UHGV virus genome: UHGV-1451962
Source: a virus
Reading direction: 5' to 3' (one strand)
DNA: 64,000 bases
The position numbers and the translations under genes are program-made. The notes under the pieces are model-generated. The model did not search any database. It worked only from the letters and a program-made list of their open reading frames with translations, and was not told the DNA's origin. Position 1 is the first letter of the stretch. Every line of letters begins with the position of its first letter. Shown here in pieces: positions 1 through 64,000 of the stretch.

Positions 1-133
1 CTGTTGTTTCAAATTCTTGTCCAGCAACGTAAGATGTACGGTTTGGTGGAGTAGTAACTTCAATAGAGTGGAGTGCTATTGAGCTTCCGCCACCTTTTCC
101 GCCTTGTTCAGTTAAAATGCATTTAACAGGCAA
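1..133 (-). CDS. hypothetical protein, N-terminal part only (gene runs off window start)
   Basis: Minus-strand frame open to the window edge; TTG start at 131-133 with AAGGAGGT RBS at 143-150; N-terminus MPVKCILTEQGGKGGG; product unknown. Confidence 0.3.
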   Translation of the reverse strand, partial: MPVKCILTEQGGKGGGSSIALHSIEVTTPPNRTSYVAGQEFETT

Positions 134-251
134 GGTATAAGACCTCCTTATCAAGAATTATTATTAGAGTTTTAAAACTCCATCATTATTTATAGAATAA
201 AGTACACCTTTTAGATTAATTGGGAACGTACTTTCCATAAAAAATGTAAAA

Positions 252-285
252 TTGGGAAAAGGATATAAAAATATCCTTTTCCCAA
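252..285. promoter_or_regulatory. perfect inverted repeat TTGGGAAAAGGATAT-N4-ATATCCTTTTCCCAA in divergent promoter region
   Basis: 15-bp arms read directly from sequence; lies between divergent genes (1-133 minus, 425-2170 plus); operator-like, function unproven. Confidence 0.35.
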
Positions 286-424
286 TATAAAAATATATTC
301 TAAAAGTTTGGATATCTTATCCTTTTCATCTATACTTAAAGATTATTTTAATTAATTTTCCTTAGATTGACCAATGTTTCATAAGGTGTACTTTTTAAAC
401 TTATATTTTGAAAGGAGTTTTTAA

Positions 425-2170
425 ATGGCTGTTCAATGTGTACTTGTCGGAAAAGGCAAGGATGATGTATTTACTGCTGTTTATGGCGAAACTACATTTG
501 ATAAAGTGTTAAAAGCTTATAATGAAAATAAAGTAGTTCAAGTGATTTATCAAAATCGTATTTATTATTTAGATAATACTACTGTTGTAGATTCTCCTGA
601 AGCATTTTCTTTTATTTCTGCTTTTAGTAATCAAAATGATGAAGCTGGTGAAATAAAGCATTATGTAATAAGTTTAATGACAGGAGATAGTTGGTCTGGG
701 CCTTTCTTACAGAAATCTACTCCAGCAACTCACGCGAATACTCATAGTAAAAATGGTGATGATCCACTTACCCCCGCAGATATTGGAGCTATGGAATTAT
801 CAGAAAATGTTCTTAAACAATCAAATGAAGATATTACTTCTCAAGTAGCGCAAGCTTTATTTGGGGATTTAGTTCCTTTTAGCGGTGGAACCATGACTGG
901 TTTGTTAAATGTTCTTACTCCTGTTAGAGATAGTAATGCTACTACTAAAAAGTATGTAGATGATGCTTTGAGTGAGAAAATTGGAATGGATGGCATTGGC
1001 GATTTGCATGTATGGAAGAAGACTATAATAACAAAACAGGAGATTCCAGCAAGTTTTACTTTAGGTGATGTACACTCTGGTTCGTTTCGTTTTGTTAGTG
1101 GTGAAACTAATGTGTTGTTAGTAGGTACTCCTAAAGTTAATGAGAGTGGTGTCGTTACCTTAACAAACTCTGCGCAGTATAATTTTAATTATAATTCTTC
1201 ATCTCCTAGTATATCTGATCTGCGAGGACAGTATTGCATGTTTACCATGATAGCCGATCAATTTTCTAGTTTTACTGCCAATAAAGTTTTTTATATACCC
1301 ACTGATGCAAACTATATTTCTTTATCAAGTTCTAAAAATATTACTAAATATCAAGATGTTAATGGTACACCTAAAATTCCTGCCGAAGTAACTACTACCT
1401 ATCCCGCATCTACTAATCCCAATGCGTATCAAGAGGGGAGCGATGCAAAACCAGCAGGATATGTACTTGGTAATGTGATAACAGGTTCATTTTGTATTGG
1501 TAATACAACAGCACCTACGAGAGCTGCTTATTATGTCGCATCTGATATTTCTGTATCTGATAATGGTGTTTTATCTATTTCAACACAAACAAATATAACT
1601 ATTGGTGGTAATTTTTTTGTATCTAGCCGTGATTTAATTGCTGGTAAATTTATACAAATTTATAATAAAGGGTCTATGTCTTCTGTTTTATCTGAACCAT
1701 TCACAACAGTACCAGGCCCAATTATTTATATTCCGAATGATGTAAACTTAACGTCTGGCGGTGATGGAAATTTAAATTTATATATTGATCGCTACCAACC
1801 TATTACTGGCTACGCTGCTATCCCCGCAGGCACCACTATTGAATATCTGGGGAAGTTGGGAGATAAGACTAGGGTAATAATTGGCTCGTATATTGGGACA
1901 GGGGTCTGCGGGGCAGAGAATCCGACCAAAATAAAAACGAGTTTTTTACCGAAACTTGTAGCAATAAATGGAGTAGGAAATACCGGCAGTACGGGCATTA
2001 TTCTGTTTTTTCGAGATATGAACTATGCGTTCTCAGAAATCGGCTCAAGTACCAACTTTAACTTTACTAATATAACCTGGTTATCAGACGGAGTACATTG
2101 GTATTCTAGCAAAGTCCTTATGCAGGGGAATAAGCAGGGGGCAATTTATAAATACATTGTTATCGGTTAA
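425..2170 (+). CDS. tail fibre protein
   Basis: 581-aa ORF, ATG after GAAAGGAG RBS; tail-fibre signature SGGTMTGLLNV...ATTKKYVDDAL and HANTHSKNGDDPLTPADIGA. Confidence 0.7.
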   Translation: MAVQCVLVGKGKDDVFTAVYGETTFDKVLKAYNENKVVQVIYQNRIYYLDNTTVVDSPEAFSFISAFSNQNDEAGEIKHYVISLMTGDSWSGPFLQKSTPATHANTHSKNGDDPLTPADIGAMELSENVLKQSNEDITSQVAQALFGDLVPFSGGTMTGLLNVLTPVRDSNATTKKYVDDALSEKIGMDGIGDLHVWKKTIITKQEIPASFTLGDVHSGSFRFVSGETNVLLVGTPKVNESGVVTLTNSAQYNFNYNSSSPSISDLRGQYCMFTMIADQFSSFTANKVFYIPTDANYISLSSSKNITKYQDVNGTPKIPAEVTTTYPASTNPNAYQEGSDAKPAGYVLGNVITGSFCIGNTTAPTRAAYYVASDISVSDNGVLSISTQTNITIGGNFFVSSRDLIAGKFIQIYNKGSMSSVLSEPFTTVPGPIIYIPNDVNLTSGGDGNLNLYIDRYQPITGYAAIPAGTTIEYLGKLGDKTRVIIGSYIGTGVCGAENPTKIKTSFLPKLVAINGVGNTGSTGIILFFRDMNYAFSEIGSSTNFNFTNITWLSDGVHWYSSKVLMQGNKQGAIYKYIVIG

Positions 2171-2222
2171 AAAAAGAATTTTAATGTACTACATCAACAA
2201 CCAAAAGGAGGAAATAAATTAA

Positions 2223-2534
2223 ATGTTTTATATTAATTCAATAAAACAAAATAATAATTATGGTAATCCTATGGGTCAATATTTTAAAGACTCAATACAA
2301 TTACCAGATGAATTATTAAACAATTATCTTGAAACAAAAGGATTTTGTAATTTTGAAATTCAAGATAATATTATTACAAAAATAATTGTAAATCAAAATG
2401 ATTTAGATGATTATAATAATAACCATCTAGAGGTTAAACCAGAACCATCAGCAGAGCAAGATATAAATGCAATGTTAGTAGACCAAGAATATAGAATAAC
2501 ATTACTAGAATTAGGTATGAAAGGAGATTCCTAA
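2223..2534 (+). CDS. hypothetical protein (tail-fibre associated)
   Basis: 103-aa ORF with AAAAGGAGG RBS, between tail fibre and XkdX-like gene. Confidence 0.55.
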   Translation: MFYINSIKQNNNYGNPMGQYFKDSIQLPDELLNNYLETKGFCNFEIQDNIITKIIVNQNDLDDYNNNHLEVKPEPSAEQDINAMLVDQEYRITLLELGMKGDS

Positions 2535-2668
2535 TGTTATATAGAGTTTTAAAAAGAATGATTGAAGCAGGTCAAACAGAAGGCCTGCAAGAAAAAATAG
2601 ATATTTTCTTTGCGGCTGGCCGCATTACCGCAGACCAATACACTGAACTCACTAAATTATTATCATAA
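2534..2668 (+). CDS. XkdX-family small phage protein
   Basis: 44-aa ORF MLYRVLKRMIEAGQTEGLQEKIDIFFAAGRITADQYTELTKLLS, start overlaps upstream stop (TAATG); C-terminal GRITADQYTELT resembles the XkdX motif; below the ORF-track size cutoff. Confidence 0.5.
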   Translation: MLYRVLKRMIEAGQTEGLQEKIDIFFAAGRITADQYTELTKLLS

Positions 2669-2689
2669 TTCCCAAAATTTTTGGGAATT
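2667..2689. promoter_or_regulatory. 23-bp perfect palindrome AATTCCCAAAA-T-TTTTGGGAATT (terminator-like hairpin or protein-binding site)
   Basis: Read directly; begins at the XkdX-like stop codon and precedes the serine recombinase gene; shares a TTGGGAA core with palindromes at 252-285 and 3892-3901. Confidence 0.35.
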
Positions 2690-2739
2690 TTAGATTAATC
2701 GTCTACTAATAATTTTCTTATATAGTAGAGGTGAAAAAG

Positions 2740-3357
2740 GTGTTATATGGTTATGCAAGAGTTTCTTCCCGCGACCAAAATATAGATAGACAAATAATTG
2801 CATTAAAAGAGGTCGGCGTAGAAGAAGAAAATATCTTCATAGATAAACAATCAGGTAAAGATTTTAATAGACCTTCTTATCAAGAATTATTAGAAACAAT
2901 TAAAACAGGAGATATGGTAATTATAAAATCCATAGATAGATTAGGTCGAAATTATTCAGAAATTTTAGAACAGTGGAGAATTATTACTAAAGTTCTGAAT
3001 GTAGATATTAAAGTTATTGATATGCCGTTACTCGATACCTCCTACGGGGATGGTACATTAAATAACTTTATAGCTGATTTAGTTTTACAAATTCTCTCTT
3101 TTCAGGCAGAACAAGAGAGAATTTGTATTAAACAGCGACAAGCAGAAGGAATAGCTGCTGCAAAACAAAAAGGAGTTAAATTTGGCCGACCCCGCAAACA
3201 GCTTCCTTCTAATTTTGAAGATTTATATTATAGATATTTAAATAATGAACCAGTGGATAGATTATCAAAAGATTGTAAAGGATTATCTAAATCTACTTTG
3301 CGGTTGCGACTACAAGAACGTCATTCTAAAGATAAAGCATTGGGTGTAATTATTTAA
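2740..3357 (+). CDS. small serine recombinase (resolvase/invertase family)
   Basis: YARVSSRDQ catalytic-serine motif at N-terminus, about 205 aa; GTG start at 2740 (or GTG 2731) after AGAGGTG. Confidence 0.8.
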   Translation: MLYGYARVSSRDQNIDRQIIALKEVGVEEENIFIDKQSGKDFNRPSYQELLETIKTGDMVIIKSIDRLGRNYSEILEQWRIITKVLNVDIKVIDMPLLDTSYGDGTLNNFIADLVLQILSFQAEQERICIKQRQAEGIAAAKQKGVKFGRPRKQLPSNFEDLYYRYLNNEPVDRLSKDCKGLSKSTLRLRLQERHSKDKALGVII

Positions 3358-3414
3358 TCTTTCTATTGTTTATTTTAATTATAATGAAACTAATATAGAA
3401 AGTAGGTCTATAAT

Positions 3415-3819
3415 ATGAATTATTATGAATTATGGACACAAATTTGGCAGATTTGTTTAGTCCCCTTATTTGCGGCTTTAACTGCTTTTGTTGTTAAATA
3501 TTTAAATGCTAAAAGTCAAGAAGTTTCTAAAAATATAAATAATGCAACTGCTGAAAAATATATAGAAATGATTAATAATACTGTTACAAAATGTGTTATT
3601 GCTACAAATCAAACTTATGTTAATAGTCTTAAAGAGCAAGGTAAGTTTGATGTAGAAGCTCAAAAGAAAGCTTTTAAACAAACTTATGAAGCAGTTATAA
3701 GTATTTTAAGTGAAGATGCAAAACAATATATTAAAGAAACAACCAATGATTTAAATACGTATTTAACACAGTTAATAGAAGCAGAGGTAAATAAACGTAG
3801 ATTAGAACCAGAAAAATAA
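3415..3819 (+). CDS. holin-like small membrane protein (possibly LL-H-type holin)
   Basis: 134 aa, single N-terminal hydrophobic helix (ICLVPLFAALTAFVV) then charged helical tail; follows the tail-fibre/XkdX block as in PBSX-like lysis modules. Confidence 0.4.
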   Translation: MNYYELWTQIWQICLVPLFAALTAFVVKYLNAKSQEVSKNINNATAEKYIEMINNTVTKCVIATNQTYVNSLKEQGKFDVEAQKKAFKQTYEAVISILSEDAKQYIKETTNDLNTYLTQLIEAEVNKRRLEPEK

Positions 3820-3824
3820 TTAAA

Positions 3825-3862
3825 GGCTCCCTTAGTTTTTCGCTAAGGGAGCCTTTTTTTTT
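3825..3862 (+). terminator. rho-independent terminator
   Basis: GGCTCCCTTAG...CTAAGGGAGCC stem followed by a T9 run. Confidence 0.65.
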
Positions 3863-3891
3863 GTCAAAATTTTTTCCAAATTTTTTGACAA
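3861..3891. promoter_or_regulatory. inverted repeat TTGTCAAAATTTTTT-CC-AAATTTTTTGACAA overlapping a TTGACA -35-like hexamer
   Basis: Read directly; immediately followed by AATTGGGAAA (3892-3901); upstream of gene at 3973. Confidence 0.3.
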
Positions 3892-3972
3892 AATTGGGAA
3901 ATCGTATGGGAATAAAATTTATATATGTATGGAAGGTAAAGGAAATAAAAAAATTTTTAGAAAGGAAAAATT

Positions 3973-4410
3973 ATGTATCCATACAATAACAATAATTATT
4001 ACCCACAGCAAACAATGCGTCAGCCGCAAACATATATCAATCCAACTCCGCAGATAATGGCGCCTCCGGGGTTGAAAGGACGTATGGTTTCTTCATTAGA
4101 AGAAGCAAGGGCAACAAGTATTGATTTTGATGGCTCTGTTTTTTATTTTCCAGATTTAGCGAATAAGAAAATTTATACAAAGCAAATTAATATGGATGGT
4201 ACTGCTACATTAAATATGTATGAGTTAAAAGAAGGCCCAACTTCTAATAATTCTACTTATGTAACAAGAGAAGAATTTAATAATGCTTTGAATAAAATTC
4301 AAATGAACTTTAATTTGTTAAATAATCAGCAAGAACCACCTGTGGCGCAAGTTCCTCCTCCTGAACCTGCTCCAGAAGAAACGCAAAATGCGCCTACATA
4401 TAAATTTTAA
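3973..4410 (+). CDS. hypothetical protein, Q/N/Y/P-rich termini
   Basis: 145-aa ORF with GAAAGGAAAAATT RBS; low-complexity N- and C-termini; no recognised motif. Confidence 0.55.
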   Translation: MYPYNNNNYYPQQTMRQPQTYINPTPQIMAPPGLKGRMVSSLEEARATSIDFDGSVFYFPDLANKKIYTKQINMDGTATLNMYELKEGPTSNNSTYVTREEFNNALNKIQMNFNLLNNQQEPPVAQVPPPEPAPEETQNAPTYKF

Positions 4411-4421
4411 GGAGGAAAATA

Positions 4422-4664
4422 ATGCAAGCAAATCCAATGCAAATTTTATCAATGATTAAAGGAGGTAAAAATCCTCAACAATTAGTGATGAATATTTTAG
4501 AGCAGCAAGCACAAAATAATCCTATGGGTGCTAACTTATTACAGCTAGTTAAAGATAATAAGACTGCGGATATTGAACAAATTGTTAGAAATTATGCCAA
4601 AGGTCAAGGCATAGATTTCGACAAAGAATTTAATGCTTTTAAACAAATGTTAGGCATTAAATAA
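4422..4664 (+). CDS. hypothetical protein
   Basis: 80-aa ORF with AAGGAGGAAAA RBS, tightly packed in plus-strand operon. Confidence 0.55.
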   Translation: MQANPMQILSMIKGGKNPQQLVMNILEQQAQNNPMGANLLQLVKDNKTADIEQIVRNYAKGQGIDFDKEFNAFKQMLGIK

Positions 4665-4692
4665 TTTTATAAAACAAAAGGAGAATAAAAAA

Positions 4693-5529
4693 ATGTTTAA
4701 TACTGCAAATTCTAGCTATTCTTTAGCTGATATCGCCGCAGCTACCGGCGGTAATCGTTGTAATGATGATGGTTTTGGTGGAGGCAATGGCTGGTGGGTC
4801 ATCCTTCTGTTCTTATTCATGATGAATGGATGGGGCTGGGGTGAAAACGGCTATGGTCGTAGCGTGTCACCAATGGGAGGTACAACTACCCGTGAAGAAA
4901 TTGCATATGGCTTTGATATGAATGGCTTGGAGAACTCTGTTCGTGGTATTCAAAATGGCCTATGTGATGGTTTTTATGCTCTTAACAATAGTCTTTTAAC
5001 CGGTTTTGGCAATCAAGCTTTGAATACTCAGCAAGGTTTTGCTAGTACCGATAATGCTATTTGTACTCTTGGTTATCAGACTGCTCAGTTGGCTAATGGT
5101 ATCACTTCTGATATGAACCAGAATACTAATACTATTACTCTTGGTATGAATAATGGTTTTAATGGTGTTACTGCTGGTTTAACTGCTTTGGGTACACAGT
5201 TACAGTCTTGTTGCTGTGAAACCGGGCGTGCTATTGAGCGTGGTTTTAGTGACTTAAACTATAACTTAGCTACTCAGTCTTGCGACACTCGTAGAGCTGT
5301 TCAAGATAGCACTCGTGAAATCTTAGATTTCTTAACTCAGGATAAGATTGCTTCCTTACAGTCCGAGAATCAGACTTTGAAATTTGCGGCTTCTCAGCAA
5401 GCCCAAAATGCTTATCTGGTTAGCGAACTTGGTCAGAAAGCTCCTATCCCCGCTTATGTAGTGGCTAATCCTTATTGCAACTGCGGTTCCGCAAATTCTT
5501 GCAATAGCTGCTGCTCTAGCATTTATTAA
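4693..5529 (+). CDS. Cys-rich protein with Gly/Trp-rich hydrophobic segment
   Basis: 278 aa; GWWVILLFLFMMNGWGWG hydrophobic segment, CCC triplet, C-terminal CNCGSANSCNSCCSSIY; AAAAGGAG RBS. Confidence 0.55.
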   Translation: MFNTANSSYSLADIAAATGGNRCNDDGFGGGNGWWVILLFLFMMNGWGWGENGYGRSVSPMGGTTTREEIAYGFDMNGLENSVRGIQNGLCDGFYALNNSLLTGFGNQALNTQQGFASTDNAICTLGYQTAQLANGITSDMNQNTNTITLGMNNGFNGVTAGLTALGTQLQSCCCETGRAIERGFSDLNYNLATQSCDTRRAVQDSTREILDFLTQDKIASLQSENQTLKFAASQQAQNAYLVSELGQKAPIPAYVVANPYCNCGSANSCNSCCSSIY

Positions 5530-5553
5530 TTAAATTTGGAGGATAACTAATTT

Positions 5554-5976
5554 ATGGAAATTACAGCCAATGCTGCTCAATCAGTTGCAGCCAATCAAAA
5601 TGTTCTTATGACTGATACAGTAGTTGGTGGAAGTTGTTCAATGGTTCATCGTAATGGTAGTGGATTAGTTACTTTGCGCGGCCTGGCTAGCACCCAGTGC
5701 CGCGCTCGTTTTAGAGTAACTTTTGGCGCTAATATAGCTGTTCCTACTGGTGGAACCGCAGGTGCTATTTCTTTAGCTATTGCTATTAACGGCGAACCTG
5801 TTGCTACAACAACCATGACAACTACTCCAGCCGCAGTCGATCAGTACAATAACGTGTTTAGTAGTATCTTTTTAGATGTTCCTAAAGGTTGTTGTTCTCA
5901 GATTAGTATAAAAAATATTAGCACTCAAACAGTTAGCGTTCAAAATGCTAATCTAATTGTTGAACGTGTTGCTTAA
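5554..5976 (+). CDS. hypothetical protein (possibly beta-sandwich C1q/TNF-like decoration or receptor-binding protein)
   Basis: 140 aa, Thr/Ala/Val-rich beta-strand-like composition with GCCSQ; assignment is compositional only. Confidence 0.5.
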   Translation: MEITANAAQSVAANQNVLMTDTVVGGSCSMVHRNGSGLVTLRGLASTQCRARFRVTFGANIAVPTGGTAGAISLAIAINGEPVATTTMTTTPAAVDQYNNVFSSIFLDVPKGCCSQISIKNISTQTVSVQNANLIVERVA

Positions 5977-5990
5977 TTTGGAGGTACAGT

Positions 5991-6545
5991 ATGGAAAGAC
6001 TAAAAAATATGAGAAATTGTTTAATGGCTTGTGTTGAAGGGGAATTGGCCCATCTTGATACTGTTGATGCTCATGAATTAGGTGAAGCAGTAGATATGAT
6101 AAAAGATTGTGAAGAAGCGATGTATTATCATACTATTAGAAAAGCTATGGAAGAGTCTGATTATAATATTAATAATAGAGATATGGATAAACATCATGGT
6201 AGAATGTATTATCCTACTCCTAGAATGTATTATACGATTGATCCTAAAATGAAGAAACATATAAAAGATGAGGATGATTATGTATATTATGATGATATGT
6301 ACATGATGCCTTATAAGCCTTTAGAAAAAATGCGGGATAAGCGTGAAGGTCGTAGTCCTATAAGCCGCAAAACTTATATGGAATCAAAAGAAATGCACAA
6401 AGATAAGCCCACTCAGCTAAAAGAGTTAGAACACTATATGCAGGAATTAGCTAGTGATATAGTGGAAATGATAGAAGGTGCATCTCCCGAAGAAAAACAA
6501 ATGATACAACAACGCATTAATTCTATTTCCGCTAAAATACAATAA
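5991..6545 (+). CDS. hypothetical protein
   Basis: 184-aa ORF with GGAGGT RBS, rich in Y/M/D/K; no recognised motif. Confidence 0.55.
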   Translation: MERLKNMRNCLMACVEGELAHLDTVDAHELGEAVDMIKDCEEAMYYHTIRKAMEESDYNINNRDMDKHHGRMYYPTPRMYYTIDPKMKKHIKDEDDYVYYDDMYMMPYKPLEKMRDKREGRSPISRKTYMESKEMHKDKPTQLKELEHYMQELASDIVEMIEGASPEEKQMIQQRINSISAKIQ

Positions 6546-6877
6546 TGTATACAGTAAATGTAAATGGTGAAACATGGACAATAGAATTTGTTTCTTCTTC
6601 TAATTATAATTTAATGAGAAGTGATGGAACTTATACTATTGGAGTTTGTGATGATGAAACTAAAACCATTTATATAGATAAAAATTTAAATAATAGTTAT
6701 TTGCAAAAAGTTTTGTGCCATGAGATAACCCATGCTGCAATGTTTAGCTATGATATAAATTTATCCCTTGAACAAGAAGAATTATTAGCTGATTTATTAG
6801 CAACATATGGAGAAGAAGTAGTACAAAAAGCAAATATATTATTTAAACGTATAAAAGAAAATAGGGGAAGCTATTAA
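6545..6877 (+). CDS. putative zinc metallopeptidase (HExxH, ImmA/IrrE-like)
   Basis: 110 aa with LCHEITHAAMF (HExxH) motif; start overlaps upstream stop. Confidence 0.5.
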   Translation: MYTVNVNGETWTIEFVSSSNYNLMRSDGTYTIGVCDDETKTIYIDKNLNNSYLQKVLCHEITHAAMFSYDINLSLEQEELLADLLATYGEEVVQKANILFKRIKENRGSY

Positions 6878-6897
6878 ATTAGCTTCCCCTATTTTTT
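6863..6897. terminator. bidirectional rho-independent terminator
   Basis: AGGGGAAGCT...AGCTTCCCCT stem flanked by A-run and T-run, between convergent genes. Confidence 0.6.
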
Positions 6898-7308
6898 ACT
6901 TTCTATATCACGAATCGGCAATTCACAAACTCGTTCATAAAAATCCTGTCCTCGACCATTGCCTTTTAATCCTTCATGGTAAGTTTTCCACATAGCAGTA
7001 AGTGCAGAAAATTCATCAGACGTCAAATAACCTCTTTCTAAGTATTCTCGACAAAGATTTATTAGTCTTTCACTATAATCTTCTTTTAACGCTTCAAATT
7101 TCTTATTCTCTATATCAATCTGTTCTTGAAGAGGATTCAATTTTTCTTCTATTGTTTCATCTAATTTATTTTCATTTAATTTTTCAAATGCTTCTTTATA
7201 CTGCTGAAATTTTTTATCTAAATTTCTAAAATAAGCTAATAAACCAGCAGAAATCAAACCAAAAATAATTTCAAACCAATGTTCGACAAAGAAGGCGCCT
7301 GTTATCAT
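6889..7308 (-). CDS. membrane protein, unknown function
   Basis: Start moved to internal ATG (MITGAFF...) 12 nt after AAGGAGG; N-terminal TM helix then coiled-coil-like region. Confidence 0.5.
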   Translation of the reverse strand: MITGAFFVEHWFEIIFGLISAGLLAYFRNLDKKFQQYKEAFEKLNENKLDETIEEKLNPLQEQIDIENKKFEALKEDYSERLINLCREYLERGYLTSDEFSALTAMWKTYHEGLKGNGRGQDFYERVCELPIRDIESKK

Positions 7309-7381
7309 AAGATTTTTCAACCTCCTTAAATTGTTCATTACATTTAAAAATAGTTTGAAATTAATTAATATATTTTGTCCT

Positions 7382-7891
7382 TTAAGACCAATCAAATCCT
7401 CTATTTAAAGCATGATAACCAATACAAATTGCATCAGCTTCATCTTGCGTAGGTTTTATTTTGTATTTATTAATTACAAAAGCCTGCGCGTTTTTTTTCT
7501 GCTCATTTCTAATTTTCCCAGTTACACCGCAAGTTTTTTTCCAAGCAGAAGAAGAAACAACATCATATTTAATGTTTTCTTTTTCCAATAAACTTAATAA
7601 TGCTCCTTGTACATGGGCAAGTTTTTTATAAGTAACTACTCCAAAATCTTTCGCTTTTATCTTTTTGCCATTTGGTTCATATTCTTGTAGTTGTATATCT
7701 TCAATAATAACTTCTACATCCCCATTTAGAGTATCAATTATATTCTCTAACCAATCTCTTAATTTAGAAATTCTTAGCATATATTCTCCTTCTGGATGAA
7801 TATGACCATAAGTAATTAACTCTTGGCCTTTAAATACAGCATATCCAGTAATGGCTGTACTTTGATCTAAGGCCAAGAGAAATTTAGACAT
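7382..7891 (-). CDS. ruvC: RuvC-like Holliday junction resolvase
   Basis: LALDQSTAITGYAVF N-terminal motif and DEADAICIG acidic motif, 169 aa. Confidence 0.7.
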   Translation of the reverse strand: MSKFLLALDQSTAITGYAVFKGQELITYGHIHPEGEYMLRISKLRDWLENIIDTLNGDVEVIIEDIQLQEYEPNGKKIKAKDFGVVTYKKLAHVQGALLSLLEKENIKYDVVSSSAWKKTCGVTGKIRNEQKKNAQAFVINKYKIKPTQDEADAICIGYHALNRGFDWS

Positions 7892-8433
7892 TATCTACCA
7901 GTTGAACCGTATCCACCAATGCGTTCATTTTCACTTTTATCATCATCTGTTACAGAATAATTATGAATTACACCTTGGCCAATACGATCACCTTTTTTTA
8001 ATTCAATAGCAAAAGGACTTAAATTAATCATTTGAAAGAAAATTTCTCCATCATTTTCAGGATTACCTGCGTAGTCAGCATCTACAATACCCGGCGCATT
8101 GCCTTGAATCAACCAGTATTTAAGAGGAGTTGAGCTACGAACCGCCAACTGCAAATACTGATTAGGTTCCATATAACATTTTACACCAGTAGAAACAAGA
8201 GTAGGTTTAGCTTTCGTGGCTTTTGTAATCTTTTCCATCTGTTCTAAAGTAATAATATTATCATCAGAAACTTGAACAGAATTCTTCAAAAGATTCATTG
8301 TATGAGTTTCAAGTGGTGGAATTATAATATTTTCCGCAACATACATATCATAACCTGCGGAATACTTGGTACCTCTCTTCGGCATTTGAATATCTACATT
8401 TTCAAAACGCTTTACTTTTTCAAACTTAATCAA
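7891..8433 (-). CDS. dut: dUTP diphosphatase (trimeric dUTPase)
   Basis: All five dUTPase motifs visible: SAGYDMY, RSSTP, GIVDADYAG, RIGQ, GGYGSTGR. Confidence 0.85.
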   Translation of the reverse strand: MIKFEKVKRFENVDIQMPKRGTKYSAGYDMYVAENIIIPPLETHTMNLLKNSVQVSDDNIITLEQMEKITKATKAKPTLVSTGVKCYMEPNQYLQLAVRSSTPLKYWLIQGNAPGIVDADYAGNPENDGEIFFQMINLSPFAIELKKGDRIGQGVIHNYSVTDDDKSENERIGGYGSTGR

Positions 8434-8683
8434 TATCTACATCCTCCTTATAGCCATAAAAAGCATCAACATTACTTTCAGGATTCTTTTCATCATTAAA
8501 ACTTATTGTAGCTTTAACAACTTGATATTCTTCATCTGTTGCTTTAACGTATTTAGTAGTATAGCTAAAGCTAGTTAATTCACCATAATTATTTTTAGAA
8601 AGCTCCTCACGCAAAGCAAGAGCATCATAAACAGTAGGAACTCTATAAACATTAGTGACTTTAATTAAATTTTTATTAATCAT
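8426..8683 (-). CDS. hypothetical protein
   Basis: 85-aa ORF, operon-packed, overlapping start/stop with neighbours. Confidence 0.45.
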   Translation of the reverse strand: MINKNLIKVTNVYRVPTVYDALALREELSKNNYGELTSFSYTTKYVKATDEEYQVVKATISFNDEKNPESNVDAFYGYKEDVDID

Positions 8684-8685
8684 TT

Positions 8686-8946
8686 TTAAACATCCTCAAT
8701 CACAATATTTTTATTCATATATTCATTATTTGAATTAATATAATTTTTTACCTCTGAAGCAATAGCGTAAGGAGCATGAATTTTAACATTATAAATCTGC
8801 TCTGCTTCAACAATGCTCATAATTTGATCTGCCATATCTTTAGGGTTAGAACTCACTCTAAATTTTTTGCTAGTATTAGTAATAAAAACTTCAGAATTAA
8901 TTACGCCAGGATCATAAACAACAAAAATATCTTTTTTAATACTCAA
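8686..8946 (-). CDS. hypothetical protein
   Basis: 86-aa ORF in same operon. Confidence 0.45.
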   Translation of the reverse strand: MSIKKDIFVVYDPGVINSEVFITNTSKKFRVSSNPKDMADQIMSIVEAEQIYNVKIHAPYAIASEVKNYINSNNEYMNKNIVIEDV

Positions 8947-9293
8947 ATTTCAACTACTCCTTTCGCATAATCAAAGAAATAAAAAACTTTAATACCATTA
9001 TAATCAATCCAAAATTCTAGTGCATTTCCATCTTCTGCTGTTTCAATAGATTTAACTGGGCCTAAAGCCTTTACAATATCAATAATTTCATCTGTCATTG
9101 TCTTAAACAAATAACTATCTGTAAAAGTATACAAAGTATAGTATCGAGATTCATTATTTAACATCATATAATAAGAAGAAGGATGGGTTTTTAAAAAATT
9201 ACAAATAAACTTTTTAGAGTTTTCAAGCTCTTCATCTGTCATATTAGGAAGAGAGTTATATCCCATTTTTTCAAAATCATATTTATCAATCAT
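8943..9293 (-). CDS. hypothetical protein
   Basis: 116-aa ORF, 4-nt overlap with downstream gene. Confidence 0.45.
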   Translation of the reverse strand: MIDKYDFEKMGYNSLPNMTDEELENSKKFICNFLKTHPSSYYMMLNNESRYYTLYTFTDSYLFKTMTDEIIDIVKALGPVKSIETAEDGNALEFWIDYNGIKVFYFFDYAKGVVEI

Positions 9294-9341
9294 TTAAGAA
9301 CTCCTTAATTTATTTCTTTAAATAATTATAACATATATTAT

Positions 9342-9815
9342 TTATTTTTTCAAGTAAATAATATTTTGATTGCGGGAACCTCGCCATTTTAAAGTAATAT
9401 CTCTTTGCGAATTAATGTAAGGCCCATCCACCAATATATCTAAATAAGGAAAAATTTCTTCTTTTATTTCCTTATTTTTAACTAATTCATCATAATAATA
9501 ACCAGACCATAAATAAATTTTAGTTTCTGGATATTTTTCTTTTACTTGTTGAATAATATATTTAGTAATAGGAATATTTTCTGGACAGAGCGGTTCTCCG
9601 CCCAGAATACTTAAATTTCTATTTATTCCATTTGCTTTTAATGCTTTAAAAAGATTATTTAATGTATCTTTTGTAAATTCTTTACCGCCAGTAAATGACC
9701 AAGTTTCAGGATTTTGACAATCTTTACAATGATTTTTACAACCTTGTACCCAAAAAGAAACATTTACTCCTGGGCCATTTGCAATGTCATTTTCTTTTAT
9801 AGCTGCATATCTCAT
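9342..9815 (-). CDS. nrdG: anaerobic ribonucleotide reductase activating protein (radical SAM)
   Basis: DIANGPGVNVSFWVQGCKNHCKDCQNPETW (CX3CX2C); start at ATG after GGGAGA RBS; encoded near nrdD. Confidence 0.8.
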   Translation of the reverse strand: MRYAAIKENDIANGPGVNVSFWVQGCKNHCKDCQNPETWSFTGGKEFTKDTLNNLFKALKANGINRNLSILGGEPLCPENIPITKYIIQQVKEKYPETKIYLWSGYYYDELVKNKEIKEEIFPYLDILVDGPYINSQRDITLKWRGSRNQNIIYLKK

Positions 9816-10159
9816 TTCATTATCTCCCAAGAACAACAATAATTAGCACAGCAAGGAAGTATTATTATTTTTAAAACTTCATAATTGTTATAGTTTTTAG
9901 ATATTTTAACTTTATAAAATCTATAACCTCTAAAACCTTCTGACATTGGATGCCATATCCAATGTTCATTATTTTCTTGCCATTCTATAAAATTTTTTTG
10001 CATTTTAGCAATAGAAAGATTATTTTTATTTAAATAATTAATTACTTCTTGCTTATCTTCTGTAATATATACACATGTAACAATTTGGTTACTAACTGGA
10101 TATCTTCGGCCTTCTTGTTTATTAAAATAACAAGCATATTTTTTTAATAAATTGTTCAT
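9812..10159 (-). CDS. hypothetical protein
   Basis: 115-aa ORF, stop overlaps nrdG start (ATGA). Confidence 0.45.
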   Translation of the reverse strand: MNNLLKKYACYFNKQEGRRYPVSNQIVTCVYITEDKQEVINYLNKNNLSIAKMQKNFIEWQENNEHWIWHPMSEGFRGYRFYKVKISKNYNNYEVLKIIILPCCANYCCSWEIMK

Positions 10160-10172
10160 ACTCTTCTAACCT

Positions 10173-10523
10173 TTATACTGTGATTGTATGCTCATTGAAC
10201 TCAAGTATAATATTTTTAGAAAAATAGTCTTGTAAATGTTCCATCTCATTTTCTTTCACAATGATACAATCAGCATTATCAGATGCATGTCCCCAAATAT
10301 AGTTACAATTTTTTCCATGTATAGTATAGTAAGCAGAACTAATATTATCTAATTTAACTAAGTAATTGAAAGCATCACTACTTTCTTTATTAGAATCACT
10401 GCCTTCTTTAGTAAGAGCGTAGCCACCCCTTGCTCTTACTTTACCAACAACAGTACCGCATGCCCTATCTACAACATATGTATTTGAAATGCGAACTCTG
10501 TCTCCATAATAAAACTTAGACAT
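10173..10523 (-). CDS. hypothetical protein
   Basis: Start moved to ATG (MSKFYYG...) after AAAAGGAGAAAA RBS. Confidence 0.45.
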   Translation of the reverse strand: MSKFYYGDRVRISNTYVVDRACGTVVGKVRARGGYALTKEGSDSNKESSDAFNYLVKLDNISSAYYTIHGKNCNYIWGHASDNADCIIVKENEMEHLQDYFSKNIILEFNEHTITV

Positions 10524-10717
10524 ATATTTTCTCCTTTTGCTACTGATTATCAAATATTTTTGTCTTATTTGCCATTTTAGAAATCTATTCTTCTCCAGTA
10601 CAAACTTTTGCCTCAGCAGTTAAGCGCTTTGTGCTCGCATCAACTAAAATTTGCTTAAATCTTTTAATCAAAAAAACATACCACACATTTTCCACATAAA
10701 TGTTTGCCTTATATAGT

Positions 10718-12973
10718 TTATAAATGTTTTACTCTCATAGAGACTTCTTGCTGTTTACCTAGATTAAATGCAGTTTTATAATCTCCTGTTAAATAACCGG
10801 TTACTCTTCTTAATTGTTGAATATGACTACTGCCACATTCAGGACAATTATCATTAAATTCATCACAATATCCGCACTCTAAACAAGTATCATTAGGTAC
10901 ATTAATTGCAAAATAAGGGATATCTTTATCCATAGCATAATTTACTATAATTTCTAATGCTTCTAAATTATTTTTTACTGTTGAATCTAATTCAATATAT
11001 GTAATACAACCAGCACTTGAATATCCTGTTAATTGAGATTCTATATCAATTTTTTCAAAAGGAGACATTTCCTTCCAAACAGGAACATGTATGCTATTTG
11101 TAAAGAAATCTTTATCTGAAACATTAGGAATAATACCATATTTTTCTTTAAATTTTTCCATTGCTGTATAAGCTAAATTTTCTGCGGGAGTGTAGTAAAC
11201 ACCAAAATTTAACTTATAATATTCTTTAAATTCTGCACAACGCTTTTTAAATAAAGATTCAATTTTTTTTGCTAATTCCATTCCTTCTGGAGTGGTGTGA
11301 TCCTGCCCAATTAGAATTTGAAGAGTTTCAGCAAGACCAATTTGACCCAAAGCTAAAGTCCCATGCTTCAGAGCACTACGGATACCTTCTTCTGGAATAT
11401 ATCCTGCCATAACATTATTTTCATACATGAATTTAGCTGACTCAGGAGATTGAGAACAAATCCATTCAAAGCGTTCAATTAACATATCTTTTGCTTCATT
11501 AATTTTTTGATCTAATTTATAAATAAATCTATCAATTAAAATTTGATTGCTATCGAAAGAATGATGATTTCTTACATCTTCCTCAAAATTAATTTTACAT
11601 TCCATCGCCAAAGTAGGCATAATAATAGTTACAGGACAAATATTTCCACGTCCATCTTTACGTTGTCCTAGGCCATTAATGTCCCATCCATTAGCCGTTC
11701 TACACCCCATCGTCGAGAAATATGTACACGGATCGTCTGGATTATAACCTTCATTTCCACTCCAATCAACATTTGCGTAATTAGGATATAATCTTTGAGC
11801 GGTTGATTTCAATGCTAATTGATATAAATCATAATTTGGATCTCCAGGTTTACGATTTATATTTTTCATCATTTGGAAAATTCCGCAAGGGAAAATACTT
11901 GTTTTATGTAATTTTCCAATTCCTTTTATTGAAACATCAAGAAGAGCTTTAGTTACTAAACGTCCTTCTGGCAGTACACAAGTGCCATAGTTAATTGATG
12001 TAAAAGGTAATTGATTCCCAGAGCGTGATTGTAGTGTATTAAGATTGTGGTACATTCCTTCAACAGCTTGATAGATTTCTTTTATTGTCATATCCATAGC
12101 ATATTTATATGGTCTATTTCCAATTCCTATCTGTGTTAAAAATTCAATATTATTTATAGAACAATTTTCTTTTAAAAGATTTATTTTCATTTCTGCGCAG
12201 CTACTATCAGACCAATCGCAAAAATATTTTAATCCATCACAATAATGTTTATAAAAACTTTTTCTTACATAAGGTACCATTGTCCAATCTAAGTGAGTTG
12301 CGCTCACGCCGCCAAACTGCTGCAAAGATTGTAGCTGAAAAATAACTGCGACAAGTTGAAAGGCGGTATTAACACTTTGAGCTGGTCTTACATCTGTTTG
12401 GCGTGTATTAAAACCATTAGCAAGCAAATCGTCAAAAGGAATAGATAAACAATTATGACTACCTACATAATAACTACCCAAATCATGAATATAAATTTCA
12501 TTATTTAAATGATTTTTTCTTGCCATAGGCGAAACAATATAATCCAAAGCTAATTGTTTTGTAACTATATCACTTGCTTCTCCAGTTCTTCCACCAAAAG
12601 AAGATTCATCAACATTTGCATTTTGATTTTGAATATTGGAAGCATCAAGTTTTTCTCTAATAGCATTAATAAAATCATTTTTCTTTTCTCTTGCTACTTC
12701 TTTTTTATATCTAAAACGAATATAAGCTCTAGCTACATCTCTTCGATAAGATTGCATTAAAAAATCTTCAACCCAATCTTGAATATCTTCAACGCCAATA
12801 CTACCATCAGGATAATGCTGCATTTTTTTTTCAATTTCATTTGCTATATCTTTTGCGGTATCATCCTCATATAATTGTCCATCTACTTCAATGAAAGCTT
12901 TATTAATTGCATTAATAATTTTATTTTTATTAAAAACCGCGATTGAACCATCGCGTTTAATTAAGTCAAACAT
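10718..12973 (-). CDS. nrdD: anaerobic ribonucleoside-triphosphate reductase
   Basis: 751 aa; C-terminal CxxC...CxxC zinc ribbon (CLECGYC...CPECG) and glycyl-radical motif RVTGYL. Confidence 0.85.
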   Translation of the reverse strand: MFDLIKRDGSIAVFNKNKIINAINKAFIEVDGQLYEDDTAKDIANEIEKKMQHYPDGSIGVEDIQDWVEDFLMQSYRRDVARAYIRFRYKKEVAREKKNDFINAIREKLDASNIQNQNANVDESSFGGRTGEASDIVTKQLALDYIVSPMARKNHLNNEIYIHDLGSYYVGSHNCLSIPFDDLLANGFNTRQTDVRPAQSVNTAFQLVAVIFQLQSLQQFGGVSATHLDWTMVPYVRKSFYKHYCDGLKYFCDWSDSSCAEMKINLLKENCSINNIEFLTQIGIGNRPYKYAMDMTIKEIYQAVEGMYHNLNTLQSRSGNQLPFTSINYGTCVLPEGRLVTKALLDVSIKGIGKLHKTSIFPCGIFQMMKNINRKPGDPNYDLYQLALKSTAQRLYPNYANVDWSGNEGYNPDDPCTYFSTMGCRTANGWDINGLGQRKDGRGNICPVTIIMPTLAMECKINFEEDVRNHHSFDSNQILIDRFIYKLDQKINEAKDMLIERFEWICSQSPESAKFMYENNVMAGYIPEEGIRSALKHGTLALGQIGLAETLQILIGQDHTTPEGMELAKKIESLFKKRCAEFKEYYKLNFGVYYTPAENLAYTAMEKFKEKYGIIPNVSDKDFFTNSIHVPVWKEMSPFEKIDIESQLTGYSSAGCITYIELDSTVKNNLEALEIIVNYAMDKDIPYFAINVPNDTCLECGYCDEFNDNCPECGSSHIQQLRRVTGYLTGDYKTAFNLGKQQEVSMRVKHL

Positions 12974-13035
12974 TATTACACCTCTATATATATTTTATTG
13001 ATACATATTATATATACAAATTGTAGTATTTTTAT

Positions 13036-13596
13036 TTAAAAGATTTGTCCAGCAATACGTTGCACGCTAGTTGTAAAATCTTTTCTAGTTAAATTTTTTA
13101 AAACTTCACAATTAAATTCTGAAACAAAACTTCTAAAATCTTTTTCATCTGTCTCATATCTACGGATAATTTCTTCAATATTAGGTTCTTTTTCTCTATT
13201 GAGTTGTCTTATCAATCTCTCCTTATTTGATACATCTATATAAAAAATCTTTAAAATAATATTTGGATTATCTTTCAAAATTTCTAAACCTTCTGGATTA
13301 AAAACCCCAATATTAATTTTATCTGTATCAAGAGTAGAATAAGAAGTTCCATAACACCACCCGTTAAATGAAGTAGCTTCTAGCATGTCTCCATTTAAAA
13401 GTTTAACCGCAAATTCTTCATTGGTAAGATAATGATAATCTTTTCCTTCTGTTTCATTATCTCTTTTAGGTCTAGTAGTACAAGAAATAATTGGATTTAA
13501 TTGCGGATTAAGCTTAATGGCGGAGGAAAGAATAGAATCTTTCCCCGCACCACTTTTTCCTGCAATTGCAATAATTTTAATCTTCTTCATCTTCAA
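13036..13596 (-). CDS. guanylate kinase-like nucleoside monophosphate kinase
   Basis: P-loop GKSGAGKDS and guanylate-kinase motif SCTTRPKR...EGKDYHYL. Confidence 0.65.
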   Translation of the reverse strand: MKMKKIKIIAIAGKSGAGKDSILSSAIKLNPQLNPIISCTTRPKRDNETEGKDYHYLTNEEFAVKLLNGDMLEATSFNGWCYGTSYSTLDTDKINIGVFNPEGLEILKDNPNIILKIFYIDVSNKERLIRQLNREKEPNIEEIIRRYETDEKDFRSFVSEFNCEVLKNLTRKDFTTSVQRIAGQIF

Positions 13597-16500
13597 TATC
13601 TCCCTGAAGTCTTGTATGTCTTAAAATTAAATCTCCATGTTCATCAATATTATCAATATGATATAATCGATGAGAAATACTAGAAGCATATTTTTTACTA
13701 ACAAATTCGTCCCCCCGACGAATACCCTGAATTAAAATCATATTACCTCTATTAAACCAACTCTTTTCAATCACTTTCTTAGTTCCATCTGATTGACGTT
13801 CAGAAATTTGTTTATCAAAAACAGCGAAATGTTCCTTTCTTAACTTTACTGGTACTACTCCAGTAGTAGTTAAAAGATAAACAATTCCTTTTGGTTTATT
13901 TTTTGCAATACAAGTTCCGCAAATTTTATGCAGTTTATAAATAGGAATTTGAATAGCACCTTTTTTGAAAAACTTTTCTACTTCTGGTTCAGCAGGTAAT
14001 TGCTCAAAATCAACAATACCATATTTGTTCTTATTAACATTAATCAATTCATGCGGATGATAATAAAAACATAAAGCTTCCATTTCCCAAGAAGATAAAT
14101 TACCAGAAGCATATTTTTCCCAATCTTTCATAAAAATACTTGTATTTAACTTATTTAAAATATTTTGTTTATCTTGATTAATCCAATTTCTAAAAACATC
14201 CATCCAAGTTTGATAAATGTTTTTATCCCAAATTTTCTTATTTAAGAAATAATTATTTTCAATCCAATGTCCATAATCCATTTCATAAATAAAATTTAAA
14301 GCTCTTTCATCAAGTTTATAATATTCATTGTCATATTTACATTCATTTTTTAAATATCTGTTAAATTCATAAATTTTTCTTGCGGTTATTTGTTCTTCTG
14401 TTTCTTCTGGCAAAATTTTATGTCTAATTAATCCTGGAAGATTCTGTAAAGTTAATCTTGATTTTTTATCACAAGTAAGCCACAAATAAGTAATCATTGT
14501 GTCATATCTAGGAGACAAATTATCAAAAGCACCGCCTTTAATCAAAGTAATCATTGCTTGTTTATTAGGTCTAACTCGATTGTAAAAATCTATCATAGAA
14601 TTATAAGGACGTTTAGCAATAATATCTTTAATTAAATCATCTCCGACATTAAGCAAACTTTTTAAACCCATCCAAATTAAATTCTGTTTTTCATCAGGAA
14701 CAAAATTATATTGTGAATTATTAATATCTACAAGAGAAATTTTAATATTTGCTTTTTGCATTTTTCCTAAAGCAGTAGCAATTTTGTTATAATCAGTGCT
14801 TCCATCTTCTCCACCTGCATCATTAATAAGACAAGCGCAATTCCAATAAACAATAGGAAATTTAAAAGCTAAATTCATTTCTTGAACAGCAATGATAGAA
14901 TAGGCAAGCGTATGAGATAGATTAAATCCATATCCTCGACTAGTTGCAATTAACACATTCCAAACATAATTACAAAGATTTTGACTTAAACTTTTTTCTT
15001 TTACTTCTGTAAAATACTTTTTAGTAAGTTCATCATATGCAGCAGGATTTTTCTTTGCAATAGCTTTTCGCAAACTATCAGCAAAAGTCAAATCAAAACC
15101 ACCGCACTCTGGAATTTGAACTAATTGCATAAATCCTTCCTGACTCTCACATATACCATAACTACCAGAAAGATATGGTTTAAGTAATTCTTGCTCTTGT
15201 TGAGTTAATCCATAGTTTTCCATTTCTTGATACCACAAATTAATATTTGCTTTAAAGCGAGCATATTTATTTAAAGGTTGTTCTCCACCTTTTTCCTGAG
15301 CCATTAATCGAATAATTGAATTTAAGTGGGCTAAATCTTCAACTGATTTAGGGTGAGTTAATGCAATGCCTTGTATTCCACTTTGTTTTTCCATTTGGAA
15401 TAAAGATTGAATTTCATGGTTATTAACCATTTTCCACATTTCAGAATCATTGCGTTCAATATTATATACACCTAAAATTTCTTCATAAGTTTCTCTTAAA
15501 GAACCTTTATCTTGAATTTTATTTGCTGCAAGTAAAAGATCGAGACAATTATGCATTTTATCCATAGCTTCAACGGATAATAGATCATACTTGATAAGAC
15601 TTACATCTTCAGCCCGATGTAGATCATAACCTGTTACTATTGTTCCATCAGGAGCACGCATTAAAGAAGCGGACTCAGTAAAAGGTTCATCCACAAAAAT
15701 AACTCCGCCTGCATGAATACCAGAACGACAAATCAAACCTTCAATTTTATGAGCTACATCCCACAATTCAGGATATTCTTTCATTTTATCAACAAAAGGT
15801 CTAATGATAGGATAACCATTTTCTTTATCACCATAATAACATTGAGATAAAGTGCGAATTAATCCTCTATCTGCGGGAATAAGAGACGCAATATATTGAG
15901 CTTCATCTACATCAATACCTAAACCTCTACAAGCTGTTAAAATAGCACTTTTAGAAGTTTCTTTACCAAAAGTGATAACATTTGCAACTCTATCTTCACC
16001 ATAAACTTCTCTTAGGTGAGAAAGAACTTGCGCTCTTTTAGATCCTTCAATATCTACATCTACATCCAAAACAGAAACTCGACTAGGGTTAAGAAATCTC
16101 CAACTAAAAGTTTGAACAGTTTCTCGCAAAGGATTAATTTGCGTTATATCTAAAAGATATAACAAAATAAAACCAACACCTGAACCACGACCTGGGCCAA
16201 CTAAACTGCCAGCCTCCCAACAGCAATCAATAATTTTTTGAAGATTTAAATAATAAGCACTCCAATGAGTTTTATTTACTATTGATGATTCCCAAGTTTT
16301 ATCCAAACAATCATTAATTGCTTCATAAGTCTTTTGATTTCTTAAAGTTTCATCTTTTTCTAATCGTTCAATAATAGCTTTAGCCAATTCTACATCACCA
16401 ATATAATCAGATTCAATAAATTCCTTCAAAAGAGGAATATCATTTACCCAATCATATAAATTACTTTTTGGATTAAAAATTTTCCAAGGCAATTGTGGAA

Positions 16501-17416
16501 TTTTTAGAGATTTCCGCAAATCATAATCTTCACATTGCGAAGCAATATAATTAATATTTTTATATGCTTCATCAAGAGAAAAATCAAAATGAGATTCAAG
16601 TTCTTCAGTAGTCATCATATAAGTTGTAGCATAAAAAGCATCAACTTCTCTCTCACCATCTTGAGAATTAAGATATGCTTTATGAATTGGTCGATCTTCT
16701 AATCGAGCATAATGTGAATCTGTAGTTACAATCCAAGGAATATTTAATTCTTTTGCAATTTTTAATAGCTGTTGATTAGCTAAGTATTGTTCATTATCTT
16801 TTTTCTCAGGTGGCTGCAATTCAATATAAAAATTACCTTCTCCAAATAATTTTACCATTGATTTACACCATTTAATAAGATGATTTTTTCTTTCTTCATC
16901 TGGATTTTCAACTAACTTTAAACATTCTGAGGACAAAAAACCACCCAAACAAGCGCTTGATGCAATAAGATGACCTTTATTATTATCAATAATATCAATT
17001 AAATCTTGATAATAAGTGGGGACTCTTCGCATTTTACCTGTTTTATAACTTCTTAACCATGCGCGAGTAGAAATTTCTCTAAGTTGTTTATGACCTTCTT
17101 TATCTTTTGCTAATAAGATAAAATGATAATAACTATCTTCTCCTGAAATAAAATTATCTTGATTTAATCCATTTCGACAAAGATAAATCTCATTACCTAA
17201 AATTAGTTTAAAATCAGGATTATCTTTTTTAATCTTTTCATAATAAGATAAGGCAGATAAATGTCCTGATAAACAATCATGGTCAGTAATAGCTAATACT
17301 TTATGCCCCAAAGAAACAGCTGTATCAATTAAATTTTCTACTTTTATGATACAATCGCGTAGACGAATATTACTGAACTCCGAGTGATTATGTACACTAC
17401 CTGGAAATTTCAACAA
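13577..17416 (-). CDS. DNA polymerase III alpha-type replicative polymerase with N-terminal PHP domain
   Basis: 1279 aa; PHP motifs HNHSEFS and ITDHDCLSGH; polymerase-core region GPGRGSGVGFILLYLLDITQINPL. Confidence 0.85.
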   Translation of the reverse strand: MLKFPGSVHNHSEFSNIRLRDCIIKVENLIDTAVSLGHKVLAITDHDCLSGHLSALSYYEKIKKDNPDFKLILGNEIYLCRNGLNQDNFISGEDSYYHFILLAKDKEGHKQLREISTRAWLRSYKTGKMRRVPTYYQDLIDIIDNNKGHLIASSACLGGFLSSECLKLVENPDEERKNHLIKWCKSMVKLFGEGNFYIELQPPEKKDNEQYLANQQLLKIAKELNIPWIVTTDSHYARLEDRPIHKAYLNSQDGEREVDAFYATTYMMTTEELESHFDFSLDEAYKNINYIASQCEDYDLRKSLKIPQLPWKIFNPKSNLYDWVNDIPLLKEFIESDYIGDVELAKAIIERLEKDETLRNQKTYEAINDCLDKTWESSIVNKTHWSAYYLNLQKIIDCCWEAGSLVGPGRGSGVGFILLYLLDITQINPLRETVQTFSWRFLNPSRVSVLDVDVDIEGSKRAQVLSHLREVYGEDRVANVITFGKETSKSAILTACRGLGIDVDEAQYIASLIPADRGLIRTLSQCYYGDKENGYPIIRPFVDKMKEYPELWDVAHKIEGLICRSGIHAGGVIFVDEPFTESASLMRAPDGTIVTGYDLHRAEDVSLIKYDLLSVEAMDKMHNCLDLLLAANKIQDKGSLRETYEEILGVYNIERNDSEMWKMVNNHEIQSLFQMEKQSGIQGIALTHPKSVEDLAHLNSIIRLMAQEKGGEQPLNKYARFKANINLWYQEMENYGLTQQEQELLKPYLSGSYGICESQEGFMQLVQIPECGGFDLTFADSLRKAIAKKNPAAYDELTKKYFTEVKEKSLSQNLCNYVWNVLIATSRGYGFNLSHTLAYSIIAVQEMNLAFKFPIVYWNCACLINDAGGEDGSTDYNKIATALGKMQKANIKISLVDINNSQYNFVPDEKQNLIWMGLKSLLNVGDDLIKDIIAKRPYNSMIDFYNRVRPNKQAMITLIKGGAFDNLSPRYDTMITYLWLTCDKKSRLTLQNLPGLIRHKILPEETEEQITARKIYEFNRYLKNECKYDNEYYKLDERALNFIYEMDYGHWIENNYFLNKKIWDKNIYQTWMDVFRNWINQDKQNILNKLNTSIFMKDWEKYASGNLSSWEMEALCFYYHPHELINVNKNKYGIVDFEQLPAEPEVEKFFKKGAIQIPIYKLHKICGTCIAKNKPKGIVYLLTTTGVVPVKLRKEHFAVFDKQISERQSDGTKKVIEKSWFNRGNMILIQGIRRGDEFVSKKYASSISHRLYHIDNIDEHGDLILRHTRLQGDIEDEED

Positions 17417-17454
17417 ATTATCACACCTTTCTTATTATATTATATCATATTTTT

Positions 17455-18624
17455 TTAATTTTTTAAAACAAGAGTAAGTTTTTCAGATGCACGAGTCACT
17501 AAAGTATATAAATATCTTTTATGTTCTTCTTGTTTAAAAGGAAAGTTTTCTTCAATACCTAATACCTTTTGATATTCGCTGCCTTGTGCTTTCCAACAAG
17601 TAATTGCATAACCATAGTCAAAACTTTGAAGTTTGTAATTTTTAGGTAAAAGATAATAATTATCTTGAGTAACACTTGGCGTATGATTTACTAATTGATT
17701 ATAATCTACATTATTCATAGAAAATAATCCTAAAAGATTTTCATCATCGTATTCTTCTGGCATAAAATCTAATTTAAGAATATTATCTTTTAAATTTTTA
17801 TCATATAAAACCTTATAATTTTTGATAGTTCCAATTGCACCATTAATAAGTGGGTCTTCCAAAGAATTTAATTTTTTCCAATCATTATGCAGACAAATAA
17901 TTTTATCTCCAACAACAGGAAGAGCACCTGAATCAACGCCCCAGAATAATTTGCGGCAAACATCATTTAAGTAATATCTAGTATCATTTTTAGCACAGAT
18001 AATCTGATCTGCCCAAGCTAGCATACCTTGATTTAAATCAGAAGCACAAACTACATTTACCTCTTTTCCTTTAAAAGGTTTAATAAGTTTGCCATTTCTA
18101 ATATCCATGCTTAACCTAATAATTTCACTTTCTTGCGCTTGTCGCATAATTTCATCAAGAAAAACATGTGGATTATTTAGAATATCTGTTCCTTCTGTTA
18201 AAGCAGGTAACTGACCAGGGTCACCAGTTGCTAGAACAGGAATGTGATGGGAGAGAAGAAGTTCCCACATTTTTTTAGGTAACATGGAAATTTCATCTAC
18301 CACAATAAGTTTATAATCATCAATAGTCAATTTAGGATAAAATCTATATGTTCCATTAGGATTTTTTACAGCTTTATAAAGTAACTTATGAGCAGTCATT
18401 GCATTTTTATTACCTTTTGATTTTAAAACTTTAGCGGCTTTACCTGTATAAGCAATAAAAGCTACATCATTTTCTTTATCTAAATTTAAAGCATCAATAA
18501 TAAAACCTACTAATGTGCTTTTGCCAGCTCCAGCGTATCCCGAAATTACAGTATATGGTTCTTTAGATCTATATCTTTGTACTGCAATCTGCAATCCTTG
18601 GTATTGTTTATCAGTTAGAGTCAT
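17455..18624 (-). CDS. RecD/PIF1-like ATP-dependent DNA helicase
   Basis: Walker A GYAGAGKST, Walker B VVDEISML, CWKAQGSEY helicase motif; start at ATG after GGAGGATAAAA. Confidence 0.65.
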   Translation of the reverse strand: MTLTDKQYQGLQIAVQRYRSKEPYTVISGYAGAGKSTLVGFIIDALNLDKENDVAFIAYTGKAAKVLKSKGNKNAMTAHKLLYKAVKNPNGTYRFYPKLTIDDYKLIVVDEISMLPKKMWELLLSHHIPVLATGDPGQLPALTEGTDILNNPHVFLDEIMRQAQESEIIRLSMDIRNGKLIKPFKGKEVNVVCASDLNQGMLAWADQIICAKNDTRYYLNDVCRKLFWGVDSGALPVVGDKIICLHNDWKKLNSLEDPLINGAIGTIKNYKVLYDKNLKDNILKLDFMPEEYDDENLLGLFSMNNVDYNQLVNHTPSVTQDNYYLLPKNYKLQSFDYGYAITCWKAQGSEYQKVLGIEENFPFKQEEHKRYLYTLVTRASEKLTLVLKN

Positions 18625-18847
18625 TTTTATCCTCCAAAAGGTTTTCTCTAAGAATATCAAAGAAACGTAAACAATCTCTTCTCGCTAAATTCATTCGTGT
18701 TTCAAATTCTTGGCCATTTTTAACTTCATAAATAGCTAACATCATTCTTGCGTATTTATATCTTAAACACAAACTGTCAAAAACATATTCTTTAATTTTC
18801 ATATCTTTTTCTTCAAAAACTTCTTGCAACTTATAAATATCATCCAT
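18611..18847 (-). CDS. hypothetical protein
   Basis: 78-aa ORF with AGGAGAAAAATT RBS. Confidence 0.45.
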   Translation of the reverse strand: MDDIYKLQEVFEEKDMKIKEYVFDSLCLRYKYARMMLAIYEVKNGQEFETRMNLARRDCLRFFDILRENLLEDKNDSN

Positions 18848-18941
18848 TTTAATTTTTCTCCTATTTACTTTAAAAATTACTAAACTCCATTTTAATTCAT
18901 CGTCTCCGCGCCGATGAGCTTCCAGCTAAAACTTTCAAAAA

Positions 18942-20678
18942 TCAAAAGAAATAATCTTGATGAGATACAATTTCATAATCTTGAATAATTAATTGCGGAT
19001 TAATGTTCCCGCAATATTCATTTATCTCACACTTACAAAGAATATCTATAATTACACAACCTTGTTCAGTATATAAGTTATTATATTCTTCTTCTCCTGA
19101 TTTAAACTTAATTGCTTTTATATTATCTTTTAAATCAATTTTTAATGTAGGATTTCTATCTTTTGCCATAAGGTGAAGATTATTTGCAGTTACTCGAATT
19201 CCTTTTATAACTATCAAAGCTTCTTCTACGTCTTTTCCCCAAAGATGTTTTAAATTACCAATATCTAAAATGTTTTTAGCCAAAATATCAGAATATTGCC
19301 ATATAAAATCTACTCTATAATCAGGAGTAAATTCCACATTTTTTAATTCTTGATTGCAATAATCTATAAATTTCGATAAATTTTCATCTGAAATAGATAA
19401 ACCATGAGCATTAGCATGTCCTTGCGCCCAATTAATTAAATTAGATTTTTGTTCAAAGGTTTGTAAATCTTTTAATTGAGATTTTTCATACCCTCTTGCT
19501 GAACCTTCCCAAATTATTTTATTGTCTATATTATATTCATTTAAAATAATAACAGGACGCTGGTACTCTGAAACCAGTCGATTTGCAATTAATCCAGAAA
19601 TAGATCTATTAATTGGCTCTTCTGGAGTTGATTGAATTATTAAAATTTTATTTTTTAATAAATCTTTTTCTTCAATTTGATTACTAATAATCTCAATGTT
19701 TTCATCTCTAATTTTATTTTGATGATTTTTAATATTATTACTCATTCTAACCGCTTGAGTAACAATTGCTTCCATTTGTCCTTTGCATCCTCGTTTAGTA
19801 GAAGGAATTTGATTTAAAGCTTTCCAATTAAGCATTGCTTCAAATAATATTTTCTTTTCTTCTTTTGTCCCCAATCTAGCAACTGCATTAATATAAGGTA
19901 CAATATAAAAAGCAACTCCTATGGATGTAATATTGGTACCTAATTGATAACTATTTTTTTCTACCATTTCTCGCATAAAAGGATTTTGAATATTTTCTAA
20001 TCCTTTTCTAGTTAAATAAGATGTTTCTAAATCTCTTAAACTCATAACGTCTCCTGTTAAACCAAGAGACACTAAATCAAGAAAATTATCTGCGTAATCG
20101 AAGTTAAGTAAATTATCAATATACTTACAAAATTTATATACCATACCTGCACCGGATAATGATTTAGTTGGATAATCACAGAGTTGATTGTTTATCACAC
20201 AGGCGAAAGGACTAACTTTATCTGCTTTATGATGGTCAATTACTAAAACATCAATTCCTTTATTGGATAATTGTTCATGTATATCATACTCATTACTACT
20301 AGAGTCTAAAGCTATAACCAATTTAGTTTCTTGCGGAATTTGGTCTAACCAAATACCATGAGCTTTATGCGGGTGAAAATCATAAATAATATTTGCTTCT
20401 ACTATTGATGGAACAATTTTATATAAATAATTTAAAAAAATAGCAGCAGAAGTAAATCCATCATCATCATCATCTACAATTAAATAAATTAAATCTTTTC
20501 CTAAGTGACGAAAAAGCATTTCTACTCCTTGCTGCATATTATTTATTAAATTTGGATTATAAATAACAGAATCATTTGGATTCAAATAAGTTTGTATATC
20601 TTGAATCCCTCTGTTATTTAAAATTTGTTCCACTATTGATTTATTTGAATCAATAGGATTAATTAATTTATAGTTCAT
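18942..20678 (-). CDS. DHH-family phosphoesterase, RecJ-like ssDNA exonuclease
   Basis: DHH motifs LIVDDDDDGFTSAAI and VLVIDHHKAD; 578 aa. Confidence 0.65.
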   Translation of the reverse strand: MNYKLINPIDSNKSIVEQILNNRGIQDIQTYLNPNDSVIYNPNLINNMQQGVEMLFRHLGKDLIYLIVDDDDDGFTSAAIFLNYLYKIVPSIVEANIIYDFHPHKAHGIWLDQIPQETKLVIALDSSSNEYDIHEQLSNKGIDVLVIDHHKADKVSPFACVINNQLCDYPTKSLSGAGMVYKFCKYIDNLLNFDYADNFLDLVSLGLTGDVMSLRDLETSYLTRKGLENIQNPFMREMVEKNSYQLGTNITSIGVAFYIVPYINAVARLGTKEEKKILFEAMLNWKALNQIPSTKRGCKGQMEAIVTQAVRMSNNIKNHQNKIRDENIEIISNQIEEKDLLKNKILIIQSTPEEPINRSISGLIANRLVSEYQRPVIILNEYNIDNKIIWEGSARGYEKSQLKDLQTFEQKSNLINWAQGHANAHGLSISDENLSKFIDYCNQELKNVEFTPDYRVDFIWQYSDILAKNILDIGNLKHLWGKDVEEALIVIKGIRVTANNLHLMAKDRNPTLKIDLKDNIKAIKFKSGEEEYNNLYTEQGCVIIDILCKCEINEYCGNINPQLIIQDYEIVSHQDYFF

Positions 20679-20715
20679 AGTGTTAATCTCCTTTCATGCG
20701 GAGATCACCACTACT

Positions 20716-21813
20716 TTATTTTGGAATAATTCTTTCAGATAATAATTTTTCAAATATGTCCCTCCCCATATCACTTGGACTAGATTTATAAGGAGTAATC
20801 ATATTTTTATCAAAAATTGCTGTTATCTGAATTAAATTTCCATATTTTCTATTTAAATTAATTAATTTATTCTTTAATCTTTGAAATTCATTATCACCTA
20901 TTTCTTTAAACTGCCTATCAAAAGCAATGATAATTTCCTTTACCCCTAATTTTTCTAATAAATATATTTGGTAGCTTGAAATATTACTACCACAACACGC
21001 TACTGAAATATTATTTTCAAAGCCATAAAAAGTTTGTAATTGAAGAGTGCTTTTTTCAGATTCAAAAATAATTGCGGTCTTACTAGCTTTAATATTTTCT
21101 TTACTATTGTTTAAATTATATAAATTCATACTTAAAGGATGACTATATATAATATTATTAATTTGCAGAGGTCTGTATTTGCCAAATCTCTCTGCATTTT
21201 CTTGAATTAAAGCTCTACCTCTAATTCCAATTAATCTATTGTTTATATCGAAATGCGGAATTGTTATTTGTTCTCCTGCTGGAAAATAACCAATTAAATT
21301 TTTTAAATTAATTTGATGTGAAATTCCTTCTTGCTCCCAATCAAAAATTCTTGGATAAGAAAAATTCTCTAAAATTTTTGGATTATATTCTTTTAAAATT
21401 GGATTTTGTTTTAAAGAAGGTAATGAAAAATCATGTCTCTTAAAAACTACCCATTGTTCAGAATTGTTATTTTGGTTTGGGCGTTCCGCTTCTCCCAAAC
21501 CAAAATAACTAGCAATATAAACCATTGCATCATATAATTCCCATTCATAACCTTTTTGAATTTTCATAGCTTTAATTACTAATTCAAAAACATCAAAAGT
21601 AGAATCACAATCTGTGAAACATTTAAACAAATGAGAATTTTGATAATAGTATAATTTTCTGGAACCTTCACCTGGATAATTATGACAAATAGTCTGCGAA
21701 ATAAGTCCAGTCTCTACATATTCTGGTTCTCCTCCTAGTTCTGCGACTAAATCATAAATATTTTCTAAATCTAGCTGTTCTTTTAGAGAATCTTTATTGT
21801 AATAACCGGCCAT
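20716..21813 (-). CDS. DNA primase (zinc-finger plus TOPRIM-like)
   Basis: CHC2-type pattern CHNYPGEG...FKCFTDC; acidic TOPRIM-like segments (IFESEKS, IAFDRQ); sits in replication module. Confidence 0.55.
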   Translation of the reverse strand: MAGYYNKDSLKEQLDLENIYDLVAELGGEPEYVETGLISQTICHNYPGEGSRKLYYYQNSHLFKCFTDCDSTFDVFELVIKAMKIQKGYEWELYDAMVYIASYFGLGEAERPNQNNNSEQWVVFKRHDFSLPSLKQNPILKEYNPKILENFSYPRIFDWEQEGISHQINLKNLIGYFPAGEQITIPHFDINNRLIGIRGRALIQENAERFGKYRPLQINNIIYSHPLSMNLYNLNNSKENIKASKTAIIFESEKSTLQLQTFYGFENNISVACCGSNISSYQIYLLEKLGVKEIIIAFDRQFKEIGDNEFQRLKNKLINLNRKYGNLIQITAIFDKNMITPYKSSPSDMGRDIFEKLLSERIIPK

Positions 21814-21815
21814 AA

Positions 21816-22022
21816 TTAATATGTAATTACATTAACAACTTTACCTCTCAGACCAAATTCATTATTAACAATTTTAGTAACATATTCATAAGGATTCATT
21901 CGCTTCTCTTCCTTATTGCGAGTCTTCAATAAACCCTCAAACATAGAGATAGGCATCTTATAATCAATTTTCTTTTCATTCTTCACCGCGGGCATATGAG
22001 AGTTAGCATAATAAATAGTCAT
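21816..22022 (-). CDS. hypothetical protein
   Basis: 68-aa ORF between primase and helicase genes. Confidence 0.4.
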   Translation of the reverse strand: MTIYYANSHMPAVKNEKKIDYKMPISMFEGLLKTRNKEEKRMNPYEYVTKIVNNEFGLRGKVVNVITY

Positions 22023-22036
22023 TAATATTCTCCTTT

Positions 22037-23566
22037 TTAAAATGCGGAAGGTTCATCTTCCATAATAATTTTTATATCTTCAATAGGAACTAAATCGTAG
22101 TTCCATTTTGTAACAAATTGTGGTTGAATTCTACAAATACCTAAATCAGAAGCACACCATAAATAAACCCCTTTATAAGAACCTCTTCTGTTTTTATAAA
22201 CTGAAATCTTTTTATCAGGAATTTGAAAATTATTTGTAGACAAAATTGGCTTTAATGTTTCTAAATCCTCTTCTGTTACATCCAAAATAATTTCACCTAT
22301 ATCCACCTTATCTGCTAAGCTTTTTGCACCTCTTAGCAAACTTTGGTCAGGAGTATCAGTATTGCGGAAATCACCTGAAAGCTGTGTTGCAGTAATAAGA
22401 AAAATGCCATACTCATTACAAATATCTTTAAGTCTAACGCTTAACATAAAAAGAATATTGTCTTCTCTTAATCTTACTCCACCACTTCGTCTTGTAACTT
22501 CCTCAAGAATCTTCATTGTACTTTGAATGTAGTCGAAACAAACATAAGCTATATCATGTTCTCTGATATTTCTTTTAACAGTATTCTCTACATCCATTAA
22601 AGAATAATCAGGCAATAATTCTACCCAAATAGGTGATTCAGATAAAATCTTTCCTGCTTCAATAACTCGTTCTTCTTCTCCTGCTTTGTATTCACCTCTA
22701 AGAATATGGTCTTCATTTACCGCAGAAAGAAAAGCCAGCATCATAGTTTGAATTTCTTCTTTATCTTGTTCAGTACCAATAAATAAAGTTGGTAAAGAAG
22801 CTCCATTTTTAATCCACATACCAAAATTAGTATCATAAATTTTATTACAAGCAAAATTACAAGCATCTGCAATTAAAGCTCTAGTTTTACCTGCACCAGT
22901 AGCAGCGGATCTAAGATATAATTTTCTAAGTCTTGCACCTCTAGTAACGGTATTAACCAGTCTCCCATAAAGTGGAGCACCAACTTCAGGATTCTTTTTA
23001 AAATTTTCAATTAATTCTAAAATTCCTTCTCCTGCTTGATATCCTCCAATAACATTATTATCAATATATTTGACTTTAATATCATCAATTCGTTTGTCAA
23101 TAATATCAGCTATTTCAATAAGAGAAGTAGAATCCAGCCAGTCTTCTTGCTTTTGTTTCTTTTTTAAATCTAAAATATTATTAGTATCATATAGAAAAGA
23201 AACATCTACTCCAAATTTATCATAAGCTCTTAATAAAGTAAATTTTTTTAATCGACTATAATAATATTTAAAAGTATCTCTAGTGGCTAATTCTGCGGCT
23301 TTAGTTACATACTCTAAACCACCATTTGCTTTAAACACAGCTTCATATTTGGGTCTAACTGCCAAATAATCAACAATAGTATCTAAAGTAATTGCTGATT
23401 TTGCTTCATGTATATTGTACATAGACCCAAAAATAATTTTGTGAACTTCTTCTGTAAAATCTTCTTCAAAAATAGGAAATTCATCAGGTGCATCTAAAAT
23501 TGAATTATCATTAAAAACACAACCAATAACTTGGGCTACTGCCGTTAAATCTATATATTTACTCAT
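22037..23566 (-). CDS. DnaB-like replicative helicase
   Basis: 509 aa with Walker A SAATGAGKT in RecA-like C-terminal half; adjacent to primase. Confidence 0.55.
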   Translation of the reverse strand: MSKYIDLTAVAQVIGCVFNDNSILDAPDEFPIFEEDFTEEVHKIIFGSMYNIHEAKSAITLDTIVDYLAVRPKYEAVFKANGGLEYVTKAAELATRDTFKYYYSRLKKFTLLRAYDKFGVDVSFLYDTNNILDLKKKQKQEDWLDSTSLIEIADIIDKRIDDIKVKYIDNNVIGGYQAGEGILELIENFKKNPEVGAPLYGRLVNTVTRGARLRKLYLRSAATGAGKTRALIADACNFACNKIYDTNFGMWIKNGASLPTLFIGTEQDKEEIQTMMLAFLSAVNEDHILRGEYKAGEEERVIEAGKILSESPIWVELLPDYSLMDVENTVKRNIREHDIAYVCFDYIQSTMKILEEVTRRSGGVRLREDNILFMLSVRLKDICNEYGIFLITATQLSGDFRNTDTPDQSLLRGAKSLADKVDIGEIILDVTEEDLETLKPILSTNNFQIPDKKISVYKNRRGSYKGVYLWCASDLGICRIQPQFVTKWNYDLVPIEDIKIIMEDEPSAF

Positions 23567-24140
23567 TCATATCTTCCTCCAAAAAAGTAAAAAATCTTTT
23601 CCTTTTTCTCATTGGCTCTCTTGTTTTAGGGGGAGTGATATGAATTTCTTCTGTAGGCAGAATAAAATTTTCTATTTCTTTATTTTCATTTCTTTGCTGA
23701 TTTTCCCAAATTGTATAATAATAATTTCTAGCATTTTCATACTGATAAGGGACAATTCCAATTCTGCCTTGAGCCTTTCCTAAATCTCCACCTTTTACTT
23801 CAAAATGATATTTTAAAGTTTTTAAAATACCAGAATAAGTATAATGATTTTCATTTACATAGTCTTTAATTTGTTTATAAACTACTTTAGGAATTATATC
23901 ATAATTAAAAAGTTGTTTAATATATTCTTCTAAAGCAATCCGGTTTTTTTCTTCTTCTGCAATATTTTGACTATATCTTTCATAACATAACTTATGTGCA
24001 TATCTTCTTTTATTAGGAATTGGTATACATTCTTCTTTGTCTCGGTCAAATGTACTTCCGCACACAAAACATTTTACTTTATGTGCAATTTTTATCACTT
24101 CCTTTTTTAATATTATAACATATATTTGAACAAAAGTCAA
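23559..24140 (-). CDS. zinc-finger protein, unknown function (true start uncertain, probably near 24089)
   Basis: CFVCGSTFDRDKEEC...HKLCYERY Cys/His cluster; annotated 5' end overlaps terminator hairpin 24136-24158 and a TATAAT/SD sequence, so the N-terminal ~17 codons are probably not translated. Confidence 0.4.
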   Translation of the reverse strand: MTFVQIYVIILKKEVIKIAHKVKCFVCGSTFDRDKEECIPIPNKRRYAHKLCYERYSQNIAEEEKNRIALEEYIKQLFNYDIIPKVVYKQIKDYVNENHYTYSGILKTLKYHFEVKGGDLGKAQGRIGIVPYQYENARNYYYTIWENQQRNENKEIENFILPTEEIHITPPKTREPMRKRKRFFTFLEEDMNE

Positions 24141-24158
24141 GAGGATTATCCTCTTGAC
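24136..24158 (-). terminator. rho-independent terminator
   Basis: GTCAAGAGGAT-TAT-CCTCTTGAC stem with T-run on minus strand, downstream of gene 24179-25150. Confidence 0.5.
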
Positions 24159-24178
24159 TTTTGTTATTATTGCTATAA

Positions 24179-25150
24179 TTAATTCATTAAATCTTTCAAA
24201 TCATGTACAATCAAATCCAACTGTTCAGACTGATCAGGAGTACATTCACCGACTTTCTTACCCTTACCCAAATACTTATCAGTAATTGCGGTAATCTTAA
24301 CTGCATTTGTTTGATTGCTAGACATCAACTGTCCAACCAAATCCTGAAACTCATTCATCAAACCATCAAAATCATATTCAGTATCCTTAGAAACAACCTG
24401 TGTAGGTTTATCTGTAATATATTGACCATTTGTTTGCTGAGACTGCTTATCAATAGCTTCAGCAATAGCATTTACTAGATTATCATAACTGAAATTAATA
24501 TAATCAGGAATATAAGCAAATCGACTACCTGCAACAAATCTAGGAGTACCTCTCATATACAAACGAGTTTTAACTCCATCTTCTGTATTCACAGCAGTAG
24601 AATAACCAATAATATCACAAGTTCTTTCACAAATCAAGCGGCCTCTCTTATCAAGAGTAGGAACAATCTGATTAAATTCTGCTCCCGATTCATCCTTAAA
24701 GACTTTATCTGTGGCATGAGAAATAAGGACAAGACCATAATTTAGCTGTAAAATCTTTCTAATAGACTCATCAAATTCATTGCCAACCATTGCATATCCC
24801 TTGCCGTATGCAAGATCAGCAATTGTATCTACACCTTCACGACTACAGATATAACGCTCACAATAACTATAAGCAATATCCGCTGTATCAATTACAATAG
24901 TTGAAAACTTTTCCTGCACTTCAGAATTTTTTAATTCCTGCAAAGTTTTCTTAAACTCACCCCAAGAATTAATGGGCTGGGCGTAAACACCAGGCAATGC
25001 ATTATAACCTTTCTCGAAAGCTAACAAAAGTGAACCTGGGAATCTAGAAGCGACAGTCGTTTTACCACTCTTAGGTGCTCCGTAGAAAAGAACTGAATAT
25101 CCCCGCAGATCTCTCGAAACTTCATGCGGCTTAATATCAAGCAAACCCAT
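24179..25150 (-). CDS. AAA_24-type (Sak4-like) RecA-fold ATPase
   Basis: Walker A YGAPKSGKTT near N-terminus, 323 aa, in recombination/replication context. Confidence 0.6.
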   Translation of the reverse strand: MGLLDIKPHEVSRDLRGYSVLFYGAPKSGKTTVASRFPGSLLLAFEKGYNALPGVYAQPINSWGEFKKTLQELKNSEVQEKFSTIVIDTADIAYSYCERYICSREGVDTIADLAYGKGYAMVGNEFDESIRKILQLNYGLVLISHATDKVFKDESGAEFNQIVPTLDKRGRLICERTCDIIGYSTAVNTEDGVKTRLYMRGTPRFVAGSRFAYIPDYINFSYDNLVNAIAEAIDKQSQQTNGQYITDKPTQVVSKDTEYDFDGLMNEFQDLVGQLMSSNQTNAVKITAITDKYLGKGKKVGECTPDQSEQLDLIVHDLKDLMN

Positions 25151-25194
25151 AAAACAATCTCCTTTTTAAATAAAATAATTTTAAAGAAAAATAT

Positions 25195-25218
25195 GAATGA
25201 GCTTTTTAAAGCTCATTC
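25195..25218 (-). terminator. rho-independent terminator
   Basis: GAATGAGC-TTTTTAAA-GCTCATTC stem in AT-rich intergenic region. Confidence 0.5.
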
Positions 25219-25232
25219 ATATAAAATTTTAA

Positions 25233-26189
25233 TTAAAAATCATAATCATTCTTACTAGAATTAACTGTAACTCCAGTTCCGCCACTAATAGCATTATTAT
25301 TTGCTTTATTCTGATAATCAAGCTGATTCTTCTTAATAGTTGCAAGAGCAATCTCTCGTGCTGCAACATAATCCTGAAGCTCAGAAGCAAGAATAGTATC
25401 TTCACTATCCCATTCATAAGGAGTTTGCTGCGCCCAATTAACTACATAATCCTTATAAGACTGAGGGGTTTCTCTTACAATTGCTTCGCCAAAAGCAGAC
25501 TCTTCCTCAATCTTCTTTACCACAGTCTGAGAAATAATCTTACCCTGAATACGAGTAAAAACTGGATTCTTAGGACTTGCTTCCAGTCCCTCAAAATAAT
25601 CCATCGCCGCAGGATTTACAGCAGTAAATTCAACAGGAAGCAATGCCTTACGGAAATCAAAAACTGCGCCCTTAATAACAACACGCTCAGGCTTACCTCT
25701 CTCATCATCTGCCTCATAATGCACACAATTATTAATCACAATATCTTCATTGAAGGTTGCACTCTTAGATTCATCAATTCCCTCTTCGGGACAAACCTCA
25801 AGATGAATAAAACCACCTTCAAGACGTCGATTACTTACCAGCTTTTCCATATCATTCTTATCATAAAATTCATTCAAAGCAATAGCAGTATCAATTCTTA
25901 CATACGCTGCATTGTCCTTGCCATTATCCATGACATTACCCAGATCATTATTCAAAATTCGCTCAAGAATATTATAAGTATCATTAGTACCACGAGCAGT
26001 AACCGCAGTCACATATCTAAAATGAACAGTAACAACATTCAAACACTTATTATCTGTTGCAATATTAACGTCACCGCGAATATACTCAGTACCAGGATTC
26101 TTAGAAGCACTGCCAGAAACCTTCTTTTCAAGCTTGTGACTATGAACAAAACCATTCAAATGTACTGCATTAATAAACTTCTTACTCAT
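25233..26189 (-). CDS. hypothetical protein (possible ssDNA-binding/annealing partner of the AAA_24 ATPase)
   Basis: 318-aa ORF directly upstream of AAA_24 gene; function inferred from synteny only. Confidence 0.4.
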   Translation of the reverse strand: MSKKFINAVHLNGFVHSHKLEKKVSGSASKNPGTEYIRGDVNIATDNKCLNVVTVHFRYVTAVTARGTNDTYNILERILNNDLGNVMDNGKDNAAYVRIDTAIALNEFYDKNDMEKLVSNRRLEGGFIHLEVCPEEGIDESKSATFNEDIVINNCVHYEADDERGKPERVVIKGAVFDFRKALLPVEFTAVNPAAMDYFEGLEASPKNPVFTRIQGKIISQTVVKKIEEESAFGEAIVRETPQSYKDYVVNWAQQTPYEWDSEDTILASELQDYVAAREIALATIKKNQLDYQNKANNNAISGGTGVTVNSSKNDYDF

Positions 26190-26281
26190 TATTTTCTCCT
26201 TTTGATTTAATTATTTTTTATTGCCACTTCTGAAAAGAGGCTTTTCTTTTTATTTTCTATAAATATTGTATAATATTTTTT

Positions 26282-26941
26282 TTAATTTTTCAATTTACCG
26301 CAAGAATGCTTCTCGGTACATTTGCCGAAATATTGACATTTAGGAATAAATAAGTGATCTACCAAATATTTCCATTCTTCTGAGTAAATAGCAAGTGCTT
26401 TTTTTATATCCTGCATAACATTTTGATATTCCCAATAAGCACGTTTACACATTCTTTGATGGGACATATCAACTAAATTCCGCAAATTAGTTCTTACTAC
26501 TACTTTTGTTTCCATACCAAGAGGAAGTAAAAGACTAGCATCTTCAATTGGCATCCCCATATCAACTAATACTTTATAATTCTGAGCAATCGACTGCATA
26601 CTTTCTTCATATTTTTGTTTCATTTCTTTAGAAGTAAAAGAAGGAGAAACAAAAGAAAAAGAATCATAGTTGATATAGCGAGTTGATGCCTGTAGTCGTG
26701 TGGGGCCACCTGAAATATGAGTATAAAATTCTCTTAAAGTTTTTGCGCTATATCCTTCAAGGATCATATAAACTTGTGGAAATTCCATAACTCTTCCATG
26801 CCCAGATTCAATACATTCTTTAGCTCTTTTGATATTATTATATTTATTTGTGATTTTTGCGTTCCAACATACTCCAGCTTCAACGCCGATAAGATGAAGA
26901 GGATTCTTAGTAGTTGCAGATTGGATAATAACTTTGCCCAA
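26282..26941 (-). CDS. thyX: flavin-dependent thymidylate synthase
   Basis: 219 aa with ThyX-like SxRY segment (RLQASTRYINY) and HGRVMEF region; canonical RHR is not exact. Confidence 0.6.
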   Translation of the reverse strand: MGKVIIQSATTKNPLHLIGVEAGVCWNAKITNKYNNIKRAKECIESGHGRVMEFPQVYMILEGYSAKTLREFYTHISGGPTRLQASTRYINYDSFSFVSPSFTSKEMKQKYEESMQSIAQNYKVLVDMGMPIEDASLLLPLGMETKVVVRTNLRNLVDMSHQRMCKRAYWEYQNVMQDIKKALAIYSEEWKYLVDHLFIPKCQYFGKCTEKHSCGKLKN

Positions 26942-26969
26942 TTTTATTACACCTCTTTAAGAGAAATAA

Positions 26970-26995
26970 AAGGAGGACAAAAGCCCTCCTTTTAC
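26970..26995 (-). terminator. rho-independent terminator
   Basis: AAGGAGG...CCTCCTT stem downstream of gene 27004-27270. Confidence 0.5.
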
Positions 26996-27003
26996 ATTAA
27001 TTA

Positions 27004-27270
27004 TCAATCATCAATATCGTCAGGGGTAAAGTTCATACCTTCCTCGGTCAACTGAAGCAGTTTAATAGCCTTATGAGTACCATCAGGTAGCTCAACCTCA
27101 GCGGGAACACGAATGCCATAACCCTTACGCTGAATAGCGGAAGTAAAAATACCATCGACCTGACGCTTCTCCAAACCTAGTGCGCCAGCCACATCAGCAC
27201 TTGTCATATCAGTACCAGCGTTATTCTTCAAATACTCAAAAACCTTCTTAGAATTGTCGGACATTGCCAT
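27004..27270 (-). CDS. hypothetical protein
   Basis: 88-aa ORF, acidic C-terminus. Confidence 0.45.
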   Translation of the reverse strand: MAMSDNSKKVFEYLKNNAGTDMTSADVAGALGLEKRQVDGIFTSAIQRKGYGIRVPAEVELPDGTHKAIKLLQLTEEGMNFTPDDIDD

Positions 27271-27384
27271 AATTAATTATCTCCTTTTATTTAAATATTT
27301 TTTTTAATTTATATAATAATCTATGAGTATTATTTCTTTCATAGTTATTAACTTAATTTATGTATATATTATATCAAAAAAATT

Positions 27385-27594
27385 TTAATTTTTCAAATTC
27401 TTTTGAATAATTTCATCAATTTCTGCCATAACTTCAAAGCCTTGACCATGCGGCAACCGCATAATCATTTCTGTTAATTGCATAATACGCTTTTCAGCCT
27501 TAGCAATTTGATCTTGACTACTGTCTCCATCATTATGGATTTTTTCTAATGCAGTCATTTCAGATGCAATTTTTTTAATTTGTTTTTTTGTCAT
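27385..27594 (-). CDS. hypothetical protein
   Basis: 69-aa ORF, helical/coiled-coil-like composition. Confidence 0.4.
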   Translation of the reverse strand: MTKKQIKKIASEMTALEKIHNDGDSSQDQIAKAEKRIMQLTEMIMRLPHGQGFEVMAEIDEIIQKNLKN

Positions 27595-27649
27595 TATTTT
27601 TTCCTTAACCTTTATTGTATTTATATTATATTATATTTTTTTAAAAAAA

Positions 27650-28747
27650 TCAAGAAAAAATTTCTTCTATTAAACAATCTTTTGCTGGTTTATCTTCTCT
27701 GATTTTAATAAAATGAGGATGCCGCAGAGTGTGTTCATTTTTATCAATTTGCATACAATCAATACTGACAACATGATTTAAAAATTCTTCTGGATTTTTA
27801 AGAATTAGATTTTTATCTTCATCTGTTAAGCCAGAAGAAACTGTTCCAATTTTAACTAATTTTCCTGTATTGTCATAGGCTCCTACCTCTAGTGCAGTTT
27901 TCCAACCAAAAAAATAAGGTTTAGTAATAGGAGTATAGTTGTCTTTATCTTTAATCCAGTTTATATAATAACGTCCTTCTTGCAAACCATCAGGAGTTTC
28001 CCAATACTCCCATGTCTCTAAATCTTTTCCTGTATATTTTTTGGTAGCAGGACAAAAACCAATACAGACTAAATCCACACTATCTGTACGTTTAATTTTA
28101 ATAGTAGACCAAGCAGGACGTTTATCAGGATAATACGGCAAATTTTTCTTTTTTAAAACAAGTCCTTCTCCGCCCACTTTTAAAATAATATCAAGACGTT
28201 CTTGAATTTTTGTATCAAAAGCAAAAGCCAATTTAAGAAAATTAAACTGACCTAAATAATGTTTATCCCAAATTGCTTTTAAAATTTTATACCTATCCCA
28301 AGCAGGACAATTAACTAAATTACATCCATCATATTGAATAATATCATGGATATAATAATGAATAAGGTTATTCTTTTGTCTTTTGATTGCGGTAGCTGGT
28401 AAACACCCCATAATAGTTGTTACTTCTTTTGAAGTTTTTCCTGGATAAAAAATTTCTCCAATTAAAGTAGTGTTAGGAGGAAGACAACTATCTAAAGCCT
28501 TCATAATATGAGGTACATTTTCACCCTTTTCAGAATAATATCCAGTTGTTTTAGAAATATTTCTACTAAAAAGATAGGAATAATGTTCTGTTTTTTCATA
28601 CTGATACCAATAACCATCAATTTTTTCTTCAGCAAAATACTCTTTAGAATTTAAAATTTCTGGAAGTTTATATGCTTCCATATCAGAAGGAATTTTCCAG
28701 ATTTTCATTGGCGGAATCATTTTAGCTTCTGGATACAATAATATCAC
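27650..28747 (-). CDS. ATP-dependent DNA ligase
   Basis: Ligase motifs KIDG (motif I), IGEIF, EGLVLK, WSTIKIK and C-terminal OB-like RHPHFIKIREDK; exact start ambiguous (TTG/ATG within first 10 codons). Confidence 0.7.
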   Translation of the reverse strand: MILLYPEAKMIPPMKIWKIPSDMEAYKLPEILNSKEYFAEEKIDGYWYQYEKTEHYSYLFSRNISKTTGYYSEKGENVPHIMKALDSCLPPNTTLIGEIFYPGKTSKEVTTIMGCLPATAIKRQKNNLIHYYIHDIIQYDGCNLVNCPAWDRYKILKAIWDKHYLGQFNFLKLAFAFDTKIQERLDIILKVGGEGLVLKKKNLPYYPDKRPAWSTIKIKRTDSVDLVCIGFCPATKKYTGKDLETWEYWETPDGLQEGRYYINWIKDKDNYTPITKPYFFGWKTALEVGAYDNTGKLVKIGTVSSGLTDEDKNLILKNPEEFLNHVVSIDCMQIDKNEHTLRHPHFIKIREDKPAKDCLIEEIFS

Positions 28748-31119
28748 TCCTCAATTTTAGATACCGAATTTATTTTATTATTATTCTTAATAATTTTTAC
28801 CCCTTGTGCAACTTTACTTCCTAATGTCAATTCTTTTGCTGAAATTTTAATAGTAGATTTATCTCCCACAATCAATAAATTATTACTATTATTAATTAAA
28901 CAACAGCCCGCAATAATTCCTCGATAGCCATAAGTACCTCTTCCACCTCTTTTTTGCAATACAAATTCTTTTAATAAAACTTGTTTGCCATTGCCATCTT
29001 CGCTAATAAAAGCTAGATTATTTTTATTATTTGTAACTGGTAAACAGGTAAATACACTATCTCCTTCGCGCAAATTAATTCCTTTTACTCCTTGCGCAAT
29101 CCGAGAAGAAATTGGCATATCTTTTGAATCAAAATGTAAAACAGTACCATTCTTGGTAATTAATAGCATTGTCTCTTCTTCAATAAAAGTTACAGCTCTA
29201 AGTGCATCATTTTCTTTTAAAGAGATTGCTACAACGCCCGTATTTCTTTTAGTATTATTAAATTCCTCTAAAGCAACCTTTTTAATAATACCATTCTTAG
29301 TTACAAAAAAAACATACTTTGCATTTGTTCCTTGATGTAAAGAAGCAAAAGCCATAGGAAATTCATTTTTATCAAACTTAATTAAAGTATTTAAATTACT
29401 TCCTTTGGAAGAGTTAGTCCCTTCTGGGATATTGTTCACCAGCAAACGATACATTTTCCCCTTAGAAGAAAAAACCATTAAAGTATCAATAGTATTAGTA
29501 TCACAAATATAAGAAATAATATCATCATTATTTTTAATACCTACACCATTGCGCTTTTGTGTTTTATAATTTTTGTTAGGAATGCGTTTAATATTACCAG
29601 ATTTAGTAATAGATACAACGCAATTTTCAGGAACAATATCAGGAACTATTGCTTCAATATTATTATCTTCTAAATTTAATAGTTTAGTTCTTCTCTTATC
29701 TCCATATTTATCTTTTAATTCAGTAATAATATTAATTAAAGTATTATCGCGAATTTCTTTATTGGTTAAAATACCAATACAATATTCAATAAACTTCTTT
29801 TTATCTTCCAATTCTTGAATTAATTCATTTTTGTTAATTTTACTTAATTTGCCGAGTTTCATGTCTAAAACTGCATTTGCCTGAACTTCATCAATAGAAA
29901 GAAAAGCCATCAAACTTTCTTTTGCCATTTGATTATTTTCAGATTGCTTAATAATTTTAATTACTTCATCAATTTTATCTACCGCGGTAATAAGACCTTC
30001 CAAAATATGAACTCTAGCTTCTGCTTTCTCTTTGTCAAAAGTAGTAGAATTAATTAACATGTTTTCTTGATGTAAAACATAATTCTTAATTAAATCTAAC
30101 ATAGAACAAAGTTTAGGAGTACCATTAACAATAAAGTTCATATTATAAGAAAGGGTAGTCTGCAAATCAGTTAATTTAAATAATCTATTTAAAGCAATTT
30201 GTGGATTTACATTTTTCTTAACGTAAAAGATTAACTTATTTTGTCCAACATTGGATTCATCATCAAAATCCTCAATTACTTCTGCCAAAACATCTACATT
30301 TTTTTCAATCTGTTCTTTAATTTTATTTCGATAGGTTCTATAAGGAATGGTCGTAAAGATAATTTTATTATCTTTAATCTCATAATCTCCTTGAATCTTT
30401 AAAGAAACAGAGGAATGACCAGTATTAAAAGCAGTATAAATATCTTTGATATTAATAATAGTACCGCCTAATGGAAAATCTGGCCCAGGTAAATATTTAA
30501 GCAGATCGTTAGTATTGGAAATTTTTTTCTGAATAAACGCGATTACAGTTTCACATACTTCTGTTAGATTATGTGGGCTACTATTATGGCTCATAGATAC
30601 ACCAATAGCCTGTCTACCATTGCAAATTGCGTTAGGAAAAAGTGAAGGAAGAATAACTGGTTCCATAAATTCACCATTATATGTCTCTTTTGTTGGGACA
30701 ATATTCTTTTTAAAATCCTTCATCATCAAATCTGCATAAATACTAGGTTTAGCTTCTGTATATCTAGCAGAAGCCACCATATCATTATTCTCTTGCGTAC
30801 CCAATGAACCCTGTCCCGCAATTAGAGGATACCGCATAAGATAATCCTGAGACATTTTACATAAAACTCCATAGCAACTAACATCACCATGAAAATAGCT
30901 AGTTGCTAATGTACTTCCCACAATAGCGTTACACTTTTTTGTTTTACTTTTGTTATTCATTTTAAGATAATCTTCCATAGTCCAAAGAATTTTTCTTTGT
31001 GCGGAAAGAAGACCATCTTCAATTGAAGGAATAGCTCTATCTGTCAAAACTTCCGAACTGTAAGTTAAAAAGTTTTCTTTGGCTTCATCAAGAATATCAA
31101 CTTCTGTAATTAAACTCAT
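28744..31119 (-). CDS. type II DNA topoisomerase, A (breakage-reunion) subunit
   Basis: 791 aa; active-site Tyr region SARYTEAKPSIYADLM and N-terminal LSAQRKILW resemble GyrA/ParC/T4 gp52. Confidence 0.8.
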   Translation of the reverse strand: MSLITEVDILDEAKENFLTYSSEVLTDRAIPSIEDGLLSAQRKILWTMEDYLKMNNKSKTKKCNAIVGSTLATSYFHGDVSCYGVLCKMSQDYLMRYPLIAGQGSLGTQENNDMVASARYTEAKPSIYADLMMKDFKKNIVPTKETYNGEFMEPVILPSLFPNAICNGRQAIGVSMSHNSSPHNLTEVCETVIAFIQKKISNTNDLLKYLPGPDFPLGGTIINIKDIYTAFNTGHSSVSLKIQGDYEIKDNKIIFTTIPYRTYRNKIKEQIEKNVDVLAEVIEDFDDESNVGQNKLIFYVKKNVNPQIALNRLFKLTDLQTTLSYNMNFIVNGTPKLCSMLDLIKNYVLHQENMLINSTTFDKEKAEARVHILEGLITAVDKIDEVIKIIKQSENNQMAKESLMAFLSIDEVQANAVLDMKLGKLSKINKNELIQELEDKKKFIEYCIGILTNKEIRDNTLINIITELKDKYGDKRRTKLLNLEDNNIEAIVPDIVPENCVVSITKSGNIKRIPNKNYKTQKRNGVGIKNNDDIISYICDTNTIDTLMVFSSKGKMYRLLVNNIPEGTNSSKGSNLNTLIKFDKNEFPMAFASLHQGTNAKYVFFVTKNGIIKKVALEEFNNTKRNTGVVAISLKENDALRAVTFIEEETMLLITKNGTVLHFDSKDMPISSRIAQGVKGINLREGDSVFTCLPVTNNKNNLAFISEDGNGKQVLLKEFVLQKRGGRGTYGYRGIIAGCCLINNSNNLLIVGDKSTIKISAKELTLGSKVAQGVKIIKNNNKINSVSKIEE

Positions 31120-31131
31120 TCTTTTCCTCCT

Positions 31132-33012
31132 TTAATCAAAAGTAAAACCAAGCTCGGTAGCATTTTCATAAATATATTGTTTGCGGGGTTCTACTTTAAC
31201 TCCCATTAAAATTTCAAGTAATTCATCTGCTTTTTCTGCATCACTAATAGTAATTCTTTTATAGCGTTCTTGCTCAAAACAAACTTTCTGAAGATCACGT
31301 GCGTTTAACTCGCCCAAACCTTTCGCTCTCACTAGCTCATAAGTGCCTTGATGCTGAGTTTTCCACTCTTCAAGTTCTTCATCAGTATAAGCATAGTATT
31401 CATTATTCTTCTGACGAATAATGTACAAAGGAGTAACTGCTCTATAAAGTTTTCCTGCTTCGACTAAAGGCCGCATATAAGTAAAAAAGAATGTAGTTAA
31501 AAGTAATTCAATACTAGCTCCATCAGAATCTGCATCCGAAGTAATTACGATTTTATCAAATTGCATTTTATCTACATCAAAAGTTTTATCAAAACCTCCA
31601 CCAATTACTTTAATAATATCAGAAATTTCTTGATTAGCAAGAATTTTTTCAACAGATTGTTTTCTAGGGCTAATAGTTTTACCTTTTAACATATAAATAC
31701 AATCTGTTTTGGGATTCCGTGCTTCAACGGCAGATGATCCTGCGCTTAAACCCTCGACTAGCAGTAGATTACGCTGGCTTGGATTCTTATTTGTGCAATC
31801 AATAAATTTATTACTTAGGGCGATTTTGGCTTTAAGACCAGTTTCTTTTTTACCCTTATCCCTAACAGCTTCTCTAGCTTTTCGAGCTGCTTCTCTAGCT
31901 TTTCGAGCATTGATCGCCTTATCTGCGATTTTCTTTATTTCTTTTTCATTTGCTTCAAACCAATATTGTAATTCTTGTGCAATGATTCCTGCAAAAGGGT
32001 GCATATCAATTTTAACAATTCTACTTTTGGTCTGAGCGTCATAAGCTATACCAGGAGCAGTAATATTAAAAACTAAATATAATCCTTCTTGACAATCATC
32101 GCCAGATAAATTGCTATCCTTTTCTTTCAACCAAGCTTTATCTCTAAAAAACTTATTCATTTCTCTTGTTAGAATAGTTTTAATTTGAGTAATATGCGGG
32201 CCAGTATCAGTAAGTCCTGTATTAACATAAGGAACAATAGTAGAAGAATATTTATCAGTATAAGTTAATACTAAATTTAATTCATTCTTATTATCTTTAA
32301 AATCAATTTTAAGTCTATTTTTAATAATTTCGCTATTTTTATCTACAGTAGAATCAACCAAATCAGTTAATCCATTCTTAGAGAAAAAAGTTTTTTCATT
32401 TAAAGTGATAGTTAAACCTGGACATAAACAAACTAAAACTTCAAAAAGATTATTAATAATTTTTAAATCTACTTCTGGGTGAGTAAAAAATTCTTCACTT
32501 GCTTGCCAAGTAACAACAGTACCGGATTCTTTATCATTTTTTACTTTACCAGTTTTGCGGTTTTTGAAAATTCCTTCTTCAAAAGAAACTTCTTCAAAAT
32601 TTCCTTTTTGATAACTAAGTACCTTTGTCCAATGACTTAAAAATACAACTAGCTTACTGCCGATTCCGTTTAGACCTAACGCGGTACCTTCATAAACACC
32701 ATCTTCAGTATATTTACCAGAAGTGTTAAGCACACTAAAAGCAGCTTCAAGAATTGTTTTTCCGTCTTCTCTAGTGGAATTAATTAAAAAACCTTGCCCA
32801 TTATCTTTAACTGTGATTACATTATTATCTGAAATAGTTACATTAATTTCAGTGCAATGACCTGCTTTAAACTCGTCAACTGCATTAGAAACAATCTCAA
32901 TCAATAGCTGAGTTGAATATTCAGTAGAACCAACATATACTCCAGGTCTAAGTCTTGTAAATTCTAGTGGAGTAAGACTTTGAATTGAATCTTTATTATA
33001 TAAATTATTCAC
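31132..33012 (-). CDS. type II DNA topoisomerase, B (ATPase/TOPRIM) subunit
   Basis: 626 aa; TOPRIM motifs LLLVEGLSAGSSA and VITSDADSDGASI. Confidence 0.8.
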   Translation of the reverse strand: MNNLYNKDSIQSLTPLEFTRLRPGVYVGSTEYSTQLLIEIVSNAVDEFKAGHCTEINVTISDNNVITVKDNGQGFLINSTREDGKTILEAAFSVLNTSGKYTEDGVYEGTALGLNGIGSKLVVFLSHWTKVLSYQKGNFEEVSFEEGIFKNRKTGKVKNDKESGTVVTWQASEEFFTHPEVDLKIINNLFEVLVCLCPGLTITLNEKTFFSKNGLTDLVDSTVDKNSEIIKNRLKIDFKDNKNELNLVLTYTDKYSSTIVPYVNTGLTDTGPHITQIKTILTREMNKFFRDKAWLKEKDSNLSGDDCQEGLYLVFNITAPGIAYDAQTKSRIVKIDMHPFAGIIAQELQYWFEANEKEIKKIADKAINARKAREAARKAREAVRDKGKKETGLKAKIALSNKFIDCTNKNPSQRNLLLVEGLSAGSSAVEARNPKTDCIYMLKGKTISPRKQSVEKILANQEISDIIKVIGGGFDKTFDVDKMQFDKIVITSDADSDGASIELLLTTFFFTYMRPLVEAGKLYRAVTPLYIIRQKNNEYYAYTDEELEEWKTQHQGTYELVRAKGLGELNARDLQKVCFEQERYKRITISDAEKADELLEILMGVKVEPRKQYIYENATELGFTFD

Positions 33013-33499
33013 CCAATACCTCCTTAACAGTCACTCTACCAGTAGCTAAATCATCAGCAAGTTCATTGCCTTCAATACCAGCATGACCTTTAATTTTTCT
33101 TAAATCAATCTTTCTATGCCATTTATTATATATTATATCATAAAATTTTATTAAATCCAAATTTTCAGGAGTTGATTTATCTGCTTTTCGCCAGTTATTA
33201 TTTTTCCACCTGTACATCCAATCATTGAAAGTATTTACACAATATAAAGAATCTGTATAAACAATAGGATAAGTAAAAGAATCTGCCGAAACCCCATAAT
33301 TGTACAAAGCCCAAAGAATAGCTTTCATTTCTTCTCTATTGTTTGTAGTTCCAATAGTTTGACAAGCAAAAGCATCTACTAAATGTAGGTTTTTAGGGTC
33401 TTTAACATACTTATAAACAACTACCCCATAACCACCAGAAGCATCTTTACTACCATTCTTCAAAGTTGAGCCATCAGTATAAATAACAGTACCTATGAT
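33005..33499 (-). CDS. rnhA: ribonuclease H, probably initiating at a non-AUG (AUC/AUA) codon
   Basis: GHAGIEGNELADDLA motif; conserved N-terminal IYTDGS (catalytic Asp) lies upstream of the only ATG/GTG/TTG codon; in-frame ATC/ATA sit 6/9 nt after AAAGGAGAG, preceded by an in-frame TAA. Confidence 0.65.
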   Translation of the reverse strand: MIGTVIYTDGSTLKNGSKDASGGYGVVVYKYVKDPKNLHLVDAFACQTIGTTNNREEMKAILWALYNYGVSADSFTYPIVYTDSLYCVNTFNDWMYRWKNNNWRKADKSTPENLDLIKFYDIIYNKWHRKIDLRKIKGHAGIEGNELADDLATGRVTVKEVLGE

Positions 33500-33616
33500 T
33501 TAACTCTCCTTTCTTTGATTTTCTTAAATAAAAGTAGTATAATATTAATAATAAATCAATCAATCTTTTATTCTTTAATAATATTATATCATTTTTTTAA
33601 AATAAAAACAAATAAA

Positions 33617-33651
33617 GGGTTATAAACTCACCAAAGGTGAGTTTATAACCC
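33617..33651 (-). terminator. rho-independent terminator
   Basis: GGGTTATAAACTCACC-AAA-GGTGAGTTTATAACCC 16-bp stem downstream of holin gene; near-identical copy at 63407-63441. Confidence 0.55.
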
Positions 33652-33660
33652 ATATAATCT

Positions 33661-34002
33661 TCAAATCGGCCCAAAGACGTCCGGTTCATCGGAAGAGGTG
33701 GGCGTTTGTGGCGTCAGATTATTCATCACAGTTTCATATTTTATGCCATTTTTAGTATTCTCACGAGTGGCTTTATTATAATAAAAAGCTTGACTAACTG
33801 CATAAGCAGCCCAAGGTAAACTGGCTTCCGCGGCTAACCAAGGCAAAGAACCAGTAAATCCTTCGTGAATGCAATAAAATGCTAGAATAATATGAGCGAG
33901 AGAATGAACCCATATTAAAGCAGATTCTTGAGCTAAAAGAACTTTTGAAAATTCTTTTTTCTTTTTTCTTTTGTTTCTATTCTTTTTAACGAAGTTTATC
34001 AT
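33661..34002 (-). CDS. putative holin
   Basis: 113 aa, two hydrophobic helices (LIWVHSLAHIILAFYCI, LPWAAYAVSQAFYY); overlaps the end of the endolysin gene. Confidence 0.4.
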   Translation of the reverse strand: MINFVKKNRNKRKKKKEFSKVLLAQESALIWVHSLAHIILAFYCIHEGFTGSLPWLAAEASLPWAAYAVSQAFYYNKATRENTKNGIKYETVMNNLTPQTPTSSDEPDVFGPI

Positions 34003-34783
34003 ATAATCTCTTCATTATAGTGACGCCTTCTAGTCTGGTTAAAAACTTATTAGGCATTAATTTGCCAGTTTCGTCACCTTTAATTAGTCCCATAGAAACT
34101 GCCCAATTTAATTCATCTTTGCCCCAATCAGCATTTTGTTTAGCTAATTGAACTAAATAATTATTCATCATTTCATTAAATTTTTCTTGAGTCATGTCTT
34201 CATCCTCCTCTTGTTTAATTGTAGGTTTATTATTATTATTTGTTTTAGGTTTTTCAATTATAAAATAATATTTTACTTGTTGTTTGAAAAGACTATAATT
34301 ACCTCTAGTGCGTGCGGTTTTTGTGCTGTTAGGGTCATTAATATAAATAGTGTTTCCTTGAATATTCCACACTAAAATGAAATGACCACTACTTGTCCAT
34401 AATCCTTTGCCCATACAAGCTATAACTAAATTACCTTTATCAATTTCAGCTTTTGCTAAATTATGATATTTACTAGAACTATTACCATAAATATTTGCAC
34501 CATTCAGCATATAGGCTGTTAAACCGTATCGTGCAGCAGCAGGTTTAAAATATCCATAATAAGTTCCTTGGTGAGGAGCTTTATAACCATGCGCTAAAGC
34601 CCAGGCACATTCAGTTTTTGGAGTAACTTTTTTATCTGCCCATGTAGCTAAAACCATAGACATTGCGGTGGGACCGCAGCCAGAAGCGCCGATTGTAGTT
34701 GATTCACCTTTTGCTGAATAGCTAATATTTTTCCATCTTGCGTCTGTTTGTAAATAAGATACAGGCTGTGTATTCATATACAT
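33986..34783 (-). CDS. endolysin: papain-like (C39-type) cysteine peptidase with C-terminal SLH-like cell-wall-binding domain
   Basis: Q...GASGCGPTAMSMVLA Cys motif; C-terminal NWAVSMGLIKGD...LMPNKFLTRLEGVTIMKRL resembles SLH repeat. Confidence 0.5.
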   Translation of the reverse strand: MYMNTQPVSYLQTDARWKNISYSAKGESTTIGASGCGPTAMSMVLATWADKKVTPKTECAWALAHGYKAPHQGTYYGYFKPAAARYGLTAYMLNGANIYGNSSSKYHNLAKAEIDKGNLVIACMGKGLWTSSGHFILVWNIQGNTIYINDPNSTKTARTRGNYSLFKQQVKYYFIIEKPKTNNNNKPTIKQEEDEDMTQEKFNEMMNNYLVQLAKQNADWGKDELNWAVSMGLIKGDETGKLMPNKFLTRLEGVTIMKRLYDKLR

Positions 34784-34807
34784 TCTTCTTTCTTTTGTTT
34801 TAAAAAA

Positions 34808-34832
34808 AGAGCTAGGATAAAATCCTAGCTCT
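34808..34832 (-). terminator. rho-independent terminator
   Basis: AGAGCTAGGA-TAAAA-TCCTAGCTCT stem with T-run on minus strand downstream of PhoH exon 2. Confidence 0.5.
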
Positions 34833-34851
34833 TTGATTATTATTATTATTA

Positions 34852-35280
34852 TTAAATTAATTCTGCGAGTTCTGCTATTTTAGATCTATGGATATTATTT
34901 AAAGTTACTTCTCCATAAATATCAGAACCTCTAAAAATTTTAGACATTCTTCTCATGCCATTGTTATTACCAGAATAAGCTAATGAGTCAACTTGCGTTT
35001 TAGCATCACCATCAATAATACAAATACAATCTTCACCAATACGTTGAAGAGCTAATTTAATTAAAGTTCTGTCTAAATTTTGTGCTTCTGTTATATAAAT
35101 ACCTGCGTTCATTCCGCTAGTATCATAACCTCTAATATCGCTAAAAGGCAATAAAACTAATTTATCTTCTTCCATCATACGAAGAACACCTTCTTTACCG
35201 CCCAATTTGGCGGAAAGCATATTACCAATTTGTGAGTCAAGTAATTTATCGTCTTTTGTACCTGGGTAAACATTAAACAT
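34852..35280 (-). CDS. phoH: PhoH2-like ATPase, 3' exon (C-terminal part)
   Basis: PhoH C-terminal motifs LPFSDIRGYD, ITEAQNL, IIDGDAKTQVDS; continues the P-loop domain that ends at 36547; exact splice junction not determined. Confidence 0.55.
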   Translation of the reverse strand: MFNVYPGTKDDKLLDSQIGNMLSAKLGGKEGVLRMMEEDKLVLLPFSDIRGYDTSGMNAGIYITEAQNLDRTLIKLALQRIGEDCICIIDGDAKTQVDSLAYSGNNNGMRRMSKIFRGSDIYGEVTLNNIHRSKIAELAELI

Positions 35281-36546
35281 TATAGCTTTCGCTATAAACC
35301 TGACTATATCTTATTTCAAACTATTTTTTAAACTAATATATTTATCATATTTTCTTTTTAAAAATCTTGGATTATTATCATAAAGAGTATTTAAAATATT
35401 TAATACTTGTATTCTACCTCTCCATTGTGTATGCCACGCGGTAGTATAAAAATTTTTGTTTTTTTTATCTGATTGTATTAGAAGGTTTATTATATTTTGA
35501 AAATCTTCAACTTCTGTCTCACAATAAGCTGTATAACTTAATGTTACATCTGTGCTAAAATTTTTACTATATGAAAGACCGCCATCACCATCAAATAAAC
35601 CTAAAGCATAAGCTGATAAATATTCTTTAGGGATTTTTTCATAAGGAATATGTGTTATTTTATAAGTTTTATTTGGCACTATATTATATTTTGCTAAGTC
35701 ATTATAAATTTGTTCATCTACAAATTCAACTGAACAACAAGTGCTATTTGGACGAATATCATAGATAATTTTACTATCTATTTGAATATCATTTTTAAAT
35801 TTTTCAAGAAGTTCTATATCTTGTTCTTGAATTTGTAATCTAATTCGCCCAGTTTTTCGATAATGGTCTACACTTCCATCTGTAAATAAAAATCCTAGCC
35901 AATATGCTTTAATAGGAGAGTCGATAATTGAAAAATAATCACTTTTAATTCTCCTATTAATTTTATTTGTATTTGTAACTTTGATATTTAATTCTTTTAA
36001 CCTTTTCTTCGTTGTTTCAACATCCAAATTACAATATTTAGCAATTTCTTTAAGAAAAGCTCCTTCTTTAATCATTTTTTTAATAGTAATAATTTGTTCA
36101 TCAGATAAATTTTTCTTTTTTCTTCCACCTCTTATTACAACATTATTATCTGTAAGAAGTTTTGTTAAATTACGTCTATTATAAGAAGGATATTTTAAAA
36201 GTAATTTAGTTATTGACTGACCTTCTAAATACTCTTGTACAATTTGTTTTTCCATAAACTATCTCCTTTATTTTAATATTATATATTATTTTTATTAAAG
36301 ATAGTTTTTCTTTGTTTGTCCAAAATTTTTCAGTTTGAAATCCATGCGCTTCGGAATTTTACTTCCTACTCTACTCCCTTACTATAGTTTCGATAGTCGA
36401 TGAGCCTTCCTCTATTCGAGGCTTGGTTGCTGATTGTCCAATCTATATTATTTTTAAACGTTCACGCTTAGATTTATTTCATTCTTACGTTGTAGTTAAT
36501 ATAGCTCTAAGGATGTTCCAGCAGTTCACATGGTTTTACTTGAGCC
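35281..36546 (-). mobile_element. group I intron (ORF-containing) interrupting PhoH2-like gene
   Basis: About 1.27 kb separates the two PhoH halves; 290-nt GC-elevated non-coding segment (36256-36546) with stem-loops, plus a free-standing LAGLIDADG ORF; GNRA hairpin TATAGC-GAAA-GCTATA just before exon 2. Confidence 0.55.
35311..36255 (-). CDS. LAGLIDADG homing endonuclease (intron-encoded)
   Basis: Two LAGLIDADG motifs (AYWLGFLFTDGS, AYALGLFDGDGG); own RBS AAGGAGA; 314 aa. Confidence 0.8.
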   Translation of the reverse strand: MEKQIVQEYLEGQSITKLLLKYPSYNRRNLTKLLTDNNVVIRGGRKKKNLSDEQIITIKKMIKEGAFLKEIAKYCNLDVETTKKRLKELNIKVTNTNKINRRIKSDYFSIIDSPIKAYWLGFLFTDGSVDHYRKTGRIRLQIQEQDIELLEKFKNDIQIDSKIIYDIRPNSTCCSVEFVDEQIYNDLAKYNIVPNKTYKITHIPYEKIPKEYLSAYALGLFDGDGGLSYSKNFSTDVTLSYTAYCETEVEDFQNIINLLIQSDKKNKNFYTTAWHTQWRGRIQVLNILNTLYDNNPRFLKRKYDKYISLKNSLK

Positions 36547-37416
36547 TTACCCTATTTTAATTAACCCAAGTCTTGCGGAATTAATAGTTGCCACTGTATT
36601 ACAAAAGATTATAATTTTATCTATTCTATTTTTTTCTAACATATACATTAAAAAAGCTAGAGAAATGTAAGATTTTCCTACTCCTGCTGGGCCTTGTAAC
36701 AAAGTAATTTTATTATTAGCTAAACTATCAAAAGCACATTTTTGATATATGTCTCCTTGATATGGTTGTACTTTTCCAAACCAGGTAGAATCAAAAGTAG
36801 GAAATTTTAAGTAACGATAAGTTTCTCCTGACCAAACCCGCACATCTATAAGTTCATCAAAATTATCAGGATTTTTTAAAAGTAGATATTCTCCTTTTTT
36901 AAGATTAAAATGATTATAGTTAGGATTTTCATAAAATTTAGAAATTAATTCTTCACTAGCAGTAATTTCTGCAATTCCACTATAAGTATCTAAATCTTCC
37001 TCAATAGAAGAAACATTTTCTTTGGGAAACAAACATAAAGCAATATGTTTTAAACTTAAATCATTAGTTATAAATTCTAAACATTTATTTGTTTCAAACT
37101 CATTCCAAGCATCAGACAAAATTCTAGCATCATCATTAATATCAAAATTCATTTTATCTAAAATGTATTCATAATTTATTTGATGAATTTTAACAGAATA
37201 ATTATTTGGATATTTTTCAAATAAATGAAGCAAAAGTCTTGCGGAATATTTTATATCAGAATCTTTATTTGCCGCAGTTTTAATTCTTTCTAATTCTTTT
37301 AAAGTAATAGAAGAAATGATAAATTTCTCATCATCTTCAAAAGCTGATTCTCCGGCTAATAAAAGACTACAAGTATCGTAGAATTTAATAATAATTTCCA
37401 CTCTCCTATTGTTCAA
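36547..37416 (-). CDS. phoH: PhoH2-like protein, 5' exon (PIN-like N-terminal domain plus Walker A of PhoH domain)
   Basis: N-terminal PIN-like region (YDTCSLLL); C-terminal LLQGPAGVGKSYISLAF P-loop; ORF ends ~6 codons past the point where PhoH homology stops. Confidence 0.55.
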   Translation of the reverse strand: MNNRRVEIIIKFYDTCSLLLAGESAFEDDEKFIISSITLKELERIKTAANKDSDIKYSARLLLHLFEKYPNNYSVKIHQINYEYILDKMNFDINDDARILSDAWNEFETNKCLEFITNDLSLKHIALCLFPKENVSSIEEDLDTYSGIAEITASEELISKFYENPNYNHFNLKKGEYLLLKNPDNFDELIDVRVWSGETYRYLKFPTFDSTWFGKVQPYQGDIYQKCAFDSLANNKITLLQGPAGVGKSYISLAFLMYMLEKNRIDKIIIFCNTVATINSARLGLIKIG

Positions 37417-37469
37417 ATAAGATAAAATAAATTATCTTTCTTTATTAGATTAAAAAATAAATAAAATAA

Positions 37470-37907
37470 TTAATTATTTATGGCCTTTCTTTGTCTTTTT
37501 AGAGAAGTAATTACTTTACTTTGAGCTTTTAAATATGTATTTAATTCTTTTTCTTCTGTTTTAATATAATCCAAATACTTATTAATTTGCTGTTTTAGTC
37601 TTACTATTTCTTTAATGACAATGATATACTCACATTTTTTATTTTCTCTTAAAATATCGTTATAAAATCTTTTTACAGCATTGTATTCAATATTAGTTTT
37701 TTCTTTAATATCTTTTAAAGCATTAATAATTGCTCTTTTGTGAGCTATTGTTTGACCTACTTTGGTTGAGAAAAAGTCCATATCATCAGAATGACAAGTA
37801 GCAGTCCCAGTATAGTATTTTCGTTCATAATAAACTATTGCCTCAATTGAATTATTTGTGTAATTAAATTCTACGGGTAAAAGATTAATTGTTTTTCTTA
37901 GACTCAT
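37470..37907 (-). CDS. hypothetical protein
   Basis: 145-aa ORF with AGGAGAATTTTA RBS; coiled-coil-like C-terminal half. Confidence 0.45.
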   Translation of the reverse strand: MSLRKTINLLPVEFNYTNNSIEAIVYYERKYYTGTATCHSDDMDFFSTKVGQTIAHKRAIINALKDIKEKTNIEYNAVKRFYNDILRENKKCEYIIVIKEIVRLKQQINKYLDYIKTEEKELNTYLKAQSKVITSLKRQRKAINN

Positions 37908-37989
37908 TAAAATTCTCCTATCTTATTTTATATTATAATTATATCATAAATTCTGAGAAAAATAAAATTCTTGGTATTTGCGTAAAAAA

Positions 37990-38075
37990 TTGCTAGAGGC
38001 GCGAAAATTCGGCGACACGGGCTGCCACGAGTATGCACGAAGACCCTAGAGCAAAAGTACTCTAGGGTCTTTAAT
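37990..38075. other. GC-rich non-coding island with terminal hairpin (candidate small RNA or protein-binding element)
   Basis: GCTAGAGGCGCGAAAATTCGGCGACACGGGCTGCCACGAGTATGCACG then hairpin AGACCCTAGAG...CTCTAGGGTCT; GC far above local background. Confidence 0.3.
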
Positions 38076-38078
38076 TTA

Positions 38079-38621
38079 TTACTTAATTCTATTTTTAATA
38101 TCCTTAATAATCAAATCAATAGAAACAGGGAAATTATTATGAGCATCTAATTCTACATGATAAATAAGACCTTTATCCCAATCCGCAAAAGCGTCCTGAC
38201 TATGAGAGTGTCCGCACAAACTAATCATTCTTGCTTTAAGAGGTTTCTCATTATCAAAATTACTACAAAGTGTAGGATAATGGCTTAAATAAAAATGATA
38301 TTTACCATATCTTAAAAATTGACCTTCAGTTACTTTAATAATATTATTACAATTATTATATAAATTTACACGAACTTCACTATCATGGTTTCCTCTAACT
38401 ACATAAATTTGTCCTTTTAACTGTTTAATTTTTTCAATTCCTGCTTCATTATCATTTAGCATCAAATCACCAAGCACATAAACTTTATCATTAGGACGAA
38501 TAATTTTATTCCAATTTTCAATAATTGCGTTATCATGTTCTTGGATATTCTTAAATCCTCTTGGTTCATAAAGAAAGGGCTTATTATGGCCTAGATGAAG
38601 ATCACTGGTAAACCAAACCAT
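38079..38621 (-). CDS. calcineurin-like metallophosphoesterase
   Basis: Motifs DLHLGH, GDLMLN, GNHD, HSH; 180 aa. Confidence 0.75.
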   Translation of the reverse strand: MVWFTSDLHLGHNKPFLYEPRGFKNIQEHDNAIIENWNKIIRPNDKVYVLGDLMLNDNEAGIEKIKQLKGQIYVVRGNHDSEVRVNLYNNCNNIIKVTEGQFLRYGKYHFYLSHYPTLCSNFDNEKPLKARMISLCGHSHSQDAFADWDKGLIYHVELDAHNNFPVSIDLIIKDIKNRIK

Positions 38622-38623
38622 TA

Positions 38624-39136
38624 TTACACCTCCTCAGGATAATGCAAAATAGTATTCACATTATGAAAACCCCAATCAAAATATTTATTCATTTCATCCT
38701 TAGAAGGAATAGAAGATTTAAAATAAAAATTTTTTATTGCTTCTTCTGGGACTTTAGCGAAACCTTCTCTTTCAGAATTTCTTCTTAAAGCAACATCTAA
38801 AAGAATAGGAAAATAATCAAAAGTAAGATTAATATTATTCTTATCTTTCAGATCAAAAAAATTGTTTAAAAGTTTAGCTCTTGAAGAAATATCAATATGA
38901 GTCGCATCTATATAAATATTTTCTACATTTTCTTTAATCGCGATTTTAATATTTGCAATCATTTCTTTATATACCTGTTTTTCTTTACTAAAATAATTTT
39001 TTCCAGGATTTTCGTCTACATAATTCTTGCGGATTTCATCTCTTGAGATAATCTTACCATTCTGCTGTTTTGCCCAAGTAGATTTGCCGGAAGCAGGAAT
39101 ACCACAAAGAATATGCAAATTAATCATAAATACCAA
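38624..39136 (-). CDS. P-loop kinase, polynucleotide-kinase-like (AAA_33-type)
   Basis: Walker A CGIPASGKST at N-terminus, 170 aa; directly upstream of the metallophosphoesterase. Confidence 0.5.
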   Translation of the reverse strand: MVFMINLHILCGIPASGKSTWAKQQNGKIISRDEIRKNYVDENPGKNYFSKEKQVYKEMIANIKIAIKENVENIYIDATHIDISSRAKLLNNFFDLKDKNNINLTFDYFPILLDVALRRNSEREGFAKVPEEAIKNFYFKSSIPSKDEMNKYFDWGFHNVNTILHYPEEV

Positions 39137-39395
39137 ACTCCTTTACATAAGAAATACTATTTTGTGCTTCTTCTTTAAAAAGTCCTTCTTCAAAATCTAG
39201 TTTAAAATTATATGCTTCTTCATCATTTCTACATTCTACCATATTAACAGTTTCTTTACAATGGGGACAATACATAACTTTCTTATGCCCAACTTCTCTA
39301 AAACGTCCTCTTAATCGAGGAATTGACATTGACTTCTTTCCGCAATTCATACAATAAAAATCGTGCATTTCATATTTTCTAGGGTCTTTAGACAT
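39120..39395 (-). CDS. zinc-ribbon protein
   Basis: CMNCGKK...CPHCKE pattern; start at ATG after GAGGAG RBS. Confidence 0.45.
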   Translation of the reverse strand: MSKDPRKYEMHDFYCMNCGKKSMSIPRLRGRFREVGHKKVMYCPHCKETVNMVECRNDEEAYNFKLDFEEGLFKEEAQNSISYVKEFGIYD

Positions 39396-39567
39396 TTTTA
39401 TCAAACTCCTCAATTTGTTTTTTTACAATTTCAAAATATTCTTTAAGCTCTTTATTTTCTTTACTTTTGTTTATTCTTTTAATTTCTGTTTTTTTCCAAA
39501 ATTTATATTTTAATGTTTCTATATAATTTGTAAAAATAATATGTATATTGTTATCTTTTAAATATTT

Positions 39568-39795
39568 TTATGTATAAAGAGGTTTTAAAAAAACAACTGA
39601 ATGTTCCTGTAAATTATAAATTTCTGGATCTAAATTATAAAAAGAAACAAAATCTTTTAATTTTAAAATTATATATTTATGTGTTTTTGTAATTTTGCGG
39701 TCTGTTCTATAATTATCATATTGACATATAATATAAAATCCTATGAAAGGTAACGCTAATCCTAATATTAATTTTGCCATAATTATTTCCTCCAT
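39568..39795 (-). CDS. small membrane protein
   Basis: 75 aa with one hydrophobic helix (LILGLALPFIGFYIIC). Confidence 0.4.
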   Translation of the reverse strand: MEEIIMAKLILGLALPFIGFYIICQYDNYRTDRKITKTHKYIILKLKDFVSFYNLDPEIYNLQEHSVVFLKPLYT

Positions 39796-40508
39796 TAAAT
39801 AGAAAAGATATGTTCATCAAAAGTATTTAAATCAAAAAGAATAATTTGTTTACTCCAATGAGTATCTAAATCAAGATTAACCTTTTGATTATTATTATAC
39901 CAACAAGCTCCACCTTCATATTTAGGAGGATTGCGAAATTCTCCTATATCTTCTATCATTAGAGGAATTGGGGTATGGCCATGAACAATTAATTCATTTG
40001 GATTAATTAAACATCTAAATTTATAATGTAATCTATTCCAAAGAAAATCAAATTCATCACCAGAAATATTATTAGGAGAAAAACCTGCATGACTTAAATG
40101 AATTTTAATTCCATTTTTATTAGTGTATTGTTCATAAACTGGAAGTTTATTAATTACATTTAAATACTCAATAGCATTTTTTTCTTTAGACCAATCTAAT
40201 AAAGTAGATAAACCTCCATTGTTCATATGAAGATAAATATCATCTCCATATAAACATTTTTCATTTTTTAGAAATTCTCTTCCAGAATTTACTAACATTT
40301 GTTCATGGTTTCCTTTAAGAAGGATAAATCTATCATCTTTTAAAATTTCTTTAAGGATTTTCCAACCTTCTGTCCCTCTGTCAATTACATCACCCAACAC
40401 AAATACTTTATCTTCTGCTTGAATGAAATTTTTAATCTGCTTAAACAAATTTGAATTGCCATGAAGGTCAGTAAAACAATAAACTTTACCCTTATTCATA
40501 AACATCAA
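39795..40508 (-). CDS. metallophosphoesterase (PPP/ApaH-like phosphatase)
   Basis: Motifs DLHGN, GDVIDRG, GNHE; 237 aa. Confidence 0.7.
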   Translation of the reverse strand: MMFMNKGKVYCFTDLHGNSNLFKQIKNFIQAEDKVFVLGDVIDRGTEGWKILKEILKDDRFILLKGNHEQMLVNSGREFLKNEKCLYGDDIYLHMNNGGLSTLLDWSKEKNAIEYLNVINKLPVYEQYTNKNGIKIHLSHAGFSPNNISGDEFDFLWNRLHYKFRCLINPNELIVHGHTPIPLMIEDIGEFRNPPKYEGGACWYNNNQKVNLDLDTHWSKQIILFDLNTFDEHIFSI

Positions 40509-40524
40509 TTCCTTTCTTAATTTC

Positions 40525-40560
40525 TATATATATTATATAATATTTTTTTAAAAAAATAAA
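40525..40560 (-). promoter_or_regulatory. promoter-leader cassette (TATAAT -10 plus conserved AGAAA(G/T)TAAG..AGG leader)
   Basis: Minus-strand TATAAT at 40532-40537, about 25 nt upstream of start codon; same cassette recurs at many minus-strand gene starts. Confidence 0.4.
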
Positions 40561-40562
40561 TT

Positions 40563-40591
40563 AAGGGCAAAAGATCTTAATCTTTGCCCTT
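40563..40591 (-). terminator. rho-independent terminator
   Basis: AAGGGCAAA...TTTGCCCTT stem downstream of gene 40599-40817. Confidence 0.55.
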
Positions 40592-40598
40592 AATTCTT

Positions 40599-40817
40599 TT
40601 AATCTTCAATTTCTTCTATTTCACCATTAATAATTCTTTTACAATATTCTTCTTCACAAATATCATCTAAATTATGAATTGTATCAAAAGAATAATATAA
40701 ATTAATATAATCTTCTTTCGTTGCGTAAGGATTTGCAAACATAAAATTGTCAAAATCCTTATCTACCATAGCACGAATATATTCCATAAAATCTTTTTTA
40801 TCAATTACAATTTTCAA
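40599..40817 (-). CDS. hypothetical acidic protein
   Basis: 72-aa ORF. Confidence 0.4.
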   Translation of the reverse strand: MKIVIDKKDFMEYIRAMVDKDFDNFMFANPYATKEDYINLYYSFDTIHNLDDICEEEYCKRIINGEIEEIED

Positions 40818-40994
40818 AGAATAAAGCCTCCGAGCCGCAAGATTTCAAAAATAAACCAAAATACACAAAAAAGAAACCAGAAAATACGCATTTTCTTTTC
40901 TTGACATCTATTGTGTAAAATTGTTTCGCATAGCAAAACTCCATTAATACACATTAAAATGCCCCAAATAATCGTCATTATTAAATGAAACATA

Positions 40995-41444
40995 TTAGGT
41001 CATTACCTCCGATACAATTTGATTAACAATTTTCATATCTGCCTTACCCTTAAAAACAGGAGCAAAAAGTTTCATTGCTCTACCTTTGTTTGCCTTAGTT
41101 GCATCAAGTTCATTTTCGGCAAGCATTTTTTCAATTTGAGTTTTAATTGTTTCTTTATCGGTAAGAAGCTGTGGTGCATACTGCTTTACAACAGCCATAT
41201 CAAGATTATATTGAATAAATAACTCTTTGCGGTTTTCTGGACAAGTATCAATCATTTCTTGAATCATCTTTTGATACTTAATTAAAGTATTATTAACAAG
41301 CTCTTCGGTAATTTCAATTCTGCCTTTTGGCGTAATTGCTGCTTTTTGTACTTCACCAATCATATTGGAAAGTACATTCTTCTTTTGAGTATCACCATTC
41401 TTCAAAGCCTGCATCATATCATTGTGCATAATTTCTAAAGTCAT
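40995..41444 (-). CDS. GatB/YqeY-domain protein
   Basis: 149 aa; colinear with bacterial YqeY proteins (N-terminal MTLEIMHNDMMQALKNGD..KKNVLSNMIGEVQK, C-terminal KGKADMKIVNQIVSEVM). Confidence 0.65.
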   Translation of the reverse strand: MTLEIMHNDMMQALKNGDTQKKNVLSNMIGEVQKAAITPKGRIEITEELVNNTLIKYQKMIQEMIDTCPENRKELFIQYNLDMAVVKQYAPQLLTDKETIKTQIEKMLAENELDATKANKGRAMKLFAPVFKGKADMKIVNQIVSEVMT

Positions 41445-41446
41445 AT

Positions 41447-42724
41447 TTAAACCTCCTGTGCTTCTTCCATATCGGGCTGGGTTTCAGTATCTTTAACTAG
41501 ACCTTCAAGAACTTTAAATTCCCAGGTTTTTTGTTTTAATGCAGTAAAAGTACGTCTATTAGCGATTCTAACCACTACACCTTCTTTAACATGAGTTAAA
41601 CCAATTGGGTCAACAATATCTTCAAAATATTTGTCAATTTTAGCGAGCAAGTCATCAATAGTAGTAAACTCAAAATCCTCAATGATAGGAACACGATTAA
41701 AACCATATTCATTGCACCAAGTAGTAATTTCCTCTGGAGAATATTCATATTCACCATTATGAGAAGTAATTCTATAAATCCACATTGCAGAATGACCAGG
41801 AGTACAACCATAAGAAAAAGTAGTATATTTACCAAACTTTTTCATAAATTTCTTGTCATTGATTTTACTATTATCTACAATTGGCATAATAGTTTCATTT
41901 TCTTTTGCTCCATACCAACCAACTACTTCATAAAAAACCTCCATACCTTCATTAAGATAAGGTTTCAAAGCTTCATGGTGACTAAATCTAAATTTGTCAT
42001 TACCATAATAACCTGCTCCATCAGTGGTAACAACAGTTCTACGAGTACCTAAAACATACTGCAACTTTCTCTTAGGTTTCATGTGAAATAGCTTTCTAAA
42101 CCAAGACATAGGATATTCTGCCCAAGTATATGCACTACGTTGGCTAGTACCATGCATTTTAAGGGTTAGATTAATTTTATCTCCAGGTCTAAAGATTCCA
42201 AGATTATAAGCTAATTGGGCAGTATTAATATGCATGGCAAAATCAGGATACTTAATTCCAGCTGCTTTACGACCTTTATAAGAAGTTTTAGGAGTAGTGC
42301 GAGGAGTAGCCGAAGGTTTAGGAATATATTTATAACAAAATAGCTTATTATTAATTTCAGTGACTTGATCGCCATCTTTCCAATTTTGCTCACCAAAATG
42401 CTCAACAATAGTAGAATAAGAAATAACAATACCAGAAGATTCATTACCTCTTAGCTTAATTGCTCTAATATGAGCATTATTTTCCAAATAACCACCTTGT
42501 GCGGTACCATCTAAATTCTTGCGGAAAAGCTTAAACTCATCACCAAACCAACGCTCAATAGCTCCATCAGTAGGAAGATAAAGAACTAATTCATCTTCCT
42601 TCATATCAGGGCCTACAATAACTCCTTCTCTAAAACAATCTGCTAAATAGAGTCTATCAGAATTAGGGTCTTTTCTTACATTTTCAATTTTAGTTACTAA
42701 ACCATAGTACGCCATAAATGTCAA
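41447..42724 (-). CDS. RNA ligase-like nucleotidyltransferase (Rnl2/Rnl5-like with N-terminal extension)
   Basis: Candidate motif I KMHGTS (KxHG, as in T4 Rnl2 KIHG), downstream FYEVVGWYG and LKQK motifs; 425 aa. Confidence 0.45.
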   Translation of the reverse strand: MTFMAYYGLVTKIENVRKDPNSDRLYLADCFREGVIVGPDMKEDELVLYLPTDGAIERWFGDEFKLFRKNLDGTAQGGYLENNAHIRAIKLRGNESSGIVISYSTIVEHFGEQNWKDGDQVTEINNKLFCYKYIPKPSATPRTTPKTSYKGRKAAGIKYPDFAMHINTAQLAYNLGIFRPGDKINLTLKMHGTSQRSAYTWAEYPMSWFRKLFHMKPKRKLQYVLGTRRTVVTTDGAGYYGNDKFRFSHHEALKPYLNEGMEVFYEVVGWYGAKENETIMPIVDNSKINDKKFMKKFGKYTTFSYGCTPGHSAMWIYRITSHNGEYEYSPEEITTWCNEYGFNRVPIIEDFEFTTIDDLLAKIDKYFEDIVDPIGLTHVKEGVVVRIANRRTFTALKQKTWEFKVLEGLVKDTETQPDMEEAQEV

Positions 42725-42734
42725 ACTCCTTTAT

Positions 42735-43004
42735 TTAAATTTCATAACCTTGCACCTCCATAACTGCTAAAGATTTATAGACCATTTTACCACTTTTACT
42801 TTTAGCTTTTGTTACCATACCCATTTCAATCAAATGCCCAAGAATCCTAGCCATTTTTTGAGTGGAAACACCTGTTAATTGAATACTATTCTTTTTAATT
42901 TCATCTATTGTCATGGCTTCTGCTGATTGAGCAAGAATAACCGCAGTTTCACCTTGCCAAATTGCAGTCTGATCTTTACTATATTTGCTTTTTCTATAAG
43001 TCAT
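42735..43004 (-). CDS. hypothetical protein
   Basis: Start moved to ATG (MTYRKSK...) after GAGGAG RBS. Confidence 0.45.
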   Translation of the reverse strand: MTYRKSKYSKDQTAIWQGETAVILAQSAEAMTIDEIKKNSIQLTGVSTQKMARILGHLIEMGMVTKAKSKSGKMVYKSLAVMEVQGYEI

Positions 43005-43017
43005 AAAATTCAACTCC

Positions 43018-43848
43018 TCAATTTTTAATAAACCATTCTTTGCCAAAGTAAGTAGTATGATGAGTAATACATGAAGTTAATTTTTTTTCAATTGCAGAAA
43101 TGGTAGTTCGGTTCTTTTCTTTAACCATTAAATTATAAATTGCTTCAACAGCAGTTTTTTTATCAAAAAAATAACCACTACAATTTGTTTTTTTACAGTT
43201 AGAGTTTTTAAAATATACTACTCCTTGCGGGACATCTTTTAAAGCTGTTTTCTTTTTAATAATTTTTTTATCTTCTTCTTCAATTTCAATAAAATCCATA
43301 ATTGGAAAAAGAAAATTTCTAGCTGCGTTCCAATTAAAATCTTTTTGAGTTTCCACAGCAATATTATATAACATAATAGCATCATCTAAACTATTATGAT
43401 TCTGTAAATTATCATATTTATTTAAATAAGAATAAAATTTAGTTAGTTTAATATTGTCGATTTTTAATTTTTTACAAATTTTTCTTGAAAAATCTCTAAT
43501 AGAACCACTCATATATCCTAAAATAGAACGTGCTTTTAAAGAGTTAGTTCTTTTAAATGTATGTCGAATATATTCTACATCACAACTACCCCAAGTATAA
43601 AATTCAGGAAAATTATCCTCCAATTTATTAAAAACCCAATCATATAACTTTTCAAAAACTTCTTCGGAATTTGGAGCGTTATTTAATTTTTCTTTTGTTA
43701 AACCAGTTAATTCAATAAGAGCGTTAGTAATTTTTCCTTCTTTAGGTTTTACAAGAGAATAAAAAGTTTTTCCATCTTCTCTTACAACACCTACTGAAAT
43801 AATTTCCTCAACATATTTTGCAGCTTCAAAGTCAATATAGTATTTCAT
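43018..43848 (-). CDS. DnaQ-like 3'-5' exonuclease (DEDDh)
   Basis: Exo I YIDFEA (DxE) near N-terminus and exo III HNSLDDAIMLYN. Confidence 0.6.
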   Translation of the reverse strand: MKYYIDFEAAKYVEEIISVGVVREDGKTFYSLVKPKEGKITNALIELTGLTKEKLNNAPNSEEVFEKLYDWVFNKLEDNFPEFYTWGSCDVEYIRHTFKRTNSLKARSILGYMSGSIRDFSRKICKKLKIDNIKLTKFYSYLNKYDNLQNHNSLDDAIMLYNIAVETQKDFNWNAARNFLFPIMDFIEIEEEDKKIIKKKTALKDVPQGVVYFKNSNCKKTNCSGYFFDKKTAVEAIYNLMVKEKNRTTISAIEKKLTSCITHHTTYFGKEWFIKN

Positions 43849-43927
43849 AAAACTTCAACCTCTTTCTTATTTATTTATTCCTTAACTTTCTATATATATT
43901 ATATAATATTTTTTTAAAAAAATAAAT

Positions 43928-43957
43928 TAAGGACAAAACTTTTAAAAGTTTTGTCCT
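43928..43957 (-). terminator. rho-independent terminator
   Basis: AAGGACAAAACTTTT-AAA-AGTTTTGTCCTT stem downstream of gene 43980-44498. Confidence 0.55.
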
Positions 43958-43979
43958 TAAATTTAAAATAAATTTCTTT

Positions 43980-44498
43980 TTAACTAGAACATTCATTTAC
44001 AGAATCTTCGATAGCATTTTTATTACTTATTGCTTCAATACAGTAATCCAATGCCTTTTCAGTAAAAACACCAATTCCAATCATTGCTTTTACTTGTTCT
44101 TTACTGAGATAACGCGCAGTCATTTTCTCATTTACTTTCATTTTTTTGCTGCCATTATAGAAACAATGGTAGCCATAGTCATATCGTGTAGCATAGTCAG
44201 AGTTATTATCAAAAATCCTTTCGCCAGGAGTAAAAATAACCTTATAAAAACGATTCATTTCTTCTCCTGTAAATACTTGACGGCTGATGCTTGAGTTGTA
44301 TAAAAATGTGATAGTTTCATCAGGATTATTTCGATCGGGCATTTTGCGGGCACCCATAGCTAAAGTGCTTCCACCAGTATGACAATTACATACAATCAAC
44401 AATTCTTTATCAGCTTTGATGGCATCTTCTAAATCTTTGCTTTTGTAAAACGCGATACGTCCATTGGGGAAAATTCGTGCTTCATATTTATTAGTCAT
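43980..44498 (-). CDS. hypothetical protein
   Basis: 172-aa ORF; LIVCNCHTGGSTLAMG segment, no firm family assignment. Confidence 0.45.
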   Translation of the reverse strand: MTNKYEARIFPNGRIAFYKSKDLEDAIKADKELLIVCNCHTGGSTLAMGARKMPDRNNPDETITFLYNSSISRQVFTGEEMNRFYKVIFTPGERIFDNNSDYATRYDYGYHCFYNGSKKMKVNEKMTARYLSKEQVKAMIGIGVFTEKALDYCIEAISNKNAIEDSVNECSS

Positions 44499-44500
44499 TA

Positions 44501-44830
44501 TTATTTCTCCCTTAAAGTAATTGTATAAATTTTTCCATCTACTTTTAGTATTTCATAATCTTTATATAATTCATTAACTGAAACAGAATCATTTATAATA
44601 ACATCATAACGACAAGGAGAAGAATCATCAGATTTTAAATAAAAAGCAGCTAATAAACCAATCGTTACTCCCCATATAAGAGGTACTAAATTTCCTTCAG
44701 GTGTCATATCAAACCAAAGCATTTTAACTAAAAAGAAAAACAATATACCAGTTAAAATACTAAGAATAATAATTAAACTTGCATCCAAAGTAAAATCATA
44801 TTGTTTTAAAACTGTAACGCCATCAATCAT
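44501..44830 (-). CDS. small membrane protein
   Basis: 109 aa with two hydrophobic helices. Confidence 0.4.
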   Translation of the reverse strand: MIDGVTVLKQYDFTLDASLIIILSILTGILFFFLVKMLWFDMTPEGNLVPLIWGVTIGLLAAFYLKSDDSSPCRYDVIINDSVSVNELYKDYEILKVDGKIYTITLREK

Positions 44831-45569
44831 TAATTAAATCCTCTAAATTATAAATATTTTCAAATAACATATATCTACCATCATAGTAATCTGTATTTGC
44901 GTGAAAATGTCCCCAGAACCAATTATTCCAAGAAAACTTATCTTTTAAATCATTCATCCAAATTTCCATAGTATTGTCAATAGTAGATTGATCAATTCCA
45001 GGAAGAAATAAAGCAGTAGGACGCCAATCAAAAGGACAAGTATGAGATAGAACTAAATCATAATGATGATTAATCACTTTATTGTTAATATCTAACATCT
45101 CTTGCTGTGTTAATTGTTCATCAGGAAACCAACCAGTCCAATCATCGGTACGATTCAAAGTAGCCTGCATTAATCTATAATGTTTATCAACCGAATAAGC
45201 ACCACCAAGAACAATAGCAGAATGACCATTAAAGTAGTAAGTATTTCCGTCAATCAAATATTTAAGGTTAGGAAAATCCGGTTGAGTATAAATCCAACCT
45301 TGAATTTCTGCATCCCAAATTTCTTGAATATTAGGTAAATTTTTAGGATGCTCTTCATGGTTTCCCCGCACACAATAAATTGAATATCCTAAATCATTTA
45401 CTCTTTTCTTCCACTTTTGCTCTTTTTTATCTAACCAAAAATTAAATCCTGCATCTCCAAGAATAATAAGAGAAGAATTTTTAGGAGAGCAAGAATATTG
45501 TTCAATCATTTGACAAATACGTTGATAATTTTTACCGTGCGTATCTCCAGTAATAAAGTACTGTTTCAC
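44823..45569 (-). CDS. metallophosphoesterase
   Basis: Motifs GDTHG, GDAGFN, GNHE; 248 aa. Confidence 0.7.
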   Translation of the reverse strand: MKQYFITGDTHGKNYQRICQMIEQYSCSPKNSSLIILGDAGFNFWLDKKEQKWKKRVNDLGYSIYCVRGNHEEHPKNLPNIQEIWDAEIQGWIYTQPDFPNLKYLIDGNTYYFNGHSAIVLGGAYSVDKHYRLMQATLNRTDDWTGWFPDEQLTQQEMLDINNKVINHHYDLVLSHTCPFDWRPTALFLPGIDQSTIDNTMEIWMNDLKDKFSWNNWFWGHFHANTDYYDGRYMLFENIYNLEDLIND

Positions 45570-45581
45570 TAGAATTCCTCC

Positions 45582-46478
45582 TTAAAAAGTAGTAGGTTGA
45601 AAATATGAGCATAAATAACTTTCAATGATATTTAATAATACTTCATCCATGTAATTAGAAATTTCTACATTAATAGAATAATTTTTTCTTTCATTACTTA
45701 ATCGCTCATACTGATTCTTTACCCATTCTTGCTGATCTTCAACAAAAATTTTTACAAAACTTAAATCTTCATATCCATTTTTATAAAAGATTAATCTTTC
45801 TCTCCAAAAACTATCATAACACTTTAAACAAATAGAATAAGAATCATTCAAGTAACAACTATAAAATAATCTAAGTCTATTTAAATGGCTAAAGCACTTT
45901 GGGTCATAACCAAATTTTTCTACAACTTCTTTTCGACTCTCTGTTGGTTTAAACATGCGATTAATCTCATTTTGCATCATGCCAAGCATACTATTTAAAG
46001 CTCTAAACTCATCATAATGAGCAATTTCATCTCTTTTATAAATTAATTTATTCCAAAAAGATTGATATTTTGGATTTACATAATAGTAATCAGTGTATAA
46101 AATTTCTAAAAAATTAATATTCTGTTTGCGGAATTCATTCATATAAAGCCGCACATCTTTAAAATCAATGTGTTCATTATTATCTAAAACATGAGTATAA
46201 CTCACTGGTTTTTTATTAAAAGCCAAATCTTCAATAGTAGGAATAATAAGACATTTAGTATCAACATCCGAATTTGCTGTATCAAGACCATAATTAGCGG
46301 CACCTTGATAAAAAATACCAAGAATATTTTCTTCAGAAAAAATTTTTAAAGCTTCTTGGTAATGCTCCATTACTCTTGTTTGAATTTCAATATAAGAATG
46401 ATAATTGGTAGATTTTTCCTCTTGCTTTTGAATATAAATAGTTTTAATAATATTATATAAATTTTGATAATTATTCAT
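45582..46478 (-). CDS. Pol-beta-superfamily nucleotidyltransferase
   Basis: Minimal NTase signature GAANYGLDTANSDVDT (G[SA]x9-13 DxD); 298 aa. Confidence 0.5.
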   Translation of the reverse strand: MNNYQNLYNIIKTIYIQKQEEKSTNYHSYIEIQTRVMEHYQEALKIFSEENILGIFYQGAANYGLDTANSDVDTKCLIIPTIEDLAFNKKPVSYTHVLDNNEHIDFKDVRLYMNEFRKQNINFLEILYTDYYYVNPKYQSFWNKLIYKRDEIAHYDEFRALNSMLGMMQNEINRMFKPTESRKEVVEKFGYDPKCFSHLNRLRLFYSCYLNDSYSICLKCYDSFWRERLIFYKNGYEDLSFVKIFVEDQQEWVKNQYERLSNERKNYSINVEISNYMDEVLLNIIESYLCSYFQPTTF

Positions 46479-46479
46479 A

Positions 46480-46824
46480 TTAAATCTCCTCCCAATGATT
46501 ATGCTGAATAATTCTTCTCATATTTTGAACTCCCACAGGATTTTGGGAATGAAGATGAAATTTACAAGAAAGAGGCCAAGCAAAAGCATTTTGAACTCTC
46601 TCTAACCAATTTAAAATTTCAATATAATCGCCACCATCAGAAGCAAAATCTCCAGCATCATAGTCGAGAGATATTAAATCAAGAAAAATATCATCAGTTA
46701 ATCCAATTAAAAAACCATTTTGAGCAAAAGAAATCATAGTTTTCGCTTGTTCGACAGATTTAGCCCAAATATAACCAGTAGGCGCAGGTCGAATATCATC
46801 CACCCATAATTTCATAAACATCAA
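46480..46824 (-). CDS. hypothetical protein
   Basis: 114-aa ORF, 2-nt gap to upstream gene. Confidence 0.4.
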   Translation of the reverse strand: MMFMKLWVDDIRPAPTGYIWAKSVEQAKTMISFAQNGFLIGLTDDIFLDLISLDYDAGDFASDGGDYIEILNWLERVQNAFAWPLSCKFHLHSQNPVGVQNMRRIIQHNHWEEI

Positions 46825-46874
46825 TTCCTTTCTTAATTTCTATATATTATATAATAATTTTTTAAAAAAATAAA

Positions 46875-46897
46875 AAGGGAGTCAAAATGACTCCCTT
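46875..46897 (-). terminator. rho-independent terminator
   Basis: AAGGGAGTC-AAAA-TGACTCCCTT stem downstream of gene 46902-47963. Confidence 0.55.
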
Positions 46898-46901
46898 AAA
46901 A

Positions 46902-47963
46902 TTATTTTATAATATTTTTAAAACGCTCTAACATAACTGCCATTTGCTCTCTAGTTAAATAAGCTTTGGGTAAAAGATAGCCTTTATCATCACCTTGAAG
47001 AATACCTGTACTAACAGCCCATTCAACACTTGCTTTAGCCCAATTAGAAATATCATTTTTATCTTTAAATTTATCTAATGTATTCATATTTGTCCTCCCA
47101 ATATTATAATATTTATCAATATCAATAGAATTTGGTTCAGGTAAAATTACCGCACCAAATCCTGTTTTTGGATCAATTCCCTTATCGCCTATATCTTTAC
47201 AATTATCTTTGAAGAATTGAATCATTCCTTCTCTTGTTAGAGGTAATCCTTTTTTATCAATAAAGAAATCATCTACCAGACAGCTCATTCCACATAACCA
47301 AGGTGTAGAAAAAGAAGTGCCAGAATTGGAATAAGTTGCTGCGTCTGGTTTTGTAGCTTGCGGATTTAAATAAATCATACTAGGCGCAGAAAAGTCTACA
47401 TAATTACTAATACTAGAATAATAAGCAGGATTTACTGTACCATCTACCATTAAAGTATAAGCAGCTACGCCGATTACTTCTTCAATTTCCATAATTGGAT
47501 TATATTTTTTAGAAGAATCATTTCCTGCGCTCCAAAAGGGTTTAAAATTAGGATGTTTAATATACCAATTTTTTAAATCTTCAAAAAATTTGGTATGTCT
47601 ACTACAATTTAAAGAGGTAAACATATTGGTAATATTATATTTTTCAATAATTTCTACTGATTCATTAAAAAATTTAGAGTTATAATTATCTCCACCGCCA
47701 TAACTGCCATCAATGGAATAAAGCATAAATAAATGAGCTTTTGGAGCTACTTGGAAAAATGTTGCCGCGGTATTTATTGGATGTTCATTTGACATTTGTT
47801 TATCTTTTAAACAATTTCTTACTAAATTATCTGGATTATATCTATTAATATCCCAGGTTTCTCCACTTGCAGCATTTACTCTTTCTCCAAAATAGCCCGC
47901 ATTATGGAAACGAGTTACACCTGTAAAGTTTCTATGTCTATTATCATCATTTAATAATATCAT
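46902..47963 (-). CDS. subtilisin-like (S8) serine peptidase-like protein with C-terminal SLH-like domain
   Basis: SAGNDS and SNSGTSFSTPWLCGM resemble subtilisin Asn and Ser motifs; C-terminal NWAKASVEWAVSTGILQGDDKGYLLPKAYLTREQMAVML resembles SLH. Confidence 0.45.
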   Translation of the reverse strand: MILLNDDNRHRNFTGVTRFHNAGYFGERVNAASGETWDINRYNPDNLVRNCLKDKQMSNEHPINTAATFFQVAPKAHLFMLYSIDGSYGGGDNYNSKFFNESVEIIEKYNITNMFTSLNCSRHTKFFEDLKNWYIKHPNFKPFWSAGNDSSKKYNPIMEIEEVIGVAAYTLMVDGTVNPAYYSSISNYVDFSAPSMIYLNPQATKPDAATYSNSGTSFSTPWLCGMSCLVDDFFIDKKGLPLTREGMIQFFKDNCKDIGDKGIDPKTGFGAVILPEPNSIDIDKYYNIGRTNMNTLDKFKDKNDISNWAKASVEWAVSTGILQGDDKGYLLPKAYLTREQMAVMLERFKNIIK

Positions 47964-47984
47964 TTTAATCCTCCTTATAAAAAA

Positions 47985-48010
47985 AGAGAGGTAAAATTAC
48001 CTCTCTCTTA
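47985..48010 (-). terminator. rho-independent terminator
   Basis: AGAGAGGTAA-AATT-ACCTCTCTCT stem downstream of gene 48020-49543. Confidence 0.5.
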
Positions 48011-48019
48011 AAATACTAT

Positions 48020-49543
48020 TTACTTAATTACTTCATATCTTTTGCTATTCAGCTTTTCCAATACCAAGTCAAGACCAGTCTTGCCAGTCATTAACATTTC
48101 ATAAGTTACCGCAGAGTAACCAGAAATAAAAGTAATACCATCTTTCATCTTCATGGGAATATTATCATTTCGAGCATCAACATTCCAAAAAATCAAGTGC
48201 GGAGTAGTGTAACCATGAGAGTTCCAAACCTGCATAATCTTTTCCATTTCAGACTTGTATTCATCCCTATTATAGTAGCCAGTGCAATAATCAAATTCCA
48301 TATCACTAATGATTACAATGTTTTTAGGCATTTCTTCATTAGGAATATTATATTTAATAGCATTACTTAATAGCAAATCAAAAATACTTTGAATATTAGT
48401 GTTCTCACAGAGATTCTTTTGATAAATTCGACGTACTTTATCAACAAAATCAATACCTTCAATAGGCACCAATCTTGCAGTCCGAGAAAAAGTAATATAA
48501 TGTCCATACCAGGGAGAATTGGGATTACACTTCTCAGCACAATACATACCAAGAGAAATAGCTACATCAATAGGCGCGATAGTTTTCTCACTACCATAAA
48601 AACCACACATAGAACTAGAAGTATCAACGACAGCAACACCGTCAAAAACAGCATTATTAAAATAATCCTTTAGATTATCCCAATACTTATTGAGTGCAGC
48701 TCTCTCCACATCAGTTCCATTAAAATTTCCTCTATAATAAGGAAATTTAGAAACAACAGCATAAACTACATCCGCGGGATTCAAAGTATCAGCATTGACC
48801 TTAGTATTAGAATCCTTTACAAACTCTTCATAAGTTACCTTATTAGACTTTTCTCTTTCAATATCGTGCTTTGCAAAAGCATTGCGATACTTTAGACCTG
48901 CCTTAGAAGGAATCTTATCAAATTCAATTTCATCCCAACGGTTTTCACTCATCAGTCTTTCCAAAACTCTAATTCTTTCACGAAGAATAGAGAGAGTTTT
49001 GCGATACTGCTTAGGAGACATATTAAAAGCCATTCTAGTTTTAGTTCCAAGCATACGAGATTCCACAGAAGAAGTGTTCTCAGACTTCAACCACTTAGCC
49101 AAAAGAGAGGGAGTTTTACATTGAACATCAAGAGCAAGTTGATGATACATAGTCTTAAAAGCATCTGCCTCAAGTGGAGTATCAACAAAAGCATACAAAT
49201 CATCCCAGCGACCGTACTCAGGAACATACTTCAGATTTCTGCGCATTTCCTCAGTATGGTTAATGGCCAACCAAGAAGTTACAACCTTAAAAAATCTGCG
49301 TTCTCCCTGTCCACCGCGTACGTCTCGCAAATAAAAGAGACACTTCAAAGCATAAGAAATATCTTCTTCAAAAGCCTTCTTAAAAAGAAAAATACAATCA
49401 TCATCTGAGCGATTTCGATAAGCGCCACCAAGAGCAAACAAATCCATAATTCCATTCATAGTAGAATTATAAGTCAAACCACCATTCTCAGTGATAGAAT
49501 GAGTATTCTTTTCCTTCAAAATATTAAGCATCTTATTTTCCAT
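48020..49543 (-). CDS. TROVE/DUF2828-like protein with C-terminal vWA (MIDAS DxSxS) domain; Ro60-like architecture
   Basis: 507 aa; N-terminal TENGGLTYNSTMNGIMDLFALGG; VAVVDTSSSM MIDAS-like motif around residue 305; AAAAGGAGAAAG RBS; family call is from recalled patterns only. Confidence 0.4.
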   Translation of the reverse strand: MENKMLNILKEKNTHSITENGGLTYNSTMNGIMDLFALGGAYRNRSDDDCIFLFKKAFEEDISYALKCLFYLRDVRGGQGERRFFKVVTSWLAINHTEEMRRNLKYVPEYGRWDDLYAFVDTPLEADAFKTMYHQLALDVQCKTPSLLAKWLKSENTSSVESRMLGTKTRMAFNMSPKQYRKTLSILRERIRVLERLMSENRWDEIEFDKIPSKAGLKYRNAFAKHDIEREKSNKVTYEEFVKDSNTKVNADTLNPADVVYAVVSKFPYYRGNFNGTDVERAALNKYWDNLKDYFNNAVFDGVAVVDTSSSMCGFYGSEKTIAPIDVAISLGMYCAEKCNPNSPWYGHYITFSRTARLVPIEGIDFVDKVRRIYQKNLCENTNIQSIFDLLLSNAIKYNIPNEEMPKNIVIISDMEFDYCTGYYNRDEYKSEMEKIMQVWNSHGYTTPHLIFWNVDARNDNIPMKMKDGITFISGYSAVTYEMLMTGKTGLDLVLEKLNSKRYEVIK

Positions 49544-49598
49544 AATAACTTTCTCCTTTTGTTTTTTAGTTTTCTCTCTTAGGCAAGAGAGATATTAA

Positions 49599-49682
49599 TG
49601 GTACCAGAAGCGGGACTCGAACCCGCACGCATAAAGCGAAAGTTTTTGAGACTTCTTTGTCTACCAATTCCAACATTCTGGC
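49599..49682 (-). tRNA. tRNA-Leu (anticodon CAA)
   Basis: Cloverleaf by eye: acceptor GCCAGAA/TTCTGGT, anticodon loop CTCAAAA, long variable arm, T-loop TTCGAGT, encoded CCA. Confidence 0.8.
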
Positions 49683-50059
49683 AAATAAGGTTTTCCCTTG
49701 TAAGGAGGATAACCTAAAACCCAAGCTAGCTTTAGTCCTTTTTTAATCAGAGGTTGACCATTCTCATTAGCATTTCTCAGAAGCCTTGATTTTCTACTTC
49801 TCGTAGTAGAAGGAGTGGAGATGAGTAATGCTCCGCCGTCTCTCCTATATAACACCTTGCATTTTAATGACGCAAAGAAACATTTTACTATGCGGCTATC
49901 AACCTGTTTACCCATAGCTAACGACTTAGGTCGCCCTTATGTCTGGTCACGCAGTATCGTCGCTTCAACAGTTGCCAGACTAATTCTCCCGATACCCGGA
50001 TACCCAGTTCAGCATTATCTGGGGTACTCATTTATTTTACGTCTGTATGATAAGACTAA
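49683..50059 (-). ncRNA. candidate structured non-coding RNA (unassigned 377-nt GC-elevated spacer in tRNA island)
   Basis: No tRNA fold found; GC clearly above flanks; only low-plausibility ORFs that overlap tRNAs; next to TROVE/vWA gene. Confidence 0.25.
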
Positions 50060-50135
50060 TGGTGGCTCGCCTGGGATTTGAACCCAGCACATCTTGCTTA
50101 AAAGGCAAGTGTTCTACCTAATGAACTAGCGAACC
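50060..50135 (-). tRNA. tRNA-Lys (anticodon TTT)
   Basis: Acceptor GGTTCGC/GCGAGCC, anticodon loop CTTTTAA, T-arm CTGGG-TTCAAAT-CCCAG, encoded CCA. Confidence 0.85.
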
Positions 50136-50137
50136 AT

Positions 50138-50213
50138 TGGAGCTAGCGAAAAGACTTGAACTTTTAACCTGCGGTTTACAAGGCCGCTGCACTACCTATT
50201 GTGCTACACTAGC
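50138..50213 (-). tRNA. tRNA-Thr (anticodon TGT)
   Basis: Acceptor GCTAGTG/CGCTAGC, anticodon loop CTTGTAA, T-loop TTCAAGT, encoded CCA; 2-nt gap to tRNA-Lys. Confidence 0.75.
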
Positions 50214-50273
50214 AAATACAAGATACTTTTTTTTGATTAAAAGTCAAAAAATAAATTGCTATGAGTATCTTTA

Positions 50274-50347
50274 TGGAGCAAGTAACGGGAATCAAACCCG
50301 CATCGCTGGAGTGGAAGTCCAGAGTTCTATCATTAAACTATACCTGC
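50274..50347 (-). tRNA. tRNA-Gly (anticodon TCC)
   Basis: Acceptor GCAGGTA/TACTTGC, anticodon stem-loop CTGGA-CTTCCAC-TCCAG, T-loop TTTGATT, encoded CCA. Confidence 0.75.
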
Positions 50348-50408
50348 TTATTGTTGATAGTTTTAGTAAAAACAGTATCACCACGTGAAGGTAACTATCT
50401 TGATACCG

Positions 50409-50497
50409 CGGGGCAAACTGGATTTGAACCAGTGAAACTATTGCTAGTTTGCTTGTTTTCAAGACAAGTGCAATAAGCCAAACTCTGCCATTGCCCC
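50409..50497 (-). tRNA. tRNA-Ser (anticodon TGA)
   Basis: Acceptor GGGGCAA/TTGCCCC, anticodon loop CTTGAAA, long variable arm, T-arm ACTGG-TTCAAAT-CCAGT; CCA not encoded. Confidence 0.8.
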
Positions 50498-50682
50498 ATA
50501 TTAAGGAAGGTGGAGGTAGGGCCTCACCTATAGCTGCTCCTCAATTATTCCCCTACTTTTCTGACTCTACACCCGCAGGCACGATACGTATTATACATCC
50601 GTTCAAAGTTTATTGTCATGTCAGCAAGACAAGATGCCTTTCACATCAGCTATTTCCTTTTGTTATCTATTATAATTCTGCT

Positions 50683-50759
50683 TGGTACGCCTGAAGGGAC
50701 TCGAACCCCTGGCTTACTGCTTAGAAGACAGTTACTCTATCCAGTTGAGTTACAGACGC
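50683..50759 (-). tRNA. tRNA-Arg (anticodon TCT)
   Basis: Acceptor GCGTCTG/CAGGCGT, D-arm ACTC-AACTGGATA-GAGT, anticodon loop CTTCTAA, T-loop TTCGAGT, encoded CCA. Confidence 0.85.
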
Positions 50760-50824
50760 GTATCAGTAAACTCAAGTTTATTGTTATCTTTAAAACTAAT
50801 AGTAAAGAGTATCAATTTTAAAGA

Positions 50825-50910
50825 TGGTGTGGGCGATGGGACTCGAACCCACAAGCTAGATTAGCAGCGCATTTTAAGTGCGATATGTTTTCCTATTTCA
50901 TCACGCCCAC
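50825..50910 (-). tRNA. tRNA-Leu (anticodon TAA)
   Basis: Acceptor GTGGGCG/CGCCCAC, anticodon loop CTTAAAA, long variable arm, T-arm GTGGG-TTCGAGT-CCCAT, encoded CCA. Confidence 0.8.
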
Positions 50911-51023
50911 ATGAATATTTAAGCAAGACTCATTTTTCTTCTTGATTACCAGTCAAGTGCTTTTAAGCTTTATTTGCTGTATAAGTCTTTTCTTAAATAT
51001 TATATCATATTTTTTTTAAATTT

Positions 51024-51218
51024 TCAATTTTTTCTTTTCAGTCCAAAATACTGATCTGCACGAGGAGAACCCAAATGAAATACATCCTGAGTACCAATAA
51101 GAACCAAAATATTGGCAGTATAAGGATTAATGGAATTTTTACGGATAAAATTAAGGGCCTGCTGTCTAGTTCTAAAAGTCATAGTCCAATTCTTAGCTTT
51201 AAAAATAATCTTATTCAT
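51024..51218 (-). CDS. hypothetical small protein
   Basis: 64-aa ORF with GAAAGGAGAAAATTT RBS and sigma-A-type promoter at 51248-51276. Confidence 0.4.
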   Translation of the reverse strand: MNKIIFKAKNWTMTFRTRQQALNFIRKNSINPYTANILVLIGTQDVFHLGSPRADQYFGLKRKN

Positions 51219-51247
51219 AAATTTTCTCCTTTCTTAACTTTCTATAT

Positions 51248-51276
51248 ATTATATCATTTATTTTTTAAATTTTCAA
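51248..51276 (-). promoter_or_regulatory. sigma-A-type promoter (-35 TTGAAA, 17-nt spacer, -10 TATAAT)
   Basis: Minus strand: TTGAAA (51276-51271), 17-nt spacer, TATAAT (51253-51248); about 30 nt upstream of ATG 51218; second tandem copy at about 51305-51360. Confidence 0.5.
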
Positions 51277-51361
51277 ATTAATTTATTTTGTTCAAGAAAT
51301 TTTTATTACTCTTTCCTTAACTTTCTATATATATTATAATATATTTTTATTAAATTTTCAA

Positions 51362-52009
51362 TTATTGTCCACTTGTACAAGAAGGAGGATCGGCACACGA
51401 AGTGCTTGAATTTCTTTGACAACCAGAATTACATCTTCCACAATTACCTCTATTACATTTTTCACAACCTCTATCGCAGCTTTCACAAGTATCACAAGTA
51501 ACATCACAATTTGCATTACATTTATTACATTGATCTTTTTTATATTTTAATGTATTTGCCGCAGTCTCTAAACCAGAAAAATAAGAACCTAAAAGATCAT
51601 CTCCTGGAGAAACATTAGATGCAGTACCACTATGGCCGCCTAAACCATTTAATGCTCTACTAACTGCATTAAAATCTCTTGCTCTCATAGAAGATTGAGT
51701 AATTCCACCACTACTGATACCAGGACTTCCACCATTTTTTTTAGTACCTTTAGCATAAGCATTACAAATAAATTTATAAATACTATTCCATGTACTTAAT
51801 GTAAAAAATTGTTGTCCTCTTGCAGTACAAGCTCCCCAACTAAAACTACCTACCCTTTGATGGCTATCTTCACAAAAAGATTGACAATCATTACAGCCGG
51901 AGCATTTATCACCTTTCATACAACCAGAATCACATTTTTCACAAGAATCACATGATTCGCAACTATTGCAAGATTGACATCCTGAATTACATTTTTCACA
52001 ACCCAATAG
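51362..52009 (-). CDS. Cys-rich repeat protein, putative substrate of adjacent radical-SAM/SPASM enzyme
   Basis: About 214 aa from TTG after AAGGTGGTG SD; N-terminal 45 and C-terminal 55 residues are C-x2-C/C-x3-C repeats with Cys followed by D/E/N/Q in most positions; start overlaps rSAM stop by 14 nt. Confidence 0.65.
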   Translation of the reverse strand, partial: LLGCEKCNSGCQSCNSCESCDSCEKCDSGCMKGDKCSGCNDCQSFCEDSHQRVGSFSWGACTARGQQFFTLSTWNSIYKFICNAYAKGTKKNGGSPGISSGGITQSSMRARDFNAVSRALNGLGGHSGTASNVSPGDDLLGSYFSGLETAANTLKYKKDQCNKCNANCDVTCDTCESCDRGCEKCNRGNCGRCNSGCQRNSSTSCADPPSCTSGQ

Positions 52010-53240
52010 ATTCACCACCTTCTAATTTATAATCTAAATATTCTTTAAAAAATTGATTTTTCTCTTGCTCGACAAGAATTTTCATCATTAAAATTCCACC
52101 TTCAAGAAGAATTTGATTGTAAATACAATCAATAGAAGGTCTAATAAAAAAGTCATTAAACATATCACGCGAAACAGAAGGACAAACTTTATGAATACAA
52201 GCTTGTCGTAGCTTACAATTACTACATAATTCTTTTTTAGAACTAATTATAGTTATTGCTTCATTATAATCAGTCAGCATTTTCTTATGTTTTTCTATAT
52301 TGATACCATTAAAAATATCACCAATATAAAAATAATCATTTTCATCTCTTGAATCTTGCTCTTGACAACCATAAATTTTACCATCATAAGCAATAGAAAT
52401 AGAACCAGTTCCTAAACCACATCTGCGAACTCCGCGAGAAGGGGATAGATCAGAAAAATTTTTAGTATAAGTTTGAAGGTCTATATCAATAATATCATCA
52501 AAAGCACTATCTAAATTAGAATAAAGAATGGGAATTTTTCCTTCAATGTAATTCATAGTCGTATAAGTAATAATTTTTCCAATTTCTTCTCTTAAAATTT
52601 TAATATTTTCTTCTGACCATTCTTCTCTAGCATTTGGACACATAAAAATTTGTCTAAAACCACACTTTTCTGCGAACAAAAATGATTCAAACATTTTATC
52701 TATTGTTGGCTGGTAAAGAGTGGAGCGAAAAGTAGTATTAGGAAAATATTTAAGAATAATAGGAATATTCTTTTCAACTAAATCAAAACTACTTAAATTT
52801 GTATCTCGACAAGGTCGATTATAATCCTGTACTTCTTTTATTCCATCAATAGAAAGAAGAAGTTTAATATTATTATCATAACAAAATTTAACTCTTTCTT
52901 CATTTAGAAGAGTTCCATTTGTCGTCATATCAAAATGAAAAGTATCAGGATATTTCTCTTTAGTATATTTAACAATAGGAACAATAATCTGTTCCCATAA
53001 AAGAGTCGGCTCACCGCCAAAAAATGTTACTTCATTCTTTTGATTTTCTCTTCCAGTAAGCTCTTTGTATTTTACTAAATTTTTGGCTAAAAAATCTATC
53101 GCATTTTTAGCCATTTCTACATCCATATAATGCGGCTTTTGATGTACAAAGCAATATCTACATTGTAGATTACAATTATCTGTTAAATTTAAACACGCAT
53201 TAATAGGATACTTAAAAGTTTCATCATAATTATAACTCAT
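51996..53240 (-). CDS. radical SAM enzyme with C-terminal SPASM-like Cys cluster (peptide/protein maturase-like)
   Basis: CNLQCRYC (CX3CX2C) at residues 16-23, FFGGEPTL motif, C-terminal CSNCKLRQACIHKVCPS...IDC auxiliary-cluster cysteines; AGGAGGGAG RBS. Confidence 0.8.
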   Translation of the reverse strand: MSYNYDETFKYPINACLNLTDNCNLQCRYCFVHQKPHYMDVEMAKNAIDFLAKNLVKYKELTGRENQKNEVTFFGGEPTLLWEQIIVPIVKYTKEKYPDTFHFDMTTNGTLLNEERVKFCYDNNIKLLLSIDGIKEVQDYNRPCRDTNLSSFDLVEKNIPIILKYFPNTTFRSTLYQPTIDKMFESFLFAEKCGFRQIFMCPNAREEWSEENIKILREEIGKIITYTTMNYIEGKIPILYSNLDSAFDDIIDIDLQTYTKNFSDLSPSRGVRRCGLGTGSISIAYDGKIYGCQEQDSRDENDYFYIGDIFNGINIEKHKKMLTDYNEAITIISSKKELCSNCKLRQACIHKVCPSVSRDMFNDFFIRPSIDCIYNQILLEGGILMMKILVEQEKNQFFKEYLDYKLEGGESIGL

Positions 53241-53264
53241 AATTTTTCTGAAACTCCCTCCTAT

Positions 53265-53603
53265 TTACATATTATCTTCAATCGCTGCAAGGATATCCAT
53301 GCAAGCATCATATTCGCCCATGCTTTTATTGAAATAATCCTTCATTTTATTCATAAACTTTTCTGCTTCTTCAACCTTAGAATTTGCATTTGCAAATTTC
53401 TCTTTTGCAGTTTTAAGTCTCTTAGCTGCGATTTTCGCATCACATCGAGCAATAGCAAGGCCAATTCCCTTTTCCAAGTCAAAAACATCTCCACCCTTAA
53501 TATCACATCGTGCTACACCTCTAACAGGTTGCTTAGCAAAAGTGGATTCCGCAATCACCATATCAGTGTAATTACTAAAAATCTTATACCGACCATACTT
53601 CAT
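53265..53603 (-). CDS. hypothetical protein, first gene of rSAM operon
   Basis: Start moved to ATG (MKYGRYKIF...) after AAGGAGAT RBS; upstream part of annotated ORF reads through the promoter cassette; 112 aa. Confidence 0.5.
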   Translation of the reverse strand: MKYGRYKIFSNYTDMVIAESTFAKQPVRGVARCDIKGGDVFDLEKGIGLAIARCDAKIAAKRLKTAKEKFANANSKVEEAEKFMNKMKDYFNKSMGEYDACMDILAAIEDNM

Positions 53604-53677
53604 ATTTATTATCTCCTTTTTTAATTTTCTATATATATTATAATATAAATTTTTAAAAAATTCCAATAATAAAAAAA

Positions 53678-53704
53678 TGGGTAGAAGATTAAACCTTCTA
53701 CCCA
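53678..53704 (-). terminator. rho-independent terminator
   Basis: TGGGTAGAAG-ATTAAAC-CTTCTACCCA stem with T-run on minus strand, downstream of tail-fibre gene 53710-54180. Confidence 0.55.
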
Positions 53705-53709
53705 TTAAA

Positions 53710-54180
53710 TTAATTTAATAAATCTGAAATTCTGCCCCACGTTGATTCAGCACTAGAATCTGCCCAAGTGCCATCGCCACGAAGAAATTTAGAAATATCA
53801 GTTTTAGTAGGTGCTGGAACTAAACCTTTAGTACCGTTTGTAGAGGAGGTCGCTCCAGTCATAGTATCCACATTATTTTGAACCACTGTCCAATCACTTG
53901 CTTTGTAGTTTGAGCTATAATCACTAACACAAATTATCATATCTCCTGCTTCTATTTTACCAATAGAAGTAATTGTAAAATCCGCATTTGCTTTATAAGT
54001 CCAACCAATTTTATAATTTTTTAACCCAGTGATTCCGGCAGCACTTGATATTACACCTTTGAAAACTAATGAAGAAGCAACTGCGGTTTGCAATGTAGAA
54101 ACCGCAGCTCTAATTTCTTCATCTTTAAGGTAGTAAATGGCGCCACCGACATTGACTTTAGAAATCAACTTGTTTGCCAT
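53710..54180 (-). CDS. tail fibre-like protein
   Basis: C-terminal GTKGLVPAPTKTDISKFLRGDGTWA motif typical of phage tail fibre/collar proteins. Confidence 0.6.
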   Translation of the reverse strand: MANKLISKVNVGGAIYYLKDEEIRAAVSTLQTAVASSLVFKGVISSAAGITGLKNYKIGWTYKANADFTITSIGKIEAGDMIICVSDYSSNYKASDWTVVQNNVDTMTGATSSTNGTKGLVPAPTKTDISKFLRGDGTWADSSAESTWGRISDLLN

Positions 54181-54206
54181 TTACTCACCATCCTTTTAAA
54201 AATTAA

Positions 54207-55418
54207 TTACTGGACAGTAACATCCTTGGCGGCAACTACAATATCATCAACATCCAATTCCATAGTAGTACCAATAAACTTAGTCGTAGAGGTATCAACA
54301 GTAGCCTTATCGTAATTAACACCAGAAACCACAGAGGTTTTCTCACCAGCAAAAGTAGCAGTAATATCAGCAGAAGCACCAGTGAAGGAAGCTGCAAACT
54401 TATCGCCAGTGAACACAGGAGCAGAAGCCTCTGCACTCTTAACACCAGTCATAACAGTGGTGCCTTTAGTGGCCAATTCAGGAAGTGTACCTGCATAGAA
54501 AGTACCTTCAGTGTAAGAAGCCTTTGCGCCCTGAATAAAGGTAGGCAGAGTGTTAGCAGTAAAGCTAAAGCTCAAAGTTTCAGAAGCATCATCAACTTTA
54601 GCGCTCCAAATAGCTTGAGAACCAGCAGTAAAGATGTCATCACCGTTAGGAGTAAAGGTGTCAGCATCCTTGGTAGGTAAAGTACCAACAGAAGTAACCT
54701 TCTTAATGCTGTCAGTATCAGGAGTAATAGTCACAGTAGGAGCAGAAACGCTACCAGAAATCTGAGTACCATTATTAGCATCCTTAGTAATGCTAACAGA
54801 ACCAGCAGCAGTCACACTACCAGTAACATTACCAGAAGGAGTATAATCATTTTTAGTTAAAGTAGCAGCAGTAGAAGTCTGGGTTAAACCAACCTCAATA
54901 CTACCAGCAGAAGTACCAGTAGCCTTAACACCAGTAATAGTTTGACCAGCAACAATACCAGTAGCAGAATTCTTATCAGCTAAAGTGCCAAGACCTAAAT
55001 CAGTCTTTAAAGTATCCAAAGAGAAAATACCGGAAAGATCCTGAGTACCAATCTTAAAGGTCTTCAAAGCATACAAGGTCTCATCACCAAGCTCATGCCA
55101 ATTATTATTAGCATAGACATACTCTTTAACATCAACAATAACAACATCGCCATCTTTAGCAGTCAGAGGTAAAGTTTCCTCAACACCAACGAAGTGCATA
55201 GCACTAGTCAAATTGGCAATAGCGGCTTGAACCTGAGCGCCAGTAACCAAGCCCTGCTCTTCAGCAGAAACACTAGCGGCAACATCTTTCTGAGCAGCCT
55301 CACCAAGAGTCTTTAATAGATCACGAACTTCAGCGTCCTTTAAGTAATAGGTCTTATTATCAATAGTCAACTTAGAAATAACAGGAATATTCACAGGGTT
55401 GAAAATTTTTGTAGCCAT
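54207..55418 (-). CDS. tail fibre/structural protein
   Basis: 403 aa, Thr/Ala/Gly/Ser-rich; N-terminus (KTYYLKDAEVR) parallels that of the 53710-54180 protein. Confidence 0.55.
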   Translation of the reverse strand: MATKIFNPVNIPVISKLTIDNKTYYLKDAEVRDLLKTLGEAAQKDVAASVSAEEQGLVTGAQVQAAIANLTSAMHFVGVEETLPLTAKDGDVVIVDVKEYVYANNNWHELGDETLYALKTFKIGTQDLSGIFSLDTLKTDLGLGTLADKNSATGIVAGQTITGVKATGTSAGSIEVGLTQTSTAATLTKNDYTPSGNVTGSVTAAGSVSITKDANNGTQISGSVSAPTVTITPDTDSIKKVTSVGTLPTKDADTFTPNGDDIFTAGSQAIWSAKVDDASETLSFSFTANTLPTFIQGAKASYTEGTFYAGTLPELATKGTTVMTGVKSAEASAPVFTGDKFAASFTGASADITATFAGEKTSVVSGVNYDKATVDTSTTKFIGTTMELDVDDIVVAAKDVTVQ

Positions 55419-55439
55419 AAATTTTATTTCCTCCTATAA

Positions 55440-63492: not shown

Positions 63493-64000
63493 TCAATTTT
63501 TTTCTGTCAAACTAATATATTCATTCATTTTATTAGAAATTAAAATTGCGTTTCTACATAAATGACAAGAAATATCTGGTTCTTGACATCTCTGTCCGCA
63601 ATTCAATCTGTTTGAACAAAAACTATTTGCAATATAAATATTATTAGTTGGTAAATTTAGTTGTCTAATTAAATTATTTAAATCAAAAGGAAAAATCTTT
63701 CTTTTATAAATATTGAATAAAGTTTCTTCTGCATCTTTGCTGTTATCTCTAAAGTCTAAAATATCTATATATTTAGAATAATTATCTATATCTTCTGGTC
63801 GAATATAAAAAGAATTTTCATTATCTGAAGATGCCCATTGCGCGTTTGGCGACATATGCGGAGTGACCCTAATCTTTATTTTTCCTTTTGCTTTTCCAAT
63901 TTTTTCCATTTGGAATCCTAAAGCTCCGTCAATATAAATATCTGAAACTCCAATATTTTTTAAATTATTAAAAGTTTCCCAATCTGAAACCGGCAAATCT
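63493..64000 (-). CDS. hypothetical protein, 5' end outside window (possible U32-like C-terminal Cys motif)
   Basis: Frame open to window edge; C-terminal IANSFCSNRLNCGQRC loosely resembles the U32-family Cys signature. Confidence 0.4.
   Translation of the reverse strand, partial: DLPVSDWETFNNLKNIGVSDIYIDGALGFQMEKIGKAKGKIKIRVTPHMSPNAQWASSDNENSFYIRPEDIDNYSKYIDILDFRDNSKDAEETLFNIYKRKIFPFDLNNLIRQLNLPTNNIYIANSFCSNRLNCGQRCQEPDISCHLCRNAILISNKMNEYISLTEKN

Follow-up and report, generated by a model that had tools for sequence, protein, structure and literature searches.

The minus strand of a 64,000-nucleotide stretch of the virus genome UHGV-1451962 (hereafter the window) carries a unit of three genes, which encode a 112-aa protein, a radical-SAM (rSAM)/SPASM enzyme and a 214-aa protein with 28 Cys residues. 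The anatomy of these genes, the family relationships of their products, the conserved adjacency of the enzyme and Cys-repeat genes and the structural-protein context in relatives are shown here. The explanation we propose is that, in phages of anaerobes, tail-associated virion proteins receive many thioether cross-links from this enzyme, which would be leader-independent. In this explanation the chemistry and the virion location are inferred, and it could as well prove wrong as right.

The unit is delimited by a terminator and a promoter-like motif. An intrinsic terminator (53676..53706, minus strand), with a 14-bp stem including 5 GC pairs and a 3-nt loop followed by TTTTTATTAT, would close an upstream block of fibre-like genes and form the upstream boundary of the unit, as inferred from sequence alone. 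The promoter-like site TTGGAA-18-TATAAT (53626..53666, minus strand) has 10/12 consensus matches and contains an exact copy of TATTATAATATATATAGAAA, a recurrent motif of this phage (8 minus-strand copies versus 0.29 expected from shuffles). The next promoter-like site, TTGAAA-17-TATAAT (51322..51361, minus strand), also with an exact copy of the motif, is located directly after the stop codon and is inferred in the same way to be the downstream boundary, driving a tRNA array. The first gene of the unit (53265..53603, minus strand) starts at ATG 53603 after AAGGAGA and encodes the 112-aa protein of unknown function. The 146-aa ORF start at 53705 in the automatic list was rejected for this gene, as the ORF would cross the terminator (53706-53676) and the promoter-like site. 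The 414-aa enzyme is encoded at 51996..53240 (minus strand), and its stop codon TGA (51998-51996) overlaps by 11 nt the start of the Cys-rich gene (51362..52006, minus strand). A prior reading of the letters and ORFs (hereafter the sequence-only reading) had given 14 nt, which failed; its ATG 53603 start for the 112-aa ORF and its length of 214 aa for the Cys-rich protein held. Of the possible start codons, TTG 52006 has the best backing: a Shine-Dalgarno-like AAGGTGG lies 8 nt before it, and the N-termini of homologues (MSGCQ.., MGCSGC..) agree, whereas the automatic ORF list starts this ORF at the alternative GTG 52018, giving 218 aa.

The enzyme bears the CX3CX2C cluster (CNLQCRYC; C23/C27/C30) and the GGEP motif (within FFGGEPTLL) that had been noted for ORF 51996-53240, and both motifs are invariant in four orthologues. 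Pfam matches include Radical_SAM (E 3.4e-15) and Fer4_12 (1.9e-7). The claim of a C-terminal SPASM-like region also held, by virtue of seven Cys residues (C274, C292, C339, C342, C348, C353 and C372) that are invariant in the four orthologues and fall inside the profile alignment to CteB; Pfam SPASM on its own scores below threshold (15.5 bits versus a cut-off of 21.5). CteB (5wgg) is the best solved structure for the enzyme (E 2.6e-38; alignment to CteB residues 98-440), followed by the anSME family (4k37; E 4e-19). In NCBIfam, PapB (NF047865) ranks highest with 177.6 bits, before CcpM (124.6), the SCIFF maturase (114.8) and QhpD (92.3). Because all these scores are far under the curated cut-offs (PapB, 340; CcpM, 500; ScfB, 425), the reaction type is extrapolated. 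PapB is also the top match of the four first-position relatives tested (170-219 bits including the window enzyme), with SCIFF, nif11, QhpD and CcpM maturases following. The suggested kinship with thioether systems (QhpD, ranthipeptide/SCIFF) is therefore supported, the best matches being the named families or close relatives, with the chemistry still inferred.

The CX3CX2C cluster begins at residue 23, and the enzyme matches start only at positions 79-99 of the SCIFF, nif11, CcpM and QhpD models and at residue 98 of CteB, indicating that an N-terminal leader-binding domain (RRE, PqqD-like) is absent. This reinforces from the enzyme side the earlier view that the substrate has no leader. In the partner itself, Cys tracts are located at both termini, with the first Cys at residue 3 and no leader.

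The putative substrate consists of Cys repeats, a confidently predicted helical domain and Cys repeats again. The N-terminal tract (51872..52000, minus strand) contains 13 Cys at a spacing of 3-4 and ends in the motif C-x3-Q-x-F-C, of which C42, Q46 and C49 (218-aa numbering) are invariant in 30 sequences. The central helical domain (51530..51871, minus strand; residues 50-163 in the same numbering) is common to tail-module proteins of other phages. The C-terminal tract (51377..51529, minus strand) contains another 13 Cys; its core Q-C-x-x-C-N-x-x-C-D-V-T-C is nearly invariant, C164, C167, N168, C171, C175, C178 and C181 are kept in at least 90% of sequences, and its DNA has weak tandem repeats of 9-21 nt. 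Cys repeats at both partner ends, as claimed before, thus held. In the AlphaFold model both tracts have low confidence and the central domain is confident; this fits a fold that would require modification, metal binding or oligomerization.

Residues after Cys are strongly biased. In the 218-aa ORF, D/E/N/Q follows 22 of the 28 Cys (non-Cys background, 0.247; binomial p = 3e-9), and is found at only 4/28 of the i-1 and 3/28 of the i+2 positions. Across the family the count is 1871/2728, rising to 101/113 in one giant protein. The claim that D/E/N/Q comes after nearly every Cys held in this form; family-wide, Asn/Gln (50%) at Cys+1 exceed Asp/Glu (25%). The residues separating the Cys are small and polar, resembling SCIFF cores, and the hydrophobic and Pro residues of ferredoxin motifs are missing.

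The Cys-rich protein is not a chance ORF, because 28 homologues are found in a 90%-clustered set (E<=1e-3) and a profile search of 1.84 billion representatives yields 360 clusters at E<=1e-3 (187 at E<=1e-10), these being clusters at 50% identity of an unnamed family. Profile and structure searches, which the sequence-only reading had proposed for all three ORFs, lead to CteB and PapB for the enzyme; they give no family for the partner in Pfam, NCBIfam and PHROG scans and no fold match for its central domain, and for the 112-aa protein no match in Pfam or NCBIfam and only a weak one to PHROG 9910 (E 0.0035). When 117 members of the partner family were compared with NCBIfam, nothing rose above noise, and TIGR04117 was touched by only one of them (E 0.05). 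Among 50,697 phage records, the locus and the central domain have no match (megablast, tblastn) and the partner family occurs in none of the cultured phages; only the enzyme finds relatives there, the best being Phass-1 (31.7% identity). GenBank leaves the Phass-1 partner gene wholly unannotated, and the phAss-1 paper does not mention the two genes.

A synteny check in related phages, also proposed earlier, supports the pairing, which turns up in numerous uncultured phages; the enzyme has 459 homologues. Wherever the rSAM of a viral locus reaches at least 248 bits with the clade profile, it is followed by a Cys-repeat ORF, with L012, whose partner has the homologous domain and few Cys, as a partial exception. 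This ORF overlaps the rSAM gene, starts within a few nt of it, or follows a second rSAM gene (L034-L036). In loci with an rSAM below 150 bits, no Cys-repeat ORF is present except for a short Cys-rich ORF in L038. The pairing is kept in phages with the standard code, TAG=Gln and TGA=Trp, and the genes flanking the pair vary from locus to locus. The main partner types are window-like proteins (170-260 aa), proteins with FN3 and the homologous domain (about 300 aa), Page_15-like proteins (720-790 aa), a 375-aa protein with 55 Cys, and giants of 515 and 539 aa with 113 and 96 Cys, respectively. These types otherwise differ, the Cys-repeat tract being their sole common feature (24-113 Cys in 170-790-aa proteins). 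Distances between enzymes and between partner central domains co-vary (Mantel r = 0.67, p = 0.0006, 10 pairs). In 100,044 bacterial species genomes, the enzyme motifs led to nothing closer than distant rSAMs (<=36% identity) in Novosphingobium, Acidobacteria and other taxa, without any prophage copies or a host.

Several candidates were excluded in these comparisons. Campylobacter-phage rSAM genes of the same PHROG 1802 have no Cys-rich neighbour and belong to a different subgroup. The MT835472 'Bacteriophage sp.' match is an ordinary bacterial SCIFF/ScfB/SecDF locus. An NlpC/P60-like lysin domain at the C-terminus of the L012 partner finds no support in Pfam or PDB. Recoded stop codons in the pair cannot serve as a marker of late expression, as the neighbouring dUTPase and RuvC genes have recoded stops too, and they do not discriminate between readings.

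Evidence for a structural role comes from relatives. In L023, tape measure and tail proteins come first, then rSAM, the Cys/FN3 protein and a 1000-aa tail fibre; in L042 the pair has the major head protein on one side and a tail fibre on the other. The L011 partner bears a Peptidase_S74 domain (endosialidase-chaperone, tail-fibre chaperone; 35 bits versus a cut-off of 22), and another partner type is homologous to a Bacillus phage Page_15 protein labelled "virion structural protein" in RefSeq. The central domain of the window partner is homologous to two of the three tail-type relatives (FN3, Peptidase_S74, Page_15-like; hhalign 97% and 96%), and the window partner itself has no FN3, Peptidase_S74 or other tail-type domain. 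The suggestion of a virion or adhesion component thus has comparative support only, and incorporation into virions is inferred. Page_15, whose host is aerobic, has the same large domain with no Cys tract and no flanking rSAM gene in the region fetched. This provides a natural with/without comparison for tract and enzyme in support of an enzyme-substrate pairing.

In the window, the unit is outside any identified structural module. It is flanked by weakly identified fibre-like ORFs on one side and a tRNA/RNA-repair/replication region on the other, and has the same promoter motif as the non-structural genes of that region. Five ORFs (410, 121, 168, 403 and 156 aa; 53710..57569, minus strand) have weak tail-fibre/tail-spike N-terminal signatures: the 410-aa ORF matches a tail-spike PHROG (E 4e-5) and Mtd_N (21.1 bits, under the cut-off of 26.3), and shares the N-terminal motif RRG..GE..GDG.T.Y/FN.L.Y with the 168-aa ORF. 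A position beside tail-fibre genes, as first described, is thus only weakly supported, and the terminator places those ORFs in a separate transcription unit. The 112-aa homologues are found upstream of rSAM only in the lineage of the window (L006-L008 and L117/L118), so that the three-gene linkage is restricted to this lineage and the protein was rejected as a general third component; a role as a trans-acting RRE was likewise rejected, with no PqqD-like match in Pfam and NCBIfam. The window encodes NrdD and a small ORF with CX3CX2C (9345-9842) which we take to be NrdG-like without a family scan. These two genes make an anaerobic host likely, again as an inference. rSAM enzymes are sensitive to oxygen.

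In the mechanism proposed here, the rSAM/SPASM enzyme and the Cys-repeat protein would be an enzyme-substrate pair, and the enzyme would have a CteB/PapB-type core, in which a single cluster cleaves SAM and the SPASM domain contributes seven Cys. In CteB an auxiliary cluster with an open site binds the substrate Cys, and the phage enzyme is assumed to do likewise. From a residue close to each Cys it would then remove a hydrogen of the side chain, producing a thioether. The likely acceptor would be the strongly conserved D/E/N/Q at Cys+1, which corresponds to Cys+4 or +5 of the preceding Cys; repetition along both tracts may produce a ladder of redox-insensitive cross-links. As the enzyme has no RRE and the substrate no leader, recognition must use the tract, the C-x3-Q-x-F-C motif or the helical domain. 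What results would most likely be a tail-associated virion component. Disulfides are unreliable where a strictly anaerobic host provides a reducing cytoplasm and a gut habitat, and thioethers may take their place in this component. That the partner is the substrate, that thioethers form, which residue is the acceptor, that the product is in the virion and what it is for are all inferred, with no biochemical or proteomic data.

Comparison with known systems shows both precedents and differences. PapB/PapA (freyrasin, Paenibacillus polymyxa) has the same rSAM and SPASM core and repeated Cys motifs in the substrate. PapA contains six CXXXD motifs that are cross-linked iteratively (PMC12373016), and the window repeat CxxC[D/E/N/Q] can be read as C-X3-acceptor. 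PapB tolerates acceptors at i+1 to i+7, C-terminal to Cys, with cross-linking confined to acidic or carboxylate acceptors (PMC12373016), whereas the acceptor candidates in the phage partner are mostly Asn/Gln. Also, PapB uses an RRE for leader recognition, which the phage enzyme lacks (score 177.6 versus 340), and PapA is a short peptide, unlike the phage-encoded 214-aa partner with tracts at both ends. CteB/ScfB resembles the phage system in its Clostridia-like anaerobic hosts, and SCIFF cores, e.g., CGECQTSCQSACKTSC (L002), look like the polar C-[QE]-x-x-C repeats seen in phage partners; however, the N-terminal peptide-binding domain of CteB is missing from the phage enzyme (TIGR03974, 114.8 versus 425), and SCIFF has about 45 aa and six Cys compared with 24-113 Cys in 170-790 aa. 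QhpD makes Cys-to-Asp/Glu thioethers in a protein subunit, not in a leader-bearing peptide. QhpD/QhpC is thus a precedent for rSAM/SPASM thioethers in a whole protein (TIGR03906, 92.3 versus 453 for the phage enzyme), with three thioethers in QhpC and potentially dozens in the phage partner. Among the roughly 20 window ORFs scanned there is neither a dehydrogenase subunit nor a sign of a qhp operon; the distant Novosphingobium and Acidobacteria matches (<=36% identity), which we take to be possibly of QhpD type as a guess, are not close relatives. anSME, like the phage enzyme, is an RRE-less SPASM enzyme acting on full-length proteins, but has eight SPASM Cys rather than seven, and no sulfatase is present. 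The CXXX-repeat (TIGR04115/TIGR04117), CefB (Cys-every-fifth) and CcpM systems similarly pair a SPASM maturase with a periodic-Cys target; their targets are bacterial peptides, not phage proteins, and the enzyme scores for Cys-repeat RiPP families are low (82.7, cut-off 350; 124.6, cut-off 500).

Three rival explanations are considered, none of them likely. First, the Cys repeats may be metal or Fe-S sites (metallothionein-, zinc-ribbon- or polyferredoxin-like), with the rSAM acting elsewhere or using the partner as a cluster or metal donor. Period-3 CxxCxxC runs include the core of ferredoxin motifs with its three Cys, Zn is typically bound by CxxC pairs, AlphaFold without cofactors fails to fold the tracts, and no chemistry has been shown. 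However, this doubtful rival leaves unexplained the D/E/N/Q after 69-89% of Cys without enrichment at flanking positions, the occurrence of tracts only beside a PapB/CteB-like enzyme across many protein architectures, the aerobe-phage homologue without tract and enzyme, and the small, polar, SCIFF-like inter-Cys residues. Second, the partner may be a giant RiPP-like precursor whose central domain serves as a leader or follower for recognition, the tracts being released at lysis, whole or proteolysed, as antimicrobial or signal ranthipeptide-like products. Apart from this case, enzymes of the family serve RiPPs alone; a leader could be replaced by the conserved central domain, and the window unit is outside any identified structural module. 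This is nevertheless improbable: the unit has no protease, exporter or immunity gene, relatives hold the tracts inside large tail-module proteins (FN3, S74, Page_15-like), and the wide range of tract length, a few to over 100 Cys, is more in keeping with a spacer or rod than with a defined bioactive peptide. Third, a different radical reaction on the tracts (alpha-thioether (sactionine), Cys-to-formylglycine, dehydroalanine, epimerization or C-C/C-O cross-links) is allowed by the sub-cut-off curated scores, the many reactions of SPASM enzymes, the blurring of the sacti/ranthi boundary by PapB itself (PMC12373016) and the dominance of amide residues at Cys+1, but is unlikely given that the closest families form thioethers on Cys-rich substrates, that SPASM Cys number seven, not eight, matching CteB, and that the anSME score is low (TIGR03942, 71.9 versus 349) with no C/S-x-P/A-x-R motif to be read in the partner, so that an anSME-type enzyme, named earlier as a refuter, is not borne out.

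Thioether cross-linking of virion proteins, the reading we prefer, also faces direct objections. Asn/Gln are twice as common as Asp/Glu, whereas PapB needs an acid; the window unit is outside any identified structural module and shares its promoter motif with non-structural genes; CxxCxxC runs could hold metals or Fe-S clusters; and L012 has few Cys. A bolder form, which we find slightly harder to defend than to doubt, is that a dedicated leader-independent rSAM stitches the poly-Cys tracts of virion tail proteins (about 10 to >100 Cys in each) into poly-thioether ladders, which would do the work of disulfides and be redox-proof, in phages of strictly anaerobic gut bacteria. No account of the enzyme/Cys-repeat pairing was found in the full-text literature searched. 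The bolder form, if true, would be the first case of virus structural proteins being cross-linked post-translationally by an enzymatic radical reaction, and no known rSAM protein substrate would be larger or more heavily modified. Ranthipeptide-type chemistry would extend from short leader-guided peptides to whole proteins, leader- and RRE-independent substrate recognition would be demonstrated, and an RRE-less enzyme for long repeat tracts could be a tool for producing thioether-stapled proteins. For the phages themselves, enzymatic radical cross-linking would join the known ways of stabilizing virus particles, and would account for a recurrent, unannotated gene pair of large gut phages.

A radical-SAM/SPASM enzyme of 414 aa and the Cys-rich protein encoded downstream of it, both on the minus strand of the window, constitute a conserved cassette. 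A motif scan of IMG/VR based on the enzyme alignment gave 36 loci, which were scored against the clade profile. In every locus with an enzyme of at least 248 bits, a Cys-repeat ORF follows, either overlapping the enzyme gene, a few nucleotides after it, or behind a second rSAM gene (L034–L036); one locus (L012) is a partial exception, in which the homologous domain is present with few Cys. Loci with an rSAM below 150 bits contain no Cys-repeat ORF, except for a short Cys-rich ORF in L038. Enzyme distances co-vary with those of the partner central domains (Mantel r = 0.67, p = 0.0006, 10 pairs). The genes flanking the pair vary by locus (topoisomerase, HSP20, tRNAs, or lysis and SLH genes), and a 112-aa gene accompanies it only in the lineage of the window (L006–L008, L117/L118).

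The pair is present in metagenomic contigs using TGA=Trp (L003) and TAG=Gln (L006, L116). In Phass-1 (OQ749652; L001 4959-6674), a TAG=Gln phage, an in-frame TAG (code 15) splits the enzyme into two annotated CDS, and the 174-aa Cys-rich homologue, which begins 3 nt past the enzyme stop, is unannotated in the public record. The TAG=Gln phage L116 (ENA ERZ28653857, 5021-10903) carries two tandem enzyme–partner pairs, whose partners of 515 aa (113 Cys, 22%, with long CNS/CNT triplet runs) and 539 aa (96 Cys) share the tract–domain–tract layout of the window protein. Recoded stops in the pair were rejected as uninformative, because nearby dUTPase and RuvC genes also have them. In L006 (287-7794), a cluster upstream of the pair holds two more Pfam Radical_SAM genes, one ORF with CX3CX2C and some additional ORFs; judged by eye, one of these might be family-8 glycosyltransferase-like and another U32 peptidase-like. 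The enzyme match in MT835472 ('Bacteriophage sp.') is a bacterial locus of the usual kind, with SCIFF peptide, ScfB and SecDF, and this record, as a whole or in that part, probably derives from a bacterium and not from a phage.

The enzyme, an unclassified protein, is related to the thioether-forming SPASM maturases and has no RRE, the N-terminal leader-binding domain of RiPP maturases such as CteB and PapB. This family relationship rests on matches of the CteB/PapB type, scores below cut-off and alignments starting past the RRE; the reaction itself is inferred. The enzyme has CNLQCRYC and FFGGEP motifs, matches Pfam Radical_SAM (E 3.4e-15) and falls below the threshold of the SPASM model; its seven C-terminal Cys are invariant among four orthologues. 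A profile of these orthologues aligns with CteB (PDB 5wgg; E 2.6e-38, query 14-375 to CteB 98-440) over the catalytic core and SPASM domain, leaving the N-terminal peptide-binding domain of CteB outside. The top NCBIfam match is PapB (177.6 bits, cut-off 340), followed by CcpM, nif11, SCIFF, a ScfB-related orphan family and QhpD maturases, with anSME much lower (71.9); no NCBIfam model's cut-off is reached, and matches to RRE-bearing models start at model positions 79-99. The clade comprises 459 clusters at E<=1e-20, none named, several of them recorded on 105-228 kb contigs. The Cys-rich partner family is absent from all cultured phages in the collection searched, and a scan with enzyme motifs found no close copy among 100,044 bacterial species genomes.

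The window is AT-rich (~29% G+C), and part of it is identical to an IMG/VR contig of 137,669 bp (IMGVR_UViG_3300045988_145614). The enzyme ORF occupies 51996-53240 (minus strand; start ATG 53240, stop TGA 51998-51996). The first gene was called as 146 aa (53265-53705, minus), a mechanical over-extension as judged from three features: a strong intrinsic terminator (53706-53676, minus) read in the DNA after an upstream 156-aa ORF, a promoter-like TTGGAA-18-TATAAT (53666-53637, minus) between this terminator and the gene, and an AAGGAGA ribosome-binding site preceding ATG 53603. The 112-aa product proposed by the sequence-only reading is thus upheld, whereas its 14-nt overlap between the enzyme and Cys-rich genes is not. 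The Cys-rich ORF was called as 218 aa from GTG 52018 (51362-52018, minus); the best-supported start is TTG 52006, which has AAGGTGG 8 nt upstream and gives a 214-aa product beginning MGCEKC (compare homologue starts MSGCQ and MGCSGC) and an overlap of 11 nt. A second promoter-like site lies immediately 3' of the Cys-rich stop. With a terminator and two promoter-like sites at the edges, the three genes form one unit.

TATTATAATATATATAGAAA is present without mismatch in both flanking promoter-like sites; it overlaps an extended -10 element and occurs eight times on the minus (coding) strand of the window against 0.29 expected (40521-40540, 43887-43906, 46837-46856, 51322-51341, 53626-53645, 59493-59512, 60843-60862 and 61360-61379). 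It most likely represents a phage-specific promoter class common to the rSAM unit, tRNA arrays and RNA-repair genes, and it is also found at replication-region genes. Two arrays (49599-50910 and 58135-60251) hold 17 tRNA genes in total, including tRNA-Ile(tat) and a tRNA of unknown identity (58844-58919) with a four-base 'tgaa' anticodon by ARAGORN, confirmed as tRNA by Rfam (48 bits). No suppressor tRNA is present, consistent with the standard-code ORFs of the window. Adjoining a tRNA array, 41447-49543 resembles an RNA-repair module with a nucleotidyltransferase, an RNA ligase and a DUF2828/DUF7788 protein (PHROG 850 'RNA-binding protein', E 8e-113); the last might, as a guess, be Ro60/TROVE-like, and in L117 this DUF2828 gene recurs downstream of the rSAM pair. 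Beside this putative Ro-like gene, 377 nt between two tRNA genes (49683-50059) show no tRNA, convincing ORF or Rfam match, and their folding energy is ordinary (z = -0.41).

The Cys-rich protein has no match in Pfam, NCBIfam or PHROGs. A 90%-clustered collection yielded 28 homologues, and searching 1.84 billion representatives with a profile gave 360 clusters, of which 187 reach E<=1e-10. The clusters are mostly of 170-260 aa, and none carries a name. The family alignment begins with an N-terminal tract that has Cys every 3-4 residues; next come the invariant motif C-x3-Q-x-F-C and then Q-x-V-G-S-F-S-F. About 110 residues of central domain separate these from the C-terminal tract, which opens Q-C-D-x-C-N-x-x-C-D-V-T-C; repeat number in the tracts differs among homologues through insertions and deletions. 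In the window protein, D/E/N/Q occupies Cys+1 in 22 of 28 cases (p = 3e-9), compared with 4/28 at -1 and 3/28 at +2. Family-wide the count at Cys+1 is 1871/2728 (N 29%, Q 21%, D 14%, E 11%). AlphaFold, using a 117-sequence alignment, predicts a small helical central domain (residues ~51-160, pLDDT 82-96), with both tracts below pLDDT 50.

Partners occur in several architectures, which point to virion proteins, a location that is inferred. Besides the window-type layout (a), which includes both L116 partners, type (b) proteins (~300 aa) carry a Cys tract together with FN3 (E 4.6e-12) and have at the C-terminus a homologue of the window central domain (hhalign probability 97%); one such pair (L023) is flanked by the tape measure and tail proteins and, at its other end, by a tail fibre of 1000 aa. 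Type (c) proteins (720-790 aa) have a ~170-residue tract, then a domain that aligns at 28% identity across 93% of its length with Page_15 of Bacillus phage Page, labeled 'virion structural protein' in RefSeq and encoded between tail spike and tail fibre. Page_15 belongs to a phage of an aerobic host; it lacks the Cys tract, and the region fetched shows no rSAM gene on either side of it. Type (d) is a 375-aa partner with 55 Cys (L032). Type (e), in L011, joins the family domain (hhalign 95.9%) and a Cys/Gly tract to a Peptidase_S74 'chaperone of endosialidase' domain (35 bits, cut-off 22), a hallmark of trimeric tail fibres and spikes. Several tract-bearing proteins thus have tail-protein features. 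Tract proteins of types b–d begin with DELIxIPxFL; as the N-terminus of Page_15 (L115 3743-5527) has a resembling motif, PDLLRVEPFLGL, this element is probably part of the structural protein rather than an enzyme leader. The window unit itself lies outside any identified structural module, with five ORFs bearing weak tail-fibre N-terminal signatures on one side and the tRNA/RNA-repair/replication region on the other. The Cys-repeat tract is the only feature common to the main architectures, which suggests that it is the enzyme's target; there are no biochemical data.

Binding of Cys to an open site of an auxiliary cluster, hydrogen abstraction and thioether formation are established for CteB and PapB. 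By analogy, a substrate Cys would occupy the open site, the 5'-deoxyadenosyl radical would take a hydrogen from the side chain of a residue close by, and a thioether would form. PapB cross-links six CXXXD motifs and also works with acceptors at i+1 to i+7 on the C-terminal side of Cys (PMC12373016). In the window protein, C-x-x-C-[D/E/N/Q] can be read as an acceptor at Cys+1 or as C-X3-acceptor; the acceptor residue and the suitability of amides are undecided. With neither an RRE in the enzyme nor a leader in the partner, the element recognised would have to be the tract itself, the helical domain or the invariant C-x3-Q-x-F-C motif. The window encodes the anaerobic ribonucleotide reductase NrdD and a small CX3CX2C ORF, which we take to be its activase; together with the Clostridia host suggested by the Phass-1 authors (PMC10607447), this makes a strictly anaerobic host probable. 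Redox-insensitive thioethers may replace disulfides in a protein that is synthesised under reducing conditions and meets them again on release. The combined explanation, that the enzyme thioether-cross-links the Cys tracts of a tail-associated virion protein, is as likely to fail as to hold, both chemistry and virion location being inferred.

Among the alternatives, some other radical reaction at these tracts is improbable but remains open, supported by family scores that are all below cut-off and by the dominance of amides at Cys+1. Binding of metal or Fe-S by the tracts would suit the CxxCxxC spacing, but is unlikely; it does not account for D/E/N/Q being position-specific, for tracts pairing strictly with this enzyme clade or for the aerobe-phage homologue (Page_15) being without tract and rSAM. 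A giant RiPP-like precursor freed at lysis is likewise improbable, weakened by the missing protease and export genes and by the tail-protein fusions.

The likely chemistry of the pair most resembles that of the PapB, SCIFF, CcpM, QhpD, anSME and CXXX-repeat families, whereas by curated criteria it falls outside all of them, and such a pairing is not described in the open-access literature searched (subscription journals were outside coverage). If the inferred substrate relation and chemistry are correct, the cassette would be a protein-scale, phage-borne relative of ranthipeptide systems, independent of leader and RRE.
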